A stretch of 64,000 nucleotides of DNA from a virus (IMGVR_UViG_3300030119_000552:1-64000), one strand, 5' to 3'. Shown: positions 1 to 64,000, numbered from the stretch's first letter. The notes: a model not told the origin generated them from the sequence alone. Program-made: numbers and translations.

Positions 1-1
1 C

Positions 2-496
2 GAGTACATTGTTTCTTCATTTGAAAACAAAACGGGTTCTCTTTACGAAAGTGTTACCGCAAGAAAGTTTGATCACTTTAAAACTGAGCATTCCTATAAA
101 ACGGTACTTAATATTATTAACAATCGTGTTTTCAAACAAGTCTGCATTCTTCTTAAAGATTCTGGCAACGATGAATTGGTAAAAGAACTTTTCAAGATTC
201 GTAGAATCATATCTATCAATCGTGATGCTTCCAAGAATATATCTGAAGAAGATAATGGATTCGCAAATGACTTTTCAAACTTTGCAAGGTATGCTCGTAA
301 ATTCAATGATAATAGTCTTACTTCATACTTTGCTTGTAAGGTATCATACGAACTCAAGAGCATCTATAAGATGCTCTCCAAAGATTATCCTATGGTAAGA
401 TATATGGGAAATGCTTTAGACGGTTCTGGTAACTATGCCAATGCAATGAATAATCTCGTAGAATACATGGAATTAGTAAATTCCACAAAAAAATAA
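2..496 (+). CDS. 5'-truncated CDS, probably the C-terminus of an rIIA-like protein
   Basis: Frame is open from the window edge (position 2) to TAA at 494-496. The rIIA call rests only on its position upstream of rIIB. Confidence 0.4.
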   Translation, partial: EYIVSSFENKTGSLYESVTARKFDHFKTEHSYKTVLNIINNRVFKQVCILLKDSGNDELVKELFKIRRIISINRDASKNISEEDNGFANDFSNFARYARKFNDNSLTSYFACKVSYELKSIYKMLSKDYPMVRYMGNALDGSGNYANAMNNLVEYMELVNSTKK

Positions 497-560
497 AATC
501 AATGAATACTAACAAGTCTAAGGAAAGTTTTTTTTGATTCCGAATGGAATTAAAAAAAAG

Positions 561-589
561 TTGACGAGAGACGTTTTATGAAGTATTAT
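561..589 (+). promoter_or_regulatory. sigma70-like promoter
   Basis: TTGACG-N17-TATTAT preceded by an A-tract. Confidence 0.7.
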
Positions 590-629
590 TATAATATTAA
601 ATTTAATCACAATCAAATATATATAAACT

Positions 630-764
630 ATGAAAGCATCACAACATTGGAAGCATCGTCTTAAGAAAAAGTTTGGAATGGGCAAGCAAGCAAAATTAGC
701 AAAAAAGTACAAGTATGTACAAATAGAAGAAACTAGAGATAAAAATAGGGATAACACACAATGA
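630..764 (+). CDS. small basic hypothetical protein (44 aa, MKASQHWKHRLKKKFG...)
   Basis: Not in the ORF track. Lies downstream of the promoter and has an ATGA overlap with the next gene. Confidence 0.6.
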   Translation: MKASQHWKHRLKKKFGMGKQAKLAKKYKYVQIEETRDKNRDNTQ

Positions 765-988
765 GTAAAAAAGGAAAATCCGAAAATCAACTACCTTCTA
801 AAGAAAAGCATCCAAAATTGTATGCTGTCGTAAAAAAATCCGGTCGAAGTTCCGGTCCTTTGGTAAAAGGAATTTATGGCACGATGGTTACTCCTAAAAT
901 TAATCGTTCTCAAATCGCAAATAAAAACAAAGCAAGAAAAAAACACGGCCTTGCTCCTCTTGGAGAAGATGGTCAACCACAATCTTAA
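761..988 (+). CDS. small basic hypothetical protein
   Basis: Lys-rich ORF coupled to the upstream ORF. Confidence 0.7.
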   Translation: MSKKGKSENQLPSKEKHPKLYAVVKKSGRSSGPLVKGIYGTMVTPKINRSQIANKNKARKKHGLAPLGEDGQPQS

Positions 989-1000
989 AAGGAATTAATT

Positions 1001-2713
1001 ATGCAAAGTATCATCACCGACTCAACTATCACTTTAATTGCCAAAACGGGTCCATCCGTTATCGGTAAAACTCATCCTAATTTCTATAAAATCAAAAAAG
1101 CATTGCTTCAAAAAAATTTCCTCGAAGTTGAAAATATGCTTGATGTCAAAAATGGATACAAAGAATTTTCTAATGGCCGCATTGCCGTTGACGGAGATAA
1201 TCTTATTTATGACGGAGCAATCATTCACAATGTTCTTACACAACGCATTGTAGAAATGATTCATAACGGAGACGAAGCAACTCCTATGTTGAACTTCCTC
1301 GTTAATCTTATGGATAATCCCTCTGAAGGTAGCATAGACCAACTTTATACCTTCTTGGAGCATGAGAACCTTCCTATCACCGAAGATGGATGTTTTCTTG
1401 CTTACAAGGCAATTAATCGTGATTATACCGACAAGTATACCGGAAAAATTTCCAATAAGGTCGGTGAAAAGGTCAAGATGCCTTATGAAGAAGTAACTGC
1501 TGACCCTAAACTTCATTGTTCAAGTGGACTTCATTGTGGTAGCATTGAGTATGTTCGTTGTTACGGAAACTTTAAAACCGATGAAAATGGAGAACACATC
1601 GGTGATCGTCTTGTTACCGTTAAAGTTAATCCTAATGCGGTAGTTAGTGTACCGGAAGATAGTGATCGTCAAAAGGTTCGGGTATATCGTTATGTTGTCC
1701 ACGAAGAAATTGAAAATCCTTATGATTTAGTTCCTAAGTATGAAGCACCTGTGTATTATGATGACGAGGGTAATGTATATGATGAAGATTATGATGATTA
1801 TGAATCTTACGATGATGAATATAGTTGGGATACTCACGGAGAATGTGAAGACGAAGAAGGTCATGATGATTCAAATCTTTATTCGGAGAGTGGAGCAGAA
1901 TGCACACCGGGTGAATATGATACCACTGCGGACTCGGATGACTTATTAAATGAACCTGGCAATCCCATAGATGGTCTTATTGACTTTGATGATGTTAATC
2001 GTAAAGAATCAATTATTGCGGGATGCATTCGTCAAAGCACCGATAACCCTCTGAAAAAAAATTCTTTCGAGTCATCGGATGGACACGTTGAACGACGTGA
2101 CCCTTACGATTCTGAAGGTAATATTGATGTAGATATGATTAATGCCATGTACAATAACACGGATTATGCAACCGGGCAGCCTTCCGAAAAAAATTCGTTC
2201 GACTCCGTCGAAAAGACAAATGAATCGGATAATAGTTTTACAATGTCGTGGGATGGTACTGGTATCAAATGGGATATTAAGTCTAAAATAAAAGACCATA
2301 ATTGGAATGACGATAGTGTATGGTCTAATGTACGTCGTGAATGGAATGAATGGAGAGAAACACATTCATATGAACCCAAAAACTACGATCACCTACATCC
2401 CGATGCCGCCGAGATAGTAAAACGATATGAAGATTGGTATGGCATAGGTATAGAATGGAACGGAATGATTGACACTGTCATTTATGATGATTTACGTCAT
2501 GCGTTGTATTCTGCTGGATTTGATGCGAATTGTCGTAGACTTGAAGACCCAAAACAAACGAATTTTATGGAAGATATATTCCAAGACACTGCTTCTTATG
2601 TGGCAAAGAATGCTGAAAAAAATTCCTTCGACGTTGTCGAAAAACACTATAATGATGAAAGTGTTGTAGAAGTTGAAAAACCAAACAACATTATTCTTCC
2701 TGACAATAACTAA
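1001..2713 (+). CDS. rIIB: RIIB-like protein with a long acidic C-terminal extension
   Basis: LYTFL..LPITEDGCFLAYK, CSSGLH and VNP..VVSVP.D...K.RV motifs of RIIB in the first ~250 aa. Confidence 0.8.
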   Translation: MQSIITDSTITLIAKTGPSVIGKTHPNFYKIKKALLQKNFLEVENMLDVKNGYKEFSNGRIAVDGDNLIYDGAIIHNVLTQRIVEMIHNGDEATPMLNFLVNLMDNPSEGSIDQLYTFLEHENLPITEDGCFLAYKAINRDYTDKYTGKISNKVGEKVKMPYEEVTADPKLHCSSGLHCGSIEYVRCYGNFKTDENGEHIGDRLVTVKVNPNAVVSVPEDSDRQKVRVYRYVVHEEIENPYDLVPKYEAPVYYDDEGNVYDEDYDDYESYDDEYSWDTHGECEDEEGHDDSNLYSESGAECTPGEYDTTADSDDLLNEPGNPIDGLIDFDDVNRKESIIAGCIRQSTDNPLKKNSFESSDGHVERRDPYDSEGNIDVDMINAMYNNTDYATGQPSEKNSFDSVEKTNESDNSFTMSWDGTGIKWDIKSKIKDHNWNDDSVWSNVRREWNEWRETHSYEPKNYDHLHPDAAEIVKRYEDWYGIGIEWNGMIDTVIYDDLRHALYSAGFDANCRRLEDPKQTNFMEDIFQDTASYVAKNAEKNSFDVVEKHYNDESVVEVEKPNNIILPDNN

Positions 2714-2727
2714 AAATATATGTATAT

Positions 2728-2940
2728 ATGAGCAAAAAAGAAATGTCGCAAGAATCCACGAAGCAACAGCCCGAAGTGTTCGTTGTAACCCGTGACAAAC
2801 GCAGAACTTCCGATAGGAACTTCACCAACGAAGAAGATGCCAAACGAGAAGCACAATACTGGATTGGGATTTGTAAGAACTATGATCCTTCATCCAAGGT
2901 TTCCATCGTCAAAACCAATAAACCCAAGAGGATACGATAA
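2728..2940 (+). CDS. hypothetical protein
   Basis: ORF in operon context. Confidence 0.7.
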   Translation: MSKKEMSQESTKQQPEVFVVTRDKRRTSDRNFTNEEDAKREAQYWIGICKNYDPSSKVSIVKTNKPKRIR

Positions 2941-2942
2941 TA

Positions 2943-3587
2943 ATGAATTGGGAATATTACAATAGTGACGATAATCCTCCGCCAAAGAAGGTCAAATCTA
3001 CTCGCAAAAAGGTTGTCAAAAAGAATGATTCTAGTGGAGCAATGGAAACGGTTGATGGTGACGATAACATCATTTACTTTTATGCTGGAGTTACTGGTAA
3101 AGAAAACTTTAAGTTGAATCATAAGATTTCTCATCTTGATAGAGAAATGCAAATGGTTGCGGTTAAGTTGGGTATGGAAATTCCTCCACCTATTCATCTT
3201 CATATCAATAGTTACGGTGGTAGTGTATTCGCTGCGTTTGGTAGTATTGATTATATTATGAGTTCCAAAACCCCTGTATATACATATATTGATGCATGTG
3301 CCGCTAGTGCAGGAACCATTATGAGTGTATGTGGTAATCGTAGATATATAGGAGAACACGCATATATGCTCGTTCACCAACTTAGTTCTACTCATTGGGG
3401 AAAATATCAGGAACTAAAAGACGATATGGAAAACAGTGATAACCTTATGGCACGAATCAAGGAAATCTATCAACAAAAGACCAAAATTCCAAAGACTAAA
3501 ATGGATGAGATCCTTAAACATGATTTATGGTGGGATGCTAAAACTTGCCTGAGATATGGTTTGGTTGATGATATTAAAACTTCTTAA
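2943..3587 (+). CDS. clpP: ClpP-family serine protease
   Basis: HINSYGG, CAASAGT (catalytic Ser), LVHQ (His), GLVD. Confidence 0.9.
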   Translation: MNWEYYNSDDNPPPKKVKSTRKKVVKKNDSSGAMETVDGDDNIIYFYAGVTGKENFKLNHKISHLDREMQMVAVKLGMEIPPPIHLHINSYGGSVFAAFGSIDYIMSSKTPVYTYIDACAASAGTIMSVCGNRRYIGEHAYMLVHQLSSTHWGKYQELKDDMENSDNLMARIKEIYQQKTKIPKTKMDEILKHDLWWDAKTCLRYGLVDDIKTS

Positions 3588-3596
3588 TAATTAAGA

Positions 3597-3899
3597 ATGT
3601 CACGTAAAAATAATTCTGATATACTTGAGTTTGAAGGAGAAGTCAAAAAACTTCTTCCTGGTACGATGTTTGAAGTTGAACTCGAAAATAATGGTTCAAA
3701 AGCAACTATTCTTTGTATACTTGCTGGTAAGTTAAAGCAACACTTTATCAAGTTGACAGTGGGAGACCGAGTAACTGTTGAAGTTAGCAAATACGATATG
3801 GCAAAAGGAAGAATTACTTACCGTCTCAAGAATAAAAAATCTTATACACCCAATTCTGCTCAACCAATCAAGAGCAAAGGACCGAATCGTAGAAAGTAA
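3597..3899 (+). CDS. infA: translation initiation factor IF-1 with a basic C-terminal tail
   Basis: EGEV..LLPGTMF.VELEN...GK...GD.V.VE.S.YD..KGRITYR. Confidence 0.92.
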   Translation: MSRKNNSDILEFEGEVKKLLPGTMFEVELENNGSKATILCILAGKLKQHFIKLTVGDRVTVEVSKYDMAKGRITYRLKNKKSYTPNSAQPIKSKGPNRRK

Positions 3900-3903
3900 A
3901 GTC

Positions 3904-4968
3904 TCAACAAGACTTTCTGTATAATTCTAAAATACTTTTCTGTTCTGGTGTAAGTCTTGCTGGGAATTCGGCACTTACCACAACATACAAATCACCCATA
4001 TGCCCACTTCGCATATTAGGTACTCCGTGTTCAGTTACCTTTAATACTGCTTCGTGTTTAGTTAAAGACGGAACAGATACATTAACAGTGCCATGTGGAG
4101 TAGGTATTTTCTTTTTAGTTCCAAGTATCATATCTTGAAAAGGAATCTTTTCCTTGCAAATTAAATCATCACCATCACGATCAAAATACGAATCTTTTTT
4201 AACATTTACTATTACATATAAATCACCTGCTTGGGCATCTTTGGATTCATGTCCACCACCAGATACTCGTAATTTTGTTCCTGTATATGAACCTTTTGGT
4301 ATTTTGACTTTAATATCTGTTTTAATTGGTGTGACTCCGTGACCATTACATGAATTGCACGGGTCAGTCATGCTATCACCTGTTCCTCCACATGATGGAC
4401 AAGTTTGTTGAACTTGCATAATTCCAAGTTGTCGGTACACAACTCCTTGGCCACGACACTGAACGCATGGTTCAATTTTTGTATTAGTCGACTTTCCTGT
4501 GCCACGACACTTCATGCATTTTTCGTTTTTTTCATATCGAAGTTCACGTTCAACTCCTGTTATTATTTCATTTAAAGTTACTTCCAAGTCTATTCGTAAA
4601 CTTGCACCAGATTTTGGCTGAGAGCGACGATTTTCTTGATTAAACATATCCGAAAAACGACCACCATTGCCTCCACCAAAAAAACTATTAAACATATCAA
4701 ACGGATCAGAATGAAAACCACCTCCCCTCGGTTGTCCTGATGTCTGTTCAAAAACTGCATGACCAAACTGGTCATATTGTTGTCTTTTCTGTGGATTTGA
4801 CAATATGTCGTATGCTTCTGAAATTTGTTTGAACTTTTCTTCTGCCTCGGGATTATCTTTATTTTTATCTGGATGCCATTTTATTGCTAACTTACGATAT
4901 GCTTTTTTGAGCTCGTCTTCAGTTGCAGTTTTTGATACTCCGAGTAAATTATAGTAGTCCTCTTTCAT
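3904..4968 (-). CDS. dnaJ: DnaJ chaperone
   Basis: J domain with HPD, G/F-rich region, four CxxCxGxG repeats. Start placed at MKEDYY. Confidence 0.97.
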
Positions 4969-5133
4969 TTTATATATAAATATGAAATTGTATAGATTAT
5001 CCCAAATACTATATACACCCAAATAATTATCATCAAGTAAAAAGGTAAACTTATCAAGTTAAATTGTTGATGATTTATTGGATGAAGGTAGTTATTCATT
5101 GCATTATTTGTGTATATTGATATATTTATATAC

Positions 5134-5502
5134 ATGATTAAAACACTTCTCGCAAAGTTATTTCGCAAAAAGTTGTACAAAGCAGAAGTATTGTTGGTAG
5201 AGGATGACTTTATTGCTGAGTATCACAATGACAAACTTGGAAACTGCCTTGCGTGGACATTAAACGGATTACAAGAAGCACATAATAGCAACACTGATAG
5301 TAAAATGTCACATACAAAGGGTGTATATGGACGTATAATGCCTTTAAAAGTTATAAATGTAACTCAATCCTCAATCGGTATAATGTCATATAAGAAGCCG
5401 TGTTCTGAGGACTATTTATTTATGACTGATACAATGATTCATGTACCAGAGTCGGTTTTAAAGATTGCAAGAAAAGAAGAACCTGACTTAAATTTTAAAT
5501 AA
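5134..5502 (+). CDS. hypothetical protein
   Basis: ATATTTATA motif just upstream of MIKTLL. Confidence 0.6.
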   Translation: MIKTLLAKLFRKKLYKAEVLLVEDDFIAEYHNDKLGNCLAWTLNGLQEAHNSNTDSKMSHTKGVYGRIMPLKVINVTQSSIGIMSYKKPCSEDYLFMTDTMIHVPESVLKIARKEEPDLNFK

Positions 5503-6838
5503 TTCCATGTGCAATAGCTGCATTTGCTACTCGTAAAAAACCACCTGCATTTGCACCCAAGGTATAATCACCTTCTGCTCCGTATTTTCGTGCGTGTTTC
5601 AAGCATAAATTGTGTATTTGTTTCATGATTGCTCTTAGTTTATTATCAACTTGAGGGAATGACCACTTATCCCATCCTGCGTTCTGACGCATCTCTAGTG
5701 CTGATACTGCTACTCCACCTGCGTTTACTGCTTTGGAGGGAGCAACTACCACTAATTTGTCATTAAAGAGTTTTATTGCTTCTTCTGTACATGGCATATT
5801 AGCTGCTTCTACAACAAACTTACAATCATTATCAATGAGCATTTCCGCATCTTTTTCTGTAATTTCGTTTTGAATGGCACTTGGAATTGCTATATCACAT
5901 TGCACTTCCCAAGGTTTTCTGCCCTTGATATAGTCCACTCCGAATTTTTCTGCGAATGGTTTTACAATGTCTTTGTTACTTTCACGAAGAACTTCCATAT
6001 AAGGAATCATGTTCTTTTTGATACCATTCTTCATGTGTACATATCCGTCTGGTCCTGATATCGTTACTACTTTTGCACCCATTTCAACTGCTTTTTTTAC
6101 AACTCCAAACGATACTTGACCGAAACCACTAACAGTAATAACTTTTCCTTTAATATCTGTATGATGATTTTTAAGCATCTCTTCTGTAAAATAAATCGTT
6201 CCAAATCCAGTTGCTTCTTTTCTTCCATGAATCCCACCCCAAGCTGGTGATTTACCTGTTAGTAGACCTGGTTCATATTTACTATGTAATGCCTTATACT
6301 GACCAAATAAATACCCTATCTCTTTGTATCCGACCCCAATGTCACCCGCAGGTACATCCGTCTTGTGGCCGAGGTGGTCGTGCAGTTTAGTCATAAACGA
6401 CTGACAGAATCTCATAATCTCTAAATCAGATTTTCCGTTTGGATCAAAATCACTACCTCCTTTTGCTCCACCGATTTGTAATCCAGTTAAACTATTTTTA
6501 AAAGTTTGCTCAAATCCAAGAAACTTCATTGTTCCTAAATTAACACTTGGATGGAATCTCAATCCACCTTTATATGGACCAAGCACACTATTGAATTGAA
6601 CACGATATCCACGGTTAACATGAACATTCCCTATTTCGTCAATCCACGGAACACTGAATACGATTTGTTTTTCTGGTTCGGCAAGCCTTTCAAGTAGATT
6701 TGCTTTTTTGAACTGTGGATGTTTTGCAATAACATTGTGTAAACTTGAATAAACTTCGTTTACTGCCTGTATGAACACGGGTTCTGAGTGGTTCTTTGCT
6801 TCAACCTTTTTAATTACGTCATCAACGTATTTGCTCAT
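5495..6838 (-). CDS. gdh: glutamate dehydrogenase, second divergent paralog
   Basis: [40 protein letters not shown]. Confidence 0.95.
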   Translation of the reverse strand: MSKYVDDVIKKVEAKNHSEPVFIQAVNEVYSSLHNVIAKHPQFKKANLLERLAEPEKQIVFSVPWIDEIGNVHVNRGYRVQFNSVLGPYKGGLRFHPSVNLGTMKFLGFEQTFKNSLTGLQIGGAKGGSDFDPNGKSDLEIMRFCQSFMTKLHDHLGHKTDVPAGDIGVGYKEIGYLFGQYKALHSKYEPGLLTGKSPAWGGIHGRKEATGFGTIYFTEEMLKNHHTDIKGKVITVSGFGQVSFGVVKKAVEMGAKVVTISGPDGYVHMKNGIKKNMIPYMEVLRESNKDIVKPFAEKFGVDYIKGRKPWEVQCDIAIPSAIQNEITEKDAEMLIDNDCKFVVEAANMPCTEEAIKLFNDKLVVVAPSKAVNAGGVAVSALEMRQNAGWDKWSFPQVDNKLRAIMKQIHNLCLKHARKYGAEGDYTLGANAGGFLRVANAAIAHGII

Positions 6839-6856
6839 GTATATAACTATATTTTT

Positions 6857-8239
<1,383 letters not shown>

Positions 8240-8251
8240 CTAAAATACCCC

Positions 8252-8280
8252 TTGACTTTGTGTATTTAATCACTTATTAT
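8252..8280 (+). promoter_or_regulatory. sigma70-like promoter
   Basis: TTGACT-N17-TATTAT. Confidence 0.7.
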
Positions 8281-8291
8281 AGTATGTAACG

Positions 8292-8576
8292 ATGAAATTT
8301 TATATAAAAGACTCAACACTAAAAGATACTCCCGTTAAGTTATTCGATAATACTAACTTTGCAATTCAATATATGAAGTCAATGGTTCAAAGAAAGACGG
8401 GTATGAATTATGAACAATATTTAACACACCTTGCAGACCTTGGACACTTTGGTTATGACGAACGTGAATTCTATGAAAGTTTAAGAGATACTTTTGAAAG
8501 TGGAGTTCTTCGTGGTAATAAACTAATCCGTTGTAGTATATATGAAGCAATTGGTTCAACGGACGGGAGTGATTAA
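8292..8576 (+). CDS. hypothetical protein
   Basis: ORF downstream of a promoter. Confidence 0.7.
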   Translation: MKFYIKDSTLKDTPVKLFDNTNFAIQYMKSMVQRKTGMNYEQYLTHLADLGHFGYDEREFYESLRDTFESGVLRGNKLIRCSIYEAIGSTDGSD

Positions 8577-8578
8577 TT

Positions 8579-9517
8579 ATGACAGAAGTAGCAGCTGGAG
8601 AAAAAAAGCAAGTTAAAGAAAAGAAGTTCAACAAGTATGTAAGTTTTTCACAATACTCAATGTATTATAAATGCCCACGTAGTTGGAAACTTGCATATGT
8701 AGATAACCTTCGTAAGAAAGAAAGTAACATACACTTGGTGTTCGGTACTTCTATGCACGAAACAATCCAAGAATATCTTGAGATGATGTATAACCAACCC
8801 CATCTTGATGTTGAATCGATTGATTGGAAAGCAAAATTGTTGCAAACTATGAATACCATTGCAGATGACGAACGCAATCTTATTGAGGGTAAACGTTGTA
8901 TGACCGATGATGAGTTTAACGAGTTTGTTGAAGATGGCAACGAAATACTAGATTACTTTTTACAAGAAGATGTAAGACGTAAGTATTTCTCAAAAACACG
9001 TCATACATTATCTGGCATTGAAACTTCAATTGACTTGGAAGTAAGAAAGAATGTAGGATACATTGGGTTTCTTGATGTGGTGCTATTTGATAAAATCAAT
9101 CAAAAGTATAAAATAATTGACTTGAAAACGTCAACCCGCGGATGGAACAAGTGGCAAAAGTCTGACGAAAGCAAAACTCACCAGTTGTTGTTATATAAAG
9201 TTTTTTATGCAAAAGAATTTAATGTCCCCTTGGATAAAATAGAGGTTGAATTTATTATTCTTAAACGCAAGCACGATCCCGATGATGTTTGGAGTGGTGA
9301 TCGTATTCAACGATTTGTTCCACCACACGGTACAATGAGCAGTAAAGAAGCATGGTCTAGTTTCAACAGATTCTTAAACGAATCATTTACCAAAAGTGGT
9401 GAATATAATATGGATTATTCATTTCCAAAAACACCTGGTAAAAACAAAAAGAATTGTCGTTGGTGTGAGTTTGCTTCTAAGGCAGGAGGTCCGTGTGACG
9501 GAAAAGAAGGAGAATAA
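8579..9517 (+). CDS. PD-(D/E)xK Cas4/AddB-like exonuclease
   Basis: SFSQ..YKCP, FGT.MH, GFLD..IIDLKT, QL.LY, C-terminal CxxC...C (probable Fe-S staple). Confidence 0.85.
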   Translation: MTEVAAGEKKQVKEKKFNKYVSFSQYSMYYKCPRSWKLAYVDNLRKKESNIHLVFGTSMHETIQEYLEMMYNQPHLDVESIDWKAKLLQTMNTIADDERNLIEGKRCMTDDEFNEFVEDGNEILDYFLQEDVRRKYFSKTRHTLSGIETSIDLEVRKNVGYIGFLDVVLFDKINQKYKIIDLKTSTRGWNKWQKSDESKTHQLLLYKVFYAKEFNVPLDKIEVEFIILKRKHDPDDVWSGDRIQRFVPPHGTMSSKEAWSSFNRFLNESFTKSGEYNMDYSFPKTPGKNKKNCRWCEFASKAGGPCDGKEGE

Positions 9518-9547
9518 AAGTATTTTAGATTATATTTATATAAAGAT

Positions 9548-9587
9548 AATGCTCAACTGAGATTGTCTAGAATGCTCAAACGAGATT
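9548..9587 (+). repeat. tandem 17-nt imperfect hairpin repeat in the dnaK leader
   Basis: AATGCTCAACTGAGATT (9548-9564) and AATGCTCAAACGAGATT (9571-9587). Confidence 0.75.
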
Positions 9588-9622
9588 CAAACAAAACTAA
9601 CAAAATAAAAGAGGAATAGAAA

Positions 9623-11551
9623 ATGGCTAAAGTAATTGGCATTGATTTAGGTACATCGAACAGTTGTGTTGCGGTGGTAGAAGCAGGAGAACCAAAGGTG
9701 ATAACCAACTCAGAGGGAGCAAGAACTACCCCAAGTATAGTTGGATTTGCAAAAGACGGAGAAAGACTTGTAGGTCAGTCCGCAAAAAGACAAGCAATCA
9801 CTAATCCAGAGAATACAATTTTTTCAGCGAAACGTTTAATCGGAAGAAAATACAAGGAAGTAAAAGACGAAGTTAAAAATCTTCCTTATGAAGTTGTCTC
9901 GGGTAAAAACGGAGACGCATATATCAAGTGCAATGATGGTGGTGAAGATAAAGAATATGCACCCGAGTTTATTGCGAGTATTGTTCTCGGTAAGTTGAAA
10001 GCAGATGCAGAATCATATCTTGGTGAAGAAGTAAAACAAGCAGTTATTACTGTACCTGCATACTTCAATGATTCACAAAGACAAGCAACCAAAGACGCAG
10101 GTGAAATCGCAGGACTTGAAGTATTGCGTATCGTTAACGAACCAACAGCTGCATCACTTGCATATGGATTAGAAAAGAAGAACGAAGAAATTATTGCAGT
10201 TTACGACCTTGGTGGTGGAACTTACGATGTTTCTATTTTGGAAATCGGTGACGGAGTATTTGAAGTTAAGTCTACCAATGGTGACACCCAATTGGGTGGT
10301 GACAATTGGGACGAAAAACTTATTCAATATTTGTTGGACGAATTTAAAAAAGATTCTGGTATTGATTTAAGTAATGATGGACAGGCAATGCAACGTCTAA
10401 AAGAAGAAGCAGAAAAAGCAAAGGTTGCGTTATCGTCTAGTGCGTCCACCGAAATTAATCTTCCGTTTATTACTGCGGATGCAAGTGGACCAAAGCACTT
10501 GAATGTAGAAGTTACTCGTTCAAAGTTTGAACAAATCTGCGATTCTTTATATGCTCGTACAAAAGAACCATTTGAAAAGTGTCTTGATGATGCTGGTATT
10601 ACAATGGAAGAAGTTAATAATCTCATTCTTGTGGGTGGTATGACTCGTAGTCCAAAAGTTGTAGAAATTGCAAAAGGACTAGCAGGAGGCCGTGACCCAA
10701 ACCAAGGAGTTAATCCCGATGAAGTGGTTGCATTGGGTGCAGCTATTCAAGGTGCTATTCTTGCGGGTGACGAGGGTGTTAGTGATGTTTTGTTGCTTGA
10801 TGTGACTCCTCTTACTCTCGGAATTGAAACCGCAGGTGGTGTGTCTACTCCAATGATAGAACGCAATACTACAATTCCAACCAAGAAGTCGCAGATATTT
10901 TCAACTTATGCTGACAACCAACCGGCAGTTGATATTGTAGTTCTTCAAGGTGAACGTTCTATGTCTGCTGATAATAAAAATCTTGGTACATTTAAGTTAG
11001 ACGGTATCGTTCCTGCACCAAGAGGTACACCACAAATTGAAGTTACATTTGATATTGATGCAAATGGTATTCTCAATGTAAGTGCAACTGACAAGGGTAC
11101 TGGTAAGGATCAGAAGATTACCATTAGTAATTCGTCTGGACTTGATAAAGACGAAGTTGAAAAAATGAAGGCAGATGCAGAAAAATATGCCGAAGAAGAT
11201 AAGCAAAAGAAAGAAACCATTGAGTCTAGAAATGAACTTGATAATTTGTCATATCAACTTGAAAAGTTTGCGGATGAACACAAAGACAAACTTTCGGAGG
11301 ATGATAAGTCTGAAGCAGATTCTTTGTGTAAGGAAGTAAAAGAAACATTAGAATCCTCTGATACTTCAACGGCCTTTATTAAAGAAAAAAACGAAAAGGT
11401 TGTTGCATTGCTTCAGAAACTCGGAGGTAAAATACAACAACAAAAACAAGAAAATCAACAAACTCAACATAATTCTAATGCAGAAAACCAATCCGAGGAA
11501 ACGGAAGATGTAGTTGATGCAGATTTTGAAGTTGTTGATGATAAGGAATAA
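9623..11551 (+). CDS. dnaK: DnaK (Hsp70)
   Basis: [21 protein letters not shown]-terminal DADFEVV. Confidence 0.99.
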
Positions 11552-11555
11552 TGTT

Positions 11556-12395
11556 ATGGGAAAACCTCTAGATGAATCATGGAAAAATTGGACTAAAGAA
11601 AATCTTGGTCTCGGAGTACCACATAAAACTATATTCAAAACATTAACAGATAACGATTTCGATTTGAAAGAAGTTGTTGAAGTTATGCAATGGACTCCAA
11701 ACGAAAAAGATATTGAAGTATCAAATACACCAAAAAAACTTAAACCTATTTCTAGGACTGTTTATATAGACGGTGCTGAAAAGGTCGATACTAAAGATGA
11801 TGTTCTTGAAATATATAAAATTGAGAACTTTCTTTCAAATGATGAATGTGATGAACTTGTAAAACTCATAAAATCTAATATGAGAAAATCCCAAGTATCT
11901 ATTGCAAGCAAGGCTAAAGGTTACGTCGATGATTCGGTTAGAACAAGTTCTACTTGTAATCTTACAACTTCTTTGTCTAACATAGTGGGTGAAATTGATG
12001 AACGCATATTGTCGTGTATTGGAATTCATTCAAGTAGAGGTGAGGCTATTCAAGGTCAGCACTATGACAAAACACAAGAATTCAAACAACACACCGATAC
12101 CTTTGCACCAAATTCCGATGAGTATGAATTGCATTGTACGACTACTGGTCAAAGAACATGGACATTCATGATTTACTTAAATGAAACGGAAGAAGGTGGT
12201 GAAACCAAATTCAATATAACTAAAACTTCAAATAACGAAGATTTGGTGTTTTCTCCGAAGATGGGTTGTGCAGTTTTATGGAATAACTTGCTTCCAAATG
12301 GAATTCCGAACAAATATTCTTTGCACCAAGGATGTCCAGTAAAAAAAGGTGAGAAAACTATAATCACAAAATGGTTTAGAGAACGAAAACGATAA
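11556..12395 (+). CDS. prolyl-4-hydroxylase-like 2OG-Fe(II) oxygenase
   Basis: HTD, TFMIYLN..EGGET.F, H.GCPV..GEK.I.TKW. Confidence 0.88.
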   Translation: MGKPLDESWKNWTKENLGLGVPHKTIFKTLTDNDFDLKEVVEVMQWTPNEKDIEVSNTPKKLKPISRTVYIDGAEKVDTKDDVLEIYKIENFLSNDECDELVKLIKSNMRKSQVSIASKAKGYVDDSVRTSSTCNLTTSLSNIVGEIDERILSCIGIHSSRGEAIQGQHYDKTQEFKQHTDTFAPNSDEYELHCTTTGQRTWTFMIYLNETEEGGETKFNITKTSNNEDLVFSPKMGCAVLWNNLLPNGIPNKYSLHQGCPVKKGEKTIITKWFRERKR

Positions 12396-12418
12396 AATAT
12401 ATTTATATAAATATTCAT

Positions 12419-12450
12419 AAAAAGACGAGAGTTTTCTCTCGTCTTTTTTT
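12419..12450 (+). terminator. intrinsic terminator, possibly bidirectional
   Basis: AAAAAGACGAGAG-TTTT-CTCTCGTCTTTTTTT. Confidence 0.9.
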
Positions 12451-12475
12451 ATAAAAACTACTTTTTATAATATTT

Positions 12476-12679
12476 ATGGACATGAAGAAGTATAACAAAA
12501 TAGATGTTATAAGAAGAATGGAAGACAGAGCATATCGTCTAAGACACCGAAGGAGTGAAGGATTTGACGATGAATCTTTAGTTTCTGAATGTATTATACA
12601 AGAAATAAAATATTTATTTAGAATGCTAGATAAGCAAACTCAGAAAGAAGTATTAAACAAACCATGGCTAGATCAATAA
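12476..12679 (+). CDS. hypothetical protein
   Basis: ORF following an ATATTTAT motif. Confidence 0.65.
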   Translation: MDMKKYNKIDVIRRMEDRAYRLRHRRSEGFDDESLVSECIIQEIKYLFRMLDKQTQKEVLNKPWLDQ

Positions 12680-13362
12680 ATTACGTATTTGATGTTGACG
12701 GAACTCTTACTCCCAGTAGATTAAGAATGGATAACGAGTTTAGAAAGTTTTTTAGAAACTGGATAAAAGACAAAAATGTTTACCTTTTAACTGGTTCAGA
12801 CCACGATAAAACAATAGAACAGGTAGGTGTAGATGTTTGGAGAGAAGTAACCGAGTCGCACCAATGTGGTGGTAATGTAGTATATAGACAAGGTGATTTA
12901 ATTGAAGTTAGTAAGTGGCAACCAAGTAAAAGTTTAATTGATACTTGTCAAAATCTGATTGATATTAGTAAATATCCTGTTAAAGCAGGTAATCACATAG
13001 AAGAACGTGTGGGTCTTCTTAATATTAGTGTAGTTGGTAGAAATTGTACACAAGAACAACGAATTGCCTACAATGAATGGGACAATTTGAATCGTGAACG
13101 TGAGTTTATATGTAAATCACTTACAACCATGTTTCCCGAATTAGAAGCAACTGCTGGTGGTCAAATAAGTATAGACATACATGAGTATGGAAAAAACAAA
13201 TCTCAAATACGAAGAAAACTTGATGGTGTAATTTATTTCTTTGGAGATAAAACTGAGAAAGGTGGTAACGATTATCCAATTGCAAGTATACTAGAAGAAC
13301 CAGACAAAGTATTCCAAGTAGATGATTGGGAGCATACATATAAGCTTTTAAAGGAAATTTAA
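12664..13362 (+). CDS. HAD-IIB phosphomannomutase (eukaryotic PMM type)
   Basis: FDVDGTLT, TGSD, GGQISID, FFGDKT..GGND. Confidence 0.88.
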   Translation: MARSINYVFDVDGTLTPSRLRMDNEFRKFFRNWIKDKNVYLLTGSDHDKTIEQVGVDVWREVTESHQCGGNVVYRQGDLIEVSKWQPSKSLIDTCQNLIDISKYPVKAGNHIEERVGLLNISVVGRNCTQEQRIAYNEWDNLNREREFICKSLTTMFPELEATAGGQISIDIHEYGKNKSQIRRKLDGVIYFFGDKTEKGGNDYPIASILEEPDKVFQVDDWEHTYKLLKEI

Positions 13363-13364
13363 TT

Positions 13365-13814
13365 ATGGCAGAAAAACTTATTAAAGGATTTACTTGTGGA
13401 GCAATGGACGTATTTCATGCGGGTCATGTGCTTATGATGGAAGATTGTAAACGTCATTGTGATTATTTAATTGTAGGTCTTCATACAAATCCTCAATTAG
13501 ATCGTGCAGAAAAAAACAAACCAATTCAATCGGTTGTAGAAAGATATATACAACTTCGTGGAAGTAAGTTTGTTGATGAAATTATTCCATACGAAACCGA
13601 ATCGGACTTGATTGAGATACTAAAAGGAATTGATTACGATATTAGGTTTGTAGGTGACGATTGGAAAGATAAACCATTCACTGGACATGATTTACCTGGA
13701 CATCTTGATAAGGTAATGTATAATTCTCGTAAGCACGATTATAGTAGTTCTGCACTAAGACATAGAGTTGCTGAAGGTGAATTGAGAGAAAAGAAGTCTA
13801 AAAACAACAAGTAA
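13365..13814 (+). CDS. TagD-like cytidylyltransferase
   Basis: D.FHAGH (HxGH), DYLIVGL, RKHDYSSS. Confidence 0.88.
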   Translation: MAEKLIKGFTCGAMDVFHAGHVLMMEDCKRHCDYLIVGLHTNPQLDRAEKNKPIQSVVERYIQLRGSKFVDEIIPYETESDLIEILKGIDYDIRFVGDDWKDKPFTGHDLPGHLDKVMYNSRKHDYSSSALRHRVAEGELREKKSKNNK

Positions 13815-13879
13815 TAAACAATATATATTATACTTAATAATAACAAGGGTTATGTCAACTTCCTACAAGGAGATTGGTG

Positions 13880-14344
13880 ATGAGTCTTGTTATATTTATA
13901 TGTCCAGAAAATCAGTATCTATCAAAGTATTGTGAAGCATTTTACAATTATATAAACTTTGGTTACATTAAAACACACTCATGGGCAAACCAATCTGGAT
14001 CATATGTATCACGCAAACGAGTTGCGATGTGTAGACTTCCAATGAAGAAAAACATTCCATCTAAAACTCAAATGAAAGCAAATGATGTTACACTTGAGAG
14101 AATTTATAGAAAAGTTATAAGCAACGATTGTTATGATCACTCGTACTATAAGTTAGAAGAACAAGAATTAGAGGACAATGCAGTTGTTGTGTTTTTAACT
14201 GACAATCGTAACCCTCAGAGTGTTCCCTCGTATTTAAGCAAAACTGATGTTATAGTTTGGAAGATGTCAAAAATAAATAATATAACCAATTCAAAATGGG
14301 AGTTGATTGAGAAACTGATAAGGAAAATGCTCAAGAAGGATTAG
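13880..14344 (+). CDS. hypothetical protein, weak resemblance to a degenerate LMW phosphatase
   Basis: AAGGAG ribosome-binding site. IFICPENQYLS resembles the CxxNxCRS loop but lacks the Arg. Confidence 0.5.
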   Translation: MSLVIFICPENQYLSKYCEAFYNYINFGYIKTHSWANQSGSYVSRKRVAMCRLPMKKNIPSKTQMKANDVTLERIYRKVISNDCYDHSYYKLEEQELEDNAVVVFLTDNRNPQSVPSYLSKTDVIVWKMSKINNITNSKWELIEKLIRKMLKKD

Positions 14345-14696
14345 ATGGTGTATATACTATTCTGTGTATACCTTCTATTTCCTTTCCCTTACCATCCAAC
14401 TTCACAGTCTTGTCAGATATTCTTGCAACTTGTTTTATTTCAGTTGAACCTAATTCTTCTAGTTTTGTTTTTAGTGCTTGAGCAGGATTAATTGGATTTT
14501 CTCCACGGGCTGCTTTTCTTTTGCTGAGTGATTCGTTATGCTTTTTTGAAGTTTCATCTGCTGAAAAGTAGACTACTTCTTCTGCCAAGTCGTTAATTTT
14601 GTCTTCAAATATTGGCTCGGCAATTACGTGTGTAATTCCATTGTCTTTGAGATACTTTGCCAATCCCTCTTTTGTAAAGTAATGCATGATGTTCAT
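14331..14696 (-). CDS. hypothetical protein
   Basis: ORF downstream of the large zincin gene. Confidence 0.7.
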   Translation of the reverse strand: MNIMHYFTKEGLAKYLKDNGITHVIAEPIFEDKINDLAEEVVYFSADETSKKHNESLSKRKAARGENPINPAQALKTKLEELGSTEIKQVARISDKTVKLDGKGKEIEGIHRIVYTPSNPS

Positions 14697-14720
14697 GCGA
14701 ATATATATGTATGTATTTTT

Positions 14721-17423
14721 CTAATCGTACAAATTGCCTACGATTTCACCAAAATTTCTCATAATAATACCAGCACAAGCATTTGCTTCGTTCTCAATGT
14801 CACTTCCTGTTTGTCCACTATCCACTTCAAGAACACCTAATTCGTTTTGCTTTTGATGAACTAGTTCGTGTGCAATGCTTCTGCATATATCTGCATATGC
14901 TCTGCCTTTTGTATATATAGAAATCTCATTTGTGTTTGGGTCATAGCAAGCAGCCGTCATATTCTCATGTCTTTTTTCCAAAAGTTTTACCGATACCTTT
15001 TCTTTTAATTGCAATGCGTTTTTTGCAAACTTGATAAACTCATGAACATTGTCTTTGTTCATTGCGACTTCGTTTAATGCTTCTTTTATATATTTCATAT
15101 CTGGATGTTTGGTATCTGAATTGTTTTTGGAAATTATTTTGTTGTTAGAAAAGGATTCCGCAGGAATATCATTGCCAAGATACATTGCTTTGAATTCCTT
15201 GAACCATTGTTCAAATGTAAAGTCTCCGATTCGCAATCCATAGTCGTGGATAGTTTGTTCTTTAAAGTGATTTGCAACTCCACCTATAAAGTGATAATAA
15301 CTTCCACTTTTTTGTACTTTGACATTTGGAAATCCTTTGTCTTTTAACATTTTGGAAACTTGTGCACCTGATTTAGGTGATGACTTCATATTGATTTCTT
15401 GTATCTTCATTTCGTTTATATTTGCTCCACCTGTTCTAACAATTTCACGAAAGAACCAACGAGTCCACTCTCCGAGTTTACCGGGTCCTCTCACTATATA
15501 TAGTTTAAATGCTTCTGCAAATGCTTCCTCTGCATTTGTATTTCCGTAACTTGTGATGTGTTCTATTGGTATTTCTTTACCGGGACCAACCCAACGATCA
15601 CTTAACTTTGTTGCAACTTCTTCTCTGTTGTATGTTGAATAAACTGGTGTCATTTGTAATGCCTTGAACTTTGCTTTGGTCTCGGCGTTGGTTTCTTTTT
15701 TATCAATGACTTTTAATCCTGCTTTTCTTTTGTAAAGTCTTTCTCCGTGTTTATTAAAATACTTTTTAACATACTCATCAACATCTTCAAAATCTATTGC
15801 TACCTTTTTGCTTTTGATTGTATCTTGCCAATGTTTCTTTGCGTTAGATGGAAGTTCACGATACCAAAAACGATGACCGAGTTCATGTGTGAACGTATCT
15901 TGTGTCATTCCTGCTCCGTATAACTTGAGCATATCTTTGTTCATATAATACTCACCGCTTACCATATCTCCACCTTCACCCGTTAATCCGAAATCGATAT
16001 CTACGGTCAATCCTTCTATGCATTTTCCAAATCCTGCTTTTTGGATTTTCTTTGACCAACTTTTGATTCCATCTACAAGTTGCTTGAAACTTCTTTCACG
16101 ACTTGCTTCTCCTTGTTCACTTCCACCTTTTCTTTTGAAGTTATGAATAACCAACTTGACTGGTCCTATTTGTGCTTGCTCAATTGGTTTTTCTCGTTCT
16201 TGGTCACCATTAATTGCAATGTACTGAAGAAGTGCGTTTATACCTTCACGAAACGCCGCACGATACCTTCTAATATTTTTTTCTCGTTCTCTTGCAAGTA
16301 TTTGTGGACTTACACGATGTTTTTTAGTTTGAAAGTCCCACATCTCTGGAAAGTTACCACCAAGACTTGTAACTGCTCTCCAGCATTTTTCACGAACTTC
16401 TTTTTCTTCCCAAGTTTCAACTCTTTCTTTTGAACCAATCCATTTGTATTGTAAAAAGAATTTGTAAACCCAATCTTCAAAGTTTTGCTGAAATGTACCA
16501 AATGCTCTTCTTACTTTTTTAAAGTCTTTGATTGTTTGTGGGTCTTCACTATTATCACCGATTTGCTTATATGCTTTAGTAAGAACTCTTAAATCCTTCG
16601 ACCACTTTTTAATAGAGTTAGTATCAACCTTAATTGTGTCTTCCGAAATGATTTCCGATAGATTCCCTTTTTGTATATACATATATAAATTTGCCAATCG
16701 TTTTTTAAATTTCTTTAAATACTTTTTGTCGATATATGTTAGAAAGTCACGATCAAAGAATTGTACATCTATTACCCACGATTGAAATGCTTTGTAACTC
16801 TCCAAACGTTTCTTTTTAAAGTCATCTGGTAGATTTTTCCACATACGAACAATCTGATTTTGTCCTTCTTGGTAGTATGCATTAAATTCTTCAGGTGTAT
16901 TGTAGTATCCTTCTATATCTTGTGTATCTAAGTACTTGGCACTTGTTTTGCTTAAACCACGACTACGATACCTTAAATGATCAAGAAAGTGTATATATTC
17001 GTGAATGAATGTATCCTTATCAAGACGAGTATCCATATACTTGCCATTATAATCACCAATTAGATTTGCATTTACAATTACACCTTTAAATGATATTCCA
17101 CCGACTTTCAAACTTTTGTTTGTAAAACCACCGGCGATTGTTACTCCACCACGTGATGTACTTTTTGTTGGAATGAAAAATAATACCACTTCACTTAAAG
17201 ACGGAAAGTTTTTGTCTATGTCTGTTCCTCTAAGAGCAACACCTTTCCATTGTGTAAGTGGAATGAAAGGTTTATTTACTATACTATTCTCACCTTCACC
17301 TTCTAATTTATCTTTATGTTTAGTTAAAAACCGTACCACTTTATCATATGCTTTTTCGGCAATACCTGTATAATATAGGTCATTCTCTATATTTGCTTCT
17401 TTAATGTGGGTACTATTCATCAT
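14721..17423 (-). CDS. 900-aa multidomain protein with three zincin (HExxH) metallopeptidase domains; probable virion-internal protein
   Basis: HEYIH..EFNA, HELGH..EAFAE and HELVH..ENEAN, with (L/I)xE-rich linkers between them. Confidence 0.75.
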   Translation of the reverse strand: MMNSTHIKEANIENDLYYTGIAEKAYDKVVRFLTKHKDKLEGEGENSIVNKPFIPLTQWKGVALRGTDIDKNFPSLSEVVLFFIPTKSTSRGGVTIAGGFTNKSLKVGGISFKGVIVNANLIGDYNGKYMDTRLDKDTFIHEYIHFLDHLRYRSRGLSKTSAKYLDTQDIEGYYNTPEEFNAYYQEGQNQIVRMWKNLPDDFKKKRLESYKAFQSWVIDVQFFDRDFLTYIDKKYLKKFKKRLANLYMYIQKGNLSEIISEDTIKVDTNSIKKWSKDLRVLTKAYKQIGDNSEDPQTIKDFKKVRRAFGTFQQNFEDWVYKFFLQYKWIGSKERVETWEEKEVREKCWRAVTSLGGNFPEMWDFQTKKHRVSPQILAREREKNIRRYRAAFREGINALLQYIAINGDQEREKPIEQAQIGPVKLVIHNFKRKGGSEQGEASRERSFKQLVDGIKSWSKKIQKAGFGKCIEGLTVDIDFGLTGEGGDMVSGEYYMNKDMLKLYGAGMTQDTFTHELGHRFWYRELPSNAKKHWQDTIKSKKVAIDFEDVDEYVKKYFNKHGERLYKRKAGLKVIDKKETNAETKAKFKALQMTPVYSTYNREEVATKLSDRWVGPGKEIPIEHITSYGNTNAEEAFAEAFKLYIVRGPGKLGEWTRWFFREIVRTGGANINEMKIQEINMKSSPKSGAQVSKMLKDKGFPNVKVQKSGSYYHFIGGVANHFKEQTIHDYGLRIGDFTFEQWFKEFKAMYLGNDIPAESFSNNKIISKNNSDTKHPDMKYIKEALNEVAMNKDNVHEFIKFAKNALQLKEKVSVKLLEKRHENMTAACYDPNTNEISIYTKGRAYADICRSIAHELVHQKQNELGVLEVDSGQTGSDIENEANACAGIIMRNFGEIVGNLYD

Positions 17424-17484
17424 CTATAAATATATACATTCTTATTAAATTGACTATTTTAAGTGTGTATGTAATACTATCATA

Positions 17485-18501
17485 ATGTCTGTTGATACTA
17501 AACCTTTTTTTGAAGATATTACGATACCTTATCTTAATTCAATTGTTAATGGTGATTGTTATGAACTTTGTAAAGAACTTCCACCAAATTCCATTGATTG
17601 TGTCATTACGTCACCACCGTATTTTCAGCAAAGAGATTATGGAAGTAGTGTTGGTGAAGAGGAAACAATAGACGAATATATATACTCGTTAACCAAGGTT
17701 GTAAAAGAACTCGTAAGAGTTGTTAAACCAACAGGTAGTATTCTATATAATATCGGAGACAAGTATTTGCCCAACGATGGACTTCAACTTATTCCATATA
17801 AGTTTGCGGAACACATTAAAAATGAACTTAATTTATATTTGGTGAATGTTATTCAATGGCATAAAACGAACCCAACTCCTCATCAATGTAAAACAAGACT
17901 TGTTAATTCTACCGAACCTTTTTTTCACTTTGCATTAGAAAAAGGTTATTACTACAACAAAGATGAATATGAAAAAACTGATATTGATTTAAGTTGCAAT
18001 CGGTCTGATACAAAAGGGCTAAAATATCTTGATATGCTGAGTGAATCTGATTTATCTAATTCTGAAAAGATATATGCTGAACAAGAAATCAATAAAGTTA
18101 TCAATGAATATAGACAAGGTGAATTATACGACTTTCGTATAAAGATTCGTGGTGTTCATGCACCTGCTTATGGTGGTCAGCAAGGTGGAAGAACAAATCA
18201 ATTAAGAAACCAAGGATTCACCATTATTCGTATGCACGGACAAAAAATGAAAACAGATGTATTGAGTCACGCAGTTGGTAATCATAAAAATACAAATCAT
18301 TCTGCGATGTATCCAAGTTCTTTGATTGAAAGAATCATTCCGTTGGTATGTCCTGAAAATGGTATTGTTATTGATCCTTATATGGGAAGTGGTAGTACGG
18401 CAATTGCTTCTCAAAATCTAAATAGAAACTTTATTGGATTTGAACTTAACTCGGAGTACTGTGTGTTAGCCAATAATCGAATAAAAAAGAACCAACCCTA
18501 A
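17485..18501 (+). CDS. N4C/N6A DNA methyltransferase (beta motif order)
   Basis: TSPPY before DPYMGSGST. Confidence 0.92.
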   Translation: MSVDTKPFFEDITIPYLNSIVNGDCYELCKELPPNSIDCVITSPPYFQQRDYGSSVGEEETIDEYIYSLTKVVKELVRVVKPTGSILYNIGDKYLPNDGLQLIPYKFAEHIKNELNLYLVNVIQWHKTNPTPHQCKTRLVNSTEPFFHFALEKGYYYNKDEYEKTDIDLSCNRSDTKGLKYLDMLSESDLSNSEKIYAEQEINKVINEYRQGELYDFRIKIRGVHAPAYGGQQGGRTNQLRNQGFTIIRMHGQKMKTDVLSHAVGNHKNTNHSAMYPSSLIERIIPLVCPENGIVIDPYMGSGSTAIASQNLNRNFIGFELNSEYCVLANNRIKKNQP

Positions 18502-18531
18502 GATTGGTTCTTTAGAAGACTCTTTAAAGAA

Positions 18532-19488
18532 TTAAAGTGTCTGAACTATTTGTGCGATTGTAGATGCAAAGGTAATTTCCTTATCAACCACCAAACTATC
18601 GTGATAGGTTTGTTGGTCAAGAAGAATTACAATACTTGCACTTTTGCCCGATGCGTATTCATCTACATTATCAAACAAAAACTTATATACATCGGTGAAG
18701 TCGTTTATTTGCTCATCGGCAATTAGTTGTCGTGCATCTTTCCATGCAGTTTTTTTATCTTTGGATGCAGTTTTTAGAATGTCCAACAATTTTAGTTTAT
18801 AGTCACCTTCAATAAGATCATCTTTGACAATCTCAAGTGTACCCTTAATACTATTTTGTTGTGCATTGTTGATTACCTTACGGATGTCTGGATAACCTTT
18901 ATTGACAAGCAATGCAATATCATCAGGTTGTGCTTTAACAGATTCCTTTGCAAGAATCTTTGCAAGATGAACTGCAACATCTTTACGATTGGGAGGAACG
19001 ATGTTGAATGTTTGGCAACGACTGACAATCGGTTCAATTATTTTTTCGTGGTAATTACAAGTAAGAATAAAACGAGTAGTAGCACTGAACTGCTCCATAA
19101 GATTTCTTAAAGCAGCCTGTGCATTACCTGTAAGAAAGTCACACTCATCAAGTAGAATAATCTTGAGGTCATTGAAACCCATACTACTTGCGAAAGACTT
19201 AATCTTTGTACGAACGGTATCTACATTGTTTTCGTCACTTGCGTTGATGTACAAATAATCACACGGAACTTGTTTGGTAATCAACTTACCTAAAGTTGTT
19301 TTACCCGTACCTGCTTTGCCATACAAAAGCAAATGAGGAATATCTTTAGTTTCAATCCAAGATGCTACTCGTTTCTTAAGAGGTTCGTTCCCAATATAAT
19401 CGGGTAAGTCTTTGGGTCTGTATTTTTCAACCCAAAGACTATTTTCCGATTCAACTGGAGACTGCGATGTTTCCTCTAAGAAATTCAT
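18532..19488 (-). CDS. clamp loader ATPase (T4 gp44 / RFC-like)
   Basis: WVEKYRP, GKAGTGKT, DECD, SRC. Confidence 0.95.
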   Translation of the reverse strand: MNFLEETSQSPVESENSLWVEKYRPKDLPDYIGNEPLKKRVASWIETKDIPHLLLYGKAGTGKTTLGKLITKQVPCDYLYINASDENNVDTVRTKIKSFASSMGFNDLKIILLDECDFLTGNAQAALRNLMEQFSATTRFILTCNYHEKIIEPIVSRCQTFNIVPPNRKDVAVHLAKILAKESVKAQPDDIALLVNKGYPDIRKVINNAQQNSIKGTLEIVKDDLIEGDYKLKLLDILKTASKDKKTAWKDARQLIADEQINDFTDVYKFLFDNVDEYASGKSASIVILLDQQTYHDSLVVDKEITFASTIAQIVQTL

Positions 19489-20213
19489 TAATCGGTTGTT
19501 TGAACTTCAACCAAATAATAACTGCTACGAAAGTCACCCACTTCAAACTCAATGCTCGCAATTCCCTTGGAACTTACATTCAACACACTCTTTTCAGAGT
19601 CACTGTTGGCATTTAGAATTTCCTTAAGATACTTTGCGGAAAAACTTATGGGATCATCAAGTGTTCCCTTACCTTCATTGATGGCACTAAGAGATACACG
19701 ATTGCTATTGATTGTAGAATAACCAATTACCAGTTGAATGCCGTCTTTATTAGGCACAATGGTAAATGTGTCACAATCACTCAACGCACTTGCTGAACGA
19801 ACGAACTTCTTTGCAAAGTCGTTGCTAAAAGGAATTTGCAAATCAAATTCTGGCAAATCCTTTAGAGCAGGAACATTGGGGATTACTGCTAAGTCAGCAA
19901 GCATGAAGTTGACGCTAGTCGTGTCATCCGACACACCAATACTAACATTCTTTTCGTTCTTTTCAACGACTTCAACATTAATATCGTCACCAACAACAGA
20001 CAGTAACTGCTTTAACTTTGCAGTATCATAAACTCCTACTTCACCTTCTCCCAGTTCAAAATCCTTTACAGATACTTGACCAAGAACACTCTTGTCATCA
20101 GTGATAAAGGTGGTTTCGCATACGTTGTCTCCGTTGGTTTCCCACTTAACTGCTTCTACGTTACCATTAAGATTGTAACGTGAAATGAATTGTAGTACTT
20201 TTTCTTTTTTCAT
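19488..20213 (-). CDS. DNA sliding clamp (gp45-like)
   Basis: 241-aa acidic beta-rich protein, GVYD...L motif, coupled to the clamp loader. Confidence 0.75.
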   Translation of the reverse strand: MKKEKVLQFISRYNLNGNVEAVKWETNGDNVCETTFITDDKSVLGQVSVKDFELGEGEVGVYDTAKLKQLLSVVGDDINVEVVEKNEKNVSIGVSDDTTSVNFMLADLAVIPNVPALKDLPEFDLQIPFSNDFAKKFVRSASALSDCDTFTIVPNKDGIQLVIGYSTINSNRVSLSAINEGKGTLDDPISFSAKYLKEILNANSDSEKSVLNVSSKGIASIEFEVGDFRSSYYLVEVQTTD

Positions 20214-20220
20214 AATTTAT

Positions 20221-20249
20221 ATAATAGTTTTTTTTGGTTTGCTTGTCAA
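20221..20249 (-). promoter_or_regulatory. sigma70-like promoter, probably leaderless transcript
   Basis: TTGACA-N17-TATTAT, with the -10 box 7 nt before the ATG. Confidence 0.75.
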
Positions 20250-20253
20250 CAAA

Positions 20254-20511
20254 TTAATCATCTGTTTCTTCAGAAGTTTTGATTGTTTCGTAACTATACC
20301 CATCTGTGTTGTTTGCACATTTCATTACTAATTCATGTACATAATGATTCAAGTCTTCCACAGAAATCGTAGATACATTTTTTTCTTTCTTTATCATGTC
20401 AATAAATTCATCATTGACTTCAAAAGTAAGTTCTGACTTGCCTTCTTCATCTGGTTCTACACTTAATACTTTAATGTGTGGTGTTTTATTTTCCGAGGTC
20501 GATTTTTCCAT
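20254..20511 (-). CDS. hypothetical protein
   Basis: ORF in operon. Confidence 0.7.
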   Translation of the reverse strand: MEKSTSENKTPHIKVLSVEPDEEGKSELTFEVNDEFIDMIKKEKNVSTISVEDLNHYVHELVMKCANNTDGYSYETIKTSEETDD

Positions 20512-20872
20512 CTGTAACCATGCTCCTTAGTTGTGTGGGTAGTAATTTTATTTCTTTGTTCTTTGTATTTTTTAGTACAAGGTGATGACTATGAGTTTTT
20601 GCTTCCATGAAACTTTCAACATCAAAGAAATGAATGTCATCCAAGTAAGAAACTTCAAGTATTCGTTCACCTGGTTTCATGCTATTAATAGGATATAATA
20701 TATGTTCGTACATATGATTGTTTATCATGATAACATGGCAATTCATAAACGCAGAATACAACTTATAAAATCTTTTTTCTCGTTGAACTTCGTATATAGA
20801 GCCCATAGGTGGATTATACCTTTTGGGTTTATCGTATTCTTCTTCTATGTCAAATAAGTCTTCGTAAAACAT
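20486..20872 (-). CDS. hypothetical protein
   Basis: ORF in operon. Confidence 0.7.
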   Translation of the reverse strand: MFYEDLFDIEEEYDKPKRYNPPMGSIYEVQREKRFYKLYSAFMNCHVIMINNHMYEHILYPINSMKPGERILEVSYLDDIHFFDVESFMEAKTHSHHLVLKNTKNKEIKLLPTQLRSMVTDGKIDLGK

Positions 20873-20912
20873 ATGTATATATTATAGTATATATGTATAT
20901 AAAAATCAACTA

Positions 20913-22031
20913 CTATTTTAGTAATTCATCTGGATTGAGTGGTATCAAATCACTCACCACAAACTCACCATCCTTACGAATAAGTTCATCGTCAAAGTAA
21001 ATTTCACCTCCACCATAATCTGGTCGTTGAATCTTCACCATATCCCAATGAACCTGTGAATCGTTTCCGTTGCTTGCATCGTCATAACATTGACCAGGTG
21101 TAAAGTGAAAACTTCCACCAATCTTTTCATCAAACAAAATGTCACGCATTGGGTGGACAACATAAGGATTAAATCCAATAGCAAACTCACCAATGTATCT
21201 TGCTCCGTCATCACTATCAAGAATCTCGTTTAGTGCTTCAGTGCTTGCATCATTATTTGCAGTTGCATTAATAATCTTTCCACTCTTGAATTCCAACCTA
21301 ATTCCGTCAAAGTCGCAACCACGATAAATTGTCGGAGCATTAAACTGAATGTGTCCTTCAACACTATTCTTTATAGGACAACTAAAAACTTCTCCGTCTG
21401 GAATATTATGTGTACCACCACAAGCAACTGCGTTGATATCTTTGATGGAGAAACGCAAATCGGTGTCATCACCTTTGATGTGAACCTTGTCCGCGTTCTG
21501 CATTCTTTTTTGTAGGTTGGTCATTCCAGGATTAAACTTGGCATAATCAAATGTACATACATCAAAGTAAAAGTTCTCAAATGCTTCGGTACTCATATTT
21601 GCTTGTTGTGCCATAGCAGGATGTGGCCATCTTAAAATACACCACTTGGTTTTGTTTACACGATAATCAAGATATGGTTTAGTAATCTTAGACATCATTG
21701 TTTTAATATCTGGATCAACATCACTTGTTTCGTATATATTATGAGAACCTGCGATAGCAATGTAAGCATCCATTTCTTGAATCTTGGGCATACTAAACTT
21801 CATAAAAATTTCCATTTGCTCTTTGGTTGCGTGAAGCATAATTTCACGACCTATACGACTCTGTGATGTTTGTACAAAAGGTATTCCTTCGTATTCACGA
21901 ACTGCACGAACGAGTGCAATTGTCATATTTTCCGGCACTTCTGTGTTGTCTATTAATACCTTTTCTCCTTTCTGTAAAGACACACTATGTCTTACAAGAA
22001 GATCTGCTAGTTTTGTATAATTTTGTTCCAT
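20913..22031 (-). CDS. aminopeptidase, peptidase M29 (AmpS / aminopeptidase T)
   Basis: [25 protein letters not shown]. Confidence 0.92.
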
Positions 22032-22042
22032 AGTTTTCTTTA

Positions 22043-22636
22043 TTACACTAGATTATCAAAAAACCAAATATCCTGTGGTTCGTAATCGTCTTCGACATAT
22101 ATAGAATAATTTTTATCTATCATATAATTTTTAAAATCTTGCTCGTCAATTCCGTGGGTGGGTGTGTGTATTATTTCCATTTTAATCTTTGACGGTCTGA
22201 TTGAAAAATCGTAAGCATACAAAATTTTAGCATCTCTGCCTTCTATATCTATTTTTAGAAAATCAATGCTCTTTACATTATACTCTTCTATAATTGAATT
22301 TAATGTTTTTACATTTACATCAAAAGTAATAGTAGGCCAATCTGGATTCAACTTCATGTTATTTGTATCAAGGTTTGTATTTCCTACTCCACGTTTCCAC
22401 ATGAAATCACCTATTTCATTTTGCTCTAACCATTGTGCATCATAATTTATAAATTGAGTTGTTCCATTGTAATCTAATACTGCACTATTTTCATAAAAAC
22501 AATTTTCAAATCTTTTTAATTTAGATAGATACCAATTGTCTGGTTCTATGAATATACCTGACCAACCTTGTTCTGCTAAACCAACTAAAGTATTAAAATT
22601 AGAAGTTCCTATTTCTATAAAAAATTTACTAATCAT
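22043..22636 (-). CDS. FkbM-family methyltransferase
   Basis: [21 protein letters not shown]. Confidence 0.85.
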
Positions 22637-22673
22637 TTAGAATAGTTTATATAAATATGTAAATATATACAAG

Positions 22674-24104
22674 TTAAAAAGCAAAGAACTCTTTGCTTTT
22701 GTTTTTCTCGGAAGGTTGGTTTGGTGATTCTGCATCGTCAACTCTTGTTTTAGCAATGATAGCATAATCTTTTTCTTTTTCTATTCCGATATATTTTCTA
22801 TCGAGCATTTTAGCCGCAATACAAGTTGTTCCACTTCCAACAAACGGATCAACAACAACATCATTTTCACGACTTCCAAGTGTTATTAAATAACTCATTA
22901 GTTCAATGGGTTTAACGGTTGGATGAACATTTTGTTTTTCCGTGACAAATCTACCAGTAACATCGTGGTCGATTTTGCTATTGCTCATATCTTCTGCATT
23001 TCTTCTTCCTGGCATTGAAGAACTTTTCTTTTTAGGAAGATGTTCAAGACCTTTGTTTTTTTCTGCTTTGCTTGCTTTTGCAACAATCATAAAAGGAAAA
23101 GTCTTTTGAACACTTTCGGGCAATTTGTGTATTTGTGATTTCCACCAAGAATCTAAATCGTAAAAACGAGAAAACGATCCTTCGTCTCCGTAAGTTCTTC
23201 CGGCGGGTTTGCCTGTGCTTTCTTGCCAAATACCACCCGATCCACTTCCACTATCTGTGTGTTTTCCTTTGCTTCGTTTTACTCCGTCATTAAGTACATC
23301 GTCTTGTATAATTAAATTGGCTGCGAATCTTCCGTCTGGTTGTTTATATTCACCTGCACCACCTCGTTCAAAGCACTTGGTTTCTTTTTTTCTGTCGGAA
23401 GTCCACATATCCTTTCCTTCACGTGGTGTTGGATTTTTTGCATATGCTCCACCATCTAAACTTTCGTCCGTTGGAATTCTACAATCGTCTAACCAAGTAA
23501 TGCCTTTGCCATTTTTCATTGCTTGTTCAATATAAGATGATTCTTCAATAGGTTTCATTGCAACAAGCACAACTTCTACCGCAGGTTTAGGTTGATAACC
23601 TACATAAGACCCATCAAGTTCTTTTGCTTCATCAGATGTTGCTTCAAACTTTTCATATTCCGATTTGAATGAATCCTCTTTTCGTCCTGCGAGTTTTCCA
23701 TTCCATTCGGAGTTTTGTTTCCCCATTCCTTTGACTTTTCCTAAAGATTTTGCTTTTACTTTCAGTTTTTTATCAACTGCCCTACTAACATTTGTTGCTT
23801 TTGGAAATCCTGTTGCGTATGTCCAATAAATCGGAGTGAATCCAATATTGAATCCTGCGTCTTCTAAACGAACCATCATACGACTTTGTACATCTGAACG
23901 TGGTGCTGACATAACGAAACAGAATCCTCCTGGTTTCAAAACTCGTAAACACTCTTGCCAAATTTCTAATGCAGGAACTGCTTTGTCCCAATCACGATTC
24001 ATAAACGAGTATCCATAAGGTGGGTCTGTACAAACTAAGTCTACCGATTCGTCCTCAAGTTTCTTGAGAACTTTTAAACTATCTCCATTTATTATTTTAT
24101 TCAT
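22674..24104 (-). CDS. N6A/N4C DNA methyltransferase
   Basis: TDPPY, HPTVKP, DPFVGSGTT. Start placed at MNKIING. Confidence 0.93.
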   Translation of the reverse strand: MNKIINGDSLKVLKKLEDESVDLVCTDPPYGYSFMNRDWDKAVPALEIWQECLRVLKPGGFCFVMSAPRSDVQSRMMVRLEDAGFNIGFTPIYWTYATGFPKATNVSRAVDKKLKVKAKSLGKVKGMGKQNSEWNGKLAGRKEDSFKSEYEKFEATSDEAKELDGSYVGYQPKPAVEVVLVAMKPIEESSYIEQAMKNGKGITWLDDCRIPTDESLDGGAYAKNPTPREGKDMWTSDRKKETKCFERGGAGEYKQPDGRFAANLIIQDDVLNDGVKRSKGKHTDSGSGSGGIWQESTGKPAGRTYGDEGSFSRFYDLDSWWKSQIHKLPESVQKTFPFMIVAKASKAEKNKGLEHLPKKKSSSMPGRRNAEDMSNSKIDHDVTGRFVTEKQNVHPTVKPIELMSYLITLGSRENDVVVDPFVGSGTTCIAAKMLDRKYIGIEKEKDYAIIAKTRVDDAESPNQPSEKNKSKEFFAF

Positions 24105-24993
24105 AACTAAAAAACTTATTTGAGTTAACACGAAGTTTGTCTTGCTCACAATACTCAGGTATTTCATATTCACCTTGTTTGCGGAAAACCATAATATATT
24201 CGTGTATTTTACTTGTATATCTTTTGCTTGCTACTTTCGCACATTGAACATAAGCAAACGGACTAAGATTCTTCATAATGATTGTATCGTGATGAATCAT
24301 TCCTTCATTTACAAATGCAGTAATCAAGTCCGAGTGAAATGAATGCAGTCCACTTCCATCTATAGCTCTCCAGTCTGCGACTACCCATACACAAAACGCA
24401 CCTGGTTTCAAAACACGATTTACATTGCGACCACACTTTTGAATTTGATCCATAAAATCGTTGTAAGTTTCACATTCACTTAATTGATTTTTTGCGGTTT
24501 CATACTTTTCAAGATTATGATACGGAGGACAAGTAAACACCAAATCAGCAGTTTCATTTTGTGTGTGAAGCATTTCTGTTCCATCACAATTAAAAAGTTT
24601 AGGGGATACCTTGAACTTTTCAAAATGCCTCGTACATCGTGTATATGTTTGTTGTGATACTTCATAACCTTGATAGTCACGACCTAGTTTACAAGCAACC
24701 ATAGCACGGGTAGCACGACCTGCAAATGGGTCTACAACTATACTTCCACGCATACTCCAATAATTAAGTATTTGTTCTGCTACACCCGCATGAAATTCAC
24801 TGAATCTAAGACCAGGAAGATTCTCCGCATCTAAACTTCTTTTTCTTTCACAAATGCCATCGTCAAGATACGCTTCCGGCCACTGTTCACGATGATCACG
24901 ACTTGGTTCTAATACACTCAAAGGCAACCAACCGAATTGTTCATCAATTCTACAATCTTTTCTGATTGGAAGTATTTGATTATAGTTTGCCAT
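24097..24993 (-). CDS. amino-DNA methyltransferase (CPPY variant)
   Basis: VDPFAG before FTCPPY, then LKPG and HEYIMVFRK. Confidence 0.88.
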   Translation of the reverse strand: MANYNQILPIRKDCRIDEQFGWLPLSVLEPSRDHREQWPEAYLDDGICERKRSLDAENLPGLRFSEFHAGVAEQILNYWSMRGSIVVDPFAGRATRAMVACKLGRDYQGYEVSQQTYTRCTRHFEKFKVSPKLFNCDGTEMLHTQNETADLVFTCPPYHNLEKYETAKNQLSECETYNDFMDQIQKCGRNVNRVLKPGAFCVWVVADWRAIDGSGLHSFHSDLITAFVNEGMIHHDTIIMKNLSPFAYVQCAKVASKRYTSKIHEYIMVFRKQGEYEIPEYCEQDKLRVNSNKFFSYE

Positions 24994-27500
24994 TAGAAAG
25001 CAAAAAACTTTTGAGCATTTGCAAGATTCTCACTTGCAAAGTCCCAACTAAGTGCATCATAAAAGTCACGCAACTTTCCTTCAAGTTCTCGTTCAAACAA
25101 TTTATCTTTGTCTGCATACTTTTCAATGAACTCTAGTAACTCGGGTGGATCATCATAACCACGAAATGCAAGTGCATCTAAACCAAGTTCATTGTTCTTC
25201 AAATAAATCCACTTGATTTTCTCACCATCACGAATTGGTTCACTTTGAATATTAAATTTTCTAAGAAACTGATTATGAATGATACTAGACTTAACGTGTG
25301 CGGGTGTGCTTTTTGCACACTCACCCATAACTGCACCTTTATCCATCATCTTTACATACTTGGATATATTCTTAACGGCACTTGTTTTTGCAATATCATC
25401 AACTGATTCGTTCTTGACTTGCTTTTTGAGTGTAACAATCTTTTCATCAATTTCTTCTTTCGGTACATCCTTCAAAATATCTTTGAGGATTTCCGTCATA
25501 AACTCACGAAACCTTGTTGGAAAACTACTACGCACAACATCAAGACCCTTTACTTCCAATTCGTCACAAGTAACACCATTGTTATTGATAATCCATTGTG
25601 CATATCGTTTTTTTGCTAACCACATACTTGCTTTTGCAATCACTTCTTGTTTAATGTCATACCGATGCTCTTCAATATTAAAGAAACGTTTTGCCATTAC
25701 ATCATAACTTTTATTAATGAAAGTTTGTACGTTATCTGCGACTTCAAGAATTGCGGTTGCCATTTCATTGTCATTTTTAACATCAACATGAGGCATCGTT
25801 TTTTCTACGATAGGCAATGCCGAAAAGAAAACTGAATCAGTATCAATGTAAATGCAATGATCTTCGGTGTCACCAAGAATTTTGTTGTAATAGTGATTGG
25901 CAATTTTGCGACTGAACTTAATCACGGACACACCCGTGGTTGTAACTGCTTCTGCATTGTCCACGTCATAAAAACGAAAGATAGGCAAACCAAGAACACC
26001 ATACAATGAATTAAGAAGAATCTTTTGAACGTGCTGACGTCGTTTGTAAAACACGTACTTGGCATCGTCACCTGCATTACCATACTCTTTCATTTTGTTC
26101 TTAAACTCAACCCGTTGATTGAACCATTGATCAAGAATCGCAGGAATAAGTCCGACCTTTTCTTTGGTATACATAACTCCATTACTGCTGATAGAAAGAT
26201 TGTTATCTTTTAGAAATGTCTTGAACTCACCTGCTGAATATGTTTCACCACGAAATCCTACTTCAGTTTGCTCTCCGTCACAAAACTTTTCAGGACTCCA
26301 ATTATCAACAACACCCACTTTGGTTTCGGGTGAAATATTCGTGGACATAATAATAGATGGATACAGAGAAGTTAAATCCAAGTCAAACACCCACTTATAT
26401 TTACCAGGTGTCGGTGCAGCCACATACGCACCACTAAACTTCTTGGATTCGTCTCCTTTGATTTCATTGAATCGTTCACGGCCGTTTGGGTCTTTATTTG
26501 GTGCGACCAAATTGTGTCTGCGAAGATAAGTAAGCAACGCACCTTCAAGGTAACGAGAAGAAAATAATATATCTTCATACGGAACATGACCAACATGACA
26601 AATACTACGAGTCAATTCAATGAGTTCCATTTTTTTGTCAATCTCAACAACAATCTTCACGTCATTCAAATTGTATTCAATAAACTTCTCAATATCTTTC
26701 GCAAACAAATCATCGAGGTTACCTTCATATTCAATTTTACCTAATCCAACTTCTTTGCGACCAATCGCATCCAAACGATAACTTGGTTCAACACTAAATG
26801 TAAAGTTCTTGTATAATGCAAGATAATCCAAGCAACTAACACCTGCAATTACAATTCGTTTCTTGAACTGATGATAATACGCATGACCAATTGGACTTAA
26901 TCTGCTTGCTTCTTCTTGTCCTAAAACTCTTGCAAGTCTGCGATACAAATAAGGAACATCAAAGAAATCAATGTTCCAACCCGTCAAAATTGTCGGACTA
27001 ATCTCTTGGTAAAAATCAAGAAAGTGAGAAAGCATTGCTCGTTCATTATCATAAGAGTAAACTGAAACTTCTTCATTAGAATAGTCTGTGATTTTATCTT
27101 CTTTATCGAGAATCAGCACCACATAATTATTGGAACAACTATCGTGCCATGCGATAGAGGTAACGGGATTGTTTGCTTTCTCGGTGTCAGGCAATTCACC
27201 TTCCATGCTTACCTCAATATCAAAATTCATAACGCAATGACCGGTACTTGGTTCATCATCGTCTTCGTACAAATCAATTAAATTACGAGTCTCAACAGGA
27301 ACATCAGATTCAAACAAACCTTCATCTTCATACCTATAACGAGTAACTTTCTCAAGTTTGTCACCATACATACTGCGATACATTCCGTGTGGAGATTTTT
27401 TGTATGCGTATGGTTTGTTCTTGAATGTTACCAACCCTTGTTTGTCATCCCACAGAAAAACCATGTTGTCTTTTTTACTTACAAAAATATTTTGATACAT
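24993..27500 (-). CDS. family B DNA polymerase (T4 gp43-like)
   Basis: Exonuclease DIE motif, DLTSLYPS, KILLNSLYG, YIDTDS. Confidence 0.98.
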   Translation of the reverse strand: MYQNIFVSKKDNMVFLWDDKQGLVTFKNKPYAYKKSPHGMYRSMYGDKLEKVTRYRYEDEGLFESDVPVETRNLIDLYEDDDEPSTGHCVMNFDIEVSMEGELPDTEKANNPVTSIAWHDSCSNNYVVLILDKEDKITDYSNEEVSVYSYDNERAMLSHFLDFYQEISPTILTGWNIDFFDVPYLYRRLARVLGQEEASRLSPIGHAYYHQFKKRIVIAGVSCLDYLALYKNFTFSVEPSYRLDAIGRKEVGLGKIEYEGNLDDLFAKDIEKFIEYNLNDVKIVVEIDKKMELIELTRSICHVGHVPYEDILFSSRYLEGALLTYLRRHNLVAPNKDPNGRERFNEIKGDESKKFSGAYVAAPTPGKYKWVFDLDLTSLYPSIIMSTNISPETKVGVVDNWSPEKFCDGEQTEVGFRGETYSAGEFKTFLKDNNLSISSNGVMYTKEKVGLIPAILDQWFNQRVEFKNKMKEYGNAGDDAKYVFYKRRQHVQKILLNSLYGVLGLPIFRFYDVDNAEAVTTTGVSVIKFSRKIANHYYNKILGDTEDHCIYIDTDSVFFSALPIVEKTMPHVDVKNDNEMATAILEVADNVQTFINKSYDVMAKRFFNIEEHRYDIKQEVIAKASMWLAKKRYAQWIINNNGVTCDELEVKGLDVVRSSFPTRFREFMTEILKDILKDVPKEEIDEKIVTLKKQVKNESVDDIAKTSAVKNISKYVKMMDKGAVMGECAKSTPAHVKSSIIHNQFLRKFNIQSEPIRDGEKIKWIYLKNNELGLDALAFRGYDDPPELLEFIEKYADKDKLFERELEGKLRDFYDALSWDFASENLANAQKFFAF

Positions 27501-27508
27501 TGCAAACT

Positions 27509-27537
27509 ATTATATCGGAAGTTATATAAAAAGTCAA
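27509..27537 (-). promoter_or_regulatory. sigma70-like promoter for the polymerase, probably leaderless
   Basis: TTGACT-N17-TATAAT, with the -10 box 8 nt before the ATG. Confidence 0.8.
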
Positions 27538-28061
27538 GCACCAGTGCTTCCAAACCCACCAGTTCCTCTGTCTGTTTCCGACAAATCTTCTGCAATTTCA
27601 AATTCAACAGAGTGCGTTTCGGCAACTACGAGTTGGGCAATTCTGTCTCCTTTTGAATAAATTTTGTCCATATTTACATTAGTGTACAACGGAATTGTTG
27701 CTTGGTGTCCATGAATTCTTGCATATACATCTTCTGGTTGTATAATATATTTGAAACGAACAAGCAATTCTCCACGATATCCTGCGTCAATTAAGCCAAC
27801 TGAATTAGCAAGCATAAGATTTTTATTGCTGATACTGCTTCTTGGAAATATGTTAGTGTGATAAACTTTTTCATCTACGCATGGTTCAATATATAAATCC
27901 GTATGATATTGTATATAGTCAATTCGTGACCATGCTTGCATCTCTTCATTGTATTCTCCTGCAATTGCTGGATGAGAGGATGCCACAATATCATATCCGA
28001 CATCGTATGACGTTAAATTTTTTGGTATAATACTTCCAGTATTTTTTACTTTAATTTTCAT
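27534..28061 (-). CDS. dut: trimeric dUTPase
   Basis: GYD, PRSS, GLIDAGYRGE, RIAQL, RGTGGFGSTG. Confidence 0.96.
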   Translation of the reverse strand: MKIKVKNTGSIIPKNLTSYDVGYDIVASSHPAIAGEYNEEMQAWSRIDYIQYHTDLYIEPCVDEKVYHTNIFPRSSISNKNLMLANSVGLIDAGYRGELLVRFKYIIQPEDVYARIHGHQATIPLYTNVNMDKIYSKGDRIAQLVVAETHSVEFEIAEDLSETDRGTGGFGSTGA

Positions 28062-28527
28062 TCAAATATGATACTGCATCTTCAAAGGAATGTACAACAA
28101 AAATATCATTTTCTTTTGCTTCGTGTTCAAGCATATGTCTCCAAAACTTTATCGTTCCCCACATATGACCTTGGTTTATTTCCAATAAATTTTGCTTATG
28201 TCGTTCTTCATCAATAGTAACGAGGACATTGGGTTTTACATTCCATTCCCAAAAACTTCTTGCACTCCACACTTCAGGTATACTTAAAATTTTATCGTTA
28301 TTTTTTAACCAAGATTCCAAAACTTTCCAAGAATCTTGTGAAAAAGAGACTGCAATGTCATGTTCATCTATGTAATTACAAGAATATGATTTATGCGAGA
28401 ATTCTTTTTTGTTAAAGTGTGGTGGCCACCCTAGTTCATTTGCTATGATTTCATCACAATCTGCAAATCCAAGTGTCTTACTATAATAGGTTTTTCCCGA
28501 ATGCCTAACTGCTGATATTACTTTCAT
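28051..28527 (-). CDS. hypothetical P-loop-like (kinase-like) protein
   Basis: N-terminal AVRHSGKT. Confidence 0.5.
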   Translation of the reverse strand: MKVISAVRHSGKTYYSKTLGFADCDEIIANELGWPPHFNKKEFSHKSYSCNYIDEHDIAVSFSQDSWKVLESWLKNNDKILSIPEVWSARSFWEWNVKPNVLVTIDEERHKQNLLEINQGHMWGTIKFWRHMLEHEAKENDIFVVHSFEDAVSYLNEN

Positions 28528-28864
28528 GGGAATAATACTTTTGAATTAATTTTACAAGAACATCTCCGTGGCATGGCTTTGGTTTACACCAACAACCGAG
28601 TATTTTTCCTTTAAGTGTTTTTAATTCTTCTATGAGTTGGGGTTGAGATTCAATCCATTCTTCGTATTTTTTAATTGCCTCGGAAGTACTATCGACACGA
28701 TACTTTGCTATAGTCCCATCTTTTGATGAAAACGGATTTCCCCATAAAGAAGGCCTTCCGATGTAGATATCATATTCTGATTTCTTGCAATGGACTACTT
28801 TAGTTGTATTTGTGCTGATTTCTAAATTAGAATAAAATGATAAATTAACTTTTGGTTTTGTCAT
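28505..28864 (-). CDS. DUF4326-family protein
   Basis: YIGRPS.WGNPF...LGCWCKPKPCHGDVL. Confidence 0.85.
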   Translation of the reverse strand: MTKPKVNLSFYSNLEISTNTTKVVHCKKSEYDIYIGRPSLWGNPFSSKDGTIAKYRVDSTSEAIKKYEEWIESQPQLIEELKTLKGKILGCWCKPKPCHGDVLVKLIQKYYSHESNISS

Positions 28865-29186
28865 CCAAATCTATATCAGTATCTTTATCAAAATTTTCCA
28901 TATCGGAGAACAATTCTTTAACGAAGTCAAATTCTAACTGATTACCAGAAAACTCTGGTTCGTTGATGTGTGAATAATTTACATTAGTAGAATTGTTGTA
29001 GGCATCTACGAATTCAAGGTGTCCATCAAACTGAAAACCTGCTCCTTTCAGAAATAACTCAAACGCATTTAAAACTTCATCTAGAGTTTCTTCTGTTGTA
29101 GAGTGTCTTGTTCGTGATACAAGATTATCATCAGAATCCCTCCATGTGTAGTCAAATGTGAATTTTGCTGTATTATTGTATTTCAT
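28845..29186 (-). CDS. hypothetical phage protein
   Basis: L.EVL..FE.FLKG.GF; ATATTTAT motif upstream. Confidence 0.7.
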   Translation of the reverse strand: MKYNNTAKFTFDYTWRDSDDNLVSRTRHSTTEETLDEVLNAFELFLKGAGFQFDGHLEFVDAYNNSTNVNYSHINEPEFSGNQLEFDFVKELFSDMENFDKDTDIDLDDKTKS

Positions 29187-29228
29187 ATATACATAAATAT
29201 ATAGAAATATACTAGGTAAGTAAAGTCT

Positions 29229-29435
29229 TTATTTAGACTTCACACCTAATACTGCTGATTTTATGATTATCTGTAAGTAAAATTGTAAGAATATCGCAGC
29301 TGCCCAATTTGTTAGACTATACTCTATATTTGTTGCAAATAAGGTATTGATTGCCCAAATAATCCCGAGTGGCAGAAAAATTATTCCGATTATACCTAAA
29401 ACTAAAGCAAGCAAAGAAGTAGTTTTGACTTCCAT
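29229..29435 (-). CDS. small membrane protein
   Basis: Two hydrophobic segments. Confidence 0.7.
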   Translation of the reverse strand: MEVKTTSLLALVLGIIGIIFLPLGIIWAINTLFATNIEYSLTNWAAAIFLQFYLQIIIKSAVLGVKSK

Positions 29436-29437
29436 TT

Positions 29438-29725
29438 TTATTTTCTAATCTTGCAGATTTTTTCGTACAACAATTCCAAATCATCGTATGTCATCCCAAA
29501 AATTGCTTCCACACCTTCTACCATTTTGTCAAACGAAATTATTGTCCCACACTCATCTGGATCACCTTCGGACTCTATAATTTTATATTTTATTTCCATT
29601 TCATCGGAAAGTTCTTCAAGTTTACAAAGTGTCATGTGTTCATATAATGTAACAAAGTCATCAACTGAACAACTTGCTAGAAACTCTAGTGATTCTCTTT
29701 CCATTGTGTTTTCGTCTGATTTCAT
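29438..29725 (-). CDS. hypothetical protein
   Basis: Acidic ORF. Confidence 0.6.
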   Translation of the reverse strand: MKSDENTMERESLEFLASCSVDDFVTLYEHMTLCKLEELSDEMEIKYKIIESEGDPDECGTIISFDKMVEGVEAIFGMTYDDLELLYEKICKIRK

Positions 29726-29784
29726 ATTTGAATGTTAGTTTGAGATTATGTATACATATAAATATATATTATAGAGACGGAATG

Positions 29785-31002
29785 TCAATTCTTTTTCCAA
29801 ATCCAAATTGGTTCTGCGAATGCAACATCTTTGGTTTCTTCGGTAATTTCCTTAAGGCCTTCCGAAAAATACTCACTCTTGGCATTTCCTGCACCACCTG
29901 AATTAAATCGTTTCGTCATTTCCATTCCAATGCAACCAAGATATTCAAGACCTTGTGATTTAATAAAGTCATTCATTGGATTTGTAATTTCAACATAGTC
30001 GTTGATGGGAGCATTAAATACATCTGCGATATTGATTGCAAGAATACCACTCTTCTTTATTGTCGGAATTATCTTACCAAGTGTAGTGTGAAGAAACTTC
30101 TCGTTCCAATCATCTATTTTTTTATATCTCACCCAAGATTGCGTATCATCTTCCGAATACTTTTCTGTATTAAAATATGGTGGACTTGTAAACACCGTAT
30201 CAAAGTAATTTTCGTATTGTGAGTAATCTACGTCTTCGGCAGGACTTTCTATTAGGTCTACTTTTCTATCTTGTTCAAAAAAGGTAGAATACTTTTCATA
30301 GAACTGAATTTGCTTTTGGTAGTTAGGATGATTAAGTGTATTGGGATCGATTCCAACATAATGCTCTGTGGTTTCACCTGTATAAAATCCTGCTAGTCTA
30401 TCACCCCATCCTGCACTAAAGTCTAATATGTTCTTGCTTTGAAAGTGATCGTAAAATGCTTTTGCTACTGCCGGTTTGAATTGTGATGCGACATACTTGC
30501 GAAGAGTGGTAGCAACACGGAGAGTGTTAATATCGACTTGATTAAGAACTTTATCTAACGTCCAATAAGCACGAACGATTGTTTTGATTCCTTTTACTGT
30601 TTGCCAAGTTTTCCAACCACTTGGAGTTCTTGTCCAATCTACTTTCCAACGAGTTTCTACATGAAATGGATTGGAAGCATTATTACCAGAATTGTTTCTT
30701 TTCAACAGAAACTGAGAATCTTTGTAGTTAAGGTGGTAGTTGCTTTTTCTTTCATTGCGAGGAAACCACTTTTTTTCTACAAGTACATCATTGTGCTTTA
30801 TTCCTTTTAACTTATTCAAACTATCAAGAGTTTGTTTATTTGTAATTTTAGGTAGTGGAGCGGGATATGTGTGTAATACTTTTGCCAATTCTTCTACAAC
30901 ATCTTCTTTTTCATACTTTTGCATAATGTCTTTCCACTCATCCTCTTCAATGAGGAGATATGGTTTCATGTTGTAGAACTTTTTGAAATGCTCTTGTAGC
31001 AT
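29785..31002 (-). CDS. phage amino-DNA methyltransferase (FTSPPY family)
   Basis: LDFSAGWGDRL, FTSPPYFN, NIAD, EPIWIW. Confidence 0.85.
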   Translation of the reverse strand: MLQEHFKKFYNMKPYLLIEEDEWKDIMQKYEKEDVVEELAKVLHTYPAPLPKITNKQTLDSLNKLKGIKHNDVLVEKKWFPRNERKSNYHLNYKDSQFLLKRNNSGNNASNPFHVETRWKVDWTRTPSGWKTWQTVKGIKTIVRAYWTLDKVLNQVDINTLRVATTLRKYVASQFKPAVAKAFYDHFQSKNILDFSAGWGDRLAGFYTGETTEHYVGIDPNTLNHPNYQKQIQFYEKYSTFFEQDRKVDLIESPAEDVDYSQYENYFDTVFTSPPYFNTEKYSEDDTQSWVRYKKIDDWNEKFLHTTLGKIIPTIKKSGILAINIADVFNAPINDYVEITNPMNDFIKSQGLEYLGCIGMEMTKRFNSGGAGNAKSEYFSEGLKEITEETKDVAFAEPIWIWKKN

Positions 31003-31007
31003 ACACC

Positions 31008-31616
31008 TTATTGAGACTCAGACTCTTCAGAAGTTTTGGCTTGTTCTTGTGCTTTTCGTTCAGCCTTTTTCTGATTATGAATAGCAAGTTGACGAGCAAC
31101 TTCATCGTCTGTAATTTGTTGACCTTGTGAATATGTCGATTGTGGGGTGTTTACTTGTGGTGCATGAGGTGAATCGGGTGTAGATGAACTCGTTATATCG
31201 TGTATAGATGGTCTGTTATCTATTTTAGGGTAACCATCTTCGTATCGTAATTTAGAAACAGTTTGCTCTACCTCAATTTCTTCAGAAACCGTGTCTTGTT
31301 CCTTATTTAGCAATTTATCAATTTGCTCTTCCGAAACTTCATTTTGTGGTGACGGTGTTGGGTTTCCAATGACTGAGTTAGAAGTTAACTTAATAGTTTC
31401 ATACTGACCTGATTCTGCTTTTTTTGGATCGCGATTTTTTAATTTTTCTTGAAACGCAGCTAAAAGACCAGTTAATCCTGGATTCTCGAATTTGGTTTCG
31501 TACTTAACTTTTTCTTCAACTTCTTCTTGATTTAACTCTTCTTCTCGTTTGATGTCGGTCTTGCGAGGTGTTTGAGCAATCTTCTCAAATTTTTTATCTA
31601 ATTCTTCAAAGGACAT
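31008..31616 (-). CDS. hypothetical low-complexity protein
   Basis: ORF with ATATTTAT motif upstream. Confidence 0.7.
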   Translation of the reverse strand: MSFEELDKKFEKIAQTPRKTDIKREEELNQEEVEEKVKYETKFENPGLTGLLAAFQEKLKNRDPKKAESGQYETIKLTSNSVIGNPTPSPQNEVSEEQIDKLLNKEQDTVSEEIEVEQTVSKLRYEDGYPKIDNRPSIHDITSSSTPDSPHAPQVNTPQSTYSQGQQITDDEVARQLAIHNQKKAERKAQEQAKTSEESESQ

Positions 31617-31650
31617 AGTAATAAATATATATGTATGTATTTATATTTTA

Positions 31651-31878
31651 TTAAAAAAAGTCATCACCCAATGCAATAAAAGTATTTCCCTTGTAGGTTG
31701 CAACCTGCGAATTATCATTACTTTTTATTTGAGCAATAGGACACATTTTGTCTTTTTTAAGATACCAAGTACCAAGAACCCAACCGTTTGTTTCGGTTTT
31801 TTCGGGTATATAAATGGTGTCTACTACTTGGTTTGTTGCGGTGTCTCTTACTTCGTATTCGTGGTGTAACTTACCCAT
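31651..31878 (-). CDS. hypothetical protein
   Basis: ORF in operon. Confidence 0.65.
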   Translation of the reverse strand: MGKLHHEYEVRDTATNQVVDTIYIPEKTETNGWVLGTWYLKKDKMCPIAQIKSNDNSQVATYKGNTFIALGDDFF

Positions 31879-31881
31879 TAA

Positions 31882-32139
31882 TTAGTTTGAGGTAGTTTCA
31901 AACAGTAAGGTGGGTCTTCCAATCTCACCTTCAATCTTCCCAACAGATTTAATTGCTCCTGATTCAAGTGCTTTTTTTACTCTAAAACGAAGAGTAATGG
32001 GAACTGCCGTGGGGTGTGTTCTTTCTAAATCAGCAATACTAAACTTTCCAGTTGGCCAATTAACTACCAACTTTTCCTTCTTTGGACGGACTTGAGTTTC
32101 TACTCTGATTTCTTTTTTAATTTTATTTGTATCTGTCAT
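31882..32139 (-). CDS. putative winged-helix DNA-binding protein
   Basis: Helix pattern followed by G.I......GRP...F wing motif. Confidence 0.55.
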   Translation of the reverse strand: MTDTNKIKKEIRVETQVRPKKEKLVVNWPTGKFSIADLERTHPTAVPITLRFRVKKALESGAIKSVGKIEGEIGRPTLLFETTSN

Positions 32140-32181
32140 AATTGTGTTGATTTATTTAGTTTTAAGATAAATCAAAGAGAA

Positions 32182-32367
32182 TTAACTCTTTGATTCCGCA
32201 ACCGATGCCTTTCTGTATTCGGTGGCCAACTTCTTGATTTCACCGATTGCCTTACGGGCACGTGTACCAGATGCCTTAGTTCCGGATTCTGCGTTTTGGG
32301 TATGGTTTTCTTCAAATGCTTCGTACAAAGCTTTGATTTGTTCATATAGTTCTTTTGATGTAGCCAT
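32182..32367 (-). CDS. histone H1-like Hc1-family protein
   Basis: G.KASGTRARKA..EIKKL..EYRK.SV signature. Confidence 0.8.
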   Translation of the reverse strand: MATSKELYEQIKALYEAFEENHTQNAESGTKASGTRARKAIGEIKKLATEYRKASVAESKS

Positions 32368-32438
32368 ATTTAACCTTTCATGTTTTATTGTTATTAAAAT
32401 ATATAATATATCTTTTTTAATATTTTTGCAAGTAAAAT

Positions 32439-32858
32439 TTATGCGAAGAAAATTACATACGCATTATCATCAGTAGTCACATTCATGTGTCTAAACACCC
32501 AACGTTCATTGTGCATTTGTTGAATTAAGTCTGCGTATGCCTCTGATGTTTTGTCGATTTTAACTACTTTACCTGCAACCGGTGTTGCTTGATGTCTACG
32601 AACAAAGTCTGCCCAATTAAGTTCGGTTGAGTTATTTTCTATAAACTCATGGGTAAATAAATTAACATCGTTGGTGTTTTCTTCGTAGTGTTTTATTATA
32701 TCACCACGACAATCGCATCCAGGATCAACAGAGAAACTCAAAGCATGAGTTTCATTTGTTGGATATTTTTGGATATATGCGTTTAGAAACTTTTGAGAGG
32801 TTGTCAAAAGTTCTAGAATTGCTAATAGTGCGTATTTGTTAAACTCGTCTTGATTCAT
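32439..32858 (-). CDS. hypothetical protein
   Basis: Start placed at MNQDEF. Confidence 0.65.
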   Translation of the reverse strand: MNQDEFNKYALLAILELLTTSQKFLNAYIQKYPTNETHALSFSVDPGCDCRGDIIKHYEENTNDVNLFTHEFIENNSTELNWADFVRRHQATPVAGKVVKIDKTSEAYADLIQQMHNERWVFRHMNVTTDDNAYVIFFA

Positions 32859-32957
32859 GCTAATTAAATATTTATTATAATTAAATACAATTATGAGCAA
32901 TCTGTCAATCGGTATTTTTTTGTTGTAGAAATTAAGATTATCATTTAAAGTATCATC

Positions 32958-33566
32958 ATGTATCAATATGTTAGTTCCACCGAAAACTTGGTCCTACTAC
33001 TTACCCACTACTGGACTCCATTGAATGTTACATCCGTAAAAGAGGGTTTGAAAAAGTTAATGGGTGCTAAAGAAAGATTCCACAAAACAAGACCGAAAGT
33101 GATGGCAGTTGCCAGTGATGGAACTACCTGTGACTGGAATACTTGGATTGAATATAAGCATGGGTTTTATCCAAACCAACCATTTGTTCGTTCGGTTAAT
33201 CACGTGATTCCCGTTCCTACAATTTTATTAACAACTGCAAATTTCACTTACAATGCTAAAAGGAAACCTTCCTTAAAATATCTGTACAAGAAGTACAACG
33301 GAATGTGTCAAATATGCGGAGAACACTTTCCTCAAAATAAATTGACCATAGAACACATAAAACCAAAAAGCAAAGGTGGTGATAACGATTATTTCAATTT
33401 GACATTAACTTGCGTAAAGTGTAATTCACGAAAAGGAAGTATATTTCCATACTACGATTACAAAGGTGATGTGTTGAAGGCAACTCCACCAAAACCTTTT
33501 TATGAAGTGGGTGGTGCTGGTCGTGAAGAATGGAAACCATATCTATTTAAAAATTCTTCTTTTTAA
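32958..33566 (+). CDS. HNH endonuclease
   Basis: CQICG..LTIEHIKPKSKGG...NL...C.KCN..K. Confidence 0.9.
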   Translation: MYQYVSSTENLVLLLTHYWTPLNVTSVKEGLKKLMGAKERFHKTRPKVMAVASDGTTCDWNTWIEYKHGFYPNQPFVRSVNHVIPVPTILLTTANFTYNAKRKPSLKYLYKKYNGMCQICGEHFPQNKLTIEHIKPKSKGGDNDYFNLTLTCVKCNSRKGSIFPYYDYKGDVLKATPPKPFYEVGGAGREEWKPYLFKNSSF

Positions 33567-33569
33567 TTG

Positions 33570-33598
33570 TTGACATTTCTTATAATAACAAGTATAGT
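33570..33598 (+). promoter_or_regulatory. sigma70-like promoter of the tRNA cluster
   Basis: TTGACA-N17-TATAGT. Confidence 0.8.
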
Positions 33599-33699
33599 GG
33601 TGGCACAATTAATTCTTCCTATGTAGGAAACATAGGCATAACGGCCGATAAGGGGTGTCCAAACCATTCGCAATGAGAGGGGCAAAACATTTCTTTCAC

Positions 33700-33775
33700 G
33701 CATCGGTGGCTCGAATGGTTAGGCAAGGGACTGCAAATCCCTATTATGCAGGTTCAAGTCCTGTCCGATGCTCCA
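33700..33775 (+). tRNA. tRNA-Cys(GCA)
   Basis: Cloverleaf, anticodon GCA, U discriminator, encoded CCA. Confidence 0.95.
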
Positions 33776-33789
33776 TAAACAATTTTTAT

Positions 33790-33865
33790 GCCACCTTAGC
33801 TCAGTTGGTAGAGCACCTCACTTGTAATGAGGATGTCGTCAGTTCGAATCTGACAGGTGGCTCCA
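33790..33865 (+). tRNA. tRNA-Thr(TGT)
   Basis: Cloverleaf, anticodon arm CCTCA-CTTGTAA-TGAGG, CCA. Confidence 0.96.
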
Positions 33866-33876
33866 TTTTAATGTGT

Positions 33877-33953
33877 CGGGGTATAGCGTAGCCTGGTATC
33901 GCGCTTGCTTTGGGAGCAAGAGGTCGCAGGTTCAAATCCTGCTATCCCGACCA
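33877..33953 (+). tRNA. tRNA-Pro(TGG)
   Basis: Anticodon arm CTTGC-TTTGGGA-GCAAG, CCA. Confidence 0.96.
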
Positions 33954-33956
33954 TGT

Positions 33957-34033
33957 GTCCACATCGTCTAGTCAGGTTAGGACACCGGGTTTTCATCCCG
34001 GCAACCGGAGTTCGAATCTCCGTGTGGATGCCA
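33957..34033 (+). tRNA. tRNA-Glu(TTC)
   Basis: Anticodon arm CCGGG-TTTTCAT-CCCGG, CCA. Confidence 0.95.
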
Positions 34034-34052
34034 TTTTGATTCAAAACACAAT

Positions 34053-34093
34053 AGGGTCGGATAAGTTTTATTCTTATTCGACCCTTCTTTTTT
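34053..34093 (+). terminator. terminator-like hairpin inside the tRNA cluster
   Basis: AGGGTCGGATAAG-N7-CTTATTCGACCCT followed by a U-tract. Confidence 0.7.
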
Positions 34094-34170
<77 letters not shown>

Positions 34171-34202
34171 TTTTTAGTTTAAAGTTATATTTATATATTC
34201 AC

Positions 34203-34934
34203 ATGGAAACAACAGAACTTAAACAATTGATAAAAACTTGTATTTCTGAACTATTATCTGAGGAAGGTGGGTTTAAATATAATGTAGCAAATTTAAGTTT
34301 AGATAAAGCAAGAGATTATGCTGAATCCGAGTTTATTAATGCAGGACAAACATTAAACGAAGTAATTCCAGATTTTGATAAAAATTACATGAATCTTCAA
34401 AAGGCGTGTAAATCTGCTTTAGATATTCCACGAATTGATATGCCTGTTATTGAACCGACTGATATGAAGTTATTCACCAAAAAACTTGCTCTTGGTCATA
34501 TTGATATTTTTAAACCTTACAAAATTGATTCTTTTATTGGTAGATTTCCAAAAGGATTGAATAAAAAAGTAGGTAAGCAATGGGTAAATCTCGGAATGCA
34601 AGATGGCAACCCAAAAGATGATGTTATCAAAGGTAAATGGACAAAGTTTCCTGCAAAGAATTTAAAACCAACTCAAAGTCAAATTTGGTTGGAAAAACTC
34701 GTTGGTAATATCATTCAATTTGGTGTACCATTAGATGGTTCTCCTATTACCAAAGCATCTGTTATTGCTTCACAAGAAGGTTATATATTAGACGGACATC
34801 ACCGTTATGGACAGGCAATGCTTGCTAACCCACCATTAAAGTTGTCAGCACTTTATATACCATTAGACATTAAAACACTACTTGCAATGGGTAGGTCATA
34901 CGGTAATGCAATAGGCAATAAACAAAAAGGTTAA
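34203..34934 (+). CDS. ParB/Srx-like domain protein with a probable head-protein leader
   Basis: LKPTQSQI...YILDGHHR; N-terminal LKQLIK.CISELLSEE. Confidence 0.7.
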   Translation: METTELKQLIKTCISELLSEEGGFKYNVANLSLDKARDYAESEFINAGQTLNEVIPDFDKNYMNLQKACKSALDIPRIDMPVIEPTDMKLFTKKLALGHIDIFKPYKIDSFIGRFPKGLNKKVGKQWVNLGMQDGNPKDDVIKGKWTKFPAKNLKPTQSQIWLEKLVGNIIQFGVPLDGSPITKASVIASQEGYILDGHHRYGQAMLANPPLKLSALYIPLDIKTLLAMGRSYGNAIGNKQKG

Positions 34935-35003
34935 TTCACCTTTATCATTTTTTATATAAATGTATATGTATATTCAATGGATATATATACATATATTTTA
35001 ATT

Positions 35004-35079
35004 GGGGCTGTAGCTCAGCTGGAAGAGCATCTGATTTGCATTCAGAAGGTCATCGGTTCGATCCCGTTCAGCTCCACCA
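35004..35079 (+). tRNA. tRNA-Ala(TGC)
   Basis: Anticodon TGC, G3:U70 pair, CCA. Confidence 0.96.
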
Positions 35080-35098
35080 ATTTTAAAGGAGCATCGTT

Positions 35099-35284
35099 AT
35101 GAAAGTAGAAATAGACAAAGAAACCAACGAAGTAGTTATTCGTTTGCCAATAGAAAAAGAACCAAAAGACTCTGCAAGTGGTAAAACAAAAATCATTGCA
35201 TCGTCAAGTGGAAGAAATGTTACAACCGAGTCATATGAAGGAAAGCAGTTGATGGTAACTGCTAGTGTTTATTATAAACCATAA
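35099..35284 (+). CDS. small hypothetical protein
   Basis: AAGGAG ribosome-binding site; SASGKT..IASS.G. Confidence 0.75.
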   Translation: MKVEIDKETNEVVIRLPIEKEPKDSASGKTKIIASSSGRNVTTESYEGKQLMVTASVYYKP

Positions 35285-35315
35285 CTTTTTTGTAATAGAT
35301 ATATATTTATTATAC

Positions 35316-36458
35316 ATGAAGTCCGAAAATATTGTTTGTGAAGAGTGGAAGGGGTATCGTCCCAATATGCCTGTTCAAGTTGTTGGTGTAAAAAACGGAA
35401 AGATTACATCCAATGGTGGTGGAGTTGAAGTATTTAAAAATCTCAAGGATGCACAGAAAAAGTATTCAGACCTTGATCATGAAGAAAATTCAAAGAGATT
35501 CACTTGGGTTATGCGAGGAGAGGTCAATGGAAAAGATGCCGGACGATTTGAAACATGGCAAGCAAATAAAATGTATTCTATGGAAGAGCAAACATTCCAA
35601 GATACAATGAAAGAAGCAAAATTTAATTCTCGTATTCTACCTGCTAATGTGGAAGACCTTGAAATGAAAACTTTAATTGTTGCAATCGGAAGTGCAGTTG
35701 TTGGGTTGCTAGATAAAATAAAAAAGAACACGGGATCAAATGCTAATCCAGTAAGTTTGCAAGTTATCAAAGGTGGAGATGCTATTAAATCTGCACTAAA
35801 AAGTCAAATGGATTTGAAAGGTAAAGATGCTCTTGTTGCGTTCTTCAAAGAAACAAATAAACACTTTGATGCGTCTGCTCCTGTTATATCAAGTATAGTG
35901 AGGAAATATAAATTGAAATCAGATAAGTATAGTGGTAAGGTATTCGCAGAACAAGAAACAAAATTACGTGAACTTGTTCGTGGTTATTTAAAAAAGATGT
36001 CAGAAAAGGTAGATGTAAACATTCCTGATAACATAGTTGATTTACAGGATCGTATTGCCCAAAAGAAGAACGATGTTTTTTGGTGGGAAAAGCAATTACA
36101 GAAATCAAGAAAGAATAGTTTAATTGCGATGCGGTCAATGCACCACCAACAAGCAAAGAAAGATTTAAAAGATTTGGAAAAAGCACTTAAAAAAGCACAA
36201 AAGAACGAGTCAACCGAAGAACCGATTGAAGAAGCAAAGAAAAGTAAAATGATTCCTATGGAAAAGTACGGAGCTGCCTTTATGGTTGATAATGGAGTTC
36301 TTTTATCTGTTCCTATGTTGCGTGATGGTGGGTTTGAAACCTTTGGTGGAGAACTTGATTGGGGTGAAGTAACTGCTCCGGAATCTCAAAAATTTCTTGA
36401 TGACATCAACAAAAAATTTAAGACGAAGTTCAAAATGAATGACTTCGCAGGTAGATAA
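35316..36458 (+). CDS. hypothetical multi-segment protein, probably virion-internal
   Basis: ATATTTAT motif before MKSE; repeated xxE linkers. Confidence 0.65.
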   Translation: MKSENIVCEEWKGYRPNMPVQVVGVKNGKITSNGGGVEVFKNLKDAQKKYSDLDHEENSKRFTWVMRGEVNGKDAGRFETWQANKMYSMEEQTFQDTMKEAKFNSRILPANVEDLEMKTLIVAIGSAVVGLLDKIKKNTGSNANPVSLQVIKGGDAIKSALKSQMDLKGKDALVAFFKETNKHFDASAPVISSIVRKYKLKSDKYSGKVFAEQETKLRELVRGYLKKMSEKVDVNIPDNIVDLQDRIAQKKNDVFWWEKQLQKSRKNSLIAMRSMHHQQAKKDLKDLEKALKKAQKNESTEEPIEEAKKSKMIPMEKYGAAFMVDNGVLLSVPMLRDGGFETFGGELDWGEVTAPESQKFLDDINKKFKTKFKMNDFAGR

Positions 36459-36787
36459 TGTATAAATTGGGTGAATCCAACATTCACGGGCATGGTTTAA
36501 TTGCTACTGAAGATATTGAACCAAATGTAGATATTGGATTAAGTCATATTGGTATTGGTTTGGTGAATGGAAAAGTTGTTGCCGGTGAAGCAACCGATAT
36601 AGGCAATTTTCAAAATCATAGCAATACACCAAATTGTGTTAATAGGATTGTAGACAAAGACCTACATATGGTTACCACACAAACAGTAAAATGTGGAGAC
36701 GAATTGACTGTAAATTTTTACGAAAATACAAATATTTGTGTTAACATAGAAAACTCCGAAAGTTGGAATAAAAGTCAATTTTTATAA
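36458..36787 (+). CDS. SET-domain protein (lysine methyltransferase fold)
   Basis: S.IHG.GLIA..DI, NHS..PN, GDELT..Y. Confidence 0.85.
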   Translation: MYKLGESNIHGHGLIATEDIEPNVDIGLSHIGIGLVNGKVVAGEATDIGNFQNHSNTPNCVNRIVDKDLHMVTTQTVKCGDELTVNFYENTNICVNIENSESWNKSQFL

Positions 36788-36801
36788 TATTTATAGATGT
36801 T

Positions 36802-37131
36802 ATGGGAAATAAAAAAGAATTTAGTGGGAAACCTTTTACAAAAGAAGATCGTGAACAATCACTTCAAGATATTCTTCCGTGTGAGATGGATGATAAAAGA
36901 ACCGTGTGCAATGTTGTTAGATTAATTTATCAATCTGCACAAGATGAAGCATATAATCTTGGTGCTATTCGTGAACTTGCCTTAGAAGCAATGTGGATGG
37001 GAAAACGAATGAATGATAAGTTAGAAAAAAATCGTCAAGAACAAATGTACGAAGAGTATATAAACCAAGACGAAAGTGATCTCAACTATAATTCTGATAT
37101 GTACGATCTTGCTCAAGGAAACTGGGATTAA
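36802..37131 (+). CDS. hypothetical protein
   Basis: ORF with ATATTTATA upstream. Confidence 0.7.
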   Translation: MGNKKEFSGKPFTKEDREQSLQDILPCEMDDKRTVCNVVRLIYQSAQDEAYNLGAIRELALEAMWMGKRMNDKLEKNRQEQMYEEYINQDESDLNYNSDMYDLAQGNWD

Positions 37132-37162
37132 ATAGTTATCGTTCTGATATGTATATATTGGA

Positions 37163-38716
37163 ATGACTAAACCAACTTGCTCAGACGAAACTTGCTCATA
37201 TCCAGAGACGTGTGACTGGAATAATATGTGTATGGCAGACCAATTAGAAATAGGTAATGAAGTAAGAATGTATGAAACCTCAATTGATAAGATTGGGGTT
37301 CTTTTGTGTCATGGTTTTTTATCAAAGCACGAACAGATGGTCCCACTCAGCAATTATATATACGAAACACTTGGTTGGGAAACAAGTTTGGTTGAACTAA
37401 CTGGACATGGTTATGATGAAGAAAATATTACAAGTGCAACTTGGTCTGATTGGGTGGATGACGTAAAAACCAAGTATTTGAATCTCAAACAAAGATGCGA
37501 TAAAGTTTACATGATTGGATTTTCGTTGGGTGGTTGTATATCTGCATATGTTGCAAGTTTGAAAAGCATCAAACCCGAAGGACTGATAATCATAAACGGA
37601 GTGTTTGGTGTAAAGAATGTTTTCAATAAACTTCTTCCTGGTGTTATGATATATAATAAAGTTTGCAAAAAGTTAAAACTACAAAAGATTATGTTGGAAT
37701 CCATTACCAATGATAGTGAGGCACCTGATTTGAACCAACCTCTTGTCAATTTATATGCTACAAACGAACTTCGTAAGATGTCCAAAATTACAGGCACTAT
37801 ATTGAAAGACATAAGATGTCCCACTTTCTTGATTCAGGAATATAACGATCCAACTGTATTTTATGGAAGTGGGAAACGAGCATTTAAAAAATTGGGTGCA
37901 ACCTTCAAAAGATTTCACACAACAAAACTGAATACCCACCTTACCATTTACGACAAAGGAATGGAGTGTAATGTATTTTGTAAAATTTTGGAGTTTCTGA
38001 AAGATGTTGAAAAAGACACATTTCTAAATATTGCTCACCGTGGTGCAAGTGGTGATTTTACCGAAAACACATTACAGGCATTTGAGGAAGCAATTCGACG
38101 TGGGTGCGATGCTATTGAATTTGATGTACAACCAATTGGTAATCAATTCCGAGTATTTCACGATGATAACTTTAAAAGAATGTTTGGTGTTGATAAAGAT
38201 TCAAATAAAATAAAAGAAAGTGAAGTAACCAAGTTGGTTTACCCAAATTTAGAAAAAATACCCACACTACAAGAAGCACTTGATTGTATTGCAGGTAGAG
38301 TTCACATAAACATTGAGATAAAGAGTTCAGAAGTTGCTACAAACATTGCTAATATTACAAGAACTTATCTTAAAAAACCAGAGTGGAACAACAAAGACAT
38401 AGTACTTTCAAGTTTCAGTAATGCCACTGTTAATATGCTAAGAAGACATTACAAGGAATTAAAGTTATCGTACTTGGTTTACGATCACTATTGTAATTTA
38501 AAAGATATGAAAGTTTTGAAAAGCAATTACTTTAGATATAATCTTCATTCTCTGAATCTTCCGTTGGAAGGTATTACACCTGAAATTGTAGAGTATTGCA
38601 ACAAAGATAATATACAGATATATGTATATACCGTAAATGAAACTAAACAAATTCGTTATTTAAGAGAACTTGGTGTAAGTGGAGTATTTACTGACTTTCC
38701 AAGATTGATACGATAA
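37163..38716 (+). CDS. alpha/beta-hydrolase (lipase/carboxylesterase) fused to glycerophosphodiester phosphodiesterase
   Basis: LCHGF, GFSLGG, D and H residues, then IAHRGASG..ENTL, EFDV, NIEIK, VYTVN, GVFTDFP. Confidence 0.9.
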   Translation: MTKPTCSDETCSYPETCDWNNMCMADQLEIGNEVRMYETSIDKIGVLLCHGFLSKHEQMVPLSNYIYETLGWETSLVELTGHGYDEENITSATWSDWVDDVKTKYLNLKQRCDKVYMIGFSLGGCISAYVASLKSIKPEGLIIINGVFGVKNVFNKLLPGVMIYNKVCKKLKLQKIMLESITNDSEAPDLNQPLVNLYATNELRKMSKITGTILKDIRCPTFLIQEYNDPTVFYGSGKRAFKKLGATFKRFHTTKLNTHLTIYDKGMECNVFCKILEFLKDVEKDTFLNIAHRGASGDFTENTLQAFEEAIRRGCDAIEFDVQPIGNQFRVFHDDNFKRMFGVDKDSNKIKESEVTKLVYPNLEKIPTLQEALDCIAGRVHINIEIKSSEVATNIANITRTYLKKPEWNNKDIVLSSFSNATVNMLRRHYKELKLSYLVYDHYCNLKDMKVLKSNYFRYNLHSLNLPLEGITPEIVEYCNKDNIQIYVYTVNETKQIRYLRELGVSGVFTDFPRLIR

Positions 38717-38743
38717 AGTTGTTTTAATATATATTTATTTCGT

Positions 38744-40300
38744 ATGGATGTTGTCCAACACTATTTGTCGGGATTTGATTTGCACGAAGTTACTTCTAAT
38801 TTAAAAGAATTATTGCACGAAGCTGCCACTACAAATGCTTCGGATGCCGAGGTTGCTATTTGTGTTGCGTACAACATCAAACAAGGTAAAAAAGAAGCAG
38901 ATGCTCTTAAATCAGCAGGTGTAGACAAAGCAACTTGGAAAAAGATTAAAGCAAACAAAGCAGTATACAATGCAGGTAAAAAAGTTGCGAAAGGATTAAA
39001 AAACATCGGTGGATCATTAACATGGTCTGGTAAAACATCTGCTACTACATTTTACAAAAGTGGAAAAAAAGAAGCAGGTAAAGCAGATATAATTGGTAAT
39101 AATCGCAATAGACTTTCTGTAAAACAAGCAAGCAGTTCTGCAAAAAGTGCTCAACTTGTTAGTGGTACGTCTGGTGAAGCAGTTGGATTATTCGAATATG
39201 CGGTAAAGCATTTAGAAGCAAGTGGAAGAAAACTTGCAAATGATTCCGAGTTAAAAGATTTATTTGACATACTTGAAAAAGAAATGGCAAAAGCAGTTCG
39301 CAATGACATCAATGTTGAAGTTGGAAAGGGTAAAAAAGATTTTCGTGATTGGGTAATTGCCGACAGTGGAAGGTATGATGAAGTTAAAGCAAAAGCAAAA
39401 AATGCGACTGACGAAGAAATCAAAAGACATATTCGTGCAGAACTTGCGGTTGCAAATGCTATATCTAATGCCGATGCTCCAAAACTTGAAGGTGATTATA
39501 TAAAAGGAGTTAAACCTATTACTCAAAAGCAGATTTCTAAAATGAGAGCAGATTATATTGGTTCGGATATGAAGATTGGTGATGTTACTATTGCAAAAGA
39601 CTATCTCGAAAAAGCAAATGTTCCGTCTGAATTATTAACCAAAGAAGCACTTAGAACACAAATAATGGATTTGATTGATGTGGCATTAAAAGCAGATTCT
39701 TGGAAAAATCGTATTCGTGAAATTATACAAAACAACTCGGAACTTAAAAAGTGGATCGTTTACGAGGCTGCAAGTGGTCTTGGAAAGTTTACAGGTAAAG
39801 CATCTAAAGGTGGAAATTATTTTGGTGATAATGTTGCAGTTGCAAATAAAATACTCGTATTTGATGCTAATGGTGTAAAAAAAGTACATGACCTGTACAA
39901 ATGGTCGCAAAGCAACGGAGATTTGTGTAATAATGTTGATATAAGTTTCAAAGGAAGTGGAAGACGTAAATTTGTAAAATTTGGATTGGCTGCTGAATCA
40001 ATAGAAAATGATATTAGTAATATCATCAATGAACAATATTTTGAATTTGAAAAACAACTTAAAGTTTTGAACGAAGGAAAAGTTTGGGATACCATAAAAA
40101 GTGGTTTTGATTCTGCTTCGTCTTGGGTAAAATCTTCTTATGAAAAAATAGAAGCATTAATTTTACAATTCTATGAAAGTGTAATAAAGAAAGTTCTTGA
40201 TTACTTTTGGGAACTATTTCAAAAAGGATTAAGTCCAGTTTTAGAAAAAATGGGATATATTATGGAAGGAGTTGTTTCTTTATCTGTTCCCATTTGGTGA
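38744..40300 (+). CDS. putative PD-(D/E)xK-fold nuclease-like protein 1
   Basis: E..I ... KADI ... LSVK; paralog of the next gene. Confidence 0.55.
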   Translation: MDVVQHYLSGFDLHEVTSNLKELLHEAATTNASDAEVAICVAYNIKQGKKEADALKSAGVDKATWKKIKANKAVYNAGKKVAKGLKNIGGSLTWSGKTSATTFYKSGKKEAGKADIIGNNRNRLSVKQASSSAKSAQLVSGTSGEAVGLFEYAVKHLEASGRKLANDSELKDLFDILEKEMAKAVRNDINVEVGKGKKDFRDWVIADSGRYDEVKAKAKNATDEEIKRHIRAELAVANAISNADAPKLEGDYIKGVKPITQKQISKMRADYIGSDMKIGDVTIAKDYLEKANVPSELLTKEALRTQIMDLIDVALKADSWKNRIREIIQNNSELKKWIVYEAASGLGKFTGKASKGGNYFGDNVAVANKILVFDANGVKKVHDLYKWSQSNGDLCNNVDISFKGSGRRKFVKFGLAAESIENDISNIINEQYFEFEKQLKVLNEGKVWDTIKSGFDSASSWVKSSYEKIEALILQFYESVIKKVLDYFWELFQKGLSPVLEKMGYIMEGVVSLSVPIW

Positions 40301-40328
40301 TAAACTTTTAAAGTATATATTTATTGTC

Positions 40329-41954
40329 GTGGACATTGTAGAGCATTTTATCAAAAATATTGATTCATCTTTTGAGGTAGATGATATTTTATGCGAACTT
40401 GCATTACATGATTTATTCAAAAGAGACAATAAACAAAGGTTTATTGATAAGGTTGATAACAACGAAATGCTTGATGATAAAAATAATCCACTTAAACTAA
40501 AAAGTGGAACTACATCTTTATGGAATGATATGAAAAAACAACTTTTATCTGCGAAAGATAAAGACGGAATATCTGATTGGGGTGGTCGTGGTGATACTAA
40601 AATAAAACAACTATTTGGTGTACCTATCAGTAAAATAGGCAAATCACAGAATGATATGAGTGGTGGTGCTAGTAGTGGAAATCCAAGTGGTGAAGATTGG
40701 GAAGCAATGATTGCTATTGGACTTGCCACTATTGAAAACAAAGACCCGTCAAAAGAAGTGCCAGATGAATGGTCACGAATAGAAAGAAAAGGTTTTTGGA
40801 ATAGTGATTTTAATCGTGACATTGCCGAAAAACTTGCAACTGCATTTAAAAAGAATGGATACAATCCAATTTCTCAAACAGGAAGTGGAAAGGGTGGTGC
40901 TGGTGTATCAGGTGAGTGGGGAGATATTTATAAAGAATACGGAAGTGGTTCTATGAACAAAACTCCGAAGACTGACATTAAAGGTGGGTCAAAGAAAATC
41001 TCTTTAAAGAAAGCAGGTGGTTCTCAAGCAATGAGTGCCAAGCAAGCAGAAGCAGCCGCAACATTTGGAGCAGCCGTTAGAATGTATGGCAAGAATTATC
41101 CAAGTAGTGTTAATACTATTTTAGATAAATTTAAAACTTCTGTGTTGGATTTATCTGATAGTAATTATCGTGGAAGCATTGATGCTCTTGAAAAAGATAT
41201 TAAAAGTAGTCAAGGTGATCCAAAGAAAATGAGAAATTTAAAACCCGTGATCGACAATTTAAAACAAGCACGTGACGATGGTAAGTTTATTACTTCGGAA
41301 ATGAATCGTGTATTTTTGTCTGATTCTAAGTTCAAAAATTTATTTGTATTTGAAGCAGCCACCGGTTCTGTTAAATTTGGTGATACATCAGAAAGTCGTG
41401 CTGATACAATGGTTGAAATTGATACTGATAGTGGTAAGATTACATCTCAATATAAAATGGACACACCAAATGACATTTCTTCTCTTGCCAATCAATACAA
41501 GTTTTATTTGTCATTCAAAACAAGTGGTAATAGTGTTCCTTATATGGCACTGCGAGGGAATATGGAACAAGACCCAAAGAAGGTTACGGGTTGGATGAAA
41601 AATCAACTAATGGAAAATAAAAACTTTTCAACGATATGTCCAACTTTTTTCAACATCATTAAAGAAGGATTTGAACAAGATGCTTTTGGTAAAAGACTTT
41701 TAAATGAATCAAGTTTTCAAAATCTAAACGAGTGGCAAATGCTAAAAAAAGTTCGTGACGGAATTACTTCTGTTAGCAACAAAGTAAAAGACCGTTTTGT
41801 TAAAATTTGGAATTGGATTTCTGAAAGAATATCCAAGGCATTTGATTGGATCAAAAAACAAGGTGCAAGAGCATTAGAATATTTGCAAAAGTTTTTTGGA
41901 ATCAAACTTGACAAGTGTGGAATAAGTGGAAAGTTAGAACTCTTTTCAAAATGA
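40329..41954 (+). CDS. putative PD-(D/E)xK-fold nuclease-like protein 2 (GTG start)
   Basis: WEAMI ... TPKTDI ... ISLKK; paralog of the previous gene. Confidence 0.6.
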   Translation: MDIVEHFIKNIDSSFEVDDILCELALHDLFKRDNKQRFIDKVDNNEMLDDKNNPLKLKSGTTSLWNDMKKQLLSAKDKDGISDWGGRGDTKIKQLFGVPISKIGKSQNDMSGGASSGNPSGEDWEAMIAIGLATIENKDPSKEVPDEWSRIERKGFWNSDFNRDIAEKLATAFKKNGYNPISQTGSGKGGAGVSGEWGDIYKEYGSGSMNKTPKTDIKGGSKKISLKKAGGSQAMSAKQAEAAATFGAAVRMYGKNYPSSVNTILDKFKTSVLDLSDSNYRGSIDALEKDIKSSQGDPKKMRNLKPVIDNLKQARDDGKFITSEMNRVFLSDSKFKNLFVFEAATGSVKFGDTSESRADTMVEIDTDSGKITSQYKMDTPNDISSLANQYKFYLSFKTSGNSVPYMALRGNMEQDPKKVTGWMKNQLMENKNFSTICPTFFNIIKEGFEQDAFGKRLLNESSFQNLNEWQMLKKVRDGITSVSNKVKDRFVKIWNWISERISKAFDWIKKQGARALEYLQKFFGIKLDKCGISGKLELFSK

Positions 41955-43060
41955 AAAATATAATTGAGCACTTCTTAGAAAAAAATGTATCTGAGGCATA
42001 TAATATTGTTCCAAATTCTGTGGAAGAAATTGATTCACTCAAAAATACCGCAGTTGATATTGAAACTATAAAGTCGGTTTATTCTTATATATTTTCTAAA
42101 AACTCTTCACTTGCAAACCCTATTGCAGTTAGTTCCAATTCGAAAGAAAAACACATAAAAGTTGCAAGAGACATTGCGGACGATTTCGATTTAAATTCAC
42201 TATCTAAAAAGTTCGGAGTTAAGTTAACGGCAGGTGACGGTTCACGTGGTCGCCGTGGTTCAAATAACCAAGGAACTGGGTTTGAGAAGGATCTTGTAGA
42301 CGATATAAATCTATTCATCGAAGAGGGAATTGAGTCAACGTCGTTCAAGTATCCATCTTTAATACAAGACTTGTATAAAGACATACTTTCCAAACACAAA
42401 AGCATTCAAGTTAATTTAGAGGGAGGTGCTAACACAAAACGACCACTTGAATTTACCGAGATAGGTGCTGTTATAGGTGGTACTGCAATTAACGTTGGTC
42501 ACGTGGTTACTGATGTTACTATAATCGGTGACGGAACTACATACTACTATTTATCTCTAAAAAGCTCAGGTACCGTCACCTTTTTCAATTGTGGTGTCAG
42601 AAAAATTTTAACAAAAGACCAATTTGAAAATGGAAAAATTACTAACAAAAATGGAAAAACAATTTTAGATATGTTTGGTATTGACGAGAAAAAATTTATT
42701 AACATTTTTCAATCATATAAAGGTAAAACAAAAAAACGTAGTAAAAAAGAAACCGAGGATGTTACTTCCAAGGTAAACAAAAGATCTCTTCACAGAATGT
42801 TGCTCACTGGAATTGGATATGGATATTATATGCTTCATAAACGAGGAAAGAATGTTGAATACTATAAAATGAATGTGGCAAATCTTAAAAAATCTGTAAA
42901 AGTTAAGAAGGTGGTGATTCTATGGCCTGCTCCAGGTTCTGCAAAAAGAATTGATATTCAGATTTTAACTGACAAGTATGTGTTTAAGGTAAATATAAGA
43001 AATAAACAGGGTGGTTTATATCCTACTCACATTATGTGTGATTATAGGTATATACAATAA
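41951..43060 (+). CDS. putative PD-(D/E)xK-fold nuclease-like protein 3
   Basis: G.GFE ... VTDVTI ... YLSLK; ATGA-coupled to the previous gene. Confidence 0.6.
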   Translation: MKNIIEHFLEKNVSEAYNIVPNSVEEIDSLKNTAVDIETIKSVYSYIFSKNSSLANPIAVSSNSKEKHIKVARDIADDFDLNSLSKKFGVKLTAGDGSRGRRGSNNQGTGFEKDLVDDINLFIEEGIESTSFKYPSLIQDLYKDILSKHKSIQVNLEGGANTKRPLEFTEIGAVIGGTAINVGHVVTDVTIIGDGTTYYYLSLKSSGTVTFFNCGVRKILTKDQFENGKITNKNGKTILDMFGIDEKKFINIFQSYKGKTKKRSKKETEDVTSKVNKRSLHRMLLTGIGYGYYMLHKRGKNVEYYKMNVANLKKSVKVKKVVILWPAPGSAKRIDIQILTDKYVFKVNIRNKQGGLYPTHIMCDYRYIQ

Positions 43061-43090
43061 TTACTTTTTGTAAAACACAAAGATAGGTTC
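43061..43090 (-). repeat. 30-bp copy of the methyltransferase 3' end (EPIFVFYKK*)
   Basis: 28/30 identical to 43310-43339. Confidence 0.9.
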
Positions 43091-43093
43091 TGT

Positions 43094-43264
43094 CTATGAA
43101 GTTTGAGTTTCTAATTGAACTCTGACATACGGTTCACCCGTTTCCTCTTCATCTATATCGGCAATGTTGCAATTTACCAACTTTAAGGGTAATTTTTCAA
43201 CCGACCCATCTACCTCAAACGAACATAGATCGTTTCCAAAGTAATCTTCTATTTTAATTTTCAT
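43094..43264 (-). CDS. small acidic hypothetical protein (56 aa, MKLKIEDYFG...)
   Basis: Not in the ORF track. Has its own promoter TTGACT-N17-TATATT at 43271-43299. Confidence 0.7.
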   Translation of the reverse strand: MKIKIEDYFGNDLCSFEVDGSVEKLPLKLVNCNIADIDEEETGEPYVRVQLETQTS

Positions 43265-43309
43265 ATATATAATATAATATTATTATTATAATAAGTCAAG
43301 GTATTTATA

Positions 43310-44887
43310 TTATTTTTTGTAAAACACAAAGATTGGTTCGTACTTGTGCAACTCTCCGTTTATTTGACAACAATTTTTGATTGTGGTTCTATCTCCACGC
43401 ATTGTTGCCATAAGCATTTTAAGAGTTTCAACATACTCAAGACCGTATTCTTGTAAAATGTTTTTGCTATCTTCTTCAAGTGGTATATATCCACCATCGT
43501 GAGTGATGTCCGCAATATTCCACAATAAATACCTGTCGTTTCTTAAATATTGAGATGCAGTTTTTAATGTGGGACGAAGAAAGTTTTCTTTCCAATCTTC
43601 GTATGATGGAAACTTCTTGAAACTTTGTGTGTCATCTGATGAATATTGTTCACGATTAAAATAAGGTGGACTTGTAAATACTAAATCAAATGTTCCTTTA
43701 TACTTTTCAAATTCTTTGTTTCGGTGAATAACCTCACTTCCTTCTTGAAACAAGTCGTATGTATTGCGATGACCAAAGAACGGATTACCACCATTTGTTT
43801 TGTCGTTGAAAAAATCTGCTACATATTCGTATCTTGATTTGTTAAGTTCATTTATATAGTTGTCTGTATTTGGGTCTGTTCCAACATAATGTATTTGACG
43901 ATCATCTATGCTCATAGCACCAAGTATTCTTCCTCCCCATCCTGCACTTGGATCATATACAGTGAGATCATTTTTGTTTTCAATGTGGTCTGTATATTTT
44001 TGATAAACGAATTTTGCAGTTAATGGTGGAAAGTTTACGGCAGGATGTCTTCCGAGTCCAAGACGAAGTGCTTCCATGGCCGATGGAAAGATAGTTGATG
44101 TTTTGTCGTAGTAACGAACACTAAATTTATATTGAGTTTCATCAAGTGTATCAAGTTTATCAAAGTCTGTATTAAAGTCTGTTGTTTTTTCTAAATTGCT
44201 GATATTGTTGTGTTCAAGAAGGCCTTCTTTATACAACCGAAGTATTTGTTGAGCAGATAACAATAAATGATTTTCTTCATAGTCTTCAAACTTTCTTTCG
44301 GTGAAAAGTTCAATAATCCAAAAGTCATTGTCGGGATATAAATGTTTTTCTGCTATAAAGTTTCTAATCCAAGTTTCTCCATCGTTCGTTGGATATGGTA
44401 CTTCATCATCGTTTTTTCTGATTGTTTTTCCGTGAGCAAAAAAAGCATCTCGTCTAATTGTTCTTCTCATTGTGACGTGGAAACTATCTCTTTTATCTGG
44501 ATCAACAAAATAGTCGTAAATGCTTTCTGAATGTGTACCGGTTTGCAATGCCATTTTCGTTTTAAGCATTGTTGGAAAAAACTGATCAATAACCGTTGCG
44601 AACTTGTTAAAGTTTTTTATGATTGTGTTTGTTTTGTCAAGTTCATCAATATGTAAAAACTTGCTAACATCATATCTTTGTAGTTTATTAAATTGTGCAA
44701 TAATATCTTTTTCGATTTTACCACTTCTTGGTGGAATTCCTTTTTCATTCCAAGTAGTAACAATATAATCTCTTAAATCATCCAACCAAATTTCAAGTTC
44801 CTCTTTGCTTTTTAAAAGTAACTGATGGAAGGTTGTGTTTTGCTCCCAATCTACGAGGTTGTTTTTCTCGTAAAAATATTTCTTCAT
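43310..44887 (-). CDS. large phage amino-DNA methyltransferase, copy B
   Basis: NFPP..AK, YDPSAGWGGR, FTSPPYFN, WNIAD, YEPIFVF. Confidence 0.85.
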   Translation of the reverse strand: MKKYFYEKNNLVDWEQNTTFHQLLLKSKEELEIWLDDLRDYIVTTWNEKGIPPRSGKIEKDIIAQFNKLQRYDVSKFLHIDELDKTNTIIKNFNKFATVIDQFFPTMLKTKMALQTGTHSESIYDYFVDPDKRDSFHVTMRRTIRRDAFFAHGKTIRKNDDEVPYPTNDGETWIRNFIAEKHLYPDNDFWIIELFTERKFEDYEENHLLLSAQQILRLYKEGLLEHNNISNLEKTTDFNTDFDKLDTLDETQYKFSVRYYDKTSTIFPSAMEALRLGLGRHPAVNFPPLTAKFVYQKYTDHIENKNDLTVYDPSAGWGGRILGAMSIDDRQIHYVGTDPNTDNYINELNKSRYEYVADFFNDKTNGGNPFFGHRNTYDLFQEGSEVIHRNKEFEKYKGTFDLVFTSPPYFNREQYSSDDTQSFKKFPSYEDWKENFLRPTLKTASQYLRNDRYLLWNIADITHDGGYIPLEEDSKNILQEYGLEYVETLKMLMATMRGDRTTIKNCCQINGELHKYEPIFVFYKK

Positions 44888-46473
44888 TTCTTGTAAAACA
44901 CGAAGATAGGTTCGTACTTTTGTAACTCTCCGTCTATCTTGCAACAATTCTTAACCGTTTCTGCTTTAACACCACGCATTGTTGTCATAAGCATTTTAAG
45001 AGTTTCAACATACTCAAGTCCGTATTCCGCAAGAATATCACGACTATCTTTTTCTAATGGCATAAATCCATCTCCATCTGCAATGTCTGCGATATTCCAA
45101 AGCAAGTATCTATCGTTCTTCAAATATTCGGCAGCCGTCTTCAAAGTAGGACGAAGAAAGTTATCTCTCCAATCTTCATACTCTGGAAACTTTTTGAAAC
45201 TCTGAGATTCATCTGCTGAATATTGTTCACGATTAAAATATGGTGGACTCGTAAAAACCAAATCAAGTTTGCCTTTGTATTTTTGGAAACTTGGATTTTT
45301 GGAAATTTCCTCACTTCCGTCTTGGTAAACATCATAAGTGTTACGGTGACCAAAGAACGGATTACCTCCGTTTGTTTTATCATTAAAAAAGTCGGCAAGA
45401 TATTCATAACGACTTTTACCAAGTTCATCAATATAGTTGTCGGTGTTCGGATCAGTTCCTATATAGTGAATTTGCCTATCATGTACTGACATAGCACCAA
45501 GAATACGACCACCCCAACCTGCACTTGGATCATATATATGAAGATTGTTTTTGTCTTCAATGTGGTCTGTGTATTTTTGGTATATATATTTTGCAGTCAA
45601 CGGAGGAAAGTTTACTGCTGGTTGACTAAGACCCAACTTAAATGCTTCCATTGCCGATGGAAAAATTCTTGAGTTCTTGTTATAGTAACGAATGCTGAAA
45701 CGAAATTCTACTTCTTTGTCATCTTCAAGTATAACATCATTTATATTTTCAATATCATCACCAAAGTTTGCAGTTCTTTCTAGATTTCTGATGTTATTGA
45801 TTTCAAGCAAACCTTCTTTGTGAAGTTTTTTAATTTGCTTTGCGGTGAGCATCAAACTACTTTCTTCATATGAATCAAACTTCTTTTCGGTGAATAACTC
45901 AATGATCCAAAAGTCGTTGTTTGGGTGTAGGTGTTTTTCTTTTACAAAATTCCTAACCCACTCTTCTCCGTCTTCGGTTGGACAAGGAACATCATAATCA
46001 TTTTTCTTGATTGTTTTACCGTGTGCATAAAACGAATCTCGTCTTACCGTTCGTCTCATGCAGGTGTGAAAACTTTCTCGTTTCTCTGAATTGGCAAAGC
46101 AATCATATACACTCCACGACGTGTGTTTGCTTGAACCTATTTTTGTTTTAAGCATGGTTGGAAAAAACTGGTCTACTACCGTTGCAAACTTGTTGAAGTT
46201 TTTAACGATTGTCATTGTTCCGTCCATTTCATCTTTGTGTAAAAACTTATAGGTTTTATATCCTGCTAACTTGTTGAAGTTGGCAATTATGTCTTTTTCG
46301 TTTTTACCTGTTCGTGGAGGAAGACCTTCTTTATCCCATGTTTCAACTATATAGTTTCTGAGTTCATCTATCCACTCTTCTAACTCTAAACCATTCTTTT
46401 GTAAAAGTTCGTGGAATGTAATATTAACCTTACACTCTGTTAAATTGTTTTTCTCGTAAAAATATTTTTTCAT
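44884..46473 (-). CDS. large phage amino-DNA methyltransferase, copy A
   Basis: Same motifs as copy B; tandem paralog, ATGA-coupled. Confidence 0.85.
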   Translation of the reverse strand: MKKYFYEKNNLTECKVNITFHELLQKNGLELEEWIDELRNYIVETWDKEGLPPRTGKNEKDIIANFNKLAGYKTYKFLHKDEMDGTMTIVKNFNKFATVVDQFFPTMLKTKIGSSKHTSWSVYDCFANSEKRESFHTCMRRTVRRDSFYAHGKTIKKNDYDVPCPTEDGEEWVRNFVKEKHLHPNNDFWIIELFTEKKFDSYEESSLMLTAKQIKKLHKEGLLEINNIRNLERTANFGDDIENINDVILEDDKEVEFRFSIRYYNKNSRIFPSAMEAFKLGLSQPAVNFPPLTAKYIYQKYTDHIEDKNNLHIYDPSAGWGGRILGAMSVHDRQIHYIGTDPNTDNYIDELGKSRYEYLADFFNDKTNGGNPFFGHRNTYDVYQDGSEEISKNPSFQKYKGKLDLVFTSPPYFNREQYSADESQSFKKFPEYEDWRDNFLRPTLKTAAEYLKNDRYLLWNIADIADGDGFMPLEKDSRDILAEYGLEYVETLKMLMTTMRGVKAETVKNCCKIDGELQKYEPIFVFYKK

Positions 46474-46474
46474 A

Positions 46475-47296
46475 TCAAGCACCAACATTCCAAAACAAAG
46501 CACCTGGTTTTGCGTGTTCTTTTACAAATTTCCATGCCTTCGCATCATAAGTTGGAGCAGATGGAAATGGTGGCATTTCGTTTTCTTTTATTGCTTTATC
46601 AAATGAATAATCTGACCTGTAATATGTTGCTCGTCCTATTTCTCTTTCATTCATTTTATGTCCAACAGATACTACACTAACAGGTATCTCAGGAAATGCA
46701 AGTTGTAAACCACGACTAATCGTTCCACTTGAACCAACACTCCATATTTCACTCGGAGGGTTTTTTGATAATGCGTTTCGTGCAACTTTTATAATACTTG
46801 CAACAACCGTTGGGTGTTCTAACCCAATTGGAAACTCCATTCTGTTTTCTGGATCTTCAGCTACATATTTTTTTGCTCTTGATTTGGTTACTGATAGCAT
46901 TCCCATGTTAACCCATTCGTAAATAGCACCAAGTTTCATTCCCCTTTTTTGATATTCGTGGTAGTTCTCTGGATTTCGTTTTGCCATGAACAATATGACC
47001 TTTTTATCATACTTTTTTGCTACAGCAGGTAAAGATATTTGTGCATATCCCGTTGCGGGACAACAACCGAATACTATTTCTTTTGCGGTTGTTTCTTTTA
47101 TGAATTTATCAACGAATCTAATTTTGCTTCCGTGGTTTAAAAGGTCATCTCTGACTACATCAATACCATCATAGTTGATAATAACTGGATCTGGATTTGG
47201 GTCTTCCCAATTATCTACCAATTCAAGAAGTTGGTCTTCACTCCACATATTTCCTGTGTTGTCTTCGTATATTGATTCTATAAATTGTGATAACAT
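46475..47296 (-). CDS. PLP-dependent enzyme (fold type II)
   Basis: VVRDDL..GSK.R (PLP lysine), VGSSGT phosphate loop, YDAKAW, LFWNV. Confidence 0.8.
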   Translation of the reverse strand: MLSQFIESIYEDNTGNMWSEDQLLELVDNWEDPNPDPVIINYDGIDVVRDDLLNHGSKIRFVDKFIKETTAKEIVFGCCPATGYAQISLPAVAKKYDKKVILFMAKRNPENYHEYQKRGMKLGAIYEWVNMGMLSVTKSRAKKYVAEDPENRMEFPIGLEHPTVVASIIKVARNALSKNPPSEIWSVGSSGTISRGLQLAFPEIPVSVVSVGHKMNEREIGRATYYRSDYSFDKAIKENEMPPFPSAPTYDAKAWKFVKEHAKPGALFWNVGA

Positions 47297-47766
47297 TACC
47301 ATTCCTTTGTGTTTACTTTTTTAGCTCGGGTTTCACTTAGTTCAACTCCCATTAGTTTTCCAAGCAACCTAGTTCTTTGGGAAGGACCTGGATTGCCTTG
47401 AGTGTTGTACATAAAATAACATTTTTTTGCTTGTGTGTAATCAATGTCTTCAAAGTTGGGAAACTGGTCAACTGCCAAATCGACTATTGAATAATCTGGC
47501 CACATTATGAAACGATGCAATCCATCGTCTCCTGGTATTCCAGGTAGTTTGTATGGTTTAGAACCTCTTGGTGACAAATAGTAATACACGAACTCGGCAA
47601 TTACATAGCAATAGTTTTTGGTTGGGTTGTCTTCTGACCAAGATTCTTTCATTAACTTTGTTTTAAGATGTTGTGTTCCCATACACCTAAGTGATTTGTG
47701 TAATCTTTCTTTGGTTACACCTGCTAATTTATACATTTCTTGAAGTCGTTCTTCCGAAATTTTCAT
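47296..47766 (-). CDS. hypothetical protein
   Basis: Coupled ORF with CY..AE, H and DL...QF motifs. Confidence 0.7.
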   Translation of the reverse strand: MKISEERLQEMYKLAGVTKERLHKSLRCMGTQHLKTKLMKESWSEDNPTKNYCYVIAEFVYYYLSPRGSKPYKLPGIPGDDGLHRFIMWPDYSIVDLAVDQFPNFEDIDYTQAKKCYFMYNTQGNPGPSQRTRLLGKLMGVELSETRAKKVNTKEW

Positions 47767-49049
47767 TCAATATAATCGTCTGCTTCTTTTGTTGGTGGGT
47801 ACAATGTACTACTTTCCACTAACCAATCTCTGAAGTTCTGATTTGCTTTTAGGTCGACAACTAGATGGTATCTATCTTCCGTTCCACCATTGAATGCAGT
47901 GTGTGGTTTTCTCATATCAAGATACCACAACTCACCTTCTTTCATTTTGTCTACCGTTTTAGAACCATCTGTATTCCACAATGTGAATTGAACCTTTGGG
48001 TTTGTTCTGATGGGAAAGTGTACTCTTGCCCATTGATTGTCTGATATACCTGCGTCTTTATCTTGTCGGTCTGTATGACGTTGAAGTTCACCTTCTCCAC
48101 CTGCAAGTTTAAGAATTCTGATTCTTTCAAACTCATATGGAAGTAATTTTAAGTACTCTTCTACTGCCGGAAGTTTTTCACGCAACGGAGTGTCTTGAAC
48201 TTTCCACTTTAGTTTTTCTGGATTTTCTTTTCTCCATTTGTTGTTCATTTCACTTGGTTTGATGATAAAGTCCCACTCACCTCCGTATCCTGATATGGTG
48301 ATACCCGACCAAGAATCACTTTTGTTGTAATTAGAATAGTGATTTGAGAAATCTGAATTTACCTTATCTAGTTGTTCCATAATATTCTTTGGATTTGGAA
48401 TCTTGGGCATGGCAAGTCTTTGTAAAGCAATTTCCTGTGCAGGATCTATATGTGGGTGTTCTCCACCCTTGAACCAAAATCCGTACATATCTGCGAAACT
48501 CGAAATTAAATTATCTTTGCGTTTGTAACCTATTGACTCAAGAAGTTCACGGATTCTTTTCAACTGCATATCGCATTCTATTACTGTAGTTCCGTCTTCA
48601 AAGAAGTTTCCTTTTGCTTCGTGTTTTTGTATGAGTTTTCCTAACCATTCTTCGTATCCCGGATAACACGCAACTTCTTGTATATAAGAATCGTTGGAAC
48701 TCAATGTAATTTCTCTACCGGTGAAACTTACAATTTTCTTTTTCTTGGAGTGCATCTTAGGTATATCGAAGTATAAGATACAGGCTCGTATTTTTCCGTC
48801 TGTATCTTCTACCCAATCAACTTTTTCGTATGTATCTTCTTTATGACCAAGAAGTTTTTGGTTGGTCATGTTGTTTATTTTTCTGAATGGGTCTCTTAAA
48901 CGAGGGGAATCTTTAAAAGAATCTTCTGGATGTTGTGTTTCCCAAAAACAACTTAAAAGGTTTTCGTATATAGGACTATCTTCATAAACCCACTTCTTTC
49001 CATTGTGAAATGGTTTTGGGTATTCGAGTTCGTATTTTCTAAAATTCAT
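47763..49049 (-). CDS. Asp/Asn beta-hydroxylase-like Fe(II)/2OG cupin with a possible N-terminal GNAT-like domain
   Basis: RIR..L....L..HTD, R.HFP..TN, GE.WYLD..KPH...N.G..R.HLV.D. The GNAT call is tentative. Confidence 0.75.
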   Translation of the reverse strand: MNFRKYELEYPKPFHNGKKWVYEDSPIYENLLSCFWETQHPEDSFKDSPRLRDPFRKINNMTNQKLLGHKEDTYEKVDWVEDTDGKIRACILYFDIPKMHSKKKKIVSFTGREITLSSNDSYIQEVACYPGYEEWLGKLIQKHEAKGNFFEDGTTVIECDMQLKRIRELLESIGYKRKDNLISSFADMYGFWFKGGEHPHIDPAQEIALQRLAMPKIPNPKNIMEQLDKVNSDFSNHYSNYNKSDSWSGITISGYGGEWDFIIKPSEMNNKWRKENPEKLKWKVQDTPLREKLPAVEEYLKLLPYEFERIRILKLAGGEGELQRHTDRQDKDAGISDNQWARVHFPIRTNPKVQFTLWNTDGSKTVDKMKEGELWYLDMRKPHTAFNGGTEDRYHLVVDLKANQNFRDWLVESSTLYPPTKEADDYIE

Positions 49050-49070
49050 CCATATATTATATGGATTATT

Positions 49071-49976
49071 TTACTTTCCGTCAACAATTTTTTTAATGTA
49101 ATCTTCCAACTTAATTTTTGCTTGCCAACCAAGATGTTGGTACGTTAAAGAAGGAATTGCTTTTCCGTAAAATCGTTCACCACGACGTTCTGGAATCATA
49201 ATGTGCTTATGATTAAACATTTTTGCCACATCAATTATTTTATGTGGAACACCAGTACCAAGTGGGTACTCTCCTTGTTGTCCTTTTTCGGCTGCTAATA
49301 CAACTCCACTTACGATGTCTTTGATGTGAGTAAAATCTCTTGATTGTTCTCCCGGTTCTACAACCGTAAGTGGTTCTCCGTTTGCATATTGCTCTTCAAA
49401 GATTCCTATCACGGTCGCGTAGTCACCTGTTCTTACTTGTCCAGGACCATACGCATTATAGAAGTATGTGATTTCAAATTTAAGACCAAACCAATCTGCG
49501 TAATTGTTGATAAGTTCAACCATTTTTGCTTTCATCCATGCATACGGAGAAAGGTTTTCATCTTTACCATCATTACCGAATTTACTTGAACTTGCTGAAT
49601 AAATTAACTTTGCTTTTTTTGCGACACAATAATCAAGAACCATTTTTGTTCCTTGCATATTAAAGTCCCAACAATTATCGAAAGCATCAAAGCTCGTTAC
49701 GATTCGTGAAAACTCCCCAAAGTGAAATACAACATCTGGTTCAAACGCATCTGCAATATCCATCTTGGTATTGTTTACGTCAAATTTTTTTGGAATCAAA
49801 GTCTGAGTGTCTTTGTTAAGATAAGTTACTTTTTTACTTTTGATGTGATTGCTTTTACAACCACTACTATAATTGTCAATACTTACTATTTCTATACTCG
49901 GATACTTTTTGAGTAGTCTTTTAATTAGTGCAGTACCAACGAATCCTGCTCCACCTGTGATTAACACTTTATTCAT
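49071..49976 (-). CDS. NAD-dependent epimerase/dehydratase
   Basis: TGGAGFVG, SSS, Y...K, YFYNAYGP, RDFTH. Confidence 0.92.
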   Translation of the reverse strand: MNKVLITGGAGFVGTALIKRLLKKYPSIEIVSIDNYSSGCKSNHIKSKKVTYLNKDTQTLIPKKFDVNNTKMDIADAFEPDVVFHFGEFSRIVTSFDAFDNCWDFNMQGTKMVLDYCVAKKAKLIYSASSSKFGNDGKDENLSPYAWMKAKMVELINNYADWFGLKFEITYFYNAYGPGQVRTGDYATVIGIFEEQYANGEPLTVVEPGEQSRDFTHIKDIVSGVVLAAEKGQQGEYPLGTGVPHKIIDVAKMFNHKHIMIPERRGERFYGKAIPSLTYQHLGWQAKIKLEDYIKKIVDGK

Positions 49977-49998
49977 TATCAATAAATATTATGTAAAC

Positions 49999-50406
49999 CT
50001 ACTTCCTCTCTTTTAGACCAGTTAAATCACTTGAACTACGTATTTTATCGCCGAGACCATCAATCATTTCAATTCCATGTTTCTTGCAAACAACACTTTC
50101 TGGAACTTCACCCACACTTCTATCTCCACCATTTGCAAAGATGTTGGGTTTTATTGCATCAAGAGAAGCACACACACTTTTGTCTTCATCAATACTGAGA
50201 AATGCTTCATCTACTATTCCGAGTGCTTCTACGATTTTTACTCGGTCTGCTTCGTCCATAAATGGTTTGCCTTTTTTAAGAACACATTGATGGTTGTTGT
50301 TTACGATAACGACAAGACGATCACCGAGTTGTTTTGCCAATTCAAGATATTCCAAATGCCCTACGTGAATTGGATCAAAGTATCCACTAACTGCTACTGT
50401 TTTCAT
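49999..50406 (-). CDS. cytidylyltransferase-family protein
   Basis: SGYFDPIHVGH, FANGGDR, KIRSSS. Confidence 0.9.
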   Translation of the reverse strand: MKTVAVSGYFDPIHVGHLEYLELAKQLGDRLVVIVNNNHQCVLKKGKPFMDEADRVKIVEALGIVDEAFLSIDEDKSVCASLDAIKPNIFANGGDRSVGEVPESVVCKKHGIEMIDGLGDKIRSSSDLTGLKERK

Positions 50407-50410
50407 AATG

Positions 50411-50782
50411 TTACTCCGATTCGTGTTTTTCTGGACGATCATAGTCATCTTGAACTCGGACAATGTCATCTTCACCAAAATAAGTTCCTGTTTGAACTTC
50501 CACCAAAATCATATCTTCTGAATCACTTGGGTTTGCCATACGATGTTTTGCTTCAAGTGGAATCAATACGGTTTCACCTGGTTTGTAATCTTCCGTGACA
50601 TCATCCAAGGTTATTCTTGCAACACCACTAACAACTGTCCATGCTTCTTGTCGTTTGTGATGATACTGATAACTTAGTCTTTGTCCTGGTTTTACAAAGA
50701 TGCGTTTAACTTTGCAGTATTCTGCGTCTAGGAGAATTTCATAATTTCCCCAAGGTCTAATGCTTTCGTCTTGTTTACTCAT
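50411..50782 (-). CDS. type II mannose-6-phosphate isomerase cupin domain
   Basis: RPWG.Y, RLSYQYH..R.E.W, EVQ.G.Y.GEDDIVR. Confidence 0.92.
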   Translation of the reverse strand: MSKQDESIRPWGNYEILLDAEYCKVKRIFVKPGQRLSYQYHHKRQEAWTVVSGVARITLDDVTEDYKPGETVLIPLEAKHRMANPSDSEDMILVEVQTGTYFGEDDIVRVQDDYDRPEKHESE

Positions 50783-50786
50783 AAAT

Positions 50787-51038
50787 TTATCCCCACCTAT
50801 CAGCCAAATCTTGTTCAGAAATGTCGGACTTTGTTTCTACTGATTTTATTTCCATATCAAGTTCTAATGTATCTATAATTCCATTTGCGGTATTTACCAA
50901 GTCTTCACATACTTGTTTTGGGTCTGACCACAACTTCAAATCGTGCATCATGGTAATATCATCACCGATTCCGTATGTACGAAAATCAAACTTTAGAACT
51001 ATCTGGTCGTTTTCTATTTTAACATCTGATAATTTCAT
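50787..51038 (-). CDS. hypothetical protein
   Basis: ORF in operon. Confidence 0.65.
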   Translation of the reverse strand: MKLSDVKIENDQIVLKFDFRTYGIGDDITMMHDLKLWSDPKQVCEDLVNTANGIIDTLELDMEIKSVETKSDISEQDLADRWG

Positions 51039-51044
51039 ATATAT

Positions 51045-51674
51045 TTAAATATCTTTCTTGGGAACAGGACCACACGTATAATTGAATTTTTCTATTGATT
51101 TTCTGTGTCGTTGAGCAACAATTGCTCCTGAATGATAGTTGTAGTATTTCCAGTATTCTTCGTTTTTCTTTTTAAATGGAAATGTTCCAATTTTCCTTAG
51201 ACTTTTGTATTCAATGTTTAACTTTTCACATAAAGTTTTATAGTCTTCGTCAAGATTCTCAAATCGCATATAATGATCCATTGTAGGACTACCTTTTTTA
51301 TCAAAGTAAAATGGTTGGTTGAAGTGAGTATAATTTCCAATCCACCTTGCAAACTGCTCTTTGAATTCATAACCATCAAATTTCATTTTTAAAAGTTTAT
51401 CAATGTTCTCTCTGTGATTTTTTCCAACTAAACCACCATCTTGCCACCAAAAATAAGAAACCATACGATCCCAAGGATTTCGTGTAATTGTAAACTTAAA
51501 ATAATTGTTGAACTTTTTTTTGCCTACTATGTGTAGTGTATCTTTGGGGTTTCTGTGAGTGGTGTCTATAACATCTTTATCACCACACTGCTCAATCAAA
51601 TTGTGTTCAACACTATTACCACCGACCTTCCAAGGTTTGAAAAATATAAACTTGTGTTTGTGAGATATAATCAT
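51045..51674 (-). CDS. sulfotransferase (family 2)
   Basis: IISHKHKFIF..K.GG.S, RNPWDR.VS, RFENL. Confidence 0.85.
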   Translation of the reverse strand: MIISHKHKFIFFKPWKVGGNSVEHNLIEQCGDKDVIDTTHRNPKDTLHIVGKKKFNNYFKFTITRNPWDRMVSYFWWQDGGLVGKNHRENIDKLLKMKFDGYEFKEQFARWIGNYTHFNQPFYFDKKGSPTMDHYMRFENLDEDYKTLCEKLNIEYKSLRKIGTFPFKKKNEEYWKYYNYHSGAIVAQRHRKSIEKFNYTCGPVPKKDI

Positions 51675-52624
51675 TTTCCATACACTTCTTTAAATTTTTC
51701 TATGAACTGATTTAACTCCGATATAGGTAATTCGTTTACACCCGCTGCTTTCTCACGACCACCACCTGTTGGGAATTGCAATGCAAGTTTGCTTGCTCCA
51801 AATGGATTGGTTTTTGGTGACCGAATACTTACACGATAGTTTTCTTCGTCTACCAATGTTAAAATCGCGAAGGCTTTGTTTGGATTATCAGTAGTTTGTT
51901 GATTACTATATATTCCCGAATAACGGATTGATGCTTTGGTGTCGGGAAGTAGTATCACTTTACCTTTGTCTGTATCGTGTAAAATCTCAGAAGAACTTAG
52001 TTCTGCTTTATCTGAAATCATTTGCGTATAAATTTTGTTAAAGATTTCCGATTTTTTTCTGTATTGAAACGGAGATTCATATTGATGTAAATCAAGATAC
52101 ACGTCTTTCGGATCAACTGTTAAATCCGATAATTCATTTCCGTATCCATTGTAGTTTAGTGTTTCACCAATTTCTTTTAGTTGACTCATAGAACTTTCAT
52201 TGAAGCAAGGATTTAGTTTTTCTGCTTGTTCGTGTAAATTATCTCCATAAGCACCACATATTGTCCACGGACGATACAATCCTTCAAGAAAATTATCTAC
52301 AAGAATGTTGGTGCAACAATTTGGGTCTGCGTCTACTTTTATTGAAAAGTTATCACCAAGTTCAGTTTCACCTGGTTCGTGGTGATCAAACCATCTTACT
52401 ATGTTATTGTTATTTAGTATTTCATCTATGTAGTCTTTGTTAGACAATAATGAAATATCAAAAACAGAAAGAGTTGAGTTTTTAAAACTGACTGCGTGTC
52501 TTAAAAGTTTTACATCTCGTTTTACTCCTGTGAAAACTTCACTTTCTTGTGGAAAATGCAAACGATATTGATGCAAACTGATTATACCATCTGCATCTCC
52601 ATTGAAGAAATCGTAGTACTTCAT
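51671..52624 (-). CDS. DHH-family phosphoesterase
   Basis: NGDADG, FDHH, VSIR, GGGR..AAG. Confidence 0.85.
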   Translation of the reverse strand: MKYYDFFNGDADGIISLHQYRLHFPQESEVFTGVKRDVKLLRHAVSFKNSTLSVFDISLLSNKDYIDEILNNNNIVRWFDHHEPGETELGDNFSIKVDADPNCCTNILVDNFLEGLYRPWTICGAYGDNLHEQAEKLNPCFNESSMSQLKEIGETLNYNGYGNELSDLTVDPKDVYLDLHQYESPFQYRKKSEIFNKIYTQMISDKAELSSSEILHDTDKGKVILLPDTKASIRYSGIYSNQQTTDNPNKAFAILTLVDEENYRVSIRSPKTNPFGASKLALQFPTGGGREKAAGVNELPISELNQFIEKFKEVYGK

Positions 52625-52625
52625 T

Positions 52626-53468
52626 TTATTCCTCGGCAACTGCACGACCTTTGTCTGCTTTCCAATCCTGCTCTGGTCGATCTATTTCTTCATTTCTTTT
52701 AATTACTGCATCTAAAATTGGTGATTCAATTCCATTTTCTTTTGCAAAATTGGCCAATGCGTTTGTGTCTTTTGGAAAACAAGTTCCTCCAAACCCACGA
52801 TGACCATCGTGTCCTGGTACTTTGGTATGACCTGTTCCGATTCGTTTATCTTGTGTAGCAATACAACGAACATTTTCATAATCAATACCAAGCTCCGAAC
52901 ATATGCTTTCAAGTTCGTTAAAGAATCCAACCTTAACACTTAAAAACACATTCTTCAAGTACTTGATCATTTCTGCTTCACTTGGTTTGCATTGAATAAC
53001 TTCTTTATTGACAACCGAACCATTTCCATTATTATATGCCAATTCAAACATACGTTTTGTTTTTTCATATAAAAAAGGATCAGTAGAACCAAGTATCCAT
53101 TGATCGCAATTCTTAAAATCTTCTTCCCAATTTTTCTCGGTAAGAAATTCTGGCATGAAGTTTACGTCAAGTTCTTCACTTGTTCCAGGTGGAATTGTGG
53201 AACGTAACACGATATATTTGCTATCATCTATTTCTTGAATTTCTTCACATACTGCACGAACAATATCAAGATTTGCACTTCCGTCTGAATTCATTGGTGT
53301 GGGAACTGCAACGAAAATAATTTCGGACTCCTCTACAAATGTTTCAATATCCAATGTTTTAGGGTCTCTTTTTTCGGGAACTACATCCCATACCAATACT
53401 TCTACGTGTGGTCTAAGCAATGTCATTGCATGACCCACGAAACCATTACCAACTACTCCAATTTTCAT
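52626..53468 (-). CDS. UDP-glucose/GDP-mannose dehydrogenase family protein (short form)
   Basis: GNGFVG, VPTP, PEFL, GFGGTCFPKD. Confidence 0.9.
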   Translation of the reverse strand: MKIGVVGNGFVGHAMTLLRPHVEVLVWDVVPEKRDPKTLDIETFVEESEIIFVAVPTPMNSDGSANLDIVRAVCEEIQEIDDSKYIVLRSTIPPGTSEELDVNFMPEFLTEKNWEEDFKNCDQWILGSTDPFLYEKTKRMFELAYNNGNGSVVNKEVIQCKPSEAEMIKYLKNVFLSVKVGFFNELESICSELGIDYENVRCIATQDKRIGTGHTKVPGHDGHRGFGGTCFPKDTNALANFAKENGIESPILDAVIKRNEEIDRPEQDWKADKGRAVAEE

Positions 53469-53535
53469 ATAACGCAATCTCCATTTAATTAATGCGATAT
53501 AACCTTTTATAATAAATATGTAATAGATTGCTTTA

Positions 53536-54342
53536 TTACTTGAATTTGCGTTTTATTCTATCAATTACATTTTTATCAGAAGCATTTGTTGAGTTTCCTA
53601 ACGAAGACCCAAATATACTCAATACCTCATTTTTGGATAACTTTTTATCATCGTCAACTGCACGGATTTTTTCTTTAGCATCGTGGACACCCTTGATGAT
53701 ATTTGATGTCATTTGACTGCTTGTGATCCCCAACCAAGATATTAGTCCTGGTATTTTACCCACCAACCAAGCTATGAATTGTGTGATAATCGGCAATAAC
53801 GCAGGACCCGCTATAATACAAACTGCTATTGCTCCAAGCAAACCGAATGTTCCTGTCAACCATGCCCATAACGATGAAAAGAATCCATCTTTGTTTTCTT
53901 TTGCTTTCAACTCACCTAAACTGATTAGTTTTTCTTCGGTGTCTTTTAAGTCATGTCCGAGAATTTCTTTGCGTCTACTTAATTCAACCACGTCTTTATC
54001 TCTGTCTGCTATATTCTTCACTGCAATTTCATTGTTACTTATCACATCTTCTACGTGGATTTTATCACCAGGTTGCGGTAGTCCAACTATCTCTTGTGCT
54101 TTTTGAGCAAACGACAATGCCACTAAATCTTCTCTGGACTTGTCTTCTGATAAAGATAAAGCATCTACGGTTCCTGATACGAATGCTCTTGTGTGACGAT
54201 TAAGTTCTCCTTCTTTTCTTGCAATCTCACCAGCAATTTCTTGTCGTTGTTCTTTTAGACCCCATGTTACATTAAAGCAACCTTGGTTCGTGGTAGTTAC
54301 AAATAATACAAATGTTGTGGTTAGGATATGTCGCAGTTTCAT
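53536..54342 (-). CDS. membrane protein: signal peptide with Cys, coiled coil, C-terminal TM segments
   Basis: N-terminal ...TTNQGC and a long hydrophobic stretch near aa 155-210. Confidence 0.65.
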   Translation of the reverse strand: MKLRHILTTTFVLFVTTTNQGCFNVTWGLKEQRQEIAGEIARKEGELNRHTRAFVSGTVDALSLSEDKSREDLVALSFAQKAQEIVGLPQPGDKIHVEDVISNNEIAVKNIADRDKDVVELSRRKEILGHDLKDTEEKLISLGELKAKENKDGFFSSLWAWLTGTFGLLGAIAVCIIAGPALLPIITQFIAWLVGKIPGLISWLGITSSQMTSNIIKGVHDAKEKIRAVDDDKKLSKNEVLSIFGSSLGNSTNASDKNVIDRIKRKFK

Positions 54343-54361
54343 ATCCATATATATGTAGTTT

Positions 54362-55222
54362 TTATAGTTTTCCTCGAAATGCAGAAACTTCTGTTGCGAA
54401 TTGCTTGTTGCAGTTTGCTCTGAAATCTTGTGTGTTGGTTTTCAATGTCGTACTTGATTTTATGGGTTGTCTATTTTCAACAACTACCATGTTCGTTAGT
54501 ATATATTGTTGTATATTTTTATTGTGTGTTTTCATAATCTTACAACACTCCATAACAAAGGTGTCATCGGGACCGTATCCAACAAATGATTTGGGTATGC
54601 CTATGTATTTTAATAGATTTGCAGAAATTGCATTAAACCAACCACCACCCCATTTAAATGTATCATTGGGTTTCAAACCAACAGGTCCATAGTTGGTATT
54701 TGCTATTTCGTGTGCATTTGCAGTCTTATAGTAATCGTGAGATTTTTTTAAGAAATTGTGATTTACAATGCAATCCCACGTATTGTCCCACAACTTTATT
54801 ATTTGAGGTGTTATTATGTAGTATTCGTTTATATGCTTAACGTGTTCAACTGCATTTAATTGGTTTGCCAATAAAGTTTCATCAAAGTGTAAATCCGAGT
54901 CGAGAAATATAATGGTGTCTGAGTCGTTTGAATTTTTTATGGTGATTCGTCTGTGTTCGTTTACACCCAAAAACATTTCGTTGTTGTGAATATTGCAGTT
55001 TGACTTTACTGAAATTTTGCTACACACACCTTTGAATGAATTTACTATATTGTCGTGTGTTTCGCTTTTCCAATCAATTAAGGTTGGGTTTGTGTTCAAC
55101 GATACATCGAGTAAAATATCAGAAGTATCGTCTAGGTACTTGATAGAGTTTTCAAAAGTTTCAACGATACCTTGAAATCTTTTTATTTCATGTGGAAAAA
55201 TGTGAATTGAAATTATTATCAT
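54362..55222 (-). CDS. GT-A-like glycosyltransferase
   Basis: FLDSD, GYGPDD. Confidence 0.6.
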   Translation of the reverse strand: MIIISIHIFPHEIKRFQGIVETFENSIKYLDDTSDILLDVSLNTNPTLIDWKSETHDNIVNSFKGVCSKISVKSNCNIHNNEMFLGVNEHRRITIKNSNDSDTIIFLDSDLHFDETLLANQLNAVEHVKHINEYYIITPQIIKLWDNTWDCIVNHNFLKKSHDYYKTANAHEIANTNYGPVGLKPNDTFKWGGGWFNAISANLLKYIGIPKSFVGYGPDDTFVMECCKIMKTHNKNIQQYILTNMVVVENRQPIKSSTTLKTNTQDFRANCNKQFATEVSAFRGKL

Positions 55223-56955
55223 GTTAATATCAACTCCCAACTTCTATTGATGTAATCTGCTTCTTCTGAATCGTGTAGGTTTATCAAACGACCATGAAGT
55301 GTTTCGTAAAATGCTTTTTCTTTTTTTAATATACAATCCCTACCCACAAAAAAAGAATTGTTTATATTGTATCGGAGTTGTACACCATCGTGGATTACCA
55401 CATTATTTGTTTTCTTTCCTATGGTTCTTTTTAGTAATGTGACTGACTGAGTTGGTATATATTTGGTAACCCAATTTATATAGTTATGATGACTGTCAAC
55501 TACATTGTGTTTTTCATAATCTTTGATGTGGGTATCATCATTAACATAAAAGTTTTTAAATCCAGTTGTAATGTATGTTAATCTAGTTTCGTTGGTGGCA
55601 TCTGTTATTAAAGTGTTTATAGTTTTTTGATACGAATTATCTGAAATCTTCAGTTTATCCGAGAGGAACACCACCACATCGGGTATGTTGTCGTAATTGG
55701 TTACTATAAAATTCAAATATGTTTCTGCGTCACCAGAGCCTATGTTTGATATTAAAGTTGAACTATTCGGATGAGGTGACTTATCAACTACCACATGAAA
55801 ATCGGCGACTATTCGTTTGATTGCAAAATACTCTTCTTTTGTTTTTGATGCAACTATTCCAACTTTCAAATTTTTATTTATTTTTGGCATTCTCGATGTA
55901 ATTTGTTTTTTGAGTTGCAGTTCGTGTAAGTTGTCGGTTTCAAGTTTTGTAACATCGTATTCTGGATTTTTTTTCAATATTAGTTTTAATATTTTATTTC
56001 TATAAGATAAGTTTTTATTTATCACTCCAATGAAACCATCCTCGTCTCTTGTTTTAAAGTATGTTCTTATTTCTGATTTAAGTTCTTTGTTATTTAATGT
56101 ATACAAACCCGAGGAAGTTGGTAATAGGTCTTTTTTTGGGTTGTACATTGTTCGTTTTATTATAGATTCTCTTGACTGATATTTTCTTTTGGTAAAAGTC
56201 CCATGATATTCGACATATATTGTATTTGGTGCAAACGAAACTTTATTTATTTTTGTGTAATTCCGATCAACCCAATCTAGGTAATCATTTAAAAATTCTG
56301 ATGTAGTTCCTTTGAAAAATCTATCGTCTTTGATAGTTGGTATTAACTCATCCTTTGAATAAACACAGCCGAGTAAATTCAAGAAATCTCCTGTTCCAAC
56401 TATTGCGTTCTCGTATAAATAAAAATGTTCAAGGACATCTCGGTGGTATCCATATGCATATCCTGGCTCACCAGGTCGCTTCAAAATTTTGTGTAGTTCG
56501 GGTTTGGTATTATTAAAATAATAACTCGTAGATTTCATAACACAACTTTTGTTTGATGGTAGTAACTTTATGCAAGTTTCAAACAACTGAACCACTTTGT
56601 GCTTCTTGATGGATTTAATTGACTTGGTCACCCAATCGTGGTTGGAGAATAAAATGTCTGCATCAACCCATGCGATATACTTGTATCCACGTTTGTATAA
56701 ATCACGAATTCCTATATTAAGTAATTGCTCTTTTTGCCAATACACCTCGTTTGATTGGAGTGAGATTGTGTTTTTGTGAATGTTTGATGCTCTATACTTT
56801 GCATCATCAGAATACGATTCAACTACGACAAGTTCTATATCGTCTTGTTCTGATATTTTTTGGTGGAATGATACAAAATTAATATATCTAGACAAATAGT
56901 TGCACGGATTGAAATAACAACACACCACACCAAGTTTATCATCTTTGAGTTCCAT
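55219..56955 (-). CDS. glycosyltransferase-like protein with a DUF3431-like C-terminus
   Basis: WQKE.LLN, WVDAD; ETYL.FI..NYD..PD..VF. Confidence 0.6.
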   Translation of the reverse strand: MELKDDKLGVVCCYFNPCNYLSRYINFVSFHQKISEQDDIELVVVESYSDDAKYRASNIHKNTISLQSNEVYWQKEQLLNIGIRDLYKRGYKYIAWVDADILFSNHDWVTKSIKSIKKHKVVQLFETCIKLLPSNKSCVMKSTSYYFNNTKPELHKILKRPGEPGYAYGYHRDVLEHFYLYENAIVGTGDFLNLLGCVYSKDELIPTIKDDRFFKGTTSEFLNDYLDWVDRNYTKINKVSFAPNTIYVEYHGTFTKRKYQSRESIIKRTMYNPKKDLLPTSSGLYTLNNKELKSEIRTYFKTRDEDGFIGVINKNLSYRNKILKLILKKNPEYDVTKLETDNLHELQLKKQITSRMPKINKNLKVGIVASKTKEEYFAIKRIVADFHVVVDKSPHPNSSTLISNIGSGDAETYLNFIVTNYDNIPDVVVFLSDKLKISDNSYQKTINTLITDATNETRLTYITTGFKNFYVNDDTHIKDYEKHNVVDSHHNYINWVTKYIPTQSVTLLKRTIGKKTNNVVIHDGVQLRYNINNSFFVGRDCILKKEKAFYETLHGRLINLHDSEEADYINRSWELILT

Positions 56956-57571
56956 CTGCGTTGTAATTCCTATCGTATCTGTCGTTGTTTGCAACTTGCC
57001 CTTCTATATCTTTTATATGAAGTATATCAAGACCTACATTACCAGGAAGTCTTCCAAATGTGACATGACCTTCTATGTATTCATGTAAGGGTCTTACCCA
57101 TTTTATTTCGTTAGAGTTTTTATATATACGACCTTGATAATCTGGATAATTAATTCGTTGTTTTTCATCACATACCCAATTCCACTTTGTTAAATGATGT
57201 TGTTGTATACCGTGAACTATATTCTCTCTTGGAACGAGTAACAAATCGACTTTGTTTGCATTTATTATTTCTTTAATATTGTGCAATAATAACTCGGTTG
57301 GTAATTCGTCTGCATCTAATTGGAATATGTACTCTTTGGTACACAACCTGTTAAGGTTGTTTTTATGTTCTGCGTAATTACCGGTGAACTTTGATGAGTG
57401 TACATTTTTACATAAATTTAATGTTTTTAAAGTATGCGTATTTGTAGAATAATCATCTAATATAATCAACTCATCGTCTGTATCTATATACTGATTTATT
57501 CGGTTTACCAACTTTTCAAAAGAAATTGTTTCGTTGTGTGTGGTTATTGCATAACTGATTGATGTTGTCAT
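56939..57571 (-). CDS. GT2 glycosyltransferase
   Basis: SYAIT..NE, LDDYS, QLDADE, PDYQ.R, LHE. Confidence 0.85.
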   Translation of the reverse strand: MTTSISYAITTHNETISFEKLVNRINQYIDTDDELIILDDYSTNTHTLKTLNLCKNVHSSKFTGNYAEHKNNLNRLCTKEYIFQLDADELPTELLLHNIKEIINANKVDLLLVPRENIVHGIQQHHLTKWNWVCDEKQRINYPDYQGRIYKNSNEIKWVRPLHEYIEGHVTFGRLPGNVGLDILHIKDIEGQVANNDRYDRNYNADGTQR

Positions 57572-58290
57572 TTTAGTAAATCGTCTATTTCATTCATGTC
57601 AGTTGTGGATGTTTCATCTATATACTTTTCAATATCAAGCACCGCCTCCACGAAATTATCAACACTTCCAAATCTTGATAAAATTAATTTTGTAAATATA
57701 TCATCTTTTAATTTCATCGTATTAACATTTACAACTTCATTTAAAACCCTTACCTCATCTTGTATGTCTTTTAATGTTTCTTGTTTACTGATTAATAAGT
57801 CTCTTGCTTTTTTATTAGAAGGAGGGAATAGTGTGGCATAATTTAATGTTCCCACCTTGGGTTGTTTTATTAAGTGAGTAAAATAAGTACGGTAGCAAGG
57901 ATAAGTTCCTAAATAAGTTTGTATATATTTTTGATAAAAAGTCTTAGGCCTGTCAATTATCTCAGTAATCGGTGCTTTCATTTCATATCTTCTTTTTATC
58001 AAAGTAAGTGTGTCTTGAGTAATCAATCTCTTAAGAAAAGTTCTGAATTCCAACCAAGGTACATGGGATAAATTTAATCCATGAAGTAATCTACCTCCAC
58101 CTGCTGGATTTAATCTCTGATTTAATACGAATACTAATCTAGGTACAGTACCAGTTCCACTTGATTTCCGTCGACTTCTTTCTTCTGGATATCTGAATGT
58201 TATTAATTGACCACGTTTAACTTTGGGAATGGAAGTTGGGAGGAATCCCGCAACCATTTTGTTTCGGTATGCAGGGAAATAGGTTTTCAT
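57568..58290 (-). CDS. hypothetical protein, weak resemblance to T4 gp2-like DNA end protector
   Basis: P.LVFVL...HGLNL..VP...YRTY. Confidence 0.4.
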   Translation of the reverse strand: MKTYFPAYRNKMVAGFLPTSIPKVKRGQLITFRYPEERSRRKSSGTGTVPRLVFVLNQRLNPAGGGRLLHGLNLSHVPWLEFRTFLKRLITQDTLTLIKRRYEMKAPITEIIDRPKTFYQKYIQTYLGTYPCYRTYFTHLIKQPKVGTLNYATLFPPSNKKARDLLISKQETLKDIQDEVRVLNEVVNVNTMKLKDDIFTKLILSRFGSVDNFVEAVLDIEKYIDETSTTDMNEIDDLLK

Positions 58291-58291
58291 G

Positions 58292-59533
58292 TCAAGGAAG
58301 TTTTTTGATAGTAGGTAGTTTTATTTCAACACATTCTGCTTTTTGTGGGATGTACTTGTTGAATATATTGTCATATATATTAAATATTGATGTCTTACTA
58401 AACTTATCAACATTGATTTCCGCAAGAACCTTTGCCCTTTTAAGATGCTTATCGTAGTTACTGAATACGTCAATCATCAATTCACGACTTCTGTTTTCAT
58501 CTACATTAAACCACTTTGCTCCTTGGCAGAATAATGAATTAACCACACCGACCTCCGTTAGTTTTCCAGGAATCAAAGATGAATGTTTCTTTGGCAGAAA
58601 GTCCAAATGGCCTGACCACTTTGATGCTATTACTGGTTTCCCACTCAAAGATGCTTCCAACAAGGGTCTACCAAAACCCTCTCCCTTTGTATGACTGATG
58701 TGACATTTTATTTTTGAATGATTATATAAAGTTGCCATTTCCGATTCGGTTAAATCTCCGTGGAGTAGGTACACACTAGGTGGATTATTTATCTCACCTA
58801 CACACTCTCTGATTCTTTTTTCAATATCAACTTGGTCAATTAAACTGAAACCCGTGCCACTTGTTTTTAATATAAGTGCTGGTTTGTTTTCATCTGCATC
58901 AAATGTAGATGTGAATGTTTGAATTAGTGACTTTATGTTTTTTCTACCACCATCATCTGATGTAGATGTTATCCATTGACCGACAAACAGAAAACAAAAC
59001 TCTTCTTGTATAGAATCGAGTTTAGAGTTTATAGTCTCACTGTTTGGTTGATTTTTGTAATAGAAATTTTCACTAACGGATTCTGGTATTACTTCAATTG
59101 GTGTTGTACATTTTATCTGTTCACCCTCATGTGAGTATTGTGAGTTTGTTAATGTTTCTTTTGTAAACTCCGATGGAACTAAAACCAAGTCCATTTTGTT
59201 ACACCCTTCTATAAATTGAAGTGGGCATATATTTGTTTCTACTCCGGCGGTTATTCCGACATTATATTTTCCAAGTGTCTTAAATTCTGTTGGTAAACCA
59301 AGGTGAATGCATACGTCGTACTCACCACTCGTTGCCGATGGTTGTATACGTTCTATTAATTTTTTGGTAACAGACAACTCATTATCCAAGGCATTCATTG
59401 GATTGCTCCCCCAATTCGTGACTACAAATGAAGAATCCCAATCACATAAATACTCACCAACTTCACGTGCGTGTTCTCCATATCCACTTCTAGATGCAAG
59501 TGGTGAAATGAATATTGTTTTATTATTTTTCAT
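58292..59533 (-). CDS. GT4 (GT-B) glycosyltransferase
   Basis: SGYG, RKNI, GEGFGRPLLEA...GKP. Confidence 0.9.
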   Translation of the reverse strand: MKNNKTIFISPLASRSGYGEHAREVGEYLCDWDSSFVVTNWGSNPMNALDNELSVTKKLIERIQPSATSGEYDVCIHLGLPTEFKTLGKYNVGITAGVETNICPLQFIEGCNKMDLVLVPSEFTKETLTNSQYSHEGEQIKCTTPIEVIPESVSENFYYKNQPNSETINSKLDSIQEEFCFLFVGQWITSTSDDGGRKNIKSLIQTFTSTFDADENKPALILKTSGTGFSLIDQVDIEKRIRECVGEINNPPSVYLLHGDLTESEMATLYNHSKIKCHISHTKGEGFGRPLLEASLSGKPVIASKWSGHLDFLPKKHSSLIPGKLTEVGVVNSLFCQGAKWFNVDENRSRELMIDVFSNYDKHLKRAKVLAEINVDKFSKTSIFNIYDNIFNKYIPQKAECVEIKLPTIKKLP

Positions 59534-60792
59534 TACACTACCTTAATACATTTGAAACTTTCACGTGGAGTATGGGTTTCTATTGCCGTTTCAATTCCTC
59601 TGTATACACCTTCACACATATCTTCAAGTGTATATCCATTGTTTAATATAAAATCTCTACCAAGCAATCCCATTGCTTTTCGTTCATCATAGTTTTTTTC
59701 ATATAGTTCGTTTATGGCAGTTGCTACTTCTTCTGCACAACATATATCATCGTATATATAAGGCACATTAGGACTTCCTATCAAGTTGCGAACTTTGGGT
59801 GATATACCAATTCCCCATGAATTATCTGAATCAATTTGCTCTGACAATCCTCCTGTTTTGTTAACGATAATTGGTGTTCCTGCGGATAACGATTCTAAGG
59901 TGGAAAGACCAAATCCTTCGTTTGATGCTAAGTTGATGGTAACATCTGCTGAATTATACATTTGATTTAACGTTTCGTCCGAAACGACTTGGTTTGAAAA
60001 TATTATGTTTCGATTAGGATATAATTCATTAACGAGTGTATGTAAGTTTGAACCATATGGGTTTTCGGGATTCGTATGAACCAATAAAGCAACATTTTCG
60101 GCATCGGATGCTTTCAAGTTTCCACAAAATTTATCAAACGCATCAAATGTGAGTAATAATTGCTTTCGTCTTATATTCGTATTATTTGCAAACACCATAA
60201 ATTTACATGAGTTTTCTAGAATGTTCTCACGACATCTTATTGAGTTTGATTCGTTAAGTGGACTATAAACTTTTGTATCAACTCCGTGGGGAACATATGA
60301 ATGATTTTCAAAGCTACTCGTACTTTTTACACATTCATGTGTCAACTTGCTTATACACCCAATCCAATCACATGAGTCATATATAGTCTTATTATACATT
60401 GGAACTGGATCATTATCCCATACATGATAATAACACAGTGGAATGGTTTGTCTGATTTCGTTTTCCATTCTATACATCCATTCCCAATTCCTTGGATCGG
60501 TTATGTGTAATATTGCATCGGGATTTTCTTGACTAATAACTTGTCTTAAAATAGAAGGACTTCCATAACCAGATGTACAATATAATCTTACATACGAGTT
60601 TTTGCAATTAACTAAATTATTAACAGACTCAGATACGTCTACTACATTACCATCATCAGGATTTGTTTTTTGAGCAGCTATTTGAATCCAATCATATTTT
60701 TCTACACCCGACAAAACAAGTTGTTTGCATACGCGGGACACACCTGATATAACTCGAATATCGTCCCCTAGAAGCAATATTTTTTTCTTCAT
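59533..60792 (-). CDS. GT4 (GT-B) glycosyltransferase
   Basis: VPHGVD, RRKQ, NEGFGLSTLES..AGTP. Confidence 0.9.
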   Translation of the reverse strand: MKKKILLLGDDIRVISGVSRVCKQLVLSGVEKYDWIQIAAQKTNPDDGNVVDVSESVNNLVNCKNSYVRLYCTSGYGSPSILRQVISQENPDAILHITDPRNWEWMYRMENEIRQTIPLCYYHVWDNDPVPMYNKTIYDSCDWIGCISKLTHECVKSTSSFENHSYVPHGVDTKVYSPLNESNSIRCRENILENSCKFMVFANNTNIRRKQLLLTFDAFDKFCGNLKASDAENVALLVHTNPENPYGSNLHTLVNELYPNRNIIFSNQVVSDETLNQMYNSADVTINLASNEGFGLSTLESLSAGTPIIVNKTGGLSEQIDSDNSWGIGISPKVRNLIGSPNVPYIYDDICCAEEVATAINELYEKNYDERKAMGLLGRDFILNNGYTLEDMCEGVYRGIETAIETHTPRESFKCIKVV

Positions 60793-60798
60793 ACAAAA

Positions 60799-60827
60799 AC
60801 AATACTAAGTAATTGCACGAAAGTCAA
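60799..60827 (-). promoter_or_regulatory. sigma70-like promoter, probably leaderless
   Basis: TTGACT-N17-TATTGT, with the -10 box 6 nt before the ATG. Confidence 0.65.
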
Positions 60828-61025
60828 TCAATACTTTTTATTGTTTGTGATTGGGGCAGCCTCGTCGAGTTGTTTCTTAAAATCAGACTCACTAAGATAT
60901 AAATGAATAGCACGATTAACAAGTTTTTGCAAAGTCATATCAGAATTTAATGTTTTCATTTTAAATTCGGAGTAGTTTTCTGATAACACTTTAACCGTGG
61001 TCAGTTTGTAATTGGCATCGTTCAT
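60828..61025 (-). CDS. small ribbon-helix-helix-like protein
   Basis: Beta strand LTTVKV followed by two helices. Confidence 0.55.
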   Translation of the reverse strand: MNDANYKLTTVKVLSENYSEFKMKTLNSDMTLQKLVNRAIHLYLSESDFKKQLDEAAPITNNKKY

Positions 61026-61092
61026 TTAATGATAAATATACATGAAAAACACTTTTCGCACAATCTTCCAAAAAATGATAGAGTTTTTATAA

Positions 61093-61488
61093 TCATACCA
61101 CGTCCCACTTAGGTGGGTTTAATGGACACCGACTTGTTGCAAGAAGTAATTTTCCACTACTACAGCCGCATTTTTTACATCTAGCTATATTGGTAGTACC
61201 TACTTCTTGCCAAAACTCGCAACTTCTACAAATTATAATTCTCTCATTCCATTGTTCTGAAGTGACCACTGGACGGCCTGCTTTTTGCCACGCAATTAAT
61301 GATGTAGTTAAATTCTTTGCCAATCCAAAAAAACCCAACCTTTCAGCATTTGATTGCGTGGGTTCATTTTGTAAAGTGCTATCTTTTTTAGTAACGGGCG
61401 TTGGAGTTGATTTTATCGTTTCCTTTAATATTGGTGCAGGAGTAGGTGTATCGTCTTCTTTTTTATATCTTTTAAAAATTTTACCCAT
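61093..61488 (-). CDS. Cys-rich small protein
   Basis: R...C..C...C..CGC......CP....W. Confidence 0.7.
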   Translation of the reverse strand: MGKIFKRYKKEDDTPTPAPILKETIKSTPTPVTKKDSTLQNEPTQSNAERLGFFGLAKNLTTSLIAWQKAGRPVVTSEQWNERIIICRSCEFWQEVGTTNIARCKKCGCSSGKLLLATSRCPLNPPKWDVV

Positions 61489-61535
61489 TTGACTGAGAAC
61501 CTTTGTAAAATTAAATCTATCCTAAATACTTATAT

Positions 61536-61868
61536 ATGATGAGTGCAAACATTTTAGTAATCCCGAAGGAGAACGATGAATTGAATGCTGATATAAAAGC
61601 AAACAAGGAAAAATATATGAAGCATATTTTAAAATGTTTTTCAGAACTTGTCAAAGATTCTCTTATTCCATCGAAAATTTCTTTATTTAAGTTTAGAAAT
61701 ACTAACCTTGAAATAGTGGTCAAACAAGAAAGTTACATTCCCAACTTGCAAAATTTACTAGACTATTATATAGAATTAGAGAAATATGAAAATTGTACTA
61801 TTATAAAAGACATTATAAAAAAAATAGAAAATATTAATAATAAAGACGAACCAGTTGAACAAGACTAA
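61536..61868 (+). CDS. hypothetical protein with a UVR-like helical hairpin
   Basis: YIELEKYENC..IKD.I. Confidence 0.65.
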   Translation: MMSANILVIPKENDELNADIKANKEKYMKHILKCFSELVKDSLIPSKISLFKFRNTNLEIVVKQESYIPNLQNLLDYYIELEKYENCTIIKDIIKKIENINNKDEPVEQD

Positions 61869-61909
61869 TTAAACAGTAGACTCACGTCATAATAAACAGG
61901 AAACTCATC

Positions 61910-62653
61910 ATGTCAAGCAAGAAATCAAAAACAGTTACAAAAAACTTAATTCACGATTGTCACTTGCAAGATAATATGAGAAGCAATCAACTTACTCGGA
62001 AATTGCAAATCAAGCATAAACCGTTTACAGACAAACAAAAAGCATTCATTGATATAGCTTTAAATGAGAATACAAAAATGATGTTTATTCAAGGTCCTGC
62101 TGGATGTGCGAAAACCTATTTAAGTGTATATTGTGGTCTTGAGTTGATAAGTAATGCAAAAGTTAGTGAACTTGTTTATATTAGAAGTGCAGTAGAAAGT
62201 GCTGATTCCAAGTTAGGATTCCTTCCGGGAGCACAAGAAGACAAGATGGCTCCTTATTTAGAACCATTTAAAGATAAACTTGAAGAATTTCTATCAGCAG
62301 TTGATGTAAGGTATTTACAAGAAGAAGAAAGAATTTATGGAATTCCTGTGGGATTTCTAAGAGGTGCAAGTTGGACAGATAAGTTCGTTATATTAGATGA
62401 AGCACAGAATATGACAGAAAAAGAACTTATAACTACTATGACAAGAATAGGTGAAAACACTAAAGTTTTTATATGTGGTGATGTCATGCAAAGTGACATT
62501 GGAAACAAAGGAGGATTGAAAAATATAATTGATCTTTTCTCCGATGATGAATCAAAAAGTAAGGGAATTTTTAACTTTGAATTTGACGAAGAAGACATAA
62601 TTCGGTCAGAACTAGTAAAATTCATAGTCAAGAAGATAAAAAGTTTAAGGTAG
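61910..62653 (+). CDS. phoH: PhoH-family ATPase
   Basis: GPAGCAKT, LGFLPG, RGAS, DEAQN, TRIG, GD..QSD. Confidence 0.95.
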   Translation: MSSKKSKTVTKNLIHDCHLQDNMRSNQLTRKLQIKHKPFTDKQKAFIDIALNENTKMMFIQGPAGCAKTYLSVYCGLELISNAKVSELVYIRSAVESADSKLGFLPGAQEDKMAPYLEPFKDKLEEFLSAVDVRYLQEEERIYGIPVGFLRGASWTDKFVILDEAQNMTEKELITTMTRIGENTKVFICGDVMQSDIGNKGGLKNIIDLFSDDESKSKGIFNFEFDEEDIIRSELVKFIVKKIKSLR

Positions 62654-62717
62654 ACAATATTTATGAAAATATAAAAATATATGTATATTTATTATATATA
62701 TTGTTAGCACACAAGGT

Positions 62718-64000
62718 ATGGCCAACCAAAAAATAACAGATTTAAACAAGATGCAGAAGCTGTCCAAATCGGATTTGCTTATTGTAGTGGACACAGATGC
62801 CTCTGGGTTATCGGGTTCTCCAACAGGTGAAACGATGGCAATTGAGGCAAACACACTTGCTTCACAACTTGCAGAAATCCAACAGGGTGATGTAGGTATA
62901 AGTTTACCATCTTTGTCAGATGTCCCTAATGATTACACTGGATGGGGTGGAGGATATCTGCAAATTAATGAATCAGAAGATGGTGTATCATTTACAGACT
63001 CACCTGGTGCATCTGAGTTATCAATACCCATTGCAAATGAAGATGGAATTTTAAACTTTTATGTTCCTGCGGGATCTTCACCTGAAGCAGAATATCAAGT
63101 AGGTAATGTATTAACACGCAACGGAACTAAATACAGAAAAGCATCATCAGTTTATCGGTCGGACGAATTAAATGCAGTTGTTGATGATACACTCATGGAA
63201 GTTGTCGGAGTAATTCGTAAAATAAAAAGAGAAGATGTATCTGATGCTAATTCTAAGATAGAGTATATAAACATTGCATTCGGAGGTCATGTTCAATTTG
63301 AAGGTGCTGACGGCAAACCTATAAAACCACATACATCAGAAATAGTTGATTCAGACGGAAATCCACAACCTACAGCTTTGGCAGATGGAGCAACATACTT
63401 TTTATCTTCCGACAATTTAAACGGAAATGAGGGTATGTTAAGCAGAAGTGACCCGTCACAATCATTTTCAGATGCGTTGAGTCATGTTTCAAAACCTGTG
63501 CTAGTGGCAACAAGTGAATCATCAGGTGTATTAGTAAATTACCGAGGACTAATATGTGAAAGTGGAGAAGAACCACATAAGTTCGTAATTGAAGTTGATG
63601 CATCTTGTAGTAATGTTAAAGTTGGTGATGTTGTGCGTCTTAAACGAAAAATTACAAGAAATCTAGATGGTTCGTTTGGAATAGATCCAACTGGTCCATT
63701 TGAAGAAGTAAACGAGGGTGCTAAACCTGCGTATTTAGATGTGGTTATTGATGGTAATCATATAATGTCAAATGCAAGAGCAGCTAGTGGAGTACTTAAT
63801 GAAAAAGACAAAGCATATTACGCAGATGTTCTTGGAATTGTTATTGTGTCAACATCGGACTACTTTCAAGTTCAAACAGCGGGAATGGTAAATTTTGAAA
63901 AACCAGCTGGTATTTTGAATGTTGGAAATAATCAAAACAGAACAAACGCAATTTTCAAACAAGGATACACCTATTACTTGGATGCGTTTGAACCCGAAAC
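62718..64000 (+). CDS. 3'-truncated large protein, probably structural (tail or baseplate-like)
   Basis: ATG at 62718 (MANQKITDLNK...) with no stop before the window end, so absent from the ORF track. ATATTTAT motif upstream. Confidence 0.65.
   Translation, partial: MANQKITDLNKMQKLSKSDLLIVVDTDASGLSGSPTGETMAIEANTLASQLAEIQQGDVGISLPSLSDVPNDYTGWGGGYLQINESEDGVSFTDSPGASELSIPIANEDGILNFYVPAGSSPEAEYQVGNVLTRNGTKYRKASSVYRSDELNAVVDDTLMEVVGVIRKIKREDVSDANSKIEYINIAFGGHVQFEGADGKPIKPHTSEIVDSDGNPQPTALADGATYFLSSDNLNGNEGMLSRSDPSQSFSDALSHVSKPVLVATSESSGVLVNYRGLICESGEEPHKFVIEVDASCSNVKVGDVVRLKRKITRNLDGSFGIDPTGPFEEVNEGAKPAYLDVVIDGNHIMSNARAASGVLNEKDKAYYADVLGIVIVSTSDYFQVQTAGMVNFEKPAGILNVGNNQNRTNAIFKQGYTYYLDAFEPE

Follow-up and report, generated by a model that had tools for sequence, protein, structure and literature searches.

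The window analysed here, a 64,000-nucleotide stretch from a marine T4-like phage, carries on its minus strand, between positions 43310 and 49049, a cassette of five genes, each of which abuts or overlaps its neighbour. The first gene (47763-49049) encodes a 428-aa fusion of a GNAT fold and a 2OG-Fe(II) oxygenase, identified by domain, fold and profile matches. It is followed by genes for a 156-aa YunG-like Cys-His-Asp protein (47296-47766), recognised by PF24585 family matches and invariant residues; a 275-aa fold-type-II PLP enzyme of the M6 gp52 family (46475-47302), with phrog_7093 and gp52 profile matches; and two paralogous SPPY proteins of the amino-methylase fold, MT2 (44884-46473, 529 aa), with motifs I and IV and PF01555 family matches, and MT1 (43310-44887, 525 aa), an extra tandem copy sharing 71% identity with MT2. 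The YunG-like gene start and the oxygenase stop overlap by 4 nt, the PLP and YunG-like genes overlap by 7 nt, MT2 begins 1 nt after the PLP stop, and the MT2 TGA and MT1 ATG overlap as ATGA; these junctions confirm the compact layout of the preliminary description. MTase ORFs of 545 and 539 aa in a mechanical listing (TTG/GTG) begin upstream of the conserved MKKYF start. A sigma70-like promoter candidate (49056..49084, minus strand; TTGACG-17-TATAAT, 11/12 match) lies directly upstream of the first gene. In total, promoter-like sites in the region do not exceed the number expected after shuffling, and it is by its position and quality alone that this site is suggestive. Dozens of other viral contigs show these genes linked again, so that the arrangement is not a product of chance. 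No published description of this five-gene cassette was found in the literature.

The fusion protein combines a GNAT fold (residues 1-198) with an AspH/proline-hydroxylase-type oxygenase (residues 202-420). The latter scores 37.7 bits on PF05118 (cut-off 22.6) and its HxD...H triad is intact, the invariant residues of the fusion protein being H325, D327, H383 and R393. The protein matches 4p7w by profile (E 4.8e-11), and for its AF2 model (pLDDT 90.8) VIA gave matches to L-proline cis-4-hydroxylase and AspH (Z 15) and to many GNATs (Z about 12). Both folds proposed earlier are thus borne out, but the GNAT-like part lacks the canonical acetyl-CoA pyrophosphate loop, which counts against the reading preferred below. 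Fe/2OG hydroxylases had also been presented as a tailoring class of the M6, ViI and PaMx11 pathways; they do not figure among the classes listed by Lee et al. 2021 (PMC8989533). In the YunG-like protein, a small thiol protein, Cys53, His84 and Asp96 are invariant. PF24585 is matched weakly by the window protein (16.9 bits) and by 9/9 family members (best E 3.8e-06), and the Atlas neighbours are viral YunG or Phage_YunG-like clusters.

On its own, the PLP protein gave no match in Pfam. It matches phrog_7093 (E 1.7e-39), and its family profile matches cysteine synthase and serine dehydratase in the PDB, the invariant Lys60 falling on the PLP lysine of cysteine synthase. The family profile A3 also matches, over its full length, an ORF of phage M6 (39333-40112; E 1.6e-19, 222/239 positions), which is gp52 as judged from its flanking amino acid:DNA transferase (PF18724) and radical-SAM genes. 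K36 of gp52, the predicted aldimine lysine (Lee et al. 2021, PMC8989533), aligns with the invariant K60 of the window enzyme, in which the GSGT phosphate loop is likewise invariant, and the PPFPS..YDAKAW..FWNV motifs of the family have C-terminal counterparts in gp52 (PFP..YD.KAW..FWN). With the purified gp52 protein, Lee et al. 2021 (PMC8989533) showed decarboxylation of C-alpha-glycinyl-thymine in DNA, and the substrates of the characterised family members, M6 gp52 and ViI gp226, are DNA-bound amino acids (PMC8989533). At 24% identity, the window enzyme is, on sequence grounds, a homologue of gp52 with a predicted decarboxylase function. The earlier assignment to fold type II is upheld. Like M6 gp52 and ViI gp226, the enzyme is phage-encoded and clustered with DNA-modifying genes, and it has in common with them the protein family, the aldimine lysine, the Gly-rich phosphate loop and the C-terminal motifs (PMC8989533).

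MT1 and MT2 are 63.5% identical in their N-terminal domains and 79% identical in their catalytic domains. Both present motif I (DPSAGWGG) and then motif IV (TSPPY) within their last ~240 aa, as expected for the two paralogous SPPY MTases of about 525-530 aa with long N-terminal regions described earlier. The family invariants are motif I, an acidic motif II (GTDPN) and TSPPY. The ~285-aa N-terminal region gave no family match and no fold match. PF01555 is matched by 27/30 family members; MT1 and MT2 themselves score 22.9 bits, below the 26.7-bit Pfam cut-off, which also weighs against the preferred reading. As in classical N4-cytosine/N6-adenine methylases (PF01555 N6_N4_Mtase, [DNS]PP[YF]), a SAM-binding motif I and an SPPY catalytic motif are present, most family members match PF01555, and the nearest viral structure models to the catalytic domain are annotated as N4-cytosine DNA methylases. 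Unlike them, the cassette MTases have the I-then-IV order, the ~285-aa N-terminal domain and an extended [ST][SC]PPY...Y[SN] motif IV, and they are systematically linked with, or fused to, PLP, oxygenase and YunG-like domains.

In the AF2 model of MT1 (pLDDT 84.5), the closest solved structures to the Rossmann domain are the tRNA m2G methylases Trm11, TrmN and Trm14 (Z about 15, a small margin over the 13-14 of other Rossmann methylases). This resemblance raises the question of a target other than DNA, either tRNA or rRNA (an acp- or m2G-type modification) or a virion protein or glycan. To our knowledge, acp and hydroxylated-acp modifications occur only in RNA, which would favour such a target, as would the glycan-synthesis cluster that adjoins the cassette in the window. 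However, glycan genes are not conserved neighbours of the cassette in the loci of relatives, the characterised homologue of the PLP enzyme acts on DNA, and the MTase family includes ParB_N fusions and Eco57I-type as well as PF01555 matches, which point to DNA. Given also the small Z margin, a non-DNA target appears very unlikely.

Relatives of the PLP enzyme are encoded on 533 IMG/VR stretches. In a survey of 81 IMG/VR loci, an MTase-fold gene is adjacent to the PLP gene in 67, a GNAT-oxygenase gene in 51 and a YunG-like gene in 15; 22 loci contain PLP and MTase genes only, with no GNAT-oxygenase gene within the flanks. Gene order differs among lineages. The conserved core is MTase and PLP enzyme, to which the oxygenase and YunG-like protein are optional additions. 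Six of the 81 loci have a PLP gene with no detectable MTase nearby, a further point against the preferred reading, and some of these MTase-less loci have other neighbours, for example a UDG-superfamily protein or a carbamoyltransferase. Among 150 representative clusters surveyed for fusions, MTase and PLP domains are joined in both orders and YunG and PLP domains in 10. Single proteins combine MTase, GNAT, oxygenase and PLP domains (P0363), MTase, oxygenase and PLP domains (P0376), or oxygenase, YunG and PLP domains (P0365), and in P0320 the oxygenase is fused to PF01555. Moreover, in cultured Erythrobacter phages the MTase domain hosts the PLP domain. In gp7 of Erythrobacter phage ZS04, and in seven representative clusters, the PLP domain is inserted between MTase motifs I and IV, which places the two active sites in one folded unit. 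The linkage of PLP and hydroxylase homologues to MTases in other genomes, on which the preliminary description had made its proposal depend, is therefore abundant, as are multi-domain fusions.

The two MTase copies of the window are not equivalent. MT2 is the copy conserved in relatives, and MT1 is an extra copy found in only a few close ones. The tandem pair, viewed earlier as a trait of the module, is indeed present here but arose by a duplication specific to the lineage; a single copy is found in most relatives, two near-complete genomes among them. A 30-bp relic of an MTase 3' end (43061..43090, minus strand), encoding ..TEPIFVFYKK-stop after an in-frame stop, is probably a remnant left by one more tandem copy or by recombination at the end of the MTase. 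Two more minus-strand genes encode the same methylase subfamily: MT3 (29785..31002, 405 aa; motif IV FTSPPYFNTEKYSEDD), which does not lie beside the PLP gene, and MT4 (24097..24993, 298 aa; motif IV FTCPPYHNLEKYE), which adjoins PolB. MT3 is a possible, uncertain additional user of the tailoring enzymes, and the tie of MT4 to the module is likewise uncertain. Both share the [ST][SC]PPY...Y[SN] signature of PLP-linked MTases although neither is PLP-adjacent; they may be plain methylases, and this too is counted against the preferred reading.

It could be supposed that MT1 and MT2 are themselves ordinary m4C or m6A methylases and that the other three proteins (PLP enzyme, oxygenase and YunG-like protein) lend indirect support or modify another target. 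Examples of such support would be the removal of S-adenosylhomocysteine or the reshaping of amino-acid pools. Every classical methylase motif is intact, MT3 and MT4 have the same motif IV with no PLP neighbour, the phage has at least six amino-methylase-like genes, which is what simple methylation against restriction would lead one to expect, and the cultured carrier R6L is annotated with an ordinary CcrM-like methylase (PMC5463345). Nevertheless, loose metabolic support hardly explains repeated independent fusions, with a PLP domain inside the MTase fold and proteins of three or four domains, and the PLP enzyme is far closer to the DNA-acting gp52 (65 bits with the PLP profile) than to metabolic PALP enzymes (about 29 bits for the best solved cellular ones). 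Plain methylation therefore seems unlikely.

The known 5-hmdU route was also considered. No PF18724 amino-acid:DNA transferase above cut-off and no PF00303 hydroxymethylase/thymidylate synthase was found in the whole 75.8-kb record or in relatives, which include genomes 100% and 98% complete. This excludes the route and sustains, at the scale of the record, the earlier remark that a 5hmU transferase is absent. The cassette thus differs from the M6 and ViI pathways in having no 5-hmdU precursor enzyme, amino acid:DNA transferase or radical-SAM isomerase, and in that the partner of its PLP enzyme is an amino-methylase-fold enzyme, often fused to or hosting the PLP domain. In the 22 minimal PLP and MTase loci, SAM would consequently stand alone as an evident source of an amino-acid moiety.

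Another conceivable installer is the GNAT domain, which would place an amino acid from a charged tRNA on an exocyclic amine, for tailoring by the PLP enzyme and oxygenase. The methylase-fold protein could then give sequence targeting and base flipping, or prior methylation. Mom of phage Mu, an enzyme of the GNAT superfamily, moves glycine from Gly-tRNA to N6 of adenine in dsDNA (PMC13219725). The cassette would resemble it in a post-replicative exocyclic-amine modification with an amino-acid-derived group, and in the GNAT fold, whose lack of the acetyl-CoA loop makes a non-acetyl donor conceivable; the phage also has six tRNA genes. Mom, however, works alone, whereas the GNAT-like domain of the cassette is an optional one, joined to a 2OG oxygenase, the core being MTase and PLP enzyme. 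The 22 loci that have this core and no GNAT-oxygenase indicate that GNAT is not the general installer, and no Mom entry occurs among the fold or sequence matches listed, an absence that is not decisive. Such a mechanism is quite improbable.

The preferred reading, to which we give somewhat better than an even chance, is that the methylase-fold enzyme installs a hypermodification on a base, in the simplest case the amino-carboxypropyl group of SAM, which would then be decarboxylated and optionally hydroxylated or acylated. As a post-replicative system, the cassette would operate as follows. MT1 or MT2 would bind SAM, its large, fast-diverging N-terminal domain locating the DNA target, and a base, once flipped, would have its exocyclic amine (N4 of C, N6 of A or N2 of G) presented to the SPPY pocket. 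A group bearing an alpha-amino acid, whose simplest donor would be the 3-amino-3-carboxypropyl part of SAM itself, would be attached in place of or besides methyl. The PLP enzyme would form a Schiff base with the attached alpha-amine and remove the carboxylate, so that the base would be left with an aminopropyl-type side chain bearing a positive charge. The 2OG-Fe(II) oxygenase (of the amino-acid hydroxylase type)/GNAT-like protein and the YunG-like Cys-His-Asp protein may provide optional tailoring by side-chain hydroxylation, acyl transfer or acyl removal. The earlier proposal of amino-methylase-fold hypermodification with PLP, hydroxylase and acyl tailoring is thus favoured by linkage, fusions, gp52 homology and the lack of a 5hmU transferase; the missing GNAT loop and the lineage-specific nature of the tandem pair qualify it. 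No report is known to us in which an amino-methylase-fold enzyme transfers acp or aminopropyl to DNA, which counts against the preferred reading as well.

The order of the steps could also be reversed, with the PLP enzyme editing SAM, for example by decarboxylation to dcSAM, before the methylase-fold enzyme transfers, for instance, aminopropyl to the base. Either order could lead to one and the same end product. Aminopropyl transferases have the class-I methylase fold, spermidine synthases are among the generic fold matches, and, as no speD was found in the phage or its relatives, dcSAM would have to come from the PLP enzyme or the host. Nested and fused PLP-MTase proteins would suit cofactor channelling and on-DNA trimming equally. 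On the other hand, the SAM decarboxylases known to us use a pyruvoyl group rather than PLP, and of the PLP family M6 gp52 and ViI gp226 alone have been characterised, both of which use DNA-bound amino acids, not free cofactors. Editing of the cofactor first has a precedent in a marine phage (PMC12783734), but on balance its probability here is low. The logic of such editing parallels that of spermidine synthase, or that of CmoX with CmoA, which makes Cx-SAM.

The 5-carboxymethylcytosine system CmoA/CmoX/CmoY of Synechococcus phage S-B43 (Yang et al. 2025, PMC12783734) is also a precedent for the preferred reading. In it, the phage methylase-fold enzyme CmoX places the carboxymethyl group of Cx-SAM on DNA as a handle for later modification (PMC12783734). 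The two systems would be alike in belonging to marine phages, in using a larger-than-methyl group as a tailoring handle and in repurposing RNA-modification logic for DNA. CmoX, however, is a C5-cytosine methylase homologue that uses CmoA-made Cx-SAM, whereas the cassette MTase is of the exocyclic-amine (SPPY) type and has a PLP companion, with no CmoA and no ATP-dependent ligase. The closest chemical analogy would be the wybutosine side chain, in which TYW2, of class-I methylase fold, takes acp from SAM and the acp chain is then hydroxylated by the 2OG enzyme TYW5. The wybutosine route differs in its tRNA substrate, its C-linkage on a tricyclic base, its JmjC-type hydroxylase and its lack of a PLP decarboxylase. 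The hydroxylase role of TYW5 was a prediction (PMC2938197). The product of the cassette is probably a decoration of a DNA base, larger than methyl and not described before, and a base so modified would shield the phage DNA from host nucleases.

The preliminary description had placed five overlapping or abutting minus-strand genes at 43310-49049, and the computed coordinates and junctions agree with it. In gene order, these encode a two-domain oxygenase (47763-49049, 428 aa), a YunG-like protein (47296-47766, 156 aa), a PLP enzyme (46475-47302, 275 aa) and two paralogous proteins with a methylase (MTase) fold, MT2 (44884-46473, 529 aa) and MT1 (43310-44887, 525 aa). Successive genes overlap by 4 nt and by 7 nt, then lie 1 nt apart, and the last two share an ATGA; a sigma70-like promoter with an 11/12 match lies on the same strand directly upstream of the first gene (49084-49056). 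For MT1, each residue number given is one lower than the true number, the query having started one codon past the ATG.

The surrounding region has several features of its own. In the window, a glycan-synthesis block on the minus strand (49071-60792) abuts the cassette. It encodes an NAD epimerase/dehydratase, a cytidylyltransferase, a mannose-6-P isomerase cupin and a UDP-glucose dehydrogenase, then a sulfotransferase followed by a DHHA1-like protein, a DUF3431 protein and GT2 and GT4 glycosyltransferases. Membership of the cassette in this cluster was rejected since the adjacency is not conserved in more distant relatives. On the opposite side, three large plus-strand genes (38744-43060; 518, 560 and 381 aa) converge on MT1. 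A Pfam search gave no match for any of the three; the third matches phrog_8438, and a homologue of the second (560 aa) also converges on the MTase in five relatives (L007-L011). The 3' end of the MTase recurs as a 30-bp copy 220 bp downstream of MT1 (43061-43090, with 43091-43309 between them). This copy encodes ..TEPIFVFYKK-stop, is preceded by an in-frame stop, and seems to have been left behind when a third tandem copy was lost or when recombination took place at the MTase terminus.

The record to which the window belongs is a 75.8-kb IMG/VR viral record, ~40% complete according to CheckV; near-complete relatives of the phage measure 161-177 kb. RIIB, a clamp loader, a family-B DNA polymerase, six tRNA genes and a GC content of ~35% identify a T4-like phage. 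A giant eukaryotic virus, considered on account of PolB, HSP70 and the tRNAs, was ruled out by RIIB, the clamp loader and PHROG matches. The tRNA genes (Cys, Thr, Pro, Glu, Val and Ala) are clustered at 33700-35079 (+). Other cargo of this T4-like phage includes a full-length HSP70/DnaK gene (9623-11551, +; PF00012, E 4e-255), a 517-aa protein combining an alpha/beta-hydrolase (Hydrolase_4) with a glycerophosphodiester phosphodiesterase (GDPD) (37163-38716, +), and a gene of the M29 thermophilic metalloprotease/aminopeptidase family (20913-22031, -; PF02073, E 2.8e-52), which is probably unusual in a phage.

The PLP enzyme of the window has no Pfam match itself and matches phrog_7093; its homologues in Erythrobacter phage ZS04 and Microcystis phage Mae-JY30 score above the PALP cut-off. 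A search of the PDB with the single sequence gave no useful match, and a 50-sequence profile of the family matches cysteine synthase and serine dehydratase structures. Lys60, invariant in the 50 sequences, aligns with the PLP lysine of those structures, including that of Mtb CysK1, and their phosphate-binding loop corresponds to a conserved GSGT loop of the family. Moreover, the family profile (A3) matches the genome of phage M6 over positions 17-238 of 239 (E 1.6e-19, 64.9 bits). The matched ORF is gp52, since it lies between the amino acid:DNA transferase (ADDT) and radical-SAM genes. K36 of gp52 aligns with K60 of the window protein and distinctive C-terminal motifs are common to both. Once purified, gp52 and its ViI counterpart, gp226, were both shown to decarboxylate amino acids that thymine carries in DNA, and K36 of gp52 has been predicted to be the aldimine lysine (Lee et al. 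2021, PMC8989533). The window protein resembles these enzymes in its full-length homology to gp52 and in its conserved Schiff-base lysine and PLP phosphate loop, and may have the same activity.

However, the thymidine hypermodification pathway in which gp52 and gp226 act differs from what is found here. Neither the whole 75.8-kb record nor any of four relatives, of which two are at least 98% complete, has an amino acid:DNA transferase (PF18724) over the cut-off, the search returning one sub-threshold match of 14 bits; the absence of a 5hmU transferase, first noted for the window, thus extends to the whole record and its relatives. The thymidylate-synthase-family dUMP hydroxymethylase (PF00303) was likewise found in 0/5 of these records and was detected in control genomes. 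Because the record and its four relatives are without both genes, the PLP enzyme, judged from gene content, cannot serve the known 5-hmdU route. To our knowledge, phage DNA hypermodification with PLP decarboxylases always starts from 5-hydroxymethyl-uracil and involves a dedicated kinase and transferase.

The methylase-fold proteins MT1 and MT2 are 71% identical. Their last ~240 residues include the SAM-binding motif I (DPSAGWGG), an acidic motif II (GTDPN) and motif IV (TSPPY), all three invariant in 30 homologues; motif I and the catalytic [DNS]PP[YF] of exocyclic-amine DNA methylases are thus both found. SPPY is the usual motif of N4-cytosine methylases. PF01555 matches the two window proteins weakly, at 22.9 bits where the cut-off is 26.7. 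Of 30 family members, 27 match it (best E 1.1e-09), and it is a precomputed call on many database homologues. Neither single-sequence nor profile searches of PDB sequences matched the family. In the AF2 model (pLDDT 84.5), the Rossmann domain is closest to the tRNA m2G methylases Trm11, TrmN and Trm14 (VIA Z 15.3-14.8; rmsd about 3 A over about 180 residues), at Z scores barely above those of other methylases, and the closest viral structure models are proteins annotated as N4-cytosine DNA methylases (E 2.6e-14). A target other than DNA is considered highly improbable.

The first ~285 residues of MT1 and MT2 have no Pfam match in any of the 30 members, which is not evidence of a new fold: the Rossmann domain dominated whole-protein fold searches, and Atlas feature scores for the N-terminal region reach only 0.80-0.84, to unnamed viral clusters. 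This region is 63.5% identical between the two proteins, compared with 79% for the catalytic domain, and its faster divergence fits a putative role in target recognition. The tandem amino-MTases of the preliminary description are indeed present in the window, but as a pair they are confined to it and a few close relatives; two near-complete genomes carry a single copy. Full-length homologues number >2000 in metagenomes and none was found in cultured phages.

An extended motif IV, [ST][SC]PPY...Y[SN], is common to all PLP-linked MTases. The window carries six amino-methylase-like genes, at 17485-18501 (+), 22674-24173 (-), 24097-24993 (-), 29785-31002 (-) and, for the MT2-MT1 pair, 43310-46473 (-). 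Four belong to this subfamily and two are classical beta-class enzymes, one with DPPY and the other with SPPYFQQRDY and a C-terminal motif I. Two of the six flank the DNA polymerase gene.

Linkage between the PLP and MTase genes is widespread. Relatives of the PLP enzyme are encoded by 533 IMG/VR stretches, and 81 loci were scanned for neighbours with profiles built in this analysis. A gene with an MTase fold is adjacent to the PLP gene in 67/81, so that the association predicted from the window recurs; a GNAT-oxygenase gene is a neighbour in 51/81 and a YunG-like gene in 15/81, while 22/81 have only the PLP and MTase genes. Gene order varies with lineage (MT-oxygenase-YunG-PLP or oxygenase-YunG-PLP-MT). 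Fusions were surveyed in 150 representative clusters of the PLP family: the PLP and MTase catalytic domains are fused, in both orders, in 22, and the PLP and YunG-like domains in 10. Single proteins combine MTase, GNAT, oxygenase and PLP domains (cluster P0363), MTase, oxygenase and PLP (P0376), or GNAT-oxygenase, YunG and PLP (P0365), and P0320 is an oxygenase-PF01555 fusion. In gp7 of phage ZS04, the order is ParB_N, MTase motif I, the entire PLP domain and motif IV (FSCPPY...). This order puts the PLP domain within the MTase fold, a nested topology also found in seven representative clusters. Predictions of an MT1-PLP enzyme complex scored 0.00, 0.54 and 0.00, below the mark, which counts neither way.

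Among cultured carriers, the domains are fused in Erythrobacter phages R6L and ZS04 and form an unfused neighbouring pair in Microcystis phage Mae-JY30. In both ZS04 (PV416405, 1-4764) and Mae-JY30 (PP438422, 3384-5702), the PLP domain is nested in, or next to, a ParB-MTase protein that the depositors annotated simply as a DNA methylase; ZS04 has a PAPS-reductase-like gene about 1.4 kb upstream. The R6L fused gene was likewise treated as a CcrM-like methylase (PMC5463345). In addition, two genes of the same subfamily elsewhere in the window, MT3 and MT4, have the motif IV of PLP-linked MTases yet no PLP adjacency, which counts against hypermodification, as do the six of 81 loci in which the PLP gene stands alone or without a nearby MTase. 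Ordinary methylation accompanied by supporting enzymes is rather unlikely. Where an MTase neighbour is missing, the PLP gene is found beside a UDG-superfamily protein and an RNase_T-type exonuclease (locus L065, 7087-7725 and 5061-6458), or near a carbamoyltransferase (L082, 2777-4081) or an AAT-type acyltransferase (L063, 1584-3152), hinting at further partner sets for the PLP family.

The remaining two cassette proteins may be tailoring enzymes. Residues 1-198 of the oxygenase fusion (AF2 pLDDT 90.8) adopt a GNAT fold, to which >25 GNAT structures align at Z 10.5-12.3. Judged from sequence, the acetyl-CoA pyrophosphate-binding loop (Q/R-x-x-G-x-G/A) appears to be absent: at the corresponding place the window protein has A-C-Y-P-G-Y-E-E, and distant homologues have P-G-H/Q-E. 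Mom, a GNAT-superfamily enzyme, installs its group from aminoacyl-tRNA (PMC13219725); installation of this kind by the GNAT domain is very unlikely here, and the 22 GNAT-less loci speak against it. Residues 202-420 form a 2OG oxygenase with a double-stranded beta-helix (PF05118, 37.7 bits against a 22.6 cut-off). Its nearest structures, at Z about 15, are L-proline cis-4-hydroxylase, a beta-hydroxylase of a nucleoside-antibiotic pathway, proline 3-hydroxylase and AspH (VIA Z 15.4 to 4p7x and 15.1 to AspH 8re5; Foldseek E 2e-10). The iron triad HxD...H (H325, D327, H383) is invariant in 33 sequences, as is R393, a candidate 2OG ligand. The YunG-like protein matches PF24585 weakly (16.9 bits against a cut-off of 27), and all 9 aligned relatives match this family (best E 3.8e-06); a minority of members in neighbouring Atlas clusters carry PF24585 or PF24591. 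Its profile gave only chance-level PDB matches and no solved relative. Invariant Cys53, His84 and Asp96 suggest a thiol hydrolase or acyl-transferase.

How the substrate of the PLP enzyme might arise can be considered from its chemistry. Such an enzyme would require a primary amine beside the bond that is broken, and in minimal loci with only MTase and PLP genes the sole evident amino-acid source would be SAM, the MTase's own cosubstrate. The most economical scheme would comprise transfer of a 3-amino-3-carboxypropyl (acp) group to an exocyclic amine positioned in the SPPY pocket, gp52-like decarboxylation leaving an aminopropyl-type side chain and, optionally, hydroxylation, acyl transfer or hydrolysis. 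The motif would favour N4 of cytosine as the target; N6 of adenine and N2 of guanine would also be possible. It is tentatively proposed that this marine-phage MTase-fold family transfers the acp or aminopropyl group of SAM, rather than methyl, to an exocyclic nitrogen of a DNA base. The gp52-type decarboxylase, often in the same polypeptide, would then yield a cationic N-(3-aminopropyl) base, which the 2OG oxygenase, GNAT-like domain and thiol enzyme may hydroxylate or acylate further.

A scheme with the steps reversed, the PLP enzyme acting on SAM before any group is transferred, is rather unlikely. Genes hinting at use of dcSAM or disposal of MTA, speD (PF02675) and MTA/SAH nucleosidase (PF01048), are absent from all five records, which is uninformative. 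Precedents for parts of the proposed acp scheme exist. Wybutosine synthesis pairs TYW2 with a hydroxylase, TYW5. The latter has been predicted (PMC2938197), and CmoX moves a carboxymethyl group from Cx-SAM onto phage DNA (PMC12783734).

Phage DNA hypermodification with PLP trimming is already known; this route of installation and these partners are not, and the literature searched yielded no published description of a PLP-methylase DNA modification system. If the proposal is true, SAM-derived alkylation of a DNA amino group with something other than methyl would be seen for the first time, as would a purine or cytosine-N4 counterpart to the polyamine-like hypermodifications of thymidine. The chemistry may also add a new reaction to the repertoire of one of the best-known enzyme folds, and sequence-specific attachment of a primary amine to DNA would be a useful labelling tool. 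The cultured phages R6L, ZS04 and Mae-JY30 make the hypothesis directly testable. The module is common, as the 533 stretches and the abundance of metagenomic MTase homologues indicate, so that any effect, possibly on restriction, nanopore or SMRT base-calling, or metagenome library bias, would be ecologically broad. The occurrence of the same trimming-enzyme family with exocyclic-amine methylase-fold enzymes, in genomes without the 5-hmdU machinery, implies a second, undescribed way of placing an amino-acid-like group on DNA.
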